From Oopsacas minuta (Eukaryota; Animalia; Porifera): a stretch of 64,000 nucleotides of DNA. The translations under genes and the position numbers were made by a program. The notes beneath the pieces were generated by a model. The model had not been told where the DNA came from. It saw only the letters and a program-made list of their open reading frames with translations, and searched no databases. Below are positions 1 through 64,000 of the stretch, in pieces; position 1 is the first letter of the stretch, and each line of letters opens with the position of its first letter. Location: positions 11,651-75,650 of the forward strand of contig JAKMXF010000029.1 of assembly GCA_024704765.1 (NCBI GenBank). Reading direction: 5' to 3'.

Positions 1-398
1 TCTCCGTTTAGTTACATGGATTAGGGAAGCACAAATTTTATGCATGAAGCCACAATATTGAATGATTATTCGATCACTATTAGCACTAGCGCATGATACT
101 GCTAATTGGTTTCACACTTCTGCTGTCAAGTGTGTGCCTATATATCAACGGTGCATACAGCTTACATTGAATTTTCATTTCGCTATATAAAGGTGAAATT
201 CAAACAAATGCTTGACCATCATGATTCAATATTCTGTGATTTACAAAGCCAAATATGCAACAAACCACTAGTTTGAAAATCTTCAAGAAAATTATTTGTT
301 CCGTTCCTTGAATTATTGACTATAAATAACTGCTAACCTAGTACCTATGAAGAAATGTATACCTTTGTTCCTCTAATAGAGCTTGAATTATTTGAATA

Positions 399-3300
399 AT
401 GGATAACATCTACATTTCTGGAATGGAGGGAAAGTCTAAAGTATTACATATTGAAACACAAAAGATTCAGGTACGTGTACGTAATAACTATTCATGTACT
501 TCTAAACTACCTGATCATTCAACTCAGGCTGCCTCTATACCAAGTTAGGCGAGTGTGGTCAGATTTGTTGTCCTTCCTGGAAAATATCATATGGTTGAAC
601 GTGAATTCCAGTTTGGTTAATTGTAGAAACTACTAGAAGGTAACTAATGGTTGTACTGTTTACTGTGTGAACGGTGTAAACTAACTCGTAGCTCTTTTAC
701 ATATATTTGTGTCTACATGCATTTCCATCAGACGAACATTACGAACATCGCATCATTCTTTTGTAAATAAATACTACGTATCCGAATTGGATTCACAGAT
801 TATCTCTGTTTTAGGGCTTTTGAAGCGAATTTCATGATGGGTTAAAAAGTTTTTCGAATTAATTATATTGATTGCTCTAATTTTGCAATTTGGATTTGTT
901 TCATTTTTAGTACAGCTCCTATAGGGAGATGCCCAACGGCATGTAAGAAGTCCGACATCCATCCACACGGCCATACGAAATCTATCAGTCTGATTCACAT
1001 GAAAATGTGCACAAACATACATTTAGGTAGGAAATTTGCACCTCGGTTATAATTTTTCCTAAAGTAAATATTCACACCTTTTAGTGATTAATCATATTTT
1101 CACACATTTCTATATACAATTCAAAAGCATGATAGAGATTAGGTTTCAACATGTTGTCAGGGGTAATTGGGTGCGTAGAGTCTGATTTTGAGATTTCGAG
1201 AGTCTGAAAGTTACAAATTCACAGATTTATCATATGAATAATCATATTTTCACACATTTGCATATTATTCAAAATCATGCTAAATATTTCGCTTTAACTA
1301 TAAGTAAGGGGTAATCGAGTATGAAGATTCCAATTTTGACATTTTCAAATCTATATCTAAATGATTTATCATATGATTAATTATATTTTCACACCTTTTT
1401 GCAAATTATTCAAAATCTTTTAACTGCTATTAACCGATTATGGCGCCAAAGTGTTACGTTCGTGATGAGAAGGAACACTAACATTTTACCACTTCGTTTT
1501 AACCAATTCCCGCGCCAAAAACGAGATTTAGTACCTTTTGACGTCATAAAATCACTCATTTTCTGGCAGTATTCGGTTAATAGAAATTCAGAGGCGAAAT
1601 CTCTGCTGTCCAAACAATTTTACAAAACCTACTCCTGTCCGATTCTTACCTGAAAACCCGTTAATTGGGACTTTTTCTTAAATTTCCCTAGAAAATTGCC
1701 AGAATTTTATATTCATTGTTTTAGAATTTTATTAGAAATATATTATTAACTTGCGCGCTTCGCTTGCTAGGTCGCTGCGCGACACCTTAGCGCCTCAGGT
1801 TAGGTTAAGAAACAAAAAGGGTGATAATGATGTCATAATTTCGTCATAGGTGTGAATTTTCGCCCAAGACTCGAACTTGTCCGAGCCAGGCCCAAAATAC
1901 CCCTGTATGCCAAAAAAGCCTTGAGGGTCTTTCAGTTTCTTCAATCAATTCAAACATGTATATTTATATACATGGATTAAGCAGTGGCGGACTACCCAAT
2001 AGGCAAAGTATGGATTGCCTAGGGGCCAAAACCCCTAGTCCAGTGGTTTCCGACCTCATAGTGGTCCAACAGGATCTCAAACCTTGCATTATGGTCAATG
2101 GGAGGGGGTCCACAGTACATAGCCAATCTATTATAGGTGGTCCATGACTGAAAAGGTTGGGAAACACTACCCTAGTCAATTGAAAACTATTCTTTTCGCT
2201 CTCCTCATGACTTACTATATTTACGGCTTGCTAATCAAATAATTACCAAAATAATATACAACATTTCAATTTATCTAGTGTAACCAGAGGGTTTGGTCTT
2301 AATCCAGCAATAAGCACTTATTACAGTAAAACCTGAATACCTACACAATATTCTTCCATGAGTATATGTATAACTCAGTGTTTAGATTATTTATTTAATT
2401 TGTCCTCTGCTACTGTTGTATGATAGTGATTTTTTAAAATAATTGAAGAGTAGTTCCGTGACTTAATAGACAATTCGATTCAGCGTACTTGAGATACGAG
2501 ATATACCTATACTGGCTGTGTTGCTGTTTAGAGCATATATTTTGAAATTTGGGTAATTTGTTTTCTTTATTTTCATATAAATTACAATAAATTTACATAT
2601 GATTAATCCAAAAGTGTGAAAATCGGATTCAGCATGTTCGATATATTTAGTGAAATTTATTGAATTTTATTTACTTCCTTAATAAATACGATAAATACAT
2701 AGTTATGCAACAATTTCAAAATTGCATACCGTAAATCCTTTCCTTGACAACGGACAAACAAACAGACAAACAAAATTGAGATTTAATAATATATTCCACG
2801 GAAAGTTATTACATCCGAATAAACTGTTCGTTATCCACTTGGGAGACGTTGTTAACCCAAATGACTCTCATTGAGATACAATAGAACTTGGACGCGGACA
2901 TAGTAAGTTAGCAAACGAAGTACGTCTTATCCGAATATTCTTCCTATAGATACGATTAGTACAGTACTGGGATAGAAAATCCGATTTGGAGAAAGGTACG
3001 TACTAACCGAATGTACGTCTTAGCTGGTACTTACTAACTGAATTCTACTGTAGTAATTATATGTCACATCATTGATAACTTATGATGCAGACCTAAACTC
3101 CCAAATTTCTCTGATTTTCTGGGAAATTATCAAATGTTTTCATATAAATGGAACATTTCTATGCAGTGAGAGATCCACCTTTACAATTCAGATTTTTTGA
3201 ATATCCTTAAATTCATGTGTTTGTTTCCTCTAATCTAGACTTTTAAGATAAAGGAACTGAAAGTGAAGGTGAAAACAGTTACTGGGATTGATGTAGAGAA

Positions 3301-5485
3301 ACAACGTTTGCTCTACGGCTCCAAAGATCTCGAGGAAAGTCATAATGGGCAAGTGATGACATTTGAAGACTATGGTATACATGCTGGTGCCAGTATCGTT
3401 CTGGTAGTTAGACTACCAGGTGGTAACAGATATTTTCACTAACTTAGATTACTGACATACTTATAATATCTTCCATTATTAGTATTTTGTTCACATCCTG
3501 AAAGTTATTACATATAATTTGATCGGACTGATCAATTAGTAATTAGAGCTGTTTAATTAAACGCCTTCGCTTGTTTGGTCGCTGCCTGCCAGTTTGTGTC
3601 TCAGAATTATTTTAAGTGTGAAGCAGATAAATTTCTTAATGATTTTAGTCGCTACACGATGGGATATACTCAGTAGTACGTCCTACGTGCCTCGAGTTAA
3701 AAATTAGCGGAAATTTTAATTTTATTAACTATGGTCAATCCAATTACATTTAATAGCCTTCTGCCGTAAGACTGGAGCTGCGTGGCTTTTGGTTAGTAAT
3801 CTGGGCATTTCGTGCTTCGAGTATTATGAAATTCTATAATCTTGAAATTTCGGAAAATGTAATTTTCATGGTGGCGTAATAATCCATAATGTCATGGCAT
3901 TTAGCATATTGATGGTCCTGAGATTTCAAATTTGAAATTCTTATGATGTATATTGATGAACAGTGGCTAAGCAGTGGTTAATATGTGATTTTTCGAAATT
4001 TTAAAAGATGACAATGACTTCATAACTTTGTCATAGGTGTGAATGTTCTTCCAAGACTCGAATTTGTCCGAGCCAGCCATAAATACCCCTGTATGCCAAA
4101 GATCAGCCCTGGGGCCTTCCAGGTTCTTCAATCAATTCTGGAATTACAAATATATACAGTTGGAATAAATGGAGCACTTTTATAAGCGGGGAATTTTGAG
4201 TTCACATTCATTCATTTTCATAGAAACGAACCTCTCTAAGCTAGAAGTGGGGAACAGGGCATACTTTAGAGATAATTATGTCTCATGCCTTTGAAATTTA
4301 CCTCTATAAAAGGGGAATTCTACGCTACAATTTCTTGAATATTCAATTTTTGAGCTAGATTTGGAAAAAATTCATGTATTTTAGTATTTTCGCTATGATG
4401 AAAACATCGTTGGGTTTCTCAGTAGAAAATTTCTTATAATTTTGGATTTTCAACGAACTACCTTAGGGCATATTAGAATGCCTAATGTAAGTCGATGAAA
4501 ATCCAAAACCAGCCCTGGGGTCTTCCAGGTTTTCAATCAATTCCGACATACAAAAATACACAGTGCAGCCTCTATAAGGGGCCTCTATAAATGGAGCACT
4601 TTTATAAGCGGGGAAATTTTAGTCTACATTCATTCATTTTGTATCTTCTGATTACTAGCTATGGCAGATCTTGACCCTTTTGAAAAGAATAAAGTTTCTT
4701 TCAGTGAAGCTAGAGGCTGTCAATTGCTATTCGTTAAATTTAGGGACCAAGAAAGAACTGTATCTTTCTCACATCCTAATGGTAATTGCAATACATGTGG
4801 TCATCCTTCTGGTCTTCAAATGAAATGTGGTCATTTGATTTGCCCAGACGATATCCTTGATAAGGCCTGGCATGATATCGGAAACATGAAGTTTGAGATT
4901 AGTTGCACAGAATGCGAAAACATTATTTTAATGAAGGATATATTCAAATTTGGATTGCCTACTCTAGAAGAGGAACAATTCCTAACAACTGCAATAACGA
5001 CAAACTATTATGAAAGTCAGGATATCCAGCAATGTCCTCAATGTAAGACTCTTTGTCAAAGAGAAAAAAAGGATTCCCCACAAATATTTTGCGTAATTTG
5101 TCCTCGAAGAGGAAAAGATTATTATACATTTTGCTGGTATTGCCTGAGGGATTGGAAGAATACAGATAGTCATCAAGTCTGTGGAAATGAGAAGTGTTTG
5201 AGAGAAAAGACATTAGCTTTGATTAATTCTCCAATGAAGGATTTTAAAGATCATAACGGAAAAGTCGTCTCTATTCCAACTAGGAGAGCTTGTCCCAGAA
5301 AAGGTTGCCATACTCTCATCGAACACACACAAGCATGCAATACTATGACGTGTTGTAGTTGTAAGAATGATTTTTGTTTCATATGTCTATCTCAATCAAG
5401 TTCTGGGAGTCTAGCTTGCAAAAGTAAAAGTTATAATGCCACTGGAATCCGCTGCAGCCCAGCTCCCATTCAAACTAAGTTTTGA
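399..5485 (+). CDS. Ubiquitin-like domain fused to an RBR-type (RING1-like/IBR/RING2) E3 ligase, 3 exons: join(399..470,3239..3422,4659..5485), 360 aa
   Basis: Exon 1 encodes MDNIYISGMEGKSKVLHIETQKIQ, followed by donor gtacgt. Exon 2 follows ...taatctag and encodes TFKIKELKVKVKTVTGIDVEKQRLLYGSKDLEE...FEDYGIHAGASIVLVVRLPG, a ubiquitin fold. A phase-1 donor G|gtaaca at 3423 joins acceptor ...attactag|CT at 4659, in frame with ORF 4661..5485. That ORF has a RING1-like CGHLIC, an IBR (CPQC...C..C...FCWYC) and a RING2 (CPRKGC..LIEHTQACNTMTCCSCKNDFCFIC). Total length is 1083 nt, divisible by 3. Confidence 0.8.
895..1400 (+). mobile_element. Non-autonomous Helentron/DINE-1-like (HINE) repeat; inverted copy at ~44760-45165
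   Basis: Begins tttt...agtacagctcctatagggagatgcc. The copy at 45150->44760 has the same start plus a gtccgtgcgtccgt microsatellite-like tract typical of DINE-1/HINE elements. Family assignment is inferred. Confidence 0.5.
1830..1960 (+). repeat. Dispersed repeat module (ccaagactcgaacttgtccgagccaggcccaaaatacccctgtatgccaaaaa); further copies at ~4030-4150, 9750-9870, 15460-15620 (inverted) and 41400-41530
   Basis: The same ~130-bp module was seen directly at five places in both orientations. Confidence 0.85.
2560..2795 (-). repeat. Abundant AT-rich dispersed repeat, probably a non-autonomous Helitron; copies at ~5880-6190, 8330-8640, 9000-9400, 27190-27780, 35540-35980, 46320-46460, 50000-50110 and 63480-63600
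   Basis: Shared blocks include ttattaaatctcaa..tgtttgtctgtttgtttgtccgttg, gtgtgaaaatcggattcagcatgttcgatatatttagtgaa and ttttatgaatataaagtaaacaaa. The Helitron assignment is inferred from the (gttt/gtct)n 5' tract and GC-rich ends. Confidence 0.7.
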
Positions 5486-6205
5486 GAATATATTCAACAC
5501 TCTCTACTAGACATTTCACCAATATATGTTACTGGCTATAAAAGTTAATAATTTTGTTCCAATTTCTATTCATGGTGTCAACTACAGTTGAACCTCGTTA
5601 ATACGAACATGGTTAGTGCGAATTTCCGATATGACGAAAAGGTTTTTTCCTAATATCAGGTCCCTACAATGGTTAGTATCATACCTTCTGTTCTCCAAGT
5701 GCTAGTCATCACACCGTTTTTATTGTTTAATGCAAATATAGACAAGTAATGATAATAATTTCTATGAAAAATATAGCCTAAAACAATATTGAGTAGATAA
5801 TTAGCATATTTTAAAAGAATGATTGTAAAATTTTATAGTACAAGCTATACAATGCTACAATGCTTGCCACCCGGATATATGAATTATGAGCCTTTGGCTG
5901 GTCGCTTGGCGATGAACTCAGCGCATTGCGCCTCGATCTATTCAACGGATAAACAAACAGACAAACAACAATTGAGATTTAATAATATTGATGTTATATA
6001 AGATATTTGAACTCAGCATACTCGATTACCCCAGTATAGTCGTTGAAAGTATGATTCTACCTCAATTTTGAAATTGTTCACTTTATATTCATAAAAACAA
6101 CAATAAATTTACATATAAGAAACTTGAAAATGCGAAATTCTGGTTCAGCGTACTTAGTTACCCCTGGGTAGCGGTTTAGAGCTAGCCTATACGCATGGCC
6201 TACTA

Positions 6206-7512
6206 CGGGGGCACTCAATAAGTTTTGAGCCTGACTATGTTGCGGCTCTTATATAAGTAAACCATTACTTGTTTCGAATAAACATGGGATAAATATACTT
6301 CGCTGAAAATCTTGTAACTTTATCTTGTATACTTTTCAGATAGCAGTAGTTTTATTATCTATGGATTCCTTAGTTACCAAATCCTCAATACAGTTATCAA
6401 GACGTGATATTCGTGCGGTAATACTTTTTCAGTTCCAACTTTTGAAAACAATAAAAGAATGTCACGAAAATTTCTGTACAGCCTTTCCAAATAACAAGGT
6501 ATCTGCGGCAACAGTGAAAAGATGGTACAGAGAATTTAAGTGTGGGAATTTTCATCTTGAAGACCAACCCCGCCCTGGACCACCCCCATACGCTGTTACA
6601 GAGGGAATTGTTGAGTCAATTGAGGACATGGTGATAGCAGACCCAAATGTTGCATATGAGAGGATTAAGCACGAAATTGGCATTTCATCCGGGGCAGTGC
6701 ACACCGTTTTACACCAATCACTTCAGCTACGTAAACTTTGTGGCCGTTGGATCCCACATCAGCTTCATCCTGAGCAGAAGCAGAATCGAGTGAAATGTTG
6801 CCATGAAATGCTTAAAAAATTCAACAATGGCAACAGTAGAGATGTTTCCAAAATAATAACTGGTGATGAAACATGGATCTATCAATATGACCCAGAAACA
6901 AAGCAGCAGAGCCGTCAATGGTGTGAAAATGGAGAAGGTCCCCCAACAAAGGTTCGCAGAACTCAGTACACCAAGAAACAAATGTATACAATTTTTTTTA
7001 ATACAACGGGTGTTAAAACTGTTGTACCTCTTGAACCTGGTAAGACAATTAATTCAACCTAGTATACAGAGAGTTGTTTGCCTCTAGTCATAAATGCAAT
7101 AAATTTACAGCGTCCTGGCACAGGATTAAGGGGAACTTTTTTGCACCACGATAATGCCAGTTCTCATACATCAAAAATGACACGACAATTCATTGAAGAA
7201 TCAGGACTACATATTTTGCCATACCCCCTTTATTCTCCAGATCTAGCACCCTGCGACTTCTGGCTCTTTCCCAGAATAAAAAAATACCTTAAAGGCAGAA
7301 ATTTTTCATCGAATTCTGAACTTGAGGGGGCCCTCAGAGAAGTGATCGGAGACATCAACGAAAAGGAATTTAAAGAAGCTATTCAAGGTTGGTTTAAACG
7401 AATGAACAAGTGTATTCAAGCTAAGGGATGCTATTTCGAACAATTATAGTCAAAATAAATATAGATTGATGCTTTTTGATACTTAGGCTCAAAAGTTATT
7501 GAGTACCCCTCG
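6206..7512 (+). mobile_element. Tc1/mariner (DD34D mariner) transposon, 1307 bp
   Basis: Imperfect 27-28 bp TIRs: CGGGGGCACTCAATAAGTTTTGAGCCT and the reverse complement of AGGCTCAAAAGTTATTGAGTACCCCTCG. TA target-site duplication at 6204-6205 and 7513-7514. Encodes a transposase. Confidence 0.95.
6361..7449 (+). pseudogene. Mariner transposase interrupted by one in-frame TAG (7060-7062)
   Basis: ORFs 6325..7062 and 7078..7449 are in the same frame. Motifs present: WIPHQL, TGDETW, HHDNASSH and YSPDLAPCDF, with 34 residues between the second and third D. The stop falls at the usual TIN.xWY position (inferred TGG>TAG). Confidence 0.93.
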
Positions 7513-8654
7513 TATATACACGGCTAGCTAAGCAAAGAATTGCCAAAATAATATCCAGGCTATTGATTATATTCTGTTTGATCATGAAGAATTCAAGTTA
7601 TCATAACAAATTCAACTGTAAAGAGGATTCCACATACGGCGGAGACATCTAGAATACTTTGGATCTTGCATTCCAAGTTATTTTAGCCACAATGACGCAA
7701 TCAAAGTTCATGCCCATATATGGGAATTTTTTTCATTCTTATCAATTCTTTCAGAAACTCTCAAAACTTAAACTAATCCTTTTTATCAAAATACCTTCTA
7801 CTTGGTAAATGTTAGTTTAAGTAACCAAAAGATGATCTTCATTTTCATAAACACATTAAAATAATCATTTTAATGATATTCGCCGTAAATACGGCATTAA
7901 TAAGTCAATCCTATAAAATCGAAGAAATTCCATCAAAAAATGTATGCGAACACAAAATATGTCATAATTGTAACCATTTTTATATGTATATTAATACAAT
8001 CTTTCTATTGTGTTTTTGTGCTAAGTTAATACGAATAATGATTCATTTCATGGGATTTGTGGGTTTTTTGATAATATTGGTATTTATTAGTAAAATAATT
8101 ACCATAATTGAAGATGAACTTTGATTGCGTCATTGTGGTTAAAATAACTTGGAAAGTAGGTTAAAAAGTATTCTAGATGTCTCCACTATATGTGGAATCC
8201 TCTATACAGTAGAATTTGTAATGATAACTTGAACTCTTCATGAACAAATAGAATATATTCAATGGCCTGGAAATTATTTTGGCAATTATTTGCTTAGCTA
8301 GCCGTGTATATATAGTAGGCCATGCTGTACGTATATTTTTGAGATTTCGCTAATTTGGTTACTTTATATTCATAAAAACAACAATAAATTACATATGATT
8401 AATCCCCAAGTGTGAAAATCGGATTCCGCATGTTCGATATATTTAGTGAAGTTATACTGAATTATTTTTACTATCTTGATAAACACGATAAATACATAGT
8501 TTTGCGACAATTTCAAATTGCATACCCCAGGGGTAACTGAGTACGCTGAATCTGAATTTCGCATTTTCAAGTTTCTTATATGTAAATTTATTGTTGTTTT
8601 AAAGAATATAAAGTAAACAAATTTTAAAATTGTTGTAGAAACATGTTTCAATCT

Positions 8655-8975
8655 AAGTTGTTTAATACGTCTTTTAATGAAGACATATCACGTATAATAC
8701 GATTTTATAATTCGTATTATACGTTCAATCTACAATCTTTGGTGACGGAACTTCTATTGAGCTGATTTCTGTATTTTATATTTTGCATGAAAACAGAAGT
8801 TCTCGAATTGTTAATGAGAAATATCAGCTTAGTTGACTAACTTATATATTACTTGATATTAATCTAATTTGTACAAGTCTCAAAATGTAACATCTCCTAT
8901 TCCGAGAATAACCTAGAAGTATAATACGTTCAAATAGATCACGTATAACGTATTATACAAAATTAGTTTTCAATG
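8655..8975. mobile_element. MITE-like repeat with ends ctaagttgtttaatac...gtattatacaa; second copy at ~38853-39172
   Basis: Two ~310-bp copies with short terminal inverted repeats and no ORF. Confidence 0.6.
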
Positions 8976-10168
8976 ATTATACTGAGGAAATCGAGTATGC
9001 TGAGTCCTAATATGATATTGTAGACACATTTTGTGTATATTTGTTTACTTTTAGGTACATAAAGTAAACAAATTTCAAATTCGTAGTAGATTCATACTTT
9101 CAACGGCTATAATGGGGTAATCGAGTATGCTGAGTCCGAATATGATATTGTAAACAACATCTATCTATCTATCTATCTATATTATTCAATCTCAATTATT
9201 GTTTGTCTGTTTGTTTGTCCGTTGTTATGTAGATACAAAGTTGTTATTTATGAACTTGCTACAAAGGGCTACCGAGGGGTAAGTAAGTAGTCAGTACGCT
9301 GAATCCGAATTTCGCATTATCAAGGCTTCTCAAATGTAAATGTATCGTTGTTTTATGAATACAAAGTAAACAAATTATCCTAAATCATAAAATGTACGTA
9401 GATACTTGCCCTCAATGGCTACAAAGGGTGTTGATCTTACAAAATAATTCAATAACATATATGCCATATACGTATATTTGTGAATTACATGGTTCTAAAT
9501 ATATCTATATTAAAATACTCAAAAAGGCCGTCAATTTGGAGAATAATGGATATCTGGAGGGCAATGCGCCGAGTTAATTGTGAAGCAATTTCAACTTGAA
9601 ACTGCAATTGTCCAATATGATGACGTCAGAATAGGTAACATATTGAGGGATACCTGCGATTCAAATTTCAATTTTCTCTCATGTATATTGGCTGAGCAGT
9701 GGCCATTAATGTGATATTTCGGAAATCCAAAAAGGCAATTACGTCATAATTTCGTCATAGGTTTGAACTTTCGTCTAAGACTCTAACTCGACCGAGCCAG
9801 GCCCAAAGTACCCATCCCCTTTCTTAGAAAAATTATCTCTGGGGAAATTCCAGTTTCTTCAATCAATTCTGGACAAATAGACATAGAAATATATACATAT
9901 ATATACTTACATCAGATTAAATGCGTTAATAATATAATAATATAGATAAAATTTGAAATCCAGGGAAATTAAATCACGAGATTTTGAGATAAATATCCAG
10001 GGAAATTAAATCACGAGATTTTGAGATAATTATCCAGGGAAATAGTTAGAAATGGTTGATAATTATATCTGATAGTTAATTAAGTAGTTAGCATAGGATG
10101 ATCAGTTAATAGAAATGAGCATTCACTAATTGAGTAATCAGAGAGGGGACTGAATGTTGGAGGATATA

Positions 10169-10170
<2 letters not shown>

Positions 10171-10202
<32 letters not shown>
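10171..10202. repeat. (AT)n microsatellite upstream of 7TM gene A
   Basis: About 16 AT units seen directly. Confidence 0.9.
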
Positions 10203-10205
<3 letters not shown>

Positions 10206-10236
10206 AGAAAAAGAAATCAACTGTAATACACAAGAA

Positions 10237-11418
10237 ATGAACAGTAGCATCACTACATCCCAAAAACATTATGATAACATAATTTTTTCACATATAAACA
10301 AAATTCATAGTATTATTACGCCAATATTCTTCCTAAACATTCTACTTATTTTATTATTCTCCAGTTCATGGGCAATATATTCAATCAGTAAATTGCTGAA
10401 AGATTACAGAAAAGAGAAATTGAATTCTAAACTAATTAACAGCCGACCAGAACATGTGTGGCTCAACGAGATGCAAAATTTTAGGACAAACAGAATAAAA
10501 CATATTTTCCTCTTAGCTATATGTTTGAGTGATATTGGATTTACATTTTCAATCGTTTACCAGGAATTTCTTGCAATACCAGGAATTTATAACAGCACTC
10601 CTTGGTTGGAAAAATATTATTTTGGGGAAAAGCTAGTATTTATTGACAAACATATAAATACTTTCAATAATATACAAGTATTTGTAACGTCGACAGCCTC
10701 TTGTATAGTGCATGCTATAACCACAATATCTGTCTACTCTATGGCATTATTTGTTCGTATTCTAACACAGTTTATGGTATATCAATACAGTTATTTCAAA
10801 TCACAACTGAATTTAAAGTTTGAGTTATATATCTCACTTTCCTGTCTTATCGTCCTATTCATTATGGCTGTAGTTCAACAACCACAACTAATAATGATAT
10901 ATAATGTTTGTATTGTAATGGTGGTAACCTATGAATATGTCTCGTTTCTCATTGCAAGTAGAAAATTGTGTCTTTTACTCAAGCAACGACTTTCTGATGC
11001 AATTCAACATGAAAACCAATCTAGAACTGTAATACTCTACTACAAAACAGTATACAATGATTATAAGAAAGGATCAATTGTTATGTTAATAGCATTCTTT
11101 GCTCAATATTTGGGTTTCTCCATCTACTGTATCAATCCAGTTATTATAAATATTATTAGAGATGCCTTACCCAATGAAGATGATATTGAGGCTATGAATA
11201 TTATTGTTTTATGTATTTCTACATTTCAGTTAATTGAAATAATTGTAGGAACACTAGGAACTAGCATACAGATATTACTCTATTTGACTGTTTCTCTATG
11301 CAGGACATTTCGGAGCATTTATCATCGTATTAAGCTGAATGACAATATTTCTTCTAACAGATCTTCTCTCAAAATACTGATTGAAAGAAATAATACAGCT
11401 TACAGAATGAAAATGTGA
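10237..11418 (+). CDS. Lineage-specific intronless 7TM (GPCR-like) protein, paralogue A, 393 aa
   Basis: Intact ORF with seven hydrophobic segments and basic predicted ICL1/ICL3. Close paralogue of 24139..25326 and 16404..17569. No canonical rhodopsin DRY/NPxxY motifs, so the GPCR label rests on topology only. Confidence 0.8.
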   Translation: MNSSITTSQKHYDNIIFSHINKIHSIITPIFFLNILLILLFSSSWAIYSISKLLKDYRKEKLNSKLINSRPEHVWLNEMQNFRTNRIKHIFLLAICLSDIGFTFSIVYQEFLAIPGIYNSTPWLEKYYFGEKLVFIDKHINTFNNIQVFVTSTASCIVHAITTISVYSMALFVRILTQFMVYQYSYFKSQLNLKFELYISLSCLIVLFIMAVVQQPQLIMIYNVCIVMVVTYEYVSFLIASRKLCLLLKQRLSDAIQHENQSRTVILYYKTVYNDYKKGSIVMLIAFFAQYLGFSIYCINPVIINIIRDALPNEDDIEAMNIIVLCISTFQLIEIIVGTLGTSIQILLYLTVSLCRTFRSIYHRIKLNDNISSNRSSLKILIERNNTAYRMKM

Positions 11419-11591
11419 AATAATGATTGTATATTGCAGATAATAATTGATTTACATTTGTATTATTATATTACAGGTTATATAATTCGTTGATTTATTC
11501 TAGATTAATCTCTCCGTATTATTATATACTATAGTCAATAGATTTGTTATAACTATAATAGTATATTTATGAGTATTTATGTACACTGTAT

Positions 11592-14285
11592 CAGGCTTGG
11601 ACTGGGTCACGAATAAACCGGGTCATCGGGTCAACCGGGTCACTATTTTCAATAAATTAGCGGGTCTGAACCGGGTCACTGATTTTGACTTGACCCGGTT
11701 TATATCTTTATAGATAATTAAATTATAACGGTTTGTAAATCATGAAGATTCAGTCAATATTAGTTAGACGTTTCATTTTCATGAATCATTAGTATTTTAC
11801 TAACTTGTTTGGTATCATTACTACTGTATACTTATATACATATATACTCTTATGTACGTATATAGATATGTAATATACTTTTGTATGTTTAGAGATGGAT
11901 TGTGCTGGTATTAGTAAGAAAGTTGAAAATGAGATTTATACCTTAAAAGTAAAATCTTCCACACGTTTGAACATAAGTCCTTTTGGAAATATTTTTCAGA
12001 AGTTTTGAACGATAACGGAAACATTATTTTTGGAGTAGCATGCTGTAACCATTGTCTCAAATGCATTATTTATAAAATGAAAGTGGATAGTGGTAAGATT
12101 ATTGATTATGGAACAAAGAATTTGAATGTCACATACGATATTGTAGTCCAGATGTATCATCATCCTCACAGGTTAGAATCACGTCTCTTCTTAATAGAAG
12201 TTACTTCTAAGGATATTATAAATAAACAGGATGCTCAAAAAATTCTTATCTCTAGTAGAAATTTCATTGCGGGGGGCATTTTTGTCATTTAATACCATTG
12301 GAAATCCACAATTCATCCTTTTCTCTCAAGAAATGATCAGAATTGGTGCAAAATATGGTAATGTGAGTGCTTCTAATATACTTCCTGGACGAAAGGCTAT
12401 ATCAAAATCAACAGTTGAACAGATCAATACTATCAAACAAGATATTTGTTCTAGACTCCAAGATCCAATACAGAGGGATGCTGTTGCTTTCACAACAGAT
12501 CTTTGGACAGATAATGTTATGAATTGAAGTTACCTAGATGTTTCCTTTTTCTGGATTTCACAGGGTACGGATGAGAGTGATATTGGTAAAGAATTATGGA
12601 CCCTCAAACGCGCTATGTATGCTTGCAAAGTTTTTCCCAAAATAAAAACCTCTGAAAATATTGAGTTTGAGCTAGATCAAATTTTAACAGAAGTATATTG
12701 TGATCCTACTAATACTCCTGTTACAACAGACAAGGGAGCAAATATGGTGGCTGCTACTGCACAAAAGATTAGGATAGATTGTGCCTGTCACAGAATTAAT
12801 ACCGCGATTAAAACTGGATGGGAACGAGCTATGATGGAAAATGAGGAACTCGACCAGCTTCATGATGACGTTAATAAGGCAGTTACATTTGCAAAAAAAT
12901 CATCTGGAATTCAATCGGAACTACCTATATCACTGAAAAGAGGTGGTAAGACAAGGCCATGGAGAAGTCTTTACTCAATGTTTAACTCGATTTTGCAGTC
13001 ATATGGAAAGTTATCAGACATATTAACAGAGAAGAATAAGGCTTACATTGTTGCAGGAATAGACTTGAATCTTTTGGCTATCGTCACGAAGTTTTTTGAA
13101 AAACTTAATCGTATATTCGATATCCTCGAATTTGGATCTATAGCTAGTATTCAGAATGTGGCACCCTCATATTATGCTCTTCAAAATGCTTGGGAAATAG
13201 AAACAGATGATGATCCATTAACACGTATTCTGAGACGAATAATGACAGAAGAACTTGTACAAAAGGTGTGGACATCTCTAAATTCTATCCATTTTATTGC
13301 AGCTTACCTCGATCCTACACTAAAATCATTTCTATTCAGTGAAGAATAAACAAGATCGCATCATTTTCCTTAAAACTGCAAGAGAAGGTATTATACTTGC
13401 ATTTAAAGAGAAATTAATTCCTCCCCCACAATTCCAAATTCAGGAAAATCAGGTAGATGAACCTCTTCTGCCATCAGCTCCTAAAAGTAATAGATTAGAT
13501 CCACTTTTATGCTTTAGGAACTGTAGTACTACAGTTTCAACTAATAATTATACGAATTGGAATGAAGAATTTGGAGATCAGAATTAACAGACTATGAAAA
13601 GATCATTTCGATTCAATATGATGAAGATATCTTTGATCCTATAAAGTGGTGGGGGAAACACAGTTGCAGATTCCCAATTACCAGTTTCCTGTCACAGTCA
13701 TTTTTAGTAATTCAGGCTAGTTCGGCTGAATCGGAACGCCACTTTAGTTCTGCCGGTCGCGTTACGAGGAAAGAGCGGGCAAAATTGAATCCAGATACAG
13801 TGGAGGGGTGAGTTCTTCTTAATGATGCATTGAAAAAGAAGATAATATGACAGACTTCACTTAGTATCTCTCCAATTATACTACTAATCTTTATCTCCAT
13901 TAATCATAATTATCATTTGTTCTTAGCGTTACTTAAATATATTAAATTTCATATATCAAAATCAGAACATATTTTCAGGACTTCTGGAACAAAAATATGG
14001 TGCTAACAGAAAACACTAGGGCCCCAGCTACTATATATCCCAACTTTAACTATTAGGACCCTAGGCGAGTTTTAAAACACTATGCCTTGTTCAGACTTAT
14101 CAACCCTTTCTACAAATTTCCCTGGATTTTAATTGCCAAATCCCAGGATATTAAAACTTAGTAAAATCTAATCGTTATCAAATCGCATGAATATAGAAAA
14201 TTAATGTTTTGAAAAACCGGGTTACCGGGTCAGAGCTTTCAACCATTTCTACCGGGTCAGGAAATCATGACCCGATCCAAGCCTG
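11592..14285 (+). mobile_element. hAT transposon, full length (2694 bp), decayed
   Basis: TIRs CAGGCTTGGACTGGGTCA and the reverse complement of TGACCCGATCCAAGCCTG. Perfect 8-bp TSD CACTGTAT at 11584-11591 and 14286-14293. Subterminal accgggtca repeats. An empty site with a single CACTGTAT is present at 25492-25499. Confidence 0.95.
12005..13851 (+). pseudogene. hAT transposase pseudogene (frameshifts and stops)
   Basis: Fragments carry FTTDLWTD, TDKGANMVAA, CACHRIN (CxxH), TRPW, AAYLDP and the C-terminal dimerisation motif IKWWG...QASSAESERHFSSAG. At least four lesions. Confidence 0.9.
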
Positions 14286-14372
14286 CACTGTATTATTAAA
14301 TCAGAATGAATGTTTAATTATCTAATATCCTCATGAAAGAGACTAATTGAATGTAATCAAGGATGTAGTAAG

Positions 14373-14587
14373 TTCAGTTCGGCTGTCACGTATTTCAGAA
14401 TTCAATTTCTCTTTTCTGTCATCTTTCAGCAATTTACGGATTGAATATATTGCCCATGAACTGGAGAATATTAAAATAAGTAGAAAGTTTAGGAAGAATA
14501 TTGGCGAAAAATACTATGAATTTTGTTTATATGAGGCAAAATTTTATTATTGTAATGTTTTTGGGATGTAGTGATGCTACTGTTCAT
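14373..14587 (-). pseudogene. Truncated, inverted 5' fragment of a 7TM paralogue (first ~70 codons, 1-nt deletion), with its upstream flank extending to ~14860
   Basis: The reverse complement reads ATGAACAGTAGCATCACTACATCCCAAAAACAT..., matching 10237-10452. Upstream homology matches ~9890-10236. It breaks off at 14373, where the sequence switches to the 3' flank of gene A. Confidence 0.9.
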
Positions 14588-14877
14588 TTCTTGTGTATTA
14601 CAGTTGATATCTTTTTCTCATATATATATATATCCTCCACCAGTCAGTCCCCCTCTGGTTACTCAATTAGTAAATGCTCATTTCTATTAACTGATCATCC
14701 TATGCTAACTACTTAATTAACTATCAGATATAATTATCAACCATTTCTAACTATTTCCCTGGATAATTATCTCAAAATTTCGGGATTCAATTTCCCTGAG
14801 TTTCTAATTTTATCTATATTATTATATTATTAACGCATTTAATATGATGTAAGTATATATATATATATATATACATA

Positions 14878-15450
14878 CAGAGTGGGCCAAAAATTGGGCC
14901 CGAACAATTTGCTTCGATGCTGCTTAATATTTAGGAGAGATAACAAAACCTTATAGTTATAGAGCTAAAATGGCGTACAAGATGTATACAAGCTATTATT
15001 ATCGTAGGTTGAAAGTCTAAGAGGATTAGAGCTCAGGGGCGAGATGGACACCATCAAAATAGTCCCTTTTTTGGATTTTTGAGGAAAAATTCCAATTACA
15101 TTCTTCAGAACTATTTCTCCCGGCATGACTTGCACGGTCTTCGGACTTGCTAATTAGGTTTTTAACTGTTCTCTCAGGCTGAAAACTCTTAACCCAACCA
15201 TGAATTCTTGATTTCCAGGGCGCATTTTTGACATCGAATATATGCTGATATTTTGTGTAATCTCCTTGAAAGACCGGGATTCAAAAATTCTCTGAATTCA
15301 CAAAGACTTGTACTGAATACTCTATTATTCGTCTTTGGATTATCTAACATATATTTAAAGAGAATAAATAGAACAGTATTGCTTTGTTTGACTAATAGTT
15401 TCAAGATGGCCTGAAATGTACACGGGGCCGGTTGTTTTTGGCTCACTCGG
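14878..15450. mobile_element. Tc1-like MITE, ~570 bp
   Basis: TA-flanked imperfect TIRs cagagtgggccaaaaa and the reverse complement of tttttggctcactcgg. Confidence 0.6.
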
Positions 15451-16403
15451 TATTCCAATGTTCGTATGACCAGAATTGATTGAAGAAACTGGAAGATCCC
15501 CAGAGCTGAATTTTGCATAGAGGACAGGGGTACTTTGGGCCTGGCTCGGACAAGTTCGAGTCTTGGACGAAAGTTCAAACCTATGACGAAATTATGACGT
15601 AATTGTCACAATTTTGGATTTTAAAATATCACATTAATGGCCACTGCTCAGCCAATATACATGAGAGAATTCTGAAATTTGAATCGCAGGTATCCCTAAT
15701 GGTATAAATATGTATCTCTATGTATTATTGTTTATTAATTGACCAATTAAATTTACCAATATTTTACATTAAGAATAAATACATCGACAACAAAATCTTT
15801 GAGTTTATTATTCCGCGGATATTCAACTAAATGTTGCTTGAATACACATGTAAGCATGTTAAATATATTTCAACGAGTGAAGCAGCCAAAATGACGAAAA
15901 AGTGCCAAAGACAAATGTGAAAAAGGTAAATAATGAACACTTTCATAAAAGTCTACGTAAACTTATAAAGTAGAATGAATGAATGATTAATGTGGTCTGT
16001 TCTCTATAGAACCTCTACTTAGAGTCGTTTTAATGGTTTATATGTACTTGATATATTCTATATCTATACTATGTATAATAGGGGCTGTTCAAATGTTACG
16101 TTACGCTACAAGGGGGAAGGGGTGGTATGTGAAATGTGACAGCTCCATTCCTTTTGTATTATATAACGGTCCAAAAGCGTGACACAGGGAGGCTAGGAGG
16201 AGGTGCCAATATTTATGGAATTTACACTACGTAACGTTTGAACGGACTAATATATCAATAAGAATACGAGAGCACCCTAAGGGTGCCGCCCGCGAACGCG
16301 AAGTGTACTCGATCAGCGCAGCGTAAGACAGCAAAGCTTCCTTATATTCTATAATACGTGTATAGGTAGTAATTATATTTGTATGCAATTGGCAATCATT
16401 ATT

Positions 16404-17569
16404 TCACATTTTCATTCTGTAAGCTGTATTGTTTCTTTCAATCAAACGTTTGAGAGAAGATCTGTTAGAAGAAATATTGTTATTCAGCTTAATACGATGA
16501 TAAATGCTCCGAAATGTCCTGCGTAGAGAAACAGTCAAATAGAGTAATATCTGTATGTTAGTTCCTAGTATTAACAAAATTATTTCTATTGTGTTAACGT
16601 ATGAAAGAATATTATAAATAGTATCAGCCTCATTATGTGTCCAAATGTTGGAATCTTCAACCAATTTCATAATAACTGGATTGATACAGTAGATGGAGAA
16701 ACCCAAATATTGAGCAAAGAATGCTATTAACATAACAATTGATCCTTTCTTATAATCATTGTATACTGTTTTGTAGTAGAGTATTACAGTTTTAGATTGG
16801 TTTTCATGTTGAATTGCATCAGAAAGTCGTTGTTTGAGTAAAAGACACAATTTTCTACTTACAATGAGAAGCAAGACATATTCATAGATTACCACCATTA
16901 CATATCATTATTAGTTGTGGTTGTGGTACTACAGCCATAATGAATAGGACGATAAGACAGGAAAGTGAGATATATAACTCAAACTTTAAATTCAGTTGTG
17001 ATTTGAAATAACTGTATTGATATACCATAAACTGTGTTAGAATACGAACAAATAATGCTATAGAGTAGACAGATATTGTGGTTACAGCATTCGCTATACG
17101 ACGAATCTTTGAGTGTATCAAAAGATCTAACGGAATGTAACTATTTATATTTTCTGAATTGTATACTAGTTGTATTTGAGGCCAGAAATGTTGCAACCCA
17201 ATCTCTGATAATTTTTTAAGATAAAAAATTACAATATAAATCACAACGGAGACGATTGAAATTGTCATTGTAATTTCACTCAAACATATGGCCAAGAGGA
17301 AGCTATGTTTTATTCTGTTTATTTTGAAATTCGGCATCCCATTTAGCGTACATTTTCAGGTCGGCTATTCCATTCAGCTTCATTTTCCTCTCTTTTGCAA
17401 TTTTTCTGTAATCTATGAATTAAACATATTGCCCATGAAGTCGAGAATATTAGAATAAGAGTGAAATTTAGATAGAATATCAACGCGAAAGTGGTACTAA
17501 CAAGAGAGTATATTCTGTAGCCATAAAGTTTCTGGATAATTTCCTCACTAGTTTTTGAATATTAATCAT
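16404..17569 (-). pseudogene. 7TM paralogue B, frameshifted pseudogene
   Basis: Pieces align to A and C over the whole length. Lesions: a 14-nt deletion between tgtaat repeats at ~16895, a 1-nt deletion at ~17345, and probably a further shift near the start. Confidence 0.88.
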
Positions 17570-18095
17570 TTACCTAACCAATAATATTGGAGCATGCTAA
17601 CTGCTGTAGGATAATATATACTTAGATATTACGTACTATTTAGGAATAATTGGGTAGTTTATTTAGGAAAAAATACCTAAAATTGGTTGAGAATTGTAAA
17701 AGGTTAAATTTCCTATTTGTAATCATTATCAAATTAATATTTTCACTTATGTAATTGTAATCATTTAGGAATAATTATTTTGGATATTATCAAATCTCTA
17801 TTGTAATTGTAGTTATAGGAAATATAAACCTTGCCTAGTTATCAAGATACCCAGTTTTCAATATATTCGTACTGACTTGCTCTCAAGGTATACATCGGAG
17901 TATGGGAGCAACCAAGTCAGTACATCCTCAGTTATCTCAAGTACATTATTCTTGGAATATCAAGTATGCTGTTCGGATAACTGAATGCATGTATGAAATT
18001 CTTAAGATGAAATCACTTCTTGAGATTATATGGAATTATGATTTTACTAATAGCATTACATAGCATAGTGGCTCAGTTTAAAATGGTTGACTTAG

Positions 18096-18173
18096 TATAT
18101 ATGTTATGGGCAGTATGAGAAATTGGGCATTAAGCATAATGCCCAATTTCTCATACTGCCCATAACATATATA
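18096..18173. repeat. Perfect 37-bp inverted repeat with a 4-nt loop
   Basis: tatatatgttatgggcagtatgagaaattgggcatta-agca-taatgcccaatttctcatactgcccataacatatata. Confidence 0.95.
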
Positions 18174-20759
18174 TACATTAGCGCAACTAGGCTTATGAGT
18201 CAGTGTGGGCAAATATGACTCTCCTTATACTTTTTGTAGTACGGTGGAGTCAAATCTGGGTGGGCGATATACCCACCAAAATTGGCCTTAGTTGCACCTA
18301 TGTATATAAATGTTACGGTCAATACCTGAAATCCGAATATACTTTAGTACAGTGCAGTAGCTCAGTATTGAAATAGGTGCCTGAAATTTATCTACCGTGT
18401 CGACTACTAGTTAGCGACTCTGTACTGAGATTATTGCCAATATATACCATTTTTAAGGCCAAATTATTAGCAAAATCAAAATTTCTCCAAAAGGGAGAGC
18501 TGAAGAAACTGGCTCACTAACTAGTAGTTCACACAGTACATAAATTTAATGCACCTATTTCAATACTGAGTCACTATTCTGAAGTATACTCGGCACATTA
18601 TAAATAATACAGACCATGTTACGCGTATTGACTAACAGGTTGAATCTCAGTAGGCGTACTGACTAGCTATCTCGCGTGTTTTGCTCGCCTTTCACACCTT
18701 TATGGATTAAGACACCAAATTTGGCATGTGTACTCGTAGTGACATATAATTGTGCACCTGACATTTGAAAAGTTTCCAATGTGTATATTTTCACACTTTT
18801 TGACACCTCTGCATTTTAGCCCAATCAGATTGAAAGGTTTTACAATTTGTCATAAATGCATAAAATTAATTCTGATGGAGTGTTTGTAATTAAATTAGCA
18901 CTGTAATGTATATGTATTGATGTAGACTGCCATTCTATTGGTCAAGACATTCTATTAAATATATATATATATACACTGATTTATCATATGATCAAACATA
19001 TCTTCACACATTTTAGTGAATATTTCAAATCATCCTTGAGATTAGCTTCCACTTGTTAAATAGGGGTGAACAGGACGTAGAATGCGATTTTGACATATTT
19101 AAATGTCTAATAAGATTTGCTAATATGGATATTTAGTAGAATAATATAGTTTCAATATTCCACTGAAATAAATTTGGTAAAATTTAAGTCGGTGTAGATG
19201 GTGATTGGAGATTTTACTCTCCCGACTATATACAGTAGAAGGCACAGTACAGGGACGGCGCCAGGATTCATCTTTTTGACATTTTTGGGTAGGCCCATAT
19301 TTGAGATGGTAGGTACGCATAGAGGGAAGGGCGCCGAATTTGCCTTGAACCGAGTGGGGGTTCGGTGGTCCTCCATAGGGAATTTTTGAAAAATGAGAAA
19401 ACCTGATACTTGTTACTTGGGTCATTTCAAAAGTACTGATCACTAATCATAATTGATACTAATATTAATATAAATGAACACATTAAACTTATTCCAGATT
19501 GTTTAATCAATTCGCTATTAATGGTCCTCAAATGTAAAGAATATTAGATATATACCTTTCTATTTACGTATTATTTTATATTAATAACTATCATAAGTCT
19601 GCTATTGAGTGTCATTTTGTCATTTCCTTATTTAATAAATAATGATTGCTAGCAATTCTATTGATTTAGTTGAAGTGTCTTGGTTTGTGGCCATTTTGAA
19701 TAGAAATCCAACAGAAGTACACATACAATATCTACAAGAATCATTAGAAAAATCCATTTTGAAAAGGATGAAGATGGAAAATTAGAGCATCTACAGGCCC
19801 AAATTGAATTCTTAAAATCAAAGCTGAATATGTTACTGCAAATTCGAACAAAAAAATTCGAAACTACTTCTTCAGGTATGCATGCTAAGGAAGGAACTCC
19901 ATTTTATCCAAAATAATGGGCAATTAGTAATAGAAAATTCAATATTTTATGAGGCTTCACAAATGGAGGAAGACCCGGATGTCAGTCAAATGACTAGTGA
20001 ATTGAAAGATGAGACAGACGAAAATAAATGATACCTCAAAAGGAGAAGATTCGTGTCCCAATCATTTTCATATCATATTCAGTTTCCCTATTCTATTACT
20101 CATCTTATATGTTAGTCAATAGACATATTCCTTGTTAGTTATTTATCTTCTTTCTCAATATATTTTCACTAATTATCCTAGAAAACTACTTAATTGAATC
20201 ATTGCCAACTAATATAATAATTTTGGGCCAGTGCTTCCTGCAAATCATTATAATACAAAGAGTAAATTTGTCCCAAAGACCAACTCATGCTTACCCACTG
20301 ATGGGTTTATTACATATGATACCCAGCTAAAACATTAATTCCAAATAATCGAATTGTATTCCAGTTTGCATTTGATTTGGAATGAATGTAAAGAGAAGTA
20401 TGCTCATGATTCGAAGCGCGACCTTGAAAGCTGCTTTTAATTGTTTCTCTATCTCTTACCGTTTTCAAGTAAACTTGATGGGAAAATTGGACTGCTTGCG
20501 AAGATCTTGGAATCACTCCTTAGTTATTCTGCAATCTGCATTTCTGCGCACCACCTGATGTCAAAAACTACAAATTCACTAGTAATCTCAGAAGGTTGGA
20601 TATCAGCTATTGTTCTAAATTTCTCTCCTGGCAAAAAATTTATGATGTCACATATAAAAATTGAAAAAATTGGTACTTAGTTATTAAAACTACTTTATTT
20701 TTAAATATTTTGATATATATTACTTATTGATTTGATATGTCGAAAGACAATATTCCACT

Positions 20760-22552
20760 CAAGTATCTCCTGCAGAAAGGGTGGAAGCACTTGAGACATG
20801 AGAATGAGACAGCTGAAGAGCGAGCTATTCGTCTAGAGGAACAAAGGCGAAACAAAGATCACTGAGAGAGCTCCAATCTGATCAAGACCGTGGTAGGAGC
20901 CAAAATTCTCAGCGTATATACTAGGACACTAGGAGACAAAATGAAAGCCAAGATCAAACAGCTGACTGTTTGGACTATAAGCGAAAACACCAGGCTGACC
21001 TCAGAGAGATCGAGTCTGAGGCTGAAAGAGCCAGGCGCCTAGACGACAAAAGAAAACACCAAGCTTGCCTTAGAGAAACCCAGACTGAAGATGAGCGAAT
21101 GGTTCGTTTGCAATTACAAACATCTGTAGACAGGGGCGGATACAGGGGGGGGGGGGGGGCATAACCCCCCCTGAGATTTTGAGATCTAATTTTCTGTCTC
21201 AAAATGAATAACTAATAAGCTAAGTTAACTTAAATTGTTCCTCTATATGTGGTAGAAATAGCTGTAGTTCGCTATTTCAGAGTATAACTTTTACAAATTT
21301 TCTGGGGGTTTGCCTCCAGACCTCCCTTAGGGATAACTCGCTACGCTTGCAACTTGGCCCCCCCTGAGATTATATCCTGGATACGCCCCTGTCTGCAGAT
21401 AATAGAAATAAATCACTACAATCTAAGAGAGGTATCTTAATATTGCTAGGCTACATATTGCTACTGAAGTATGTGATATCTTAGTTGGTGGAGAATGAAT
21501 AGGTAGCATGACCTATAATTGTTCATTCTATGACGCCAAATTTTGGGAGGGGAAAGGTTATCTACAAGTGCAAAATTTTGTTTCAAGTTTTCACTTTGCT
21601 GTGGAGAGGATAAAGTCGTTCTTCCCCCTACAGACTAACTCACTGAACTTCTAGATCACCTTCTTACATCTAATACTAGAGGTAGGAATCATATAAGAGC
21701 ATACAATTGACTTCTTGCGTTCTGTCCCCTCGCAGCGAATATTGACTAAGAACTGGCGAACGCTAGGCGTGGAGTATACACATTCTGCATTCAAAGGGTT
21801 GTACATCATTACATTAGAAGTTTGCTTGCAAATCGTGACGAGACACCTGCTTTTGCACGAATCTATATTCACGATGGTACCGAAGAAGCTGAAGTTGAAA
21901 TCGCCAGAGACATCTAGGAGAGACAAAACTTCCTGAGTTAAAGATCTGGCAGAGAATGCTCCATGAGTTAGCCCCTATGTTTCTTATTTCAAACATGCTG
22001 ATCTGATGCGAGAACAGGGCGGAATGGATATCAGGATGGTCATCCGAGCTGATGGTAACCCAGATCCCCGCCGATACAACCTTCCTACTGCCCGGAAATT
22101 GCAGTACTGCTTCCCGGATCAGGATACTCCGAAGCTGTACGGAACAGAGATATAGTGCTACATCTATTTGGTGGGAATCAAACGTATTACTGAAACTCAT
22201 TGTGCTTATGATTCTCTACAATATGTTTTGTTGTTTCCAGAAGGAAGTCACGGTTGGCATATTGGTATCCTTCATAGCAGAGGCGGAGGATTTGATAATG
22301 CACTGGAGTTCTACAGCTACTGCTTGATGGTTAGGCCTGGAGCCCACCTGTGCCTCTCTGGAAGACTTTTCCATCAGTACATCGTAGCCATGTACGCCAA
22401 GATTGAACAACAGAGGGTAAACTATATCAAGCTAGATCAACAGAAGATACGAGTTGATTTGTATAGCGGATTAGCTGATGCTGTAGCGAGAGGTGACACC
22501 AATGCAACAGATTTGGGACGGACTGTTATTCTTCCATCAAGTTTCACTAACT
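20760..22552 (+). pseudogene. Helitron Rep/Hel protein relic (N-terminal part only)
   Basis: N-terminal ETAEERAIRLE-type repeats, then IGSMTYNC, CCGEDKVVLP, DPRRYNLPT, HCAYDSLQYVLLFPEGSHGW and SGRLFHQYIVAMYAKIEQQRVNYIKLDQQKIRVDLYSGLADA...LGRTVILPSSFT (the Helitron_like_N region). Truncated before the RCR motifs and carries many stops. Confidence 0.9.
21131..21391. mobile_element. hAT-type MITE (261 bp) inserted in the Helitron relic
   Basis: TIRs CAGGGGCGGATACAGG and the reverse complement of CCTGGATACGCCCCTG. 8-bp TSD tctgtaga/tctgcaga. Confidence 0.88.
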
Positions 22553-24138
22553 AGAGGTTCAAATAAATGCTAAGGATAAATTGGGACCAAAGATTAGTGT
22601 GACTATTTCAAGATGTTCACTTATCAGAGGTTTCACTAACGGACGTTTCAGTGAATAACAAAGACACGAATTTGTCAATTTTTGCAACCTCACAGTTAGT
22701 CACCGGAGTTCAGAATGAGTTGATATTCCAATGACAGAAACTTCCTAGATCAGTATAGATAATTCCAAATGACATCTCTCTACGTGGACTGGCTGTATAA
22801 TTATAACGTGTAAAGTGTGCTCGAATTTACGAAATTTTGAAATTTTGCAAAAAGACCCAATTTTACGTCGCCGTTATTTCATCAAGGTTTCAGAATGGGA
22901 TGAAATTAAATTTACAGAAACCTCCTAGGCTAGTATTATCATATTCTAAATGGCATCTCTCTAGGTCCACTAGTTCATTATTATAACTATGTGCTCGATT
23001 TTCCTAATATTTTCCCTTCTAACTTCCTACTCATGTTTTACCTTGACCCCATGAGTTATAGTCTACCGCATCGATTTCTTCATTGTGCATTTCCAGAGCA
23101 TTAAGTGCTCCCGTCCTGAAAAAGGATCGGGGCTCATACCTCTGCTCCTAACTCAGAAAAGGCCACCTTCTTAATTCAATAATGAATACTGAATCGCCCG
23201 CTGCCAGTGCATGCATGACATTTGGATTACCCAGTAATGGGAAACTATTTATTAAATTGGAGTGGCCTAAAGTAAACAAATAATCAAAACATTAAAATAA
23301 TCGTCAAGACTTCCCCTTAACAGAGATATAGGGGTAACAGAGTATACTGAATCCGAATTTAGCATTTCAATTGAATACTCATATGTAAATAATAGTTGTT
23401 CTTAGTAAAATTCGAGGCAGGAGTTACATGTGAAAACACTGTGTCCGCCGGCCGCGAAGCACAAGCAAGCGAAGCGGCTCGTTATGTACTTGAAATTGTA
23501 AAGTTATGCAATAGATTGTAAGGAAATACTAATTACTTTGTTCAAACTAACTTATGAAACATTTTGCACCTCAAACTTTGATATATCATAATGGCATTGA
23601 GCTTTTATTAAATCTATACCTGATACCTTATATCCATTTAGCCAGTGAGATAGATTGTTAGAAATGCATTATAATGAAAGAGGACTACCGATTGCAGCGC
23701 AGCGCAGCACGAGCAAGCGAAGCACACCTAGTATATTATTACAAAATTTGGTAAATTCATTGAAGAAAATATTTCATATAGGTGACTTTAATTCAAAGTG
23801 ATTACGAATACACTACAGGAAAATTTGAATTCGAAATGTTTACAAAATCAATGTTCTAATCCCTATGAAATGACAGTCATTTTAGCAGAAACGATCTTCA
23901 TAGTTCATGCTGCATAAAATCACTTCGAAATTTTATGATGATTAATAAATTGAATATTTATATTATCCGTATCTACCCTTATCAACTACACATAATACTA
24001 CTAAACTACAAATATCCTGATAGTAAGGTATCCCTAAGTAGTAGTTATGATTACTGATCAGTAAGCTAACGTAAGCAATAATAGGGTAAGCAAAGATTTG
24101 GCGTATTTAAATAGGCAAATAATTAACTACACAAGAAA

Positions 24139-25326
24139 ATGACCAAAAGCAGCGAAACAATTCCTCAAAAACCCTATGACAAGATATTTTTCTCTCTCAC
24201 AAACAAAATTAGCAGTATTTTTGCCAGTATATTCTATCTCAATTTGATACTTATTTTGATATTCTCCAGTTCATGGGCAATATATTTAATTCATAAATTG
24301 ATGAAAGATGACAGAAAAGAGAAATTGAATTCTAAACTAGTTAACAGCCGACCTGAACATGTGTGGCTCAATGAGATGCAAAATTATAGGACAAACAGAA
24401 TAAAACATATTTTCCTCTTAGCTATATGTTTGAGTGAAATTGGAATGACATTTTCAATAATTTCCCAGTTGATTTATAACGAAGTTTCAGAAATTTATTT
24501 CATTCAAAGCACTACAGGGTATGGGATGGAATATTTAGGGGATCAGCTAGTATATATTACAGGATATGTACATGCTTACGGTCAAATTGATAGTTTGGTA
24601 ATGAATACAATCCCTCGTATAGCGCTTGCTGTAATCACAATATCTATCTACTCTATAGCATTATTTGTTCGTATTCTAACACAGTTTATGGTATATCAAT
24701 ACAGTTATTTCAAATCACAACTGAATTTAAAGTTTGAGTTATATATCTCACTTTCCTGTCTTATCGTCCTATTCATTATGGCAGTAGTACCACAACCACA
24801 ACTAATAATGATGTGTAATATTTGTATTGTAATGGTGGTAATCTATGAATATGTCTTGCTTCTCATTGCAAATAGAAAATTGTGTCTTTTACTCAAACAA
24901 CGGCTTTCTGATGCAATTCAACATGAAAACCAATCTAGAACTGTAATACTCTACTACAAAACAGTATACAATGATTATAAGAAAGGATCAATTGTTATGT
25001 TAATAGCATTCTTTGCTCAATATTTGGGTTTCTCCATCTACTGTATCAATCCAGTTATTATAAAGATAGCTAAAGATTCAATCATTTTGACAGCTAATGA
25101 AGCTCTAACTCTCATAAAAATTGATTCGTATGCTACAAAATTAGAATTATTTCCTTTAATACTTGGAACTAGCATACAGATATTGCTCTATTTGACTGTT
25201 TCTCTACGCAGGACATTTCGGAGCATTTATCATCGTATTAAGCTGAATAACAATATTTCTTCTAACAGATCTTCTCTCAAACGTTTGATTGAAAGGAACA
25301 ATGCAGCTTACAGAATGAAAATGTGA
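24139..25326 (+). CDS. Lineage-specific intronless 7TM (GPCR-like) protein, paralogue C, 395 aa
   Basis: Intact ORF with seven hydrophobic segments. Long blocks are identical to paralogue A. Confidence 0.8.
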   Translation: MTKSSETIPQKPYDKIFFSLTNKISSIFASIFYLNLILILIFSSSWAIYLIHKLMKDDRKEKLNSKLVNSRPEHVWLNEMQNYRTNRIKHIFLLAICLSEIGMTFSIISQLIYNEVSEIYFIQSTTGYGMEYLGDQLVYITGYVHAYGQIDSLVMNTIPRIALAVITISIYSIALFVRILTQFMVYQYSYFKSQLNLKFELYISLSCLIVLFIMAVVPQPQLIMMCNICIVMVVIYEYVLLLIANRKLCLLLKQRLSDAIQHENQSRTVILYYKTVYNDYKKGSIVMLIAFFAQYLGFSIYCINPVIIKIAKDSIILTANEALTLIKIDSYATKLELFPLILGTSIQILLYLTVSLRRTFRSIYHRIKLNNNISSNRSSLKRLIERNNAAYRMKM

Positions 25327-25991
25327 ATTAATGATTGTATATTGCAGATAATAATTGATTTACATTTGTATTATTATATTACAGGTTATATAATTCGTTG
25401 ATTTATTCTAGATTAACCTCTCCGTATTATTATATACTATAGTCAATAGATTTGTTATAACTATAATAGTATATTTATGAGTATTTATGTACACTGTATT
25501 ATTAAATCAGAATGAATGTTTAATTATCTAATATCCTCACGAAAGAGACTAATTGGATGTAATCAAGTGTGTAGTAAGCCTTCTGCCACTGTCAGAGACC
25601 ACGCTAGGCCCGAAGCTAGAGCATTTAGTGTTACAATTAGAATTCGAAATCAACATTCAGAACCGATGTATTTCTTACTACACATCATTATTCCGCGAAC
25701 AGGCGTCTTTGAATTTCAGCTAAGACTCGAATGTAATAATTATACATAAACATCTAAAATAAGCTACGTAGTACTTGCATAATTTATTAATAGGTAAATA
25801 TCCTTCATCAGTTAGGATAATATGATATTACAGCTAATCGTAATCTATATTAATAATTCTGGCGAAGAATAAATGTTTGTAGTAAGATCCTTCAATGAAT
25901 ATTAAATATTTTGTAAAACTATATGCACAAAGTTAATCCATAAAACATATATAAAGGTTGGCATACGAATACAACTCTTAAGGTAAATGTA

Positions 25992-27119
25992 ATGGGGTCT
26001 GTGTTACATCATTTTAACTCTCCAAATATCGGAAAAGATATTATTTATATATTTCAGGTAATTACATCACTGTTATTTTCCGCAATTTTTGTATTAAATA
26101 TAATTTGGTGTGGTTACTATTGCAATCACTGGCTGATTGTTAGAAAGAGAATAAAATATTTGAAACAACAGACATGCGAAACGGAATTAGAAAAACTGCG
26201 AAACAGTAAAGTTGATTTTGTGAAGTCAACTTTCATTATTCTAATCTCATTATGTGAGATAGTATCAATCTTAGTAATTCCAGTTACTATCCTAGCAAGG
26301 GATGCTGCAATTAGTCAGAATTTACGCGTTATGAACGGGGAAACTTCTTTATCAAATTGTAGTGGAGAAAAATCACCAATTCTATTTCAAAATCACACTT
26401 ATAGAATATTAATCTCGATTTCTGCTTATTCATTTATTAATATATTTTGGCTAATTATTGGACTCAATTCATACCTTTCAAAGGCATACAGCACAAGAAG
26501 GAACATTAAGTACTCAGAACCAATAGTTTGGGTAGGATTAACAGTAACTACTGCATTATTATTAATCATAGCTTCTTACTGGAAAATTTTTATCATCTTC
26601 TTACCACTTACACCAATAATTCCTATTATACAATTTGTAGTCATGTATAAATCAACGAGAAAGGTCTACGAAAATATCAGGCGAAGAACATCGGACTCAT
26701 GGTTCGAGAATAGAGAAGATTTCATCCGGTTAGAGAGAATGGGAAAAGCTTACCTAAGTGGATCGAATGGAATATTAACTTTTCTTTTCTTGGCTATAGT
26801 AACCTCTTTGTATACAATATTTGCAGAATATTACAAATTGCTACTAACATCAAATTCCGTTCTCAAGGAATCACTAAATACACGCTATAGTTTTGTAGAA
26901 CTATGCTCGAGAAATTCACGGGTTTTTGAGTTGACCTTTACATTTAATGAATTCATGAATATATTACTTCCATTCTTATGCAGTTTTATACTGTTTATCC
27001 TGCATCTGTTAATCTTGAAGGAATGTATTATAAGAATATTGAAGAGACGGAAATTATATAAATCAGCAGAAGGAAGATTTAATCATGAAATTTACCAACC
27101 ATTGATTGGAGAGAAATAA
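25992..27119 (+). CDS. Divergent intronless 7TM protein D, 375 aa
   Basis: Same architecture: TM1, basic loop, then KSTFIILISLCEI (compare KHIFLLAICLSEI in A/C), seven hydrophobic segments and a basic predicted ICL3. Confidence 0.75.
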   Translation: MGSVLHHFNSPNIGKDIIYIFQVITSLLFSAIFVLNIIWCGYYCNHWLIVRKRIKYLKQQTCETELEKLRNSKVDFVKSTFIILISLCEIVSILVIPVTILARDAAISQNLRVMNGETSLSNCSGEKSPILFQNHTYRILISISAYSFINIFWLIIGLNSYLSKAYSTRRNIKYSEPIVWVGLTVTTALLLIIASYWKIFIIFLPLTPIIPIIQFVVMYKSTRKVYENIRRRTSDSWFENREDFIRLERMGKAYLSGSNGILTFLFLAIVTSLYTIFAEYYKLLLTSNSVLKESLNTRYSFVELCSRNSRVFELTFTFNEFMNILLPFLCSFILFILHLLILKECIIRILKRRKLYKSAEGRFNHEIYQPLIGEK

Positions 27120-28677
27120 CTATTACTATAATGTGTATTTTTGAATACATATTTCATATTAAGAAAAGTGTTTTCTCTGTGTTTGATAATTATCGCCTTG
27201 AAATAATCTATATTATTAAATCCCAATGATTGTTTGTTTGTCTGTTTGTCAAGGAGAAGATTTACGGTATGCAATTTTGAAATTCTCGCACAACTATGTA
27301 TTAATCGTGTTTATCAAGGAAGTAAATAAAATTCAATAAACTTCACTAAATATATGAAACATGCTGAATCTGAATTTCACACTTTTGGATTAATCATATG
27401 TAAATTATTGTTTTTATGAATATAAAGTAAACAAATTAGCCAGATCTAAAAATACACGTACAGCCTTGCTCTAAACGGCTACCCAGGGGTAACTAAGTAC
27501 GCTGAATCCGAATTTCGCATTTTCAAGTTTCTCATATGTAAATTTATTGTTGTTTTCATGAATATAAAGTAAAGAAATTTCAAAATTGAGGTAGAATCAT
27601 ACTTTCAACGACTATACTGGAGTAATCGAGTATGCTGAGTCCGAATATTGTAAACAACATCCAGATTATTAAATCTCAAGTGTTGTTTGTCTGTTTATTT
27701 GTCCATTGAATACCTCGAGGCGCAATGCGCCGAGTTCATCGCGAAGCGACAAGCCAAAGGCTCGTATACTTGTATATTCAAATAAGTTTGTTCGTAGTTA
27801 GGGCATTAATATCGTGCGATTATTGATCGCACGATGACATTGGAGATCTGCCTTTGACGATCGGAGGATGATCGCCCATCATTTTCCCCTAAAATTGGAC
27901 TTTTTGTATAATTGACATTTCATATAGTGGATATCTCTTAATTTCGCAGTCCTTGGATAAGTGAAGCCAGGAATTAAGTCCATTCCTAATACTGGAATAG
28001 GTCTTAATTCCCAATCGGAGTCAATCAACTCTGTGAATTAAGGAATTAAGTCCAATCCCACACATTCCTAGAATATGACTTAATTCCTGGGTTGCCGTGA
28101 GAATGGGAATTCCCATATTGAAAAATCCATGGGAATTTCCACAGAAATCCTGTGGGATTGGGAATTGAAATTCCGTTCCTACGGCAATCATACTAAATTC
28201 CAATTCGCAGTTATTTAATTTCGTGACTTCAAGGTTTAAGCCTTATTTCAATTCAGAATGAGATTGTGACTTTAAACATAAATCTCAAATCAAGTCAGTA
28301 ATTTAACTCAACAAAGTCCACTATGACGTAATGGTAATCGTAATCATGCTTATTATAATAAATTGGTGATGTGTAGTTTGAAATTTAGGATATGCGAAAA
28401 ATTCATAGAATTACACTGCAATAGTGCGTATTTATATCAATTACAATCATCCAGATTGAAATTCATAATTTATATCTTACGTGCTGTGCAGCTTGAGAAT
28501 AGTTCGTGTTCGGGTAGTGCTCGGCACTTCGTGCCTCGAATATATTCTAAGAACAACAAAAATTTATAATACGTTTTTGAAATAGCATATTTGGAATCAG
28601 CAACCCCGAAAACCCCAATGTAATTGTTTACCATACCTAAATCGCCAACAAAGGATATTTACTCCATAAATTATATA

Positions 28678-28761
28678 CAGTCGAGTCTCGTTAATACAAA
28701 CACTGTTAAGGAGTACGAATTTTGTCAGTCCCCTGGTGTACGTATTAACGAGAATCTATTG
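28678..28761. mobile_element. Tigger/pogo-like MITE (84 bp); related longer copy at 62613-62779
   Basis: TA-flanked TIRs CAGTCGAGTCTCGTTAATAC and GTATTAACGAGAATCTATTG. Confidence 0.75.
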
Positions 28762-29382
28762 TATAGTATATCGATCTAGCAAAATCAACTTTTTTCATTT
28801 ATTGATTTTGTAAAACAGTGTGTACAACTAATCAACAAAAAGCAGATCCCCAGACATCTATAAGCCTATAGAATGCTCTTTCTAACATCAACTACAAATT
28901 ACAAACACACTGGACCTCTCTATAGAGTCTTACGAATCGACATTTGACGAATTCGACATAGCATTCCATTTCCCTTTTACTTTAATACAAATCGGACGAA
29001 CTAACAAACAAACACCAATTGAGTTTTAATAATAGATATAGACTTAGTTATTTTATTGACTTTGCAGCTGTACTATCATTGTAATTGTAATCCTAATCGT
29101 GGTCAATTAAAAGTAATTGGGCCCAACCTTGGAGCGAAACAGTTTTGTCTTGGCATCTTGGTTGTTCAATGAAATGCATGTCTATGATAAAAGATGATGA
29201 ATTGATCATAATTTATTTTGCAAATATTAGATACAACACTAATTAGTCTCATTCAAAGATAGAATACAAACTATTACTTAAGTAATTACATCAATTTAAC
29301 GATATCGTTGGAAAGAAATACAAAATACGTAATACAGTTTTGTTCGTATTAATACCATGCTTTAAATACATATCTTAACCTA

Positions 29383-30465
29383 TCAATTTACTAGAGGTTC
29401 CAGCATTAATCTCCCGGAGAAAGATCTCTCAATATGGTACCTATGAGCATAACGATATTCGAACAGAATCTTATTACAGAAGTATACCAGAGAGTAGATT
29501 ATGAGAGTAGGTACGAACATGAGAAGTGTGCAGAAAAGGAATGATAGAATTAGATAGAACATGATGGTTACAGTGATATTGAAGGCAGGGGATTTGATAA
29601 CGGTGCTATTCCCTAGGTATGTATGTTCTAGAATGCAAGGCTCAGTTACCAGAGACAAGGGTAGATAAATGAAGAATCCTGATAGTATATAAAGTATCAG
29701 AGGAATACCACACAGTATAAACCAAATTATGAATCTTTTGAATTGTTTAGTACTGTGAATGAACTCTTTTGTTGTAGAATCATCTTCTCCATTCATATAC
29801 TTTAAATCATCGCATTTCATCCGTAGAATAATAAATAAACGATTTGTATTCATAACCAATCTTACATACATTATTAGCATTATCGTAATACTTATGATAT
29901 GTGCTAGTATGGTGCCTACCCCTGATAATGTCAATACAACTATGAGTACTGAGAATTTTATTACCTGTTTCACCTGATATCTCAGTTTGTGTTCTTGATT
30001 GCTGGTCGAGTAAAATCGAATATGGTAGCGAACTAGGATGTCTAGAAGTAGTAAAGTTAGAGTATAGCAATACACGGATAGGACATTACCAATGACTACA
30101 TGTGAATACAACCTGGCAATCCTGTAGAATATCGCGCAATTCACAGAGATATACGAGTCAACTAATCGCCAAAGTATGTCTCCAGCAAAATGCAATGACC
30201 CTATCATAAGTTCACTCAATGTTATGCCCATGAATATCTTTAACCTTCTGTCATCGTGTCTGTAATTCTTTAGGATGTTAACAGAGTCTGAAATATCATC
30301 TGAAACATATACCCTCTCCAATGTGCTCATTTTCTTTCTCAAATCACGGATTTTAATATACAAATAGCCTAGCCATGGAATCTGCATTATTACTTGGAAT
30401 ACAATTAATATACTCGCAATAAAGTAACCTATTTTGTATGCTTCAGGGTAGAGAGGAAAATCCAT
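29383..30465 (-). CDS. Divergent intronless 7TM protein E, 360 aa
   Basis: Intact ORF with seven hydrophobic segments. RLKIFMGITLSELM matches the family TM2 motif. Confidence 0.75.
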   Translation of the reverse strand: MDFPLYPEAYKIGYFIASILIVFQVIMQIPWLGYLYIKIRDLRKKMSTLERVYVSDDISDSVNILKNYRHDDRRLKIFMGITLSELMIGSLHFAGDILWRLVDSYISVNCAIFYRIARLYSHVVIGNVLSVYCYTLTLLLLDILVRYHIRFYSTSNQEHKLRYQVKQVIKFSVLIVVLTLSGVGTILAHIISITIMLIMYVRLVMNTNRLFIILRMKCDDLKYMNGEDDSTTKEFIHSTKQFKRFIIWFILCGIPLILYILSGFFIYLPLSLVTEPCILEHTYLGNSTVIKSPAFNITVTIMFYLILSFLFCTLLMFVPTLIIYSLVYFCNKILFEYRYAHRYHIERSFSGRLMLEPLVN

Positions 30466-31287
30466 TATTTCGACAACTAAATCAAATATCGTTAAAACAT
30501 CATTTTATATATACTGAGAAAGTCTTGCAGGGCAAGTAATAATTAGATTATTAGAAACTATAATTAGATTATCTTGCTCTACTCATGTAATTATGCAAAT
30601 CTTCTGCAATCTAACATAATCTGAGCCATCAAAATGTAGGCTATGATTGCTATCTGATATTCTTGTCATTATATACTGGATAATGTTACATATACAATTA
30701 TTGAGGATATCAGTAGAAGATAATGTGAAATAATTACAGAAATCAGAATCTCAAATGGTTACTCTTCTATCAATGTTATGTCACGAGAGATTTCCTAACA
30801 AATTTCTATAAAGTGAGAATTTACTTTGTGATATTGATTAGTATTAAAATGTGTAGATGTTCTTTTCGGAAATACTACAAATATCTCAAAGAGTGACAAA
30901 TTGCATCTTGTAGAAGAAATATATACTACGTAACTTATAAACTACACCAAGCTATAGGGGAAGTGGACATTACATATACATATAAGTAAATATATACTCA
31001 GTTGCCCGTACGTGGGTAACAAAGAAAAGTATTAAAAATAGAGGTCGGAATTCTGATATAGTAGAAGTTCGGTTAAGGCATACTTCTTCTTTCAAACCAA
31101 TAATTTAGTTCCCATTCATTATAATGCTATGTAGTAATTCATATGTAGTAATTGATGTTTCCCAGAAGGGTACGACTTGTCTGAATTCTACTTTATTTCA
31201 TTCAATAAACACATTAAAATCGCCAAAAGTCATCTATCAACCTTTTAAACCACCGAAAATCTCATTTGTTCATAAACACTTCATACT

Positions 31288-32557
31288 CCTGGAACTTGGG
31301 TCCATTGTGTTTTCTTGATACCTCCTAATCCGATATAGTTAGCTACCAAAATGTGTTATAATTGGATAGGAAGTCATTTAATTGGAGTCGATTGGTCATA
31401 TTTCTTTACCCAAAGATTTATGCAATTTGAGTTATGTGGTTTTCCCACCTTTCCATATTATGATGATTAAGTCAAAATACCGCTTCTAATATGGGCTAGA
31501 CATGTCTAAATTCACGCTAAATTGTGAATTTTAGACCAGGGATGTTGTCATCGGCCGAGGTATTTATATGGGGTTTCGGTATTGCAGAAATGGTGCATCT
31601 TTTCATGAATAAATGTATTGCACATTCGTAGAACAACAAGTTATCAAACGTTATATGCTAAAAAATTTCATGAATGTGCCAAAATATTTGTCTAGTAAGC
31701 ATTTAATTTGGTAAAATACGCCATTGTTTGATGGCTCGTATTACATTAAATATTGCATCTTTCATTTTCGAATTGACGTATGGAATGATCTGTATAAATT
31801 TTATACAAAATATGAAAAAATTGTCTCATTTTAAGTTACAGTAGGGACCATGGATGACATATTTTCATGAATATCTATAACCCAATAAATCGTGAAAGTT
31901 ATTGTCAAATAAGTATGGCCTATGTATAGTATATACCCGACTTCCCATACCCTTGTAATACATTTTGATATGATAACTCTAATCAATGTGGTGTAATCGT
32001 GAATATACACACATATGGTCACTTTAAGACCACGCAATATGCTTAAGAGATGTCATATCAAATAGCATATTCTACCAAATTAAATGCTTAGTAGACAAAT
32101 TTTTGGCGCATTCCTGAAATTTTTAGCATATAGCGGTTGATAATTTGTTGTTCTACAAATGTGTAATACATTTATCAGCAATACAGAACCCCATATAAAT
32201 ACCTCGGCCGACAACAAAATCCCTAGTCTAAAATTCACAATTTAGCGTGAGGTCTTATGTAGAGTTGACTATGAAGTAAGGAAATCTGATTGAATGAGTC
32301 GTTACCAAGGGATCCCCATTATACGTATAAAACAATTTTATCATGTCTAGCTCATATTGGAAGCAGTATTCGACTTAATCGACATTATATGGAAAGGTGT
32401 GAAAACCAAATAACCCACATTCCACAAATATTTTGTTAAGGTAATATGATCAATTGACTCCCATCCTATCACTTCCTATCCAATAATAACACATTTTGGT
32501 AGTCTACTATATCGGATTAGGAGATATCAAGAAAACACAATGAACCAAAGCTACAGG
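31288..32557. mobile_element. Long-TIR foldback element, ~1.27 kb, arms ~450 bp
   Basis: 31288-31740 is an imperfect reverse complement of ~32040-32557 (for example ggccgaggtatttatatgggg versus ccccatataaatacctcggcc). No ORF. Confidence 0.8.
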
Positions 32558-33115
32558 ATCGAACAGGCAGCCCACAACCCTTTATTATAGTAGTATATGG
32601 GTCGATCTCAGAATAATCGGAGATATGCCCTTCTATATCAGTTTATGATAACTGGTTAGCATATACTTATCACTGTAACTGATGATCAGTTCTTGTACTA
32701 ATTGTAAGGAAGAATAAGAATACTTCTGTAAGCACGAATTAATTTTTGTTTCCCGAGAGGGTATATCCGTGTTCGACTGTATATTGGAATTTAATAGAAC
32801 TAATGAACTTAATAGTAATATAATGGTAAATGAAAAATGCTTGGACCATTAGTATCCGGCCAGTGCCCGACCGACCGGACGGTACCTGGATCTAACGGTT
32901 TAGTCACAAAGAAAGGTATTAGATATCAAGTACATGCGAAGACAGCTCTATTATAAGGATTATTTACTGAAAATGGTCAAATAATTTCAATCCTTTTGGA
33001 AAAATGGTGCCCAGGGGAGAGGTGCCCTTATCTCTGAGGTCAGAGGCTTGAGTGTATACTTAAATTAATTCAATGAACAATAACAAAATTAAATCATGCT
33101 ATCAAACAGAAATAA

Positions 33116-33745
33116 TTAAAATACTTTGTTTCTCCCGCCATACAATAATTCATTTTTCTGTTCCAACAGGTAATAAAATATTCCTAAAAAGTTAGATCTT
33201 GGTTTTCTCTTGCTCATAGAGTTATTATTAGTTAAATCAATATCTTGTAACGAATCCATAGTTTGATGTCCTGTTAGTGGCAAGCTGGTATCAGTTGTAG
33301 TGGCTGAGATAAAGAAAGTGAAAGGAGTGAGCCATAGACAGAATGTAAAGTAGGCTAGAATCTCAGAAAATGGACAGAAGTATTCTAAGAAGTAGTTATA
33401 CGCTAGATAGTGTTGCAACACGAGTAATACAGTTCCCAATATAAAGAGTGGGTCAGTGAAAACAACGTAAGGGAAGTGTTTGATACATGCGTAATAGCAC
33501 ATGTGTAGCAGGACACCGTTAATTATGATTAGGTAAGGCATTCCGTCAATAATCAGAGCTATGTTACAGACAACAGAAAATATTAGGAGGTAGCGTACGT
33601 AACGTCTTGACTTAGTGCTGTACTCCTCGATAATCTCTGCTAGGTAGTACAAAGCAGCTGCTATGCCTAGGGTAATGAATAGAAGCTGAAAGAGAGAACC
33701 AGGCCAGCTGAGGAGATATAAGAATGTGTTGCTCTTGTATTTCAT
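33116..33745 (-). CDS. TEX261: TEX261/SVP26 family ER-Golgi cargo receptor membrane protein, intronless, 209 aa
   Basis: YLLSW...FITLGIAAALYYLAEIIEEY...HYLAYNYF...PFSEILAYFTFCLWLTPFTFFIS matches the TEX261 signature as I recall it. Confidence 0.95.
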   Translation of the reverse strand: MKYKSNTFLYLLSWPGSLFQLLFITLGIAAALYYLAEIIEEYSTKSRRYVRYLLIFSVVCNIALIIDGMPYLIIINGVLLHMCYYACIKHFPYVVFTDPLFILGTVLLVLQHYLAYNYFLEYFCPFSEILAYFTFCLWLTPFTFFISATTTDTSLPLTGHQTMDSLQDIDLTNNNSMSKRKPRSNFLGIFYYLLEQKNELLYGGRNKVF

Positions 33746-35248
33746 GCTAACCTAAGTAGACTAATTCAAGGAAAGAATACGTTATACAGTCGAAAACCGT
33801 GAATTCGAACTTTCACTAATTTCGAACAAATTTGTTTTTCCTATAAATTCTGTTCGATAGCTCGAACTTTTATAAATTGTAACAAATTTTGCTATTCATT
33901 GGAATTTTATAACAAAAATACCATATAAATACATCCATGATAATTCTCAGTTCTAACATCAATATAACTTTTATTCACTAAATCAAATCTCGTATAATCA
34001 ATAATCAATTCACACCTCGTTTTTGGGTCAATAAGCTAGCCTAGCCGCATCGAACGAGGGGTCGTATTGATCAAACATGTAGTCTGGATCAAAGTATGTG
34101 ACTGCAGCATAGATAGTTGAATAGGCTCAGATTAGTGTCTAAAATATTAATAGAAAATCTAATTCAAAATACGAATTCTATAAGTGTAAACCTTTTGAAG
34201 ATATTTACCGGCCCCATGCGGCCGGTAAATGAGGGATTGCAGAACACTGAATTAATATGCTGTCGGCACAATTGGAATTTGTTTTCTCTTTTAACATGAC
34301 TAAGAAAATATTAGTACATTAATTGAGTAGGAAACATTATACAATATAAGTAAGCTTATGCAAGGATAATTAATCTATACTATTAAGTCCGGAGAGAGAC
34401 ATTTCTTTACAGATTTCTGTATATTATGTAAAGATTAAGATTAAGATCCATCTATTGAATGTACAAGTATTATAGTTTCTTTAAAGTTATAATTTGGTCT
34501 AAGAGAATGATGCACGCAGAAAAAAATGTTCAAGCATATTGTTGTTTCTATGTCAAGTGTTTGAGTATGAATTCTACGAATTCATCATCCAAATAAGTGA
34601 ATTTTTAACTAATATAAAGAACTCATTTTCGTATCGTGTAACTCATTCAAAAATTAGTTGTTGAAAATTCGCAATGAATTGATACAGTTTGGCTCATGAT
34701 TGTAAATACGTAGGATTGCTTCTCAGTCCACTTTACGTCTCTTATATATTATTTATTCCTAAACTCTAATTAATACATTCTAAATTCAAATGGATTATTT
34801 ATTGATATTCGGGGATACATTCATTAAACACAAATGGGCTGATCTCGTCCAGATAGCACAAGCGCATCGTCTCTCAACCGTGAAACTACCCTCGTTAATA
34901 CAGAAAGGATATATCTTTACTGACAAATACATCATCAGAAGTATTAATTGCCCTGCCTTCTCGAAACGGACCTGTAAGTCTATTTTGAGAGTTTGTCCCT
35001 GGAATTGGATAAAGTATTCGTGAAGCTCGGAAAACCTTGCTTGAAGGCAGTATACAAAATCCCGTTAGACAAACCCTTTTAATTAATAGAATCAATAGTA
35101 CAAATGAATTTGAACTTTCCTGGGAAATTGAGTAGATCTCGAATCTTCTTAATTTGGAGATAGGGATTAATTAAAACTTGAGGCTTCCTTGAATTTTCTC
35201 TTAAAAATATTCGCATAATTTTACTAAACAAAGAAAATAATTGTACTA

Positions 35249-35349
35249 CAGTCAACATCCGCTATCTCGAATGCCCGTAAACTCGAACATTTGTTATTTC
35301 GAACAGAATTTGATTTCCTTTGAGGGTTCGAGATAACGGATGTTGACTG
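35249..35349. mobile_element. Tigger/pogo-like MITE (101 bp)
   Basis: TA|CAGTCAACATCCGCTATCTCGAA...TTCGAGATAACGGATGTTGACTG|TA. Confidence 0.85.
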
Positions 35350-37669
35350 TATATGTGAACGAGCAGAGAAATTCAATAAATTATCACAAATTAAAGATTC
35401 TACTGGTGTGCAGTTCATCGAGTTAAAGGGAGCTGTAACCTTAGACTGATTTCTAAGTATTCACACAGAAATATGTACACAATTGTCCCTGTACACAATT
35501 GTCGCACCAAAATTAAGCACTAAGCTATACACAAGTGTCGTACTTCCATTAATCTCAATTATTGTTTGTTTGTTTGTCCGTTGTAAAGGAAATAATTTAC
35601 TGTACGCAAATTTTAAAATTGTAGCATAACTATATATTTATCGTGTTAAGGAAGTAAATAGAATTCAATGGCACTTCACTAAATATATCGAACATGCTGA
35701 ATCCGATTTCACACTTTTGGATTAATCATATGTAAATTTATTGTTGTTTTTATGAATATAAAGTAAACAAATTTGTAAATTTCATAATTGATGTTGATTT
35801 TTGATCTCAAAGGCTACAATTCAATAATATATATACCATATACGTATATTTGTAAATTCCATTCTTCTGAATTATCTATATTATAATACTCAAAGGTGAC
35901 GTCACTTTGGAGAATAATGGATACCTCAAGGCGCAATGTGCCGAGTTCATCGCGAACCAACGAGCCAAAGGCTCATTAATGTAAAATCTAGAAATATTAT
36001 ACTATTAACAGAAAGATTATTTTCTCATATGGGGACTCACTTTTTGCAAAGTGTTCTGTATCTCTTTTATACCTTCTTTGGAAAGTATATCGTAATCGTG
36101 TTTTGGTGGTGCTTATTCGAATTCGTAGCGAACGAATAGTTTCTAAACGAACTACAATAGAACTTCCCAAAGTGGGGTGTCCAGGAAACATTCAATCAGT
36201 AGTTGCAGGATTACATGTGTACGATATATTCAAATATTCCGCAGTACCACTTTTCGAAAGGGTGTGCCGCGTCTAAATCCTTATGTAAGAGTTCGAATAA
36301 AATAATAAGCATAATTTCCAAATCTCATGTTGAACTTTTCGCAGTGTGAAAATATGATTAATCATATGAGAAATGTCTCCACCTAAAAACCAATTGATTT
36401 ACAGTCAACATTCGCTATCTAGAATAGATCTTTGATTTCCTAGAGGGTTTGAGTTAACAGATGTTAACCGTGTGGACTGTATTATCGCTGTGAGTGTAAG
36501 TAGGAACTAGCATTCACAGCCTGGAAAGCTGGATCAGTTTATCAAACTTGCAGCTCTAAAAAGGTATAATAATCAAGGGCGGATGCAGGAATATTGTAAA
36601 GGAGGGTTGTAGAGCAGATAGCTAATGCATTTACTCTAGGTACCCAAATTTCCCAATAACCTGATCTGGTTATATGAATTTTAGAGGTTACAACGCCACA
36701 AAGCCCTGGATTACTGTGGAATTTGCAAAATCTGTAGTATTGGGAATGCTAGCAACCCTTGTAGCAACCAGAGGCGCAGCTAGCATTTAAGAGGAAATGC
36801 CAGCTACGCTTTTGGATCCACTCCTGATAATATATCCTTAAATTTTCTATACCTGAGGAATTAAGAAAACACTCAAGATTTGACGACAGATTCAGAAACA
36901 AACCAATTGGACAAGGATAATTTCTTTTTGGCATTTGTCAGAAATCAGAATCAAACTTTCTGGGCCGGTCCTTCCACTAAACTAACCAGAGACAGTAGAC
37001 TAGGACAGATCGAATTTTGTGCAGTGCGCATGTATATACATACATCACATGCGCTGACATGAGTAAGAGGGAAAAACTAAATTATAGAAACATCACTCTT
37101 AAGTAATTGTCGAAACAAACATGCATCTTCTCTACCGAATAAACCTTGCTCCCGCTTATTCATTTTTGCGAAATATTATCTCTCCAAATTGGTTTTAAAA
37201 GAATTATGGAACTATACAGCAATTCTGTAATGATTTGCTGAACCCCTTGTGAACATCAGGCCAATTGTTAATATCAGGTGTCAAAATGTAGTACGCGCTA
37301 GGCGCTACCATTTGATAATAAGTGCTGAACCAGAAAAAATATAGAAATTAAAAATAATATACACATATCAAACATTGTTAATCTTCTGCGAAATTGAACA
37401 TAAACGCAATAAATAATAACCATACCAATCAGAGTATATAATAACAATATTAATATCAAACTATTCTAAATTGGACTAATAATATAGTTCATGTTAGGAA
37501 ACAAGAAACTTTATTAAACTTAATTGACTTCAGGATTCATGTTTGAATTGTAATAAGATAGAGATGGGAATAGGGGGATTTCAAAATTATGTAAAAGAGT
37601 GCAGTGGTGGATAACTGAGAATAGATTATACTCGTATGTGAGTGAATCGTTGTTGATATCCATGGTTGG

Positions 37670-40600
37670 TTACATGGGAGGATAGATTAGTTTTTTGATG
37701 GTAGTCAAATTCTGAAAGAGATCGTTGTATTGATCAGATGACATGTATTTTACTATCAGCATTCTTCCTACACAAGGAATAGTAGATTTAATATATGGTA
37801 TGTAGAAAATGAATTAGTTGTTGTGCTTTGATAATTATTATTTAGTAGCCATAATGAGTATATTCGGTATTATACAGTAATATGATAAATTAGATATAAC
37901 TTACTTCTGTACCAAGCTCCATGTAGAGCTCTATACGCCCCTGCTGCTGCATGTATAGACTCCATCTTAACATAGACGCACCCCTACAAATAAATACACA
38001 AGTTGAATAAAAAATAATCATAGACTATAATTTGATATAATAATTCAAACTAACAATGTTAGATCTCCTGTCTACGTGAACATCTAGCACTCCTCCGTGA
38101 GGAATACACTGGTCTAGAATACAGTACTCTATGTAGTATGAAATGTCACAATCCAAAACTCTAAAAATTATTAAGTTATAATATACAATAAATATTTTCT
38201 TTTTGACCAGCAACCTAAGTATATAAGTACACCACTCACACAGCCGAATAATTAAAATATATCGGCACAGTAAAAACAAAGAAGCATGTAGAAAACAATC
38301 AGAACAATCCAAAAGTGCAATTTAATGAAGTTTATTCTAAAGATGCCTAATGCTACAATCGCAATATATTCAACAATAAATTATTACACATCATTAGAGA
38401 TAATATTTTAAATGATAAGCTAGATAGAACACTCACTTGGTTTCATTTTTGAACACATTCTCCACTCTGAAACATTGAGAAGGAGTTCCGTTGGGTGGAG
38501 CCACCTTAGAGTCTACTCCTGGTGGATAGTCGTCTAGAGCTAGAATAATACAACGATAATACTAGTATCAGTAGGCTGATGGAAGTAATAAGTAGTACAG
38601 ACAGACAAATCGGCGCAATTCAACAAGTATCGTATGTAATTATGATATTACCTCAAGAACGAGACTCGAAACAAAAGATTATTAGAATATATTATGTCTG
38701 CATAGATATATGTGTAGTATTTATTTTAATAGTAAACAAATTGCAAGATTGTATCATTGACCAATTTAGTAACTTAGGTAAAATAACGAAAATAGAGTAT
38801 CTAACTACAGAGTACAGACCACACAAATAATAATATTAACATAATTATTAACTGAGTTGTTTAATACGTCTTTCAATGAAGACGTATTACGTATAATACG
38901 TATTATACGTTCAATCTACAATTTTTGGTGATGAAACTTCTATTAGGCTGATATTTCTGCGGTAATTATTTTGCATCAAAACAGTAGTTCTCGAATTGTT
39001 AATGAGACATCTCAGCATAGCTAACCAAATTATGTAATACTTGATAATAATGTGACGTATACAAGTCTAACAATGTCAAAATCTCATATTTCGAGATTAA
39101 CCTAGACGTATAATACGTCAAATAGATTACGTACAACGTATTATACGTTATACGCGTATTATACAACTTAGATGATTAGTAGATTGATAAATAGATTGTT
39201 TACCTCTTCCTTGCCAGCATGACATTCTCTCTTTCACTTCACTACTCTAAAACGAACTCATTAAACACACATAAATATTAACAAATTATCAGAATATATT
39301 CCATAATAGTTGTAGATTTCTAAATTTCTAAATTTTTCATTTATACGTATACGTATATTACAATGTTATACTCACGTCTGTTGGCATTGGTTCTAATTCA
39401 ATCCATTTCCACACTTCTACATCAGCTCCTTCAATTCTCCTCATCTCATTCCTAACTCTGCTTTCATTACAACTGATGTAATCTACTGCTTTCCTCCATA
39501 GCTTGTATTTAGAAGTTCTATAGAGATTACATTCAATATGGAGTATATTATTAACATTATGGCAAAAGTGTGAGAGCATTGCATATTTATTCAGGGCTTA
39601 GTGCAAGTATTTTTTATTAATAAACCATATTAAACTGTTGACTAATTATTAGATGTACCTCCCTAGCTTGATTATAATATAGAGTTAATTATTACAGAAT
39701 ATATGTGTGAGCTAGCTGAATGGGAGAGTTTTTTTTATTTCGGCGCTGATTATAGGTATCAAATCATGAAACAAATGAAAGTATTAACACTAAGCAACAA
39801 TAATGATACTAGATCTTGGATGGAGAGATTGTGTTAGAGCTTATCTGCTCGTCAGCTAAATCACAGGTAATTAGGTCCGATTAACAGAAATTACTTTCTC
39901 ATTCGAAGTTTTTCCAATTCTAATAATTTCGTTAACGTGAGACAGTTGTGTACTCATAGTTTATACTCAAATATACTACCAATAATGTGTATAATAATTA
40001 TAAGAGACAGAAACAAAGTATCATAAGTAAATATTCTATATAAACTATACCTGTCTTTCTCTGGGATAATCTGATCCCTCAGATGAGTGATTAAATGGAA
40101 TTTAGTTATTCCTCCGTATTGTTTTGTAGCAATATATTCCTTACGTAGAATATCTGGAGTGTGACAGCATAAATACGATAATGATATCATCAGAATGAAT
40201 CATGTTATTATACTTACTGCTAATCTTGTGTATTATGGCAAACATCTCTTCCAAGTCTCCCATTCTCTTCTGGTGAATGTAATAGAAGATGTAGAGGAAG
40301 GTTAGATTCAAGAATAGCACTAAAATGAATATAAATATATTAATCAAATAAGGTTTATACTAAAATTATCGCAAATACAAGGATAGAATACTTGATTCGA
40401 GAGCGAAACTGGGAGGAGGTACATGCAGTCATGCACTATATAATACTTATTGAGTATTCGATACATATAGGTGTATAATTGTCCTAGATATAACTGTTTC
40501 ACTCCCCATCCTTTTTCCAGTACAATGAGGCCTGATTTCTTAAAGGGTATCACTACAACTACCATATGACTGTATGAGACAGAAATAATTGTGTTAACAT

Positions 40601-43600
40601 CTGGTTTAGTGATATAATTTGATAAAGGGCATTAGGAATGTTACATACGGACAGAGATACAACAAAAGAACAAATGAATCTAGGAAATGTTAAAGAGAGC
40701 TTACTACCTGTCTGTGAGTATTATCAGCAGAATACAATGTGCTGCAAACTTTACAGGTATCGACATGTGTTTATAAGGAAAAGCAGTTTGATTTCAAATA
40801 TAATTCAGAGAAACTGTGAATATTTGTCACAGTAGGTTTCTCAGTTATTACATTACTAATTATTTCTTAAATATGATGTTAAGTAGTACATTACTATCAG
40901 TATATATTGACAAATGTATGTAAATCATATAAGAGATTACAATTCATTATAGCAGCCATTGGATAGAAAACGTGTTGATTAGTAACCGGAGAAATAGCAC
41001 GATAAATAAGTTAGAAGGGACAAACATATGAATATATACTATACGAGCGCTACGTGGTTGCGAACACTTCTTGCCCACACTCTGGCCTATGACCCTCGAG
41101 TACATAAACTCAAAATCTTAAACGTAGCAAACATGATACTGCCATAATCTTTAAATCTGCTTACTTTATGTCCCCAAAAGTGAACAAATATTTATGAAAC
41201 GTTGTTTACAATATCATATTCGGACTCGGCATATTCGATTACTCCAGTATAGCCGTTAAATGTATGTTTCCTCCCACAATTTTGAAATTTGTTTACTTTA
41301 TGTACCTAAAAGTTAACAAATATTCTTCAATCATATTGGCTGAGCAGTGGTTAATAATGTGATTATTCGATAATCCAAGAGGTGATAATGGCGTTATAAT
41401 TTCGTAGTAGGTGTGAATTTTCGTCCAAGTCTCGAACTTGTCCGAGCCAGGCCCAAAATATCCCTGTATGCCAAAAATCAGCCTGAGGGTCCTTCAGTTT
41501 CTTCAATCAATTCTGGACACAAACATAAATACATAGGTTTTAATAATATAGATTTGTTATCATAACTATCAGTAATGTTACCAGTAAAGTAGTTATAGGA
41601 AATTATCCATAGTAATATTTTTTCATTAGCTAACTTAATACAAATTGACTGATATAACTATTCAACCAATATATATCCTTGTGGATCGTATAGCCTCGGA
41701 AGCGAAGCACATTATATTTCCATAATCAAAAGATAGAAGGAATGAAATCAGTTACGATACTGTTAACACAATATATTATCGTTAAGAAATCATTTAAATG
41801 TTGTGTCAATGCAAGTTTTCACATAATCAACTGAATACTAACATACAGCAATCTAATACATGTGTAGCAAGGTTCCACATAGTCCAATGGAGTGATTGTA
41901 AAAGGAATCAGCTAGTCAGCCATCAAGACTGTCCTCACTAAACTAGCAATTCATAACATGTTATCAGTTTATGCTAATCTGTTACTGCCTGAAATATCTT
42001 AGGCGTAGAAGACGGAAACGTTAAACATTCTGAATAATTAACAGAAAATTAGATGGAAATTAATCGAAAGAAGGATTGGACATCTTACAATTTCAATGAA
42101 ATCTGTTTGAAATTTGCATTTTAAATCGAAACAACAATTTAGATTCATTAGGCGTCGCACAGCTGATCAATCTGTACGCCAATTAGGTGTCTATAGATAA
42201 CAAGCTATATCACCAAATTCTTCGAATAAGATGCATTAATGCTATAAGTTAAAATATGTTACATTGTAATACGAATTAGAGAGGCGTACCAGGAATAGCA
42301 ATAGCTCATAACACAGTAATATTGGACAATAAAATCAAGTATCCCGATACAACCGTATTGGGATAATATTGAGAAACAATTGATAAATAATTCTTCTGGT
42401 TGGGCGAACGAATATTCGAATATTCATACGATTAGAAATTAGAATGATTTCTCAATCAAAAGTTAAATAGTCTAACTAATCTCCATAGTCAATACTTTAA
42501 CCAATCCCAATACTCAATACTTTAACTAATCCCCATACTCAATACTTTAACCAATCCCCATACTCAATACTTTAACTAATCCCCATACTCAATACTTTAA
42601 CTAATCCCCATACTCAATACTTTAACTAATCCCAATACTCAATACTTTAACTAATCCCCATACTCAATACTTTAACATTATGTGTATTGCAATTGTATGT
42701 ACATAATACTAATGAATTAAATTTTAGAAATAAGAGAATGCAATACATAATTGATTCGGGAATCGGGATGCCCCATTGGAAATAAATAAGTAAATTAGTA
42801 GGTATAATTCTATGCTCGAAATAGGGTATAAAATAACTAGAACAATACGAATAATTTGATATAGTAATATTACTGTGTAGGAGGAGGTAGACATTTAATT
42901 ACCAAATGTACTGAAGGACAATGTTATGTAAAATAATATATTCAGACAAATAAATTGGATTAAAAAGAGACAATTCCAATTAGCACGAACAAACTAAATC
43001 TGTTTGTCAAAATAATAGGAATTTTGTCTAAGAGAGCAAGTTATCTATCACAGATTATTAAAAGTAAGTGTAGGAGAATATAGATGGAATATTGCAATTA
43101 GCGTGATTCCCATAAATCCTTATAAAATTTACAAATAGTATTAATTAGTTCAAAGCTTCACTGGCAGTCAGAACCATAAATAATAAGAGAACGGAATAGT
43201 GTGTGAAACCTAGTTAGAGTGTGTCGTGATAGAGATTAGATGGTATTACACTTAACAACTAACTGATAAATGTAGTATAGAACTAGAGTATGGCCATTAA
43301 GGTTACGGATGTAAATTTCGTTAGTGAATGTATCATATATGGATATTTGAGTATTAGTCAATAGAGATGTTTCAGACAATCAGGAACTCCAATAAATTGG
43401 AACAAACCCCTTACAATAAATTCCTTGGATCTTGAAACATTTCCTAGATTTCCAAGTTCACATCTCTAATATAATAATAATTTCAGGCTGTTATTTGGGA
43501 AAAAGGTACGCGCGCGCATACATTAGCAAATATTCCGCTGGATAATCCAGGGATCCGAGAGGATTGGCAAGTAAGGAAATATCTTATAGCTACAGTACAT

Positions 43601-46600
43601 ACCACAAAGAAGATCCAAGATTTTGGAAGTATGTTGAGAAATAAGTTCCGCAGAAAAATGCTAAAATGTGGCTTGTTCAGTAATATGGTCAGTGAAATAG
43701 AGTAATAATATTAAATATCCAACTTATATGCAAGCTTTTAATGAATTTTCTTCACACAAGTTGGTATGCATGGTAATGTGACACTGTCTAAAGTAAAAGT
43801 GTTGTTCATTCCACTTGTGTTAAAAACTAATCCTCCCACCATAATACTTTAAACTAACAAGTTTATCTAATTGCATTAACAGATTGCTTACTAGATAATA
43901 AACTCAATAATTTAGAATATTTCAATGATATGAGATTTCCAGAAAACAACCCATCATTTTAGCCAGAATAATAAAAATTCTATGAAAAATCTTACATAAT
44001 ATACTATCCGTTAACTCAATAGTTTACTAAATACTATTACACTATTGTTAATAAGTTAGAGGTAATAATTAAATTTGTTAGAATCACTCACGGGGATATT
44101 AATCTTATTGTATGTAAATACATATACAATACACTGTTATGGGGAAAAAAGCTGTTTGAATTAACGAATATTCGAATTATTGAATGGAGGAATATATATA
44201 ATAATACCACTCAAGGGAAAAAAATTTGTTTGAATTAGTGTTAGTTCGAATTACAGTTGTCGACTGTATTATCTAAACCAAATATCATTCTCAAAAATAC
44301 AGCTTAGCACTTTCTAAAATGTGATCGAAAAGTTTAAGTGTAATACAGTGGGTATCGCTTACAATAAGAACCATTGTCTAGAAAACGGTTCTCATATATT
44401 ATTGTATGTTTGGCTAAATTCCAAGAAGAACTGCTCTATGACTTACTATAGATACAGCTTGCTAAGCAAAGAATTGCCAAAATAATTTCCAGGCAATTGA
44501 TAATATTCAAAATGATAATGAAGAAATTCACAAATCGTGATGAATTCAACTATTATTAGTTATCACATATCTTACAAGTTTACCCATTGAATTTCAACTT
44601 TATGTAGTTGTTCACGACTGAGACATCTAGAACACATTTGAGCATGATTAGTCAGTAATTCTAACCACAATGACGCAATCAAAATTCGTATCAATTTATG
44701 GACAAAATATGGTAAAGATAATTTTAAGGGAGCACCTACCCTCTGATCCCGCAGTGTAGATGCCGCAATTCACCAGACCTTGACTGTAACTTAGAAATAT
44801 GTAAAAATATGATTAATTATATGATAAATCGTGTAAATATAGATTTGAAATCTACACACCCAATTACCCCTGCAAACATGTTGAAACCTAATCTTTAGCA
44901 TGCTTTTAATTTTTTAATATAAAGCTCTAAAAATATGATTAATCACCACAAAGGTGTGAAATTTCACTTTAGAAATAATTCAACCCGAGGTGCTAATCTC
45001 TGCCCCAAAATGTATATGTATGCTAATTTTCATATAAATCTGACCGTTAGATTTCGTACGGAAGCGCAGACTTACGGACGCACGGACAGACCTAAGGACG
45101 TCACACATCGTCTATGCCATTAGGGCATCTCCCTATAGGAGCTGCACTGAAAAGAAACAAAAAATAACATAACAATTGTTCCACCCGTTTACAGGTTTCC
45201 ATAGCCTGCATACAGACACATAGGTTATAGACTGGCATGTTGAAACAATGGTATTTTACAGAATACCTGATAATGGTAACCGGTAGGATGACGCCTGTTA
45301 TTCTCAGTCTAGTCGACTAAAGCAAAGGTAGAAACATACAGACTAAACACAAAGCTTCATAAATGTTCTATGTATGGCTACAGAAGCTAGACAGAAGCTG
45401 GAATTTCAACTAAATGTGAGAGTTCAAAATATGAAGAGAATAATATAACACAGAATGGGATCAATAATGAGAGAATTATGTATTTAAATGTGACGTCATT
45501 GAATCAGACAGTCGCTTGTGAATATAATGATCACATCACTTAAGGCAAGTTAATAACATTCTGATTGTTAAGAAAAGCCTTACAGAAGGTAATTATGGTT
45601 TGTAATATCAGTTATGTAATGAATTGTGTAATACCATATTATTGTCCTCCATTCAGTTTATAGTGTAGACTTTATATTATTATTTGAATTACTAAAGTGT
45701 TATTTGCTACTTACCGACGCGCAGGGTTGGGACAATCACAATCATAATTGTGAAATTGTAATGTAATTGTAATTGGAAATATTAGTCTCAAGATTCAATG
45801 GTTATACCGCGGTAGTCGAGTATGCTGATTCCAAATTTCGTACTTTCAAGGTACTTATGTGTAAATAATAGTTGGTCTTAAGAAAAAATTCTAGGCACGA
45901 AGTGTCGAGCTACATACGAACACAGAGTGTCCCAAGCCGAGCAACGCAAGCAAGCGAAGCGGGTCGTTGGGATTAATTGTAATTGAATTTTCCAATTGGG
46001 GTAATTGTTCGGTTACTTTTCAATTAGATTTTAATTTTTCATGGGTGTGAATACTAAAGAAATTTATGTAATTGTGAATGTCAAATAGAATTATTAATTA
46101 GTACTCATTAACAAGGAAGCCAATAATCTTATCTTTATTAATTAATTAGCAGTTTTGTCATACTTAAATAGCAAAGTTAATTACGTATTGGAATTCGTAA
46201 TTGTGGGAATCTATATTATTAGATGGATATTTTCGTCTGTTTGTTCGTTGTCAAAGAAAGGATTTATGGAATGTTGCACCGAATTCGAATTTATTAATTC
46301 TGAGATGTCGCATAACTTTGTATTTTAGTGTGAATCAAGAAAGTAAACAGAATTCAATAAAATTGATAAACCCAACATACTAAATCCGATTTTCACACTT
46401 TTGAATTATTCATATGTAAACTTATTTGTTTGTTCTTATGAATGTGAAGTAAACAAATAGTGTTAATTGATTAATTAATCTATAAAATGGTGGTCTGAGG
46501 ATCTGGCACACCCATGGCCGATCTGGGGAAAGGATTTTCAAATCCGGTGCAAATGCCCCGTTTGCTTCCACTCCCCTGGGACCGCCACTGACTGTGACAA

Positions 46601-49600
46601 GGCGGGCCTTCAAATTGTAAATGAATTAAGTTTCGTTTAATGAACTAACCAGCTAGATATTTCCACGTGTAGCAAACTGCACTGTAGAGTGATAAGAAAA
46701 CTAAGCATTGGATAGGTTTGTAAGGATTGTGAGATATAAGCTTATCCACTTCTTGATAATAACTAATATTAGATGAATCAGCTCCAATTAAAATCTCTGA
46801 ATCTTCTCCACTCAGTAAACTAACAATCATAGACGGATAGAGTTAATATATTGTATTGTAAAACAGGATATTTTTACAGATCATGTTTGATGACAGCAAA
46901 TCCGCAGAGTATATAGTATAGTATTGAATATACGAACATACAACCCAATCTGGATTTGTATTGAATCTAAAGTGAGCTTGCATCTACTATAAATTGCCCG
47001 ATATTTCTATTGTTAGTTGATAAGATTTGACATTCAAATCCTGTACTTTGTTGCATGCCATATTTCCAATTAACCATTAAGAGTAATACATTCCTTAAGA
47101 ACAGCTGTATTAATACTATACTAGCATACAAAATAGCTGCTAATATCATGTACCAGATCGCTAGCTAAAGTGTGGATTCTCCACACAGCTGTTCTAATTG
47201 AATACAGAGTAATAATTATAGGGAGTTTGCTAGGAAGCACGTATGTGTATTAAATGTGATTTATCATTGATAAACTTACCTAACACCCCAATGAGGATTG
47301 TGTGCAAACAGCCATAGAGAGTGTTCAAATGCTTCCGATAGCTCGTTAAGACAAATATAAAATTTGAACTTGGATTCATTCTATAAATATGAAGAAATAG
47401 AAATAAATAAATCTTGCAAACGGATAACAACAATTCTCATGTAATGTAAACTATACGTAGAGTGGAGCCAAAGAATAAATGACTGTTTGGAAGCAGTTTG
47501 CCATTTGTCATAAATCATTTGATAATGATGTAAATGTAATCGAATGCTAGACACAAAATATCTAGTATAGTAAATTCTATTTGAGATTTCAAGTTGTAAA
47601 GATCCCTAGTGCAAATCTTCAAAATATACGTTTATTGCAATTTGATTCGAAAGCGCTTTAGCAGAATTTCATACCTTTGAATTAGCATATTTAACCATAT
47701 GTTCAAAGCAGATGTTTCCGCCGAATGTGGAAACCTATTTACAGTAGAATTTGTAATGATAACAACAATTCTTCATGATCAAAGAGAATATAATCAATGG
47801 GTTGGATAGTATTTTGGTAATTCTTTGCTTAGTTAGCCGTGCATATAGTAGGCCATGCTTGGATTGTTAGGATATGTTTACACAATCTGTCTAGACACAA
47901 TACATAATAAGAGTACGTGATAGACAAAACAAGAGTATTTTGGTATTCGTAGTTGTCATGAACACTTAACGTATAAACTACACTATGACATGAGATAGTA
48001 CACAGAGTGCAGCAATAAAAATATTCCATCAATATAAATCAGAGGAATGTGTACGCTGTTACATACAAATCAGTCCTATATAAATTCCATAGATATGGAT
48101 TCTAGGCTGGTATATGAGATACAGTGACAGTAGGATAAGACATACCCTTTCGGGAAACAAAAATTAGCATGTACTATCCAAATAGGGAATGCATTAAAAT
48201 GTATGGGAACTTTTGGGAGTCGTTCAGGACAGACGAAAGACCTTTGAAATTAAATTATTTCCATTTTTGAGTGAGATAATAATAATAATTATTATTATTA
48301 GATCATCAGACATACAGTGCGAACCATTAAACAGTAAAGTGATGGGAGAAAAGTAAATTAGAGACAGGATAAGTTCAAAGAGTTTAAGGATATTTTATAT
48401 ACAAAGGAGGATCAATTTACTGTTGTAGGAGAGATACAACAGTAATGATAGACATGTCTAGAGTGATAAAGCACATCTTTCAAACAAACTAGGCTAACTA
48501 AGATGATATCGATAACCTTTTGTGGATAAATTACATTAAATATTTGCTAGTAATCTATCAATGAAAACTAACGGATAGAGTTACAAATAATAGCATCCTT
48601 ATAAGGCAGAGAAATCTGGCATGAATAAATTGGTGATAAAGTTCAACTTCAAATGTTTATACGAGTCATGTTTCAGCTAGTTAACCTTCAGGGAAAAATA
48701 ACCCCGACTCTGCGTATAACAGAGGCCGCTTAATGGGATAAGGATAAATAGATATTTGCTTAACCGGAAGGAGTTTACATATAATAAAAATGCTAATATT
48801 GACAAAAGATTACGTCATGATGAAACAGTTTCCAATGTATATTGACATAAAGATATATGCAGGACCTTATGAATCGGTAGTATACAACCAGGCTGGACTC
48901 ATGTAGTATATACGTGTATTAGCTTCTAATAATACAGATTTGAGTAACACTCAAATTCAGTAAAAAACTCTGAGAATAAGACAGGATTCTAAATTGATCA
49001 TAGTCCTTAGGCCCTCAAGCTATATTTAGACAAAACCCGAAAATTCAAAATTTGATGCTAAGTTTCTTAAAGACAATTTGCATTTTAATTTAGAGTGAAT
49101 GGATGCACTCAGTCTGTCTCGAATAACTAACGAGTGATTATTGAACAAATATGTTTACTCTATATTATCGAGCTACCTTGTTAGACTTGTCTAGTAAAGC
49201 TGACTATACTAAGCTATTAAATAAGGTGAGTTAAATATGCCTATGGTAACTAACCAGTCTCCTGCTCAACTGATCTCTACTTAGATGTGCATTAATATAG
49301 TTTTTGTATCCACACTCATGATATCCTAATAATAAATAGAATTACTGTTAAACTATGTAGATAAGAATTAAGAGATGATTCTAATAAGAACAATTAATCC
49401 CTCTTCAATATTAGATCTATTGAATGATCGAATTATTTAATAACGTATAGCTAGACAGCTCTCTATCATTCTATCACACGATAACATAATAATAGTAATA
49501 TTAATGATGGTACGTACCAGCTTGATTAGATAGGAATATCTCAATTGTTCTTGCTACTTCTAAGTCTCGTTGTATTGTATGAGTAGTTATACAACACTAG

Positions 49601-52600
49601 AAGAGAGAGATATTGGTTATATCACTTAGTCCTCAAGTTAGGCAATATGGAACTCAGCTGAAAGATTTCTTCCGATAAAAATGTTAATTTTGTGGTACTT
49701 TAAGAAATAAGAATTAAAGTCAGTTCTTAGAATATCCTAGCATTTCATGATCGTGAATATTACAATGCAGTGAACTACACTAAATTGGCCTCAAGTAACC
49801 TTCTTCAGGTTACTAGTGGAGATTTGGTATTAATTCCATTTCCCACGGTTGAAAGCAAGTTTTTTTAATTATTTAGAAATAGTTTACTTTATACACCTAA
49901 ACAACAACAAATATTCACAATAAGTAGTTGAAAATATCATATTCGAATTCATCGTACTTGATTACTTATATATCTGTTGAGAGCAAGTCTCTAAGTATAC
50001 TTCGAGATTTAACTATCTGTTTATTTTATATTCATAAAAACAACAATAAATTTGGAGATGATAAATTCGAAAGTGTGAAAATCGGAATCAGCATACTCGA
50101 TTGCCCAATGTAATTGGTTACTTTCCCTATATCGTTAACATAAGGATATGTCATTCCCTATAAAATATACGCAGATCATCTTACCCTATTGTTATAATAC
50201 AAAGTAGACAACAAACAAACAAACAACACCCCTCACAAATAATATATATTTATTTAGATTTGTAGAACAATATTTATTATATAATTTAATGAGGCTTGAA
50301 ATTTGTTAAATGTGTTATCGCATAAAATTAATGTATCTGAATTCTTTGCTCTAAATCACGTTTAATTTCAAATAATAAAATATTTGAAAATAGGAGGAGG
50401 GCTTATTACATATTGACCATAGAGGTGCATTTTGTTAGCCTGGATTAATCAAAATAAACTACTATTCAGAAAAGTAGGAAGAAAATCAAATTTTATTAGG
50501 AATTAGAATAAATTTGATCCAATTATTCAACCATAACAACAGATTTGTACCATAGATATGCGGTTACTTATCACTCTAGTGGCAGCTGAGGTGCAAACCA
50601 TGGTTACAATAATTAAGTATAAATTATTAGATATAAATGTCGTACTTTACCCGGTGCTTATTAATAAATAAATTCATTAGTCTAGGCAGATCAGCAGTTT
50701 CATAATAACCACAGGCAAGTAAAATATACATAGAAACAGTACTTAATATTTCATATTCTACAAATTTATTCTACTGTTACCAAATTTTCCAGTTATTATT
50801 TGTTATTGATGTGGTAGAAATGTAATAGCAATCAGATGGTCTAGCCCTTACTTGGACGAATTATTACTTGCTTGGATAATCACATTATAGATAACATTAC
50901 TGCCTTGATTATGATTTTATTGTGAAGAAAAATGATGAGAAATAGTTTAATTTTTATCGAAAAATATAAAATATTCAGCTTCTATTAAATATTCTATCTA
51001 CCTATCTATCTATTATCCATGTAATACTCTCGCAAGAATGACAAATAACTGATAGCCGTAATGGTCGTTAAGCAAATGAATAGTATTACATACAAGTACT
51101 CTAATAGTAAAATCATAGCAGAGAGAGAGAGAGACTGACTTCTCTACATAGCGATGCACACTGTGGTTAAACCGTCTCAACAAGCATGTTTAAGTTGTCA
51201 GAACATTCATAAGTACACGTGTAAATATGTACTAAGGAATCCATCAAGATTAATGGAGCAGTATTGAATAAGATAATGTATGCAATATGTTATCTTATCG
51301 AGTTAATTGCTATAAGAGTTGTGAAGGAAGTGGTATATATGTAAATTACCTTATGTAGACTCTGTGCACACTCAATTGACAGAAGAAAATTGTCTGCAAA
51401 AGTAATAAAATAATAAAAATCGAAATATTAGAGTCCATTAATAATACAGTAAAATCTGCACAAGTAAAATCAATGAAACAATATCTAGCTAATGCACAAT
51501 GTGTTCCATTACATTACAGAACCTTTATTAATGAAAACTATAATATTAATCTGTTAAGTATAAATTTATCTGACATAATACCACATACAGGACAGTTAAA
51601 GGGGGAATTTGGTTGGTTTGCATGAACGAACATTTATAATCATATACGAAGTCACTGGGTACGAATTACATTTGAAATTAGTATTTTGAATGGACATCGC
51701 CCTTTTCGATATTAGAAATTGCTGCATACGGGATTGACATACCTTTATGTGGTGATGTTGGATTTCTGATTAGTAATACATACAAGATTGATCCCAGCAA
51801 TACACCAGCAAACATAGGAGCTACATACATTAGCAATACAAATACTTTCTTTACAAAATTCCTAGCTCTTCTACGTAGCTGATTAGAACGATGAGCACCC
51901 CTGTGTATATGGTTGTTGCGAATATGATTAATATGTGAATTATTCAGGTGTCTATGATGATGGTTCAGATGGGTTAACCCATTCAATCCAAATTCGAATC
52001 TGTTATTCCTATAATGTAGTATATACATTAATAGATACTCTATTGAATATAATCAATAATAGTAAATACAGACAAAGAAAGCACTTATACTTCATACATA
52101 CATAATAATTGTAAACATTTCTGGATATAATAATATTAAATGAATTTTCAGGGAAATAGTCATGTAGCTAGCATGTAGTTAATGTGTAAATATTTGTTAA
52201 GTATACAGATGGTAAGAAATCGATTCACTGAATTATCACATATGTTATGTTGATATAATTATAATTCAGGGGTTTTACTTATTAATAGTTGTGTAGCTAT
52301 AGCAAGCAAGCAATCTTTAGTAAGTTATATATAACATATTTAAAGTACAGAATTTGCTGTACAATCAGTATTGAATGCTGTGTCACTGTTTTCGCATTTA
52401 CACACAATATACTTATCGGTTATTCCTCACATTATTATAATGGTAACTCTATGCATTGTAGAGAGGTAAGATTACACCCTCAGTTATCAGTGTAGGTAGC
52501 TGAATAGGAAGATGAATTAAGTAAGATACTATAAAATTATTGGAGATATGTATGGACAATTGGACATACCAGTCAGGAGAATATACACAGGGATATGTGT

Positions 52601-53739
52601 ATTCATAAGGCACCTACCAACTCCCATATAAGTATTGTTATAATCATATTTGGTTTGTTAAATGAAATTATTATAATTTGAAAATAATGTACTTGAGTGG
52701 GTTCAATAATAGGAAATAACAATCTACAGCTAATGATACATCTCCTATCCTGACTTAACAACTGGGTGATATGTATTACGTAAGGGCCTCAGCAATTCTA
52801 TAGTGTTTATTCTTAACATTATTATGTAACGTAATAATTATACATAAGTTCAAGACTGTCGTAACATAAAAGATATATTCAATTGAGTTAAAATCAGAGA
52901 AAAGAATAGCTTACAGATTAATTAATACTCAATAAGAATTGCATTATTAAGCTTTATACGCTAGGAAGTCCTCTTGACATACGAACTCCAAACTCAGTAT
53001 TGGATTAAATTTAGTAACTAATAAATACTGAATATTACGTAATATTCATACGCACTCGTGCAGTAGACCCTCGAAAAGTTTAATTATGTTAGCAGTCGAA
53101 GAAAAACGGAAAACTATTCTGGCTGTCATAACCATTGGGCATAAACATTATGGAGCTGGAAACGGAGGAAAGTATCTCTGTAACGCAAACTGAACTGAAT
53201 AGACTCTGAATAGATATCTTTTAACAATTTATGAATAGAGCAAAAAAGATAGAGGAAGTAATTCTTATGAAAGAGCACAATTTCCTATGATTGATAACAA
53301 TCAGTGCATTTTAGAGTGGTGGACCAACAACGGTAGCATGTCTCCCTTAGTTTAAAGTTTAGCGTTTAAAATTCTACCAATTCTTGCATCATCTGCTACT
53401 TCATAACGCATAGCGAAGTTATCCATATTAATTATGCAAAATTAATTAAAAGACATCTTACCTCGGTGGTACATAGTTATTAGATTGGTTGTGATTCCTA
53501 TTAGCAACATCGTGTGTATGTACCAGAGTATATGTATCCTCATCATCTGAATACACACCCGTATAGCCCTGATCTGATACAGGATATGTAGCACTACTGC
53601 GAGCAATGAGGATTCTATCAGCTATAGAGACAGGAGGAGGTTCATTAGGAGCTAAATTCCGATGCATTCTAAGGAGAGTACTCAGTGAGTCTGTAGGAGG
53701 TAGCTGGCTGTCTAGGTTACGGATTTGGCCTTCTGACAT
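37670..53739 (-). CDS. LEMD3: MAN1/LEMD3-like inner nuclear membrane protein, ~600 aa, 16 exons: 53462-53739, 51743-52008, 51350-51393, 51140-51160, 50651-50770, 49518-49596, 47280-~47331/47380 (acceptor uncertain), 46650-46819, 40218-40319, 40051-40153, 39376-39517, 39204-39246, 38437-38539, 38055-38160, 37905-37983, 37670-37767
   Basis: GT-AG exons with compatible phases at every junction except one. They encode TM1 (VFVLLMYVAPMFAGVLLGSILYVLLI), a Cys-containing luminal domain, TM2, the MSC winged helix (HLRDQIIPEKDRTSKYKLWRKAVDYISCNESRVRNEMRRIEGADVEVWKW) and a C-terminal UHM/RRM (CWQGRA...CFRVENVF...ILDQC...VLDVHVD...GCVYVKM...AYRALHGAWY...LIVKY), as in MAN1. Confidence 0.88.
42489..42676. 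repeat. 25-bp minisatellite, 7.5 copies (tcaatactttaacyaatcccmatac)
   Basis: Head-to-tail units with only two variable positions and no spacers. Confidence 0.95.
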
Positions 53740-54891
53740 GGAACTAGTTCATAAAATGATTCAATTAATAAGAAATAGCATTGTGTTGTAGTATTGTAGT
53801 GTGTAATAATAAATCTGATAAAATGAAAATTTCAAAGAATGTAATTGAGATTAATTACTCATTCAATTTTGAATAGTAAATTTGAAAAAAAAATTAGAAA
53901 CTCAATTACTAAGATTGCATTCTTATCTAAAGAATAATAATTTGAATTTCAATTCAGAATTTGTATATCGTGAAACTGAAAATCGAGATATTAGTAATTA
54001 TAAAATGCAAAGATAGAAGTCATTTAAAATAAGCAATCAGGAATAGAGCAAACATATATTTACATGTTAGCTGGATATTTACACAAATTTGTTATTCTCC
54101 AATAAATTTATGAATATTAAGTTATAAATCGCAACAGGTGTTCATTTATGAATTGCTTTTTTGAATCGAGAAATACAAGAATTTGAGGAGAGATATTAAA
54201 TAATAAATTTCCAATAAACAATATAATTGAACAGATAATTATTATTCATTCTATGCTAACACTGAATAAGATTAGAATACTGACATGAAACGTCCAATCG
54301 AACAAAGAAAGATTTAAAATACTGAAAGACTAACCTTGAGGAAAGAGTAGAACTGAGTTTGTTTGAATGTAGTAACAATCTGGCACATATATATGTTTAG
54401 ACGTGTATAAGCAGTTTGATAGAGGACAGTGTTGCAGTAATTTATACCAAGGATTTCTACATAGATACAATAAAGGAAATAAAGAATGTCACAAAGCCTT
54501 GTATAATGAGCGATACGGCAGGATTCTAGATAATACTTTACCAACAATGCGATTAGAGAAATCTCTTGTCTGAAGTAATATGAAGAGAAGTGTCATTATT
54601 CACATCAATGGAATAATCTGTGATGGATACTAGAGATCAGTTAATAGGTCAGATTTCGTAAACAAAACAAGAAAATTTTCAATTGTTCCAGGTAAACCAA
54701 TATTTCAAGCATACGTACATCTTAATGACTGATTCATACGGCCTGACATATGCAGAGCAGGAGGAAGAGTGTTGATAGTATGCCCATGACCTAATCAATC
54801 ATATAAAACCAGTTAATGACCTTACTACTTATGTTTTAATACGATGCAATCTTACTAAATTAGGCTTTCTATATAATTAACATGAGATTAT

Positions 54892-54924
54892 CACCCAGGC
54901 TGGCGGGGTCCTGGGTGGGCTAGT
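54892..54924 (+). mobile_element. Helitron-type 3' terminus (hairpin followed by CTAG|T)
   Basis: cacccagg-ctggcggggt-cctgggtg followed by ggCTAG|T. Confidence 0.5.
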
Positions 54925-56026
54925 AATGATAATTATTAATCCAGCCATTTGCATATATTAAATATAATTGCAATAAAGCTCACTTTTGTAGAAATATTTC
55001 AGAACTTTGAATCCGAATATTTACTGCTCTGGTGTCTCTGATTCCGCTAACTTTAGTTTCTCATTGTACCTAGCTCTAAACTGGCTAGAAATGTTAACAA
55101 CATATAACAAATACAAAATAGAAATAATACGCATAGAATATTTGTTTTGCTATTCAATTAATGTCTACGACAACAAGTTATCATATCAAATAGAACTACA
55201 CAATATCAATCAACACTCGAAAAGCACCCAACATCAGGTCGAATTTGGTAGAATTCCAGAACTAAATATGTTTCCTACTGTTCCGTTAATCGAGATTTCG
55301 ATATTCAAGGGTCTACTGGACACAACTGATTACATGTATTACACATACTATAAGTTATTAATGTAGTAGGAAAGCATTATTCTATCCTAACAGTATTGTA
55401 GTTGATTGTACGTATATGATAACTATATGATTAGCAACTAACACAATGAATGATTAAACTTAAAGAGAATGAACTATACTATAGCTCAGCGAAATATGAG
55501 GAATCTTATACAATATATCGTCAAATTAGAGTTGACAAAATGTCAAAAAATCCCCAAACGCAAATTTGCACTGTTCGAGGGAATTTTCCAGCCACCCTCT
55601 GAAAAATCTTGGATCAATATTCAATTAATAGCATAGATTGTATCTTGTTTGAATCACAAAAATAATATTGAATAATGCAAACAATGAATAGCTATATTTA
55701 TATTTCTGTCAACCCTCAAAATTCAATTCAAGAGCACAATATTGAGAATAATTTTTACACAAACAAATTAGTAGAAAATAATATGATTCAGTAAGATTAA
55801 ACTTGTCCAATAAATTTAAACTTCACATATACAAAGGAACAAAGATGTAAATACTAGTTTACACAGTTAGTGTGTGTGTATGAATATATTCTCAGTCATT
55901 AATAAATATATTTCTAATCCATTGAATGAGCGAGAGAGCTCTCACATCCGTTTTAATAGAAGTACGTACGATTAAGCGTTGTATGATACAGTATAGACAT
56001 TACACATAGGGAGAGTGTTAAAATGG

Positions 56027-59000
56027 TTAGTAGACCTCTGAAGTAGGACGGTCTCTTGAGGCCTGACCACGCCCCACATTCGCTTGTTCTAATATTTTTG
56101 TCAGACGCTGGATTATTTCTCCTAGGAGTGGTCGTTTCGTAGAGTCTCCAACCCAACAGGCTTCCATAAGGTCCCATGCCTCTAAAGTGAATGAGCTCAG
56201 TCTCTCCGGCCTAAGACCTTTCTTCACCAGAGACCAGAGCTCGTCCTTGGTAGAGCAGCGATCAAAGTTTCTCGGTAGATGTACCACACCTAAATACAAC
56301 AATAATAATAATACAGACATAACAAATATTGATAAATATATAATCATAAGTTGTTACGCTCAGCACATAAATCACAGGAATAGTCTAGGGGATAATACAA
56401 CCATAGAGATTAGCATTTTCTGACAAATGCAGTATGGAATGAGGCTGGATTAACAAACACCGAAAAAATACCCACTGTTGATTTTCTGCCTTATTCCAGG
56501 AGTGAGACTTTATCTTCAATACTACATTCATGTACTCATGAGTCATGATCATAATTTCGAAATTAACCATAATATTCCCCAGATAACATAATCTCCTTTC
56601 TATTGATCTCGTCGTAACTTCAAAATTAATCAATAAAAACAAGCTTAATTTAGCTTTGAACTAATTATCTAATCCTAATAGGATATTTTTCGGCAGAATT
56701 CCAGCCGCAATATGTCTAATCCGTGCTCCAGTACTCAGACTCATAACTAATCGCAGCAAACAATGAGTAGGAAGCTAAATTACACTACTTAATCAGCGTA
56801 TTGCTTAGCTATCATTCTGGAGAACCTGGCAACTTGATTAATCTAGATATTTTTAGCTGTGAAATAGGAATGTTGTCAATCAGTAGAAATACTATGATGT
56901 TGGTTAGTATACGCATTCATATGTTGGGACAGATACTTGGATAAATCATAGACATGAATAGTGAATTATTATCAATAATGTTTTCTAATTAAACATAAGT
57001 GTGTATCGGTGGTATCGCTTATAAGAGCACCGGTTCTAAGAACCATCCTCTTGAAAACGGTTCTCATAAACTCTTGTAGAATTTATACTGGTTATAAGAA
57101 CATATTTTTCTACTCTCAAGAGTGTTCTTATAAGCGATAACCACTGTACAACTATCAGGAATTAAATATATGAGACAGCTGTATATTATGTGTTATTGCT
57201 TAGACAAGTTCTGATTACAATTTGTAATCGAAATAGCAAGAGAGCTGGAATAGGGGGAGAGCTGGAATAGAGGGAGAGCTGGAATAGGGGGAGAGCTGGA
57301 AATTTTACAATACATGTATTAGGGTTAATTTACATATAAGAAATCTTAATTTCGTTAGGGAAATATCTAAAAATTCGTATATTAATACTATAGTTCACAA
57401 CTTAATCATCAGACCGAAAACTTTACATTATACGCTAAGTTAGTATTCGAAAGAAAGAGTTTAACAGTGCAGCTCCTAATTTTCCTTTTTTGCACGTACA
57501 AGAAATCAATCTCTGTAATACAACTTATAGTTCTGACTAGTATTTCGATATGTATGAACTATAAACAGAATGCTCTTATATTAAATTAGGGTCTTGTACA
57601 GAAGTCCTCTTTTCTGATAAACTCCCTTCTAGTTCCTAACCCTTATTCTGGGTGAAAAATATTTTTCTACAGTAGTCTTTGCTGGATAAAATTAGTACAC
57701 AAACCACAGCCTAATAAGATTAATAAAAGAGAAGTAAAGAATCTGACATTATTTTAAAGAAACAAGCAAATAACATAAATATTCTCACACGCGCACTGAT
57801 ATAGAAATATCATCACAAGAGGTTATAATTATTACAGATTCGTTTAGGGATTATACTAATTAATAGCATAGCAGTAGTATGTATGAGAATCATACCAAAT
57901 CAAATTATATTAGATATTACTTATACAAGACATTGTATTGTAGATTGAAATATCGGATACAACAGCTATTTAATTATTCCATATTATTTCGATAAACATT
58001 GGTTTTCTCTGAAGTATTAATTAATCTGTCTGAAAAGACAAAATTAATTTACTGCTACAAGTTGCATCAGAGTTCTGATACATGTATTGATGCGCAATGG
58101 TTGCTAGGAATACTCGGAATTATGTGTTTCAATGTGTCGGTGGAAAGAGATATAACTACTATGAATTAGATTGGTGGAATGGGAAATATTCAACGAATCC
58201 AATCAAATCGCATATCTGTGTTTCGTTAATTAATTAAAGAATTGTTATTCGTAGCACCATATGTTGCTACGAATTGTAGTAACCAATTACAATTCCTACC
58301 AAATCCTATCATTTACTTCACTAAATAAGTCGTGGCATTTTGTTAATACAATATGTTGCTATAAATTTAAATGTAGCAACAAATTGTGCTACGATTGCTT
58401 GACTGTTCGAGATAGTGAATGTCAGCTGTATATGGTCGGAATTACGAAACGCTATTATGTGTTCTCAAAAGAAAAACAAAATTTCATTTCGTCCTAGGAC
58501 AATTCCTATCCGAAAGTTCGTATAAATAAGTTTGGAGTTTGTTCTAATTCAATGAATGAAATATTTATCAGTTCAAAGTAGAAGCAGAACAATGAATGAT
58601 GATAAGGTTGAAATTTGTCTTGAAAGTATTCTCAGTTCGGAATTCGGTCAGTGTATAAGTATAGTGGAATAAAACGATAAATTAGAAAATTACAGTAATA
58701 CTCAAACAATGGAGATTTATATGTATTTTAAAAGTTTCTTAGTACAGTGAAAATGGTTTAGGAACATTGATACAATGAAATAAACTCAACAACCAAGTAT
58801 TGAAAATAAATAAGTTCAAAAATACATATAAACTCCCAGTGATTAATGAATTTTTTATCGGCAGTTTGAGTCTAATAATAGCATAATTTACAGCAGAAAT
58901 TAACTGTAATTCAATAATTATCCAACTAGCGAGTACTAATAATCTAAAATAAGTATAGCATAATTATAAAAAATAAACTGACCAGCAAAGCAGTACCAGA

Positions 59001-59160
59001 AGAGAATACCCAAAGCATATACATCTACTGACTGGTCGTACTTCCCACTGAACAACTCCGGAGCCATGTGAATAGGAGTCCCCACTATAGAGTGAGTCAT
59101 CATAGCTTCTGGCTTACAGAACCCTAGGTCTGTAATCTTACCTCTGTTGTCTGCGTCCAG
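56027..59160 (-). CDS. DSTYK: Dual serine/threonine and tyrosine protein kinase, last two coding exons (58983-59160 and 56027-56289); 5' exons not found in the window
   Basis: [59 protein letters not shown] joined (G|GT, phase 1) to [30 protein letters not shown]...[17 protein letters not shown]. The [11 protein letters not shown] and [11 protein letters not shown] motifs are characteristic of DSTYK. Confidence 0.93.
57241..57300. repeat. 17-bp purine-rich tandem repeat, ~3.5 copies (agagctggaataggggg)
   Basis: Seen directly, in a DSTYK intron. Confidence 0.9.
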
Positions 59161-60050
59161 CTGTAAAGAAGGAAAAGATGAAACTATACACTACAATAGC
59201 TCCCATTGTATCGCACTTATAATATCAATGTTAAACAGCCCTATTATACTTGATAAAACAATACACAACATTCCAGGACAGATATATTAACCCACTCATT
59301 AGGTTACAGGTGTGAGCACAGCTTTTGAATATGATAATGTTGTAATGGAATAGCTATAGATATACAGTTGTTGAGACTAGTGGAACATATGATACCTGAT
59401 AATAAGGCCAGAGGCGGCCTGAGGTGGAGCCAGATACGACTTGTGCCCACCTCATTGATGTAAGTATCCCCCAGTTTAATAACCTGTGTCACAACTATGA
59501 CGTAATTGTACCCACCAGTAGCACCTAGCTAGCGACACCACTGTTTAGGGCATTTCATGAATTGAGAAGCAACTGAGGAATTCAAAATATTCAGCTAATA
59601 ATCATATAATTAGTGAGCTGATATGACTTTATTTCAACTATGGACAATTGCACTTACCGTGTTGCCCTCGCATAATCGCCTCCCCTAGGGGCACTTGAAA
59701 TTAATAATCGCCCCGTCCAATATATTCAAGGTAATACGGTAGATACTAGTGATTGAAAATGTAACAATCCAAATATGAAAGAAATTTTGGGAGATTGATC
59801 TTGTGACAATTTAACGTACATGTCAGCTAGAGTTAGTAAAATAAGTGTGAAAAGTGGTCTACAATATGCTTCTGTGGCTGAATAATGAATATATTAATTA
59901 CTTTTATGTAAGTTATGTAATTTTGAAAACAAATGTGAAGGATTATAATCAGTCGCGAGGTAAGAATTGCTCTGGATAGAATATATAATAACGAGTAGAG
60001 AGCATTGGTAGTATGTCCTGGTATGTTATAAAGGGAGTATAGTACAGCAG

Positions 60051-61613
60051 TTATAGAGTAGCTAGAAATAGGAGTGCGCTAGGAAACAGCTGATATTCAT
60101 CTAAACTCTTCCTAGTATCGCTTAGTGTAACAGCTGTAGGATAGTTAGACTTGAGCACTATTCTAGAAGAATTAGGTATACTCTCAGTTAGAATAGTGAT
60201 AACCTCTGATATGGTGGCAGTGCGAGGCATGGATAAAGTGTATACTTCTGAGCCGTCTATTGAACGTATTTTCAAGTGCACCAGGTTGCCTGGATTCGAA
60301 ATAAGCTCGTTAGAAAGCAGACAAGTTAACTTAAGAGGTGTGGGATTAGGATTAAGTTTAGCTTCTATTTCAGAACGAATTTCTATAACTTTTCCTTTCT
60401 TCACTATACTAGCAGGAAGTTTGCTAAGAAATCTCTCAATAGGAACAGGTGCCTGCGGCCTATCACTAGTCCTCTTCTTATTAACTCCGTATACCGGACT
60501 CATCCCATCTTCGTACAGTCCTGCGAGTGGTCTGGGACTAGGAGCTACTTCCTTTCCCCCTAGCGTGTATCCTACGCCAGGAAATCTCTGTTTAAGTCTG
60601 GGATCCTCATACTCCATGTCTCTTCTGTCAAACACGTCAAACGGTAGTCCAGTAGGATATCTACCGCACAATTCTTGAGGGAAACAACCATCCTGTATAT
60701 CCTGTACAAGTTGAAATGAGGTAGGGTCTGTGTAGGAACGGAACGGACCTTGAAACAGCATGAACCCGTTCTTGTACAGAGTCAGAGGTATAGTGTCAGG
60801 TCTGCGAAACCTCGCACCTCCGTTAGTCTTAACTACTTCTGCTTTCTCTCCCAGTAAGATATTAAGAGCTTTAACATTACGGACCAGCAAATTAAAATCC
60901 ACATTACCTCCCATGCTAGCGGGTGTAGCAGATTCTGGTACCCACACACACCCACTCAACTCTGTACTAAGATTGCTACGCAGCATAGTCAGGCTGGGGG
61001 TTACTCTGTCAGGACAGTCTTCTAATCCCGTGTCTGTACGCGGGAGATCTTCCTCCTTGCCTACCCAGATTAGACCGTAGTCACTGAGGAATTCTTCCAT
61101 GTCAGCTATCTGTCTCTGCAGGACAGAGCACTTAGCTTCTAGATCAGCTAATCTTCCAGGCCGAGTAGCTTTATCGTATACTGTTTCTAAGAAGCTAACC
61201 TTATTCTCCAAGTCTCTAACGTAGTTCTTCTTGCTTGTTAATTCCTTGTTAGCAGTCACAAGTTGTCTCTCTGAGACACGTAGCTTCTTAGCAAGAGAGG
61301 TGAGTAGATCGGTGTCAGCTGTCTCGTGGAGTAGAGAGGGCACACTGTGCATTTTAGAGAGTTTTGGGGGAGTTACCCTTGTCTTCTTCTTCTGCACCCT
61401 CTTGACATCTCTCACTATAGCTATTTGAGTCCGGCTGTCCATGTCTAGCAGGAGAGATTCCAGTGATTGAGAGGATGAAATGTCCGTAGGAGAGAGAGGG
61501 AGTATGTTGGGACAGTCTTGTTCCTCCGTACCCAATCCTGACATTCTGAATGCTACATTCCTAACTAACGGCAGTTTCTTGCGTTTGTTGAGGCTAGACA
61601 ATGGGGTAGCCAT
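60051..61613 (-). CDS. UBXN11: UBX domain protein 11 (coiled coil, SEP and UBX; p97/VCP cofactor), intronless, 520 aa
   Basis: LQRQIADMEEFLSDYGLIWVG, the SEP domain IPLTLYKNGFMLFQGPFRSY...DIQDGCFPQEL..RYPTG and a C-terminal UBX (LKIRS...LKSNYP...L.EYQLFPSALLFL) match UBXN11/Socius. Confidence 0.93.
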   Translation of the reverse strand: MATPLSSLNKRKKLPLVRNVAFRMSGLGTEEQDCPNILPLSPTDISSSQSLESLLLDMDSRTQIAIVRDVKRVQKKKTRVTPPKLSKMHSVPSLLHETADTDLLTSLAKKLRVSERQLVTANKELTSKKNYVRDLENKVSFLETVYDKATRPGRLADLEAKCSVLQRQIADMEEFLSDYGLIWVGKEEDLPRTDTGLEDCPDRVTPSLTMLRSNLSTELSGCVWVPESATPASMGGNVDFNLLVRNVKALNILLGEKAEVVKTNGGARFRRPDTIPLTLYKNGFMLFQGPFRSYTDPTSFQLVQDIQDGCFPQELCGRYPTGLPFDVFDRRDMEYEDPRLKQRFPGVGYTLGGKEVAPSPRPLAGLYEDGMSPVYGVNKKRTSDRPQAPVPIERFLSKLPASIVKKGKVIEIRSEIEAKLNPNPTPLKLTCLLSNELISNPGNLVHLKIRSIDGSEVYTLSMPRTATISEVITILTESIPNSSRIVLKSNYPTAVTLSDTRKSLDEYQLFPSALLFLATL

Positions 61614-63316
61614 ATCTAGGATAACTGATTAATGATATAATATTATTTGGAAGGTATCGAGCATAACCACAGTTATACTACTCACAAGTTATAAGACAAA
61701 CGAACTAGAAGACTGTGGTAACTGAAAAGATAATTTGTGATTTATACACCCAGTAAAAGTGCATGGATACAGGCATAGGCGTAAACTTATCCAAATTGGG
61801 AGGTCCCCACCTCCCTCGGTAGTTCAAAGGGGGAGGGAGCACTTTTCTGATCTTACCACCTCATATACTATATGGTCCAAATCTATTTCCTAAACATAAT
61901 TATTGTATTACTGTGTAATCTTACTAGACCAGCGCTTCTGAATGGGTGTGCCGCGGTGCACTTGTGGGGTTCAGAACGTCGTTAAGTGTGCCAACAAAAT
62001 ATTACTGGCATAAAACAAATCGTAACGCTCTCGTGGGGTTTAGTTTCTGGCCCTCTGGATATGTAAGTGATAAAGTCAAGAAAAACTGCTCTTTAACACC
62101 AATATTTACATATATGATATAGTAGACTCCGTGAATAGAGCCAACGTTGATAGGCTCAACCTGGTTAATCGTGTCACTTGGCCAGAAACAGGACCATACA
62201 GAGTGTTAAATAACTCCGGTTAATCGGCTCAACACCTTCATTCCGTTTAATCGGGCAAAATGCTTAGTTGTTAAGTCTCACGGATCTGAAGTGAGATCGA
62301 GAGTCACACATTTTAAACACAATCTCAGTTTCATTTTTACCTTCTCATTATAATTTATCTGGAGAAATTGAGGTTAATACAGTGATTCATAAGGTTATGA
62401 ACACTATTGCGGCATTTTGGTGAAGTGCCTGCATCAGGTGTAGATAAGGTTTAAGTCAATTTGGGGCAGACCTTGTGTTTTTGGAGTGGGAATTTGAGCT
62501 TTGCCGTTGCTGGCACTATGGCCACAGCCTTACAAAATAGGATCAAATATATTTCTAAAAACCCATTTTCAGTTGCAAATACTTGAAAAAGCATGGAACT
62601 AGAAGCAGTATACAGTAGAGTCTCGTTAATACGAACACAGTTAAGGAGTACAAATGTGTACACATTATCAGTACCCTTCGATGGCTTTTCAATGTTATTT
62701 AGTTCGGATAATACGTACTGCGGGTAAGGAGTACGAATTTTGGCAGTCCCCTGGTCTATGTATTAACGAGAGTCTACTGTGTAATCTTCGTTCAAGGCAA
62801 TGATAAGATCGTAGATCCTTAAAAACTAATATAGAAATTTCAAACCTTATAATCTAATGGAGTAGTATATCAGAAGTACAACAGTATTACATAGCTCATG
62901 ATATATGAGAGAATTAATTAATATTGCTTGATAGAGCAGTAACGGACAATTATGATTATTCGTACGATATTTGTTTGTTTTGTAATCAGATCCTGATTCT
63001 ATATTAGATTACACAACTCCGTTATCAGCGTCTAAATTATGAATTTAATTATGACATTGTCTATCTTCATATTCTTAGTCATGATGCGTATATAATATGT
63101 CTCTGCTCACTTTTACTCATATAAATGGAATGTATTCCACTGCCCATTCCAGCTACTTGCATGCTCGTGCCATACTCATGTTGAAACCTATGCTACTATC
63201 CAGAAACTTAGCAGTGTGAAACTGATTGCAATTTCTAAATTATTTCCAAAGATATAATTCGTCGCGAAGCGGCTAGCCTTAGCCCATACTTATCCTAAAG
63301 ATTTTATAAAGTTACT

Positions 63317-64000
63317 AGATGTTATAGATATAAATTGGAATTTGTTCTTCCAATAAAAATACCACTCAGAAAGGCACCTCTTGTATAACATGCATTGTGT
63401 TCGGCACTTATGCCTCGAATTAAATAAAGCATAAAAATAGCAAAACGAACAAATAGTTGAAATCTCGAATTATACTCTGAGATTAGTTCTCAACAGACAT
63501 ATGGGGTAATCAAGCATGCTCAATCCTAATTTCACATTTTCAAGTTTCTCATATATAATTTTATTGTTGTTTTTATGAATATAAAGTAAATAAATAGTTG
63601 AAATCCTAAAAGATACGTTTAGGGCAGATTAATTTAATTATCAGATTAGCGTACGGTCTAATGGAAATCTGATCTCGGGCATAATATTTTCATTACTTCA
63701 TGTAACAATTACAACACCTGCTATCTATCTAATTAGTTGTAATTAATTGGTAAAGGTGTATCTGCAATCTAATAATTAGGAAGTGTTGAATTTAATGTAA
63801 ATCAACGAATCCCAACATACAATCAATATTAATGATATAATTTTACGTACGTAATACAGATTTAGTTCAAATAAATTCATCTGTTCTACATTACACAGGT
63901 CAGATGTTATAGATATAAATTGGAATTTGTTCTTCCAATAAAAATACCACTCAGAAAGGCACCTCTTGTATAACATGCATTGTGTTCGGCACTTATGCCT
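63317..64000 (+). repeat. Identical direct repeat of at least 99 bp (63317-63415 = 63902-64000), 585 bp apart; second copy runs off the window
   Basis: agatgttatagatataaattgg...ttcggcacttatgcct is present twice without mismatch. Confidence 0.9.

What the first reader, a model, noticed from the sequence alone, without database searches (positions are those of the whole stretch)
10237..25326. 7TM receptor family with nucleotide-identical intracellular blocks and hypervariable extracellular loops: candidate diversified recognition system
Seen: paralogues A (10237), B (16404-17569) and C (24139) share blocks identical at the DNA level, synonymous sites included. A 10744-10868 equals C 24658-24782 (125 bp, also identical in B). 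A 10990-11150 equals C 24904-25064 (161 bp, one mismatch in B). These blocks cover inner TM3, ICL2, TM4, ICL3 and TM6. The C-tails are near-identical, and ~190 bp of non-coding 3' flank differs at only two positions between A and C. Directly next to these blocks, predicted ECL1 (~55 aa after LSxI.xTFSI) and ECL3/outer TM7 (~35 aa after CINPVI) are barely alignable. ECL1 begins VYQEFLAIPGIYNSTPWLEKYY in A, ISQLIYNEVSEIYFIQSTTGYGME in C and VSVVIYIVIFYLKKLSEIGLQHFW in B. The few substitutions inside the constant region cluster at the short ECL2. Established: a constant signalling face with a variable ligand face is typical of immune, allorecognition and chemosensory receptor families. Inference: identity at silent sites cannot come from protein selection alone, so gene conversion or recombination probably homogenises the signalling module while ligand-facing segments stay diverse. 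This would be a modular receptor repertoire, possibly for microbes, allorecognition or chemosensing. The function is unknown.
Basis: partly seen in the sequence, partly recalled or inferred. Interest (0 to 1): 0.85.

Follow-up and report, generated by a model that had tools for sequence, protein, structure and literature searches.

The report
Glass-sponge orphan receptor genes, partly homogenised
Three neighbouring genes of a glass sponge encode unnamed membrane proteins with the predicted shape of G-protein-coupled receptors; copying between the genes keeps their inner parts almost identical while two outward-facing loops differ, a known way for receptor gene families to evolve.

Summary
The window is Oopsacas minuta (Hexactinellida) contig JAKMXF010000029.1. 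A (10237-11418) and C (24139-25326) are intact. B (16404-~17569, minus strand) is a pseudogene. The 125-bp and 161-bp blocks are exactly identical between A and C.

Synonymous divergence is strongly uneven. For B against A or C, dS is 0.02 in the central block and 0.6-0.7 in TM1-TM2. For A against C, dS is 0.05 centrally, 0.85 in the second variable segment and saturated at the N-terminus. Segment relationships conflict, and A/C identity runs 173 bp past the stop codon. This shows interlocus gene conversion.

An AlphaFold model (pLDDT 84) matches only GPCRs (Z 14-18). No Pfam or PDB sequence match exists. Charge distribution and N-terminal sequons place both variable segments (ECL1, ECL3) outside the cell.

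About 35 homologues from glass-sponge-type metagenome assemblies vary in the same two segments. There omega is about 1 in the loops and 0.26-0.5 elsewhere, with only nominal signs of positive selection.

I found no support for a dedicated diversification or allorecognition system. One related gene is monomorphic across at least four samples. Expression is untested.

The scan had already noted a glass-sponge-only GPCR-fold family on other DNA of this genome.

The parts
10237..11418 (+). Gene A, intact single-exon ORF of 393 aa, orphan GPCR-fold protein
   Evidence: ORF. AF2 model pLDDT 84.3, pTM 0.81, seven TM helices plus helix 8. Only GPCRs among structural matches. No Pfam hit.
10560..10722 (+). 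A var1: outer TM2, ECL1, outer TM3 (aa about 109-162)
   Evidence: 62.6% (A/C) and 51.9% (A/B) nt identity. A-C dS 0.25, dN 0.64. Family entropy 2.64 bits.
10723..11149 (+). A central constant block (TM3, ICL2, TM4, ECL2, TM5, ICL3, TM6); holds the exact blocks 10744-10868 and 10990-11150
   Evidence: 96.7-98.1% identity among A, B and C; dS 0.02-0.05. A read contig of 10750-10874 has depth 413-431, against 38-85 for A-only pieces.
11150..11251 (+). A var2: outer TM6, ECL3, outer TM7 (aa about 305-338)
   Evidence: 51% (A/C), 55% (A/B) and 65% (C/B) identity. A-C dS 0.85, dN 0.82.
11252..11591 (+). A inner TM7, helix 8 and C-tail, plus 173 bp of 3' flank shared with C
   Evidence: Tail 93-97% identical among the three. 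The flank has 2 differences in 173 bp between A and C and is unrelated in B. The branch point at 11591 is seen in read contigs.
16404..17569 (-). Gene B, pseudogene: start lost, 1-bp deletion near 17348, 14-bp deletion near 16903. Its constant block is 16667-17079.
   Evidence: Three-frame translation and indel list. Constant block 97.6-98.1% identical to A and C while TM1-TM2 is 73-77%. Its 3' flank appears in read contigs.
24139..25326 (+). Gene C, intact single-exon ORF of 395 aa: var1 24465-24636, constant block 24637-25063, var2 25064-25159, tail 25160-25326
   Evidence: The database holds it as P0001, called from a later Met.
25327..25499 (+). C 3' flank shared with A
25992..27119 (+). 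Gene D, 375-aa 7TM ORF, distant member of the same superfamily
   Evidence: 17 bits (E 1e-7 against this one sequence) to an A-subfamily profile built without it. Its own orthologue is P0091, and it resembles O. minuta LOD99_13899.
29383..30465 (-). Gene E, 360-aa 7TM ORF with the same architecture; link to the A subfamily weak
   Evidence: Not significant against the A-subfamily profile. Orthologue P0059.

Best explanation
A, B and C belong to a small tandem cluster of single-exon genes for an unnamed, apparently glass-sponge-restricted protein family with a predicted GPCR fold. Shown: the cytoplasmic face (a long ICL1, ICL2, ICL3 with extended TM5/TM6, helix 8 and tail) is under strong purifying selection across the family. 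The N-terminus, a large ECL1 and ECL3 with the outer ends of TM6/TM7 evolve at roughly the neutral rate, with hints of episodic positive selection. Shown: on top of this, the neighbouring copies exchange sequence by interlocus gene conversion or unequal recombination. In O. minuta this recently homogenised the central block and tail of all three copies, including the pseudogene, and the 3' flank of A and C. The N-terminus, B's TM1-TM2 region and var2 kept older, divergent sequence. Inferred: the variable outer face sets ligand specificity and the constant inner face docks one common transducer, as in chemosensory or peptide-sensing GPCR families. Conversion tracts probably persist where sequence is already similar and selectively tolerated, not through a dedicated modular mechanism.
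For: Mosaic ancestry: dS for A-B is 0.02 in the constant block and 0.73 in TM1-TM2 (Fisher 1.5e-10); for C-B 0.02 and 0.60 (1.5e-8); for A-C 0.05 against a saturated N-terminus (2e-10) and var2 0.85 (1.4e-6). Site patterns favour (A,C) in the 5' part (44:16) and (B,C) in var2 plus tail (10:30), P = 2e-6. Non-coding A/C flank is identical. Read contigs show the 125-bp block at about 6-8 times single-copy depth, branching to different flanks. Fold. Topology: about 30 K/R on the predicted inner loops against about 6.5 outside, and an N-terminal sequon in 74% of members. Family-wide constraint pattern; omega 0.26-0.55 in constant parts and 0.67-3.4 in loops. A tandem array of nine paralogues in a related species, with conversion tracts that include var1. 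O. minuta encodes 8 G-alpha subunits (PMC10280926).
Against: A silent-site longest-run test on A-C alone is not significant (P = 0.10). The case rests on regional dS contrasts and on B. Exact 100% identity could be slightly inflated by the SPAdes (k up to 99) and Pilon assembly. The fold is a prediction. No sequence link to any GPCR class exists. I found no RNA evidence of expression. Ligand, coupling and cell type are unknown.
Confidence: 0.7

Rival explanations
1. No gene conversion: A, B and C are recent duplicates, and the loops diverged only through very fast, positively selected substitution.
For: A-C var1 has dS 0.25, like its flanks (0.20), with dN 0.64 (omega about 2.6, one-sided Fisher 0.012). 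In the related array dS is roughly even across regions in many pairs, with loop omega up to 3.
Against: Selection cannot raise synonymous divergence. Var2 and the N-terminus of A-C, and TM1-TM2 of B, have dS 0.6 to saturation beside blocks at 0.02-0.05. Segment relationships conflict. B is a pseudogene yet keeps 98% identity in the block.
Confidence: 0.07
2. Assembly artefact: near-identical paralogues were collapsed or cross-polished, which created false identity.
For: The assembly is hybrid SPAdes with k up to 99 followed by default Pilon. The identical blocks (125 and 161 bp) exceed k.
Against: Independent Logan contigs of four runs carry the block as one unitig at about 6-8 times single-copy depth, so most copies share the same 31-mers. 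They branch into A, B, C and further flanks. A related species, assembled into long contigs with coverage-tagged names (metaMDBG-style naming, from my own knowledge), also has exact inter-paralogue runs of up to 151 bp. The statistics do not need exact identity.
Confidence: 0.05
3. A dedicated diversified recognition repertoire (allorecognition or microbe sensing), in which loop cassettes are shuffled among many copies and are highly polymorphic between individuals.
For: In the related array var1 is 97% identical among three paralogues whose flanks differ. Reads hold at least two further A-like copies or alleles. Their var2 differs from A at 18 of about 100 bp, plus an in-frame 9-bp insertion in one, next to a 161-bp block with no difference; 13 of 16 changed codons are non-synonymous.
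Against: Pooled loop omega is about 1, and the positive-selection signals are nominal (P 0.015-0.08, uncorrected for 12 tests). The single-copy relative P0005 is identical, with 0-1 synonymous change, in six assemblies from at least four BioSamples. Copy number is small. No diversification machinery or expression pattern is known.
Confidence: 0.1
4. The proteins are not receptors but another kind of 7TM protein, such as a transporter, a channel or a scaffold.
For: No GPCR sequence motif or profile match. The long conserved cytoplasmic helical extensions are atypical. Language-model neighbours are mixed orphan 7TM clusters, including THH1/TOM1 and GPR137-like.
Against: In a search of 48,161 PDB representatives independent of Foldseek, all 50 best matches are GPCRs at Z 14.1-17.0, each covering most of the chain. 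No PAQR, microbial rhodopsin or insect-type 7TM channel appears. The topology is N-out, C-in.
Confidence: 0.08

Closest known systems
Vertebrate chemosensory and MRGPR-type GPCR multigene families (OR, TAS2R, V1R, MRGPRX)
   Same: Single-exon coding regions, tandem clusters with pseudogenes, lineage-specific expansion, interlocus gene conversion, and faster evolution of ligand-facing parts than of the cytoplasmic face (general knowledge of these families). TAS2R4 and MRGPRX2 are among the best structural matches.
   Different: No detectable sequence homology. Variability sits in a large ECL1 and in ECL3 with the outer TM6/7, not in ECL2 or the TM3-TM6 pocket. ECL2 is only about 6 residues and lacks the conserved cysteine. 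ICL1, TM5/TM6 and TM7 have long conserved cytoplasmic extensions.
Class A (rhodopsin-like) GPCRs, Pfam PF00001
   Same: Predicted seven-helix arrangement plus helix 8, Z 14-18 to many solved class A receptors. A nearly invariant Arg in TM3 (R174), an acidic residue in TM2 (E99) and a Q-x-x-x-Y in TM7 (Q345, Y349) sit where DRY, D2.50 and NPxxY might lie. That correspondence is my inference from position only.
   Different: No profile match for any of 94 members. No DRY, NPxxY or CWxP consensus and no TM3-ECL2 disulfide.
Lineage-specific orphan GPCR-like expansions in early-branching or non-model animals (e.g. flatworm-specific orphan rhodopsins; sponge rhodopsin-like expansions)
   Same: A restricted taxonomic range. 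An exhaustive profile search of 1.84 billion representatives gave only 145 clusters. The only named one is an O. minuta hypothetical protein; the rest come from unnamed ENA assemblies, some labelled as metagenomes.
   Different: Those families still match the 7tm_1 profile (own knowledge); this one does not. I found no description of it in the O. minuta genome paper or in a 2025 GPCR survey that included O. minuta.
Concerted evolution with preserved binding-site diversity (MHC, KIR, opsin arrays)
   Same: Partial conversion tracts give paralogues that are near-identical in some segments and old in others.
   Different: There is no evidence here of balancing selection or high allelic polymorphism.

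Membership tests
GPCR fold (7TM, N-out/C-in) | Seven transmembrane helices followed by an amphipathic helix 8 | tested here: met
   AF2 model with pLDDT 84.3 and pTM 0.81. Helices 8-64, 72-119, 153-184, 193-212, 216-257, 263-310, 317-373 and 375-392. This is a prediction, not a solved structure.
GPCR fold (7TM, N-out/C-in) | Helix packing superposable on solved GPCRs and on no other 7TM fold | tested here: met
   Foldseek lists only GPCRs (E about 4e-3). VIA-align gives Z 16-18.5. In the independent wide search all top 50 are GPCRs at Z 14.1-17.0.
GPCR fold (7TM, N-out/C-in) | Extracellular N-terminus, cytoplasmic C-terminus | tested here: met
   Family means of K+R: ICL1 10.6, ICL2 2.3, ICL3 7.4, tail 9.8; N-terminus 1.8, ECL1 3.4, ECL2 0.4, ECL3 0.9. 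An N-terminal N-x-S/T sequon occurs in 74% of members. Computational only.
Class A rhodopsin-like GPCR (PF00001) | Significant match to the 7tm_1 profile | tested here: not met
   No 7tm_1 hit at E up to 0.1 in any of 94 members, nor for A, B or C at E up to 1. A profile search of PDB sequences found no GPCR.
Class A rhodopsin-like GPCR (PF00001) | E/DRY (TM3), CWxP (TM6) and NPxxY (TM7) motifs | tested here: inconclusive
   Only partial look-alikes: V-R174-I in TM3, C-I-N-P in TM6 of A, B and C (not conserved in the family) and Q345-x-x-x-Y349 in TM7. No residue-level structural alignment was available.
Class A rhodopsin-like GPCR (PF00001) | Conserved TM3-ECL2 disulfide | tested here: not met
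   ECL2 is about 6 residues, and ECL1 and ECL3 hold no conserved cysteine.
Class A rhodopsin-like GPCR (PF00001) | Ligand-dependent coupling to heterotrimeric G proteins | not testable with these tools
   O. minuta has 8 G-alpha genes according to PMC10280926. No functional data exist.
Chemoreceptor-type multigene family (birth-and-death with conversion) | Tandem clusters of single-exon paralogues with pseudogenes | tested here: met
   A, B (pseudogene), C, D and E lie within 20 kb. A related species has nine intact paralogues in about 45 kb.
Chemoreceptor-type multigene family (birth-and-death with conversion) | Interlocus gene conversion between neighbours | tested here: met
   Regional dS contrasts with P down to 1.5e-10, conflicting site patterns with P = 2e-6, and an identical non-coding flank.
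Chemoreceptor-type multigene family (birth-and-death with conversion) | Ligand-facing residues under relaxed or positive selection | tested here: inconclusive
   Pooled omega is 0.89 (var1) and 1.17 (var2), against 0.26-0.41 in constant parts. By ML, omega is 2.95 (P 0.015) and 3.37 (P 0.08) in one loop of each subfamily, uncorrected. For A-C var1, omega is about 2.6 (P 0.012).
Chemoreceptor-type multigene family (birth-and-death with conversion) | Expression in sensory or otherwise specialised cells | not testable with these tools
   No run shown to be RNA holds the genes.
Diversified immune or allorecognition receptor system | Extreme allelic polymorphism between individuals | tested here: inconclusive
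   Not met for the relative P0005: 0-1 synonymous difference in 1173 bp across six assemblies from at least four BioSamples, although the look-up is by exact protein and so is biased. For the A-like genes, reads show extra variants that may be alleles or paralogues.
Diversified immune or allorecognition receptor system | Dedicated somatic or germline diversification mechanism | not tested
   Nothing in the window suggests one. Conversion tracts also cover var1 in the related array, which fits untargeted conversion.
Insect-type 7TM ion channels (OR/GR, 7TMIC) | Intracellular N-terminus, short extracellular C-terminus, matching fold | tested here: not met
   The charge distribution gives N-out with a 40-residue basic cytoplasmic tail. 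No such structure is among the top matches. One of 94 members gave a weak 7tm_6 hit (E 0.009), which I take as noise.

The most novel reading that the evidence does not exclude
The three genes are the assembled tip of a larger set of A-like copies. Read depth suggests about 6-8 copies of the constant block, and at least two extra var2 and flank versions exist. ECL1 and ECL3 cassettes would be reshuffled onto one constant signalling chassis by gene conversion and would be polymorphic between individuals. That would give a syncytial, neuron-less animal a combinatorially diversified GPCR-fold repertoire for self/non-self or microbe recognition.
Probability: 0.1. Interest if true: 0.85.

Novelty: new member of a known kind. 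Interest (0 to 1): 0.45.

Why it matters
Glass sponges have no neurons, and O. minuta lacks several core metazoan signalling genes. An unannotated, lineage-restricted family of GPCR-fold proteins with a strictly conserved cytoplasmic face and fast-evolving outer loops is a concrete candidate for how these animals sense chemicals, microbes or each other. The locus is also a clean, statistically supported case of partial interlocus gene conversion in an early-branching animal. The evolutionary mode itself (tandem duplication, pseudogenes, conversion, variable ligand face) is well known from other receptor families. The value therefore lies in the new family and its testable layout, not in a new mechanism.

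Tried and rejected
- Pfam scans of A, B, C and D, and of 94 family members, gave nothing relevant.
- A profile search of PDB sequences gave only chance hits to short helical chains.
- Language-model neighbours were mixed orphan 7TM clusters, which is a lead only.
- A silent-site longest-run test (GENECONV-like, same-amino-acid codons only) was not significant for A-C (P = 0.10) and was significant in only one related pair (P = 0.005). I therefore rely on regional dS contrasts and on B.
- Region-wide positive selection: pooled parsimony counts give omega of about 1, not above 1.
- RNA evidence: two run searches returned the same four runs of unknown kind, kept as contigs. No expression claim is possible.
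- The reads did not show B's 14-bp and 1-bp deletions. Contigs break at shared blocks, so this proves nothing.
- Other O. minuta copies: protein searches with the whole protein and with the C-terminal 231 aa found only C (P0001) from this genome. The scan-note search by sequence was blank.
- Species of the ENA homologues: record labels (BUSC20-1_SAMN144229xx_METAG, SRR11455651) resemble, from memory, the Vazella pourtalesii glass-sponge metagenomes (PRJNA613976, PMC7426153). No paper text links the accessions, so this stays unverified.
- The insect-type 7TM channel reading was rejected on topology and fold.
Full report
**Source and layout.** The window is Oopsacas minuta (Hexactinellida) contig JAKMXF010000029.1, positions 11651-75650. 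The database copy of gene C maps there, and the accession prefix belongs to the O. minuta genome paper.
- The region holds five uninterrupted 7TM ORFs: A 10237-11418 (+), B 16404-~17569 (-), C 24139-25326 (+), D 25992-27119 (+) and E 29383-30465 (-).
- Transposon remnants lie around them: hAT-like 12005-13587 and Helitron_like_N 22168-22554 between the receptor genes, and a Mos1/mariner remnant at 6325-7062 upstream of the cluster.

**Check of the observation.**
- The two blocks are exactly identical between A and C. The first is also exact in B; the second has two mismatches in B.
- Over the CDS, A and C differ at 209 of 1200 alignment columns. In 20,000 permutations of those positions the longest identical run was 79, against 161 and 125 observed.
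- Pairwise nucleotide identity by segment:

| Segment | A/C | A/B | C/B |
|---|---|---|---|
| N-terminus (first 90 bp) | 66% | 52% | 61% |
| TM1-ICL1-inner TM2 | 89% | 73% | 77% |
| var1 (10560-10722) | 63% | 52% | 62% |
| Central block (10723-11149) | 96.7% | 97.6% | 98.1% |
| var2 (11150-11251) | 51% | 55% | 65% |
| Inner TM7 to stop | 93% | 95% | 97% |
| 3' flank | 2 differences in 173 bp | unrelated | unrelated |

- B has no in-frame start codon, a 1-bp deletion near 17348 and a 14-bp deletion near 16903. It is a pseudogene in this assembly.

**Is the silent-site identity meaningful?**
- Nei-Gojobori estimates by region:

| Pair | Central block dS | Comparison region | dS | Fisher P |
|---|---|---|---|---|
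| A-B | 0.02 | TM1-TM2 | 0.73 | 1.5e-10 |
| C-B | 0.02 | TM1-TM2 | 0.60 | 1.5e-8 |
| A-C | 0.05 | TM1-TM2 | 0.20 | 0.02 |
| A-C | 0.05 | var2 | 0.85 | 1.4e-6 |
| A-C | 0.05 | N-terminus | saturated | 2e-10 |

- Site patterns favour (A,C) in the 5' part (44 against 16) but (B,C) in var2 plus tail (10 against 30), P = 2e-6. The non-coding flank again groups A with C.
- Protein-level selection cannot produce this, least of all in a pseudogene or in non-coding flank. Several partial conversion or recombination events of different ages are needed.
- A stricter longest-run test on silent sites of A-C alone is not significant (P = 0.10). The regional contrasts and B carry the argument.

**Assembly artefact?**
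- The assembly is hybrid SPAdes (k up to 99) followed by default Pilon. That procedure could erase a few real differences between near-identical copies.
- One contig covers exactly 10750-10874 at depth 431 (X1) and 413 (X3). A-only pieces have depth 38-85, and the A+C shared flank 115-127.
- The same 31-mers are therefore present in roughly 6-8 copies. Loose ends branch into the continuations of A, B and C, and into at least two others absent from the window.
- The identity is thus a property of the reads. More A-like copies or alleles exist than the three assembled here.
- One such variant could be rebuilt from the listed differences. It has no difference in the 161-bp block, 18 substitutions plus an in-frame 9-bp insertion in var2 (13 of 16 changed codons non-synonymous), and B/C-type states in the tail. 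This is the same mosaic again.

**What the proteins are.**
- No Pfam family matches A, B, C or D, or any of 94 family members. A family profile finds no GPCR among PDB sequences.
- An AlphaFold2 model of A, built on a 37-sequence alignment, has pLDDT 84.3 and pTM 0.81, with seven long helices and a helix 8.
- Foldseek lists only GPCRs, weakly. VIA-align gives Z 16-18.5 to TAS2R4, NTSR1, MRGPRX2 and others.
- In a search of 48,161 PDB representatives independent of Foldseek, all 50 best matches are GPCRs at Z 14.1-17.0.
- Positive charge marks ICL1, ICL2, ICL3 and the tail as cytoplasmic: about 30 K/R against about 6.5 on the other side. N-terminal glycosylation sequons occur in 74% of members.
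- Hence var1 is the outer TM2, ECL1 and outer TM3, and var2 is the outer TM6, ECL3 and outer TM7.
- Unusual features are a large ECL1 (about 35-45 residues, low pLDDT), a 6-residue ECL2 without cysteine, and long conserved cytoplasmic extensions of TM1, TM5, TM6 and TM7.

**Family and range.**
- A word-indexed search found 38 relatives at 39-49% identity. All come from unnamed ENA assemblies except C itself.
- An exhaustive profile search of 1.84 billion representatives found only 145 clusters, nearly all fragments or proteins of 300-440 aa.
- The only named member checked is an O. minuta hypothetical protein, LOD99_13899.
- Some ENA records are labelled as metagenomes of samples that I suspect, but could not verify, to be the glass sponge Vazella pourtalesii.
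- Across the alignment the same two segments and the N-terminus are hypervariable (entropy 2.5-2.9 bits). The intracellular loops are nearly invariant (0.76-1.05 bits).

**Related array.** One 1.27-Mb ENA contig carries nine intact paralogues in about 45 kb, all on one strand.
- In most close pairs there, dS is fairly even across regions (0.1-0.3) while dN is concentrated in the loops.
- Pooled parsimony counts give omega 0.89 (var1), 1.17 (var2), 0.99 (N-terminus), and 0.26-0.41 elsewhere.
- ML codon models give omega 2.95 for var2 in one subfamily (P = 0.015) and 3.37 for var1 in the other (P = 0.08). Constant parts give 0.26-0.55 except the tail of the second subfamily (0.92, not different from 1). 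None of this is corrected for 12 tests.
- In O. minuta, A-C var1 has dS 0.25 but dN 0.64 (one-sided P = 0.012).
- The constant/variable design is therefore mainly a difference in protein constraint, with suggestive but unproven episodic positive selection.
- The same array contains conversion tracts of the opposite kind. Var1 is 97% identical (dS 0-0.03) in three paralogues whose TM1-TM2 regions have dS 0.19-0.40 (silent-run P = 0.005 for one pair).
- Conversion is thus not aimed at the constant module.

**Against a hyper-polymorphic recognition system.** The single-copy relative P0005 differs by at most one synonymous base over 1173 bp in six assemblies from at least four BioSamples. The caveat is that the look-up finds only exact protein matches.

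**Literature.** The O. minuta genome paper surveys G proteins and GPCRs but does not describe this family. A 2025 survey of GPCR diversity that included the O. minuta proteome does not mention it in the passages I searched.

**Earlier scan notes.** The notes report a glass-sponge-only GPCR-fold family and other intronless 7TM clusters on other pieces of this genome. I did not test whether they are the same family.

**Verdict.** This is a real mosaic. It is best explained by interlocus gene conversion laid over strong constraint on the cytoplasmic face and near-neutral or episodically adaptive evolution of the outer loops, in an undescribed glass-sponge GPCR-fold family. The mechanism is ordinary for receptor gene families. 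The family and its layout are the new part.

Noticed in passing
window 10168-10202: A (TA)n microsatellite lies directly upstream of gene A's start codon. A and C share no similarity upstream of about 13 bp before the ATG.
   Followed up: no
window 11594-11700 and beyond: A/C flank homology ends where A carries a very high-copy repeat with a recurring CCGGGTCA motif. Read-contig depth there is 2,000-52,000, so it is probably a transposon insertion.
   Followed up: partly
window 9642-9872 (+) and about 15470-15700 (-): A 235-bp repeat at 88.5% identity lies upstream of A and beside B. It may be a small mobile element.
   Followed up: no
window 12005-13587; 21650-22554; 6325-7062: Degenerate hAT-like ORFs, a Helitron_like_N fragment (E 1.4e-11) and a Mos1/mariner transposase remnant lie between and beside the receptor genes.
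   Followed up: partly
window 60051-61613 (-): An uninterrupted 520-aa ORF with SEP and weak UBX domains (p47-like) sits in a 43.7% GC island within a genome region of about 32% GC. It may be a retrogene.
   Followed up: no
window 33116-33745 (-): An Erv26 cargo-adaptor gene lies just beyond the receptor cluster.
   Followed up: no
L006-L011 (gene P0005): A single-copy family member in the related species, flanked by a GFO_IDH_MocA oxidoreductase and a TRAF gene, is essentially identical across six assemblies. A hAT dimerisation-domain ORF sits beside it in one assembly.
   Followed up: partly
reads laid on window 10238-10386: Three versions of A's N-terminal region occur in one run at depths 37.8 (exact A), 37.4 (10 differences plus a 1-bp deletion) and 68.8 (11 differences). 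They may be alleles or unassembled paralogues.
   Followed up: no
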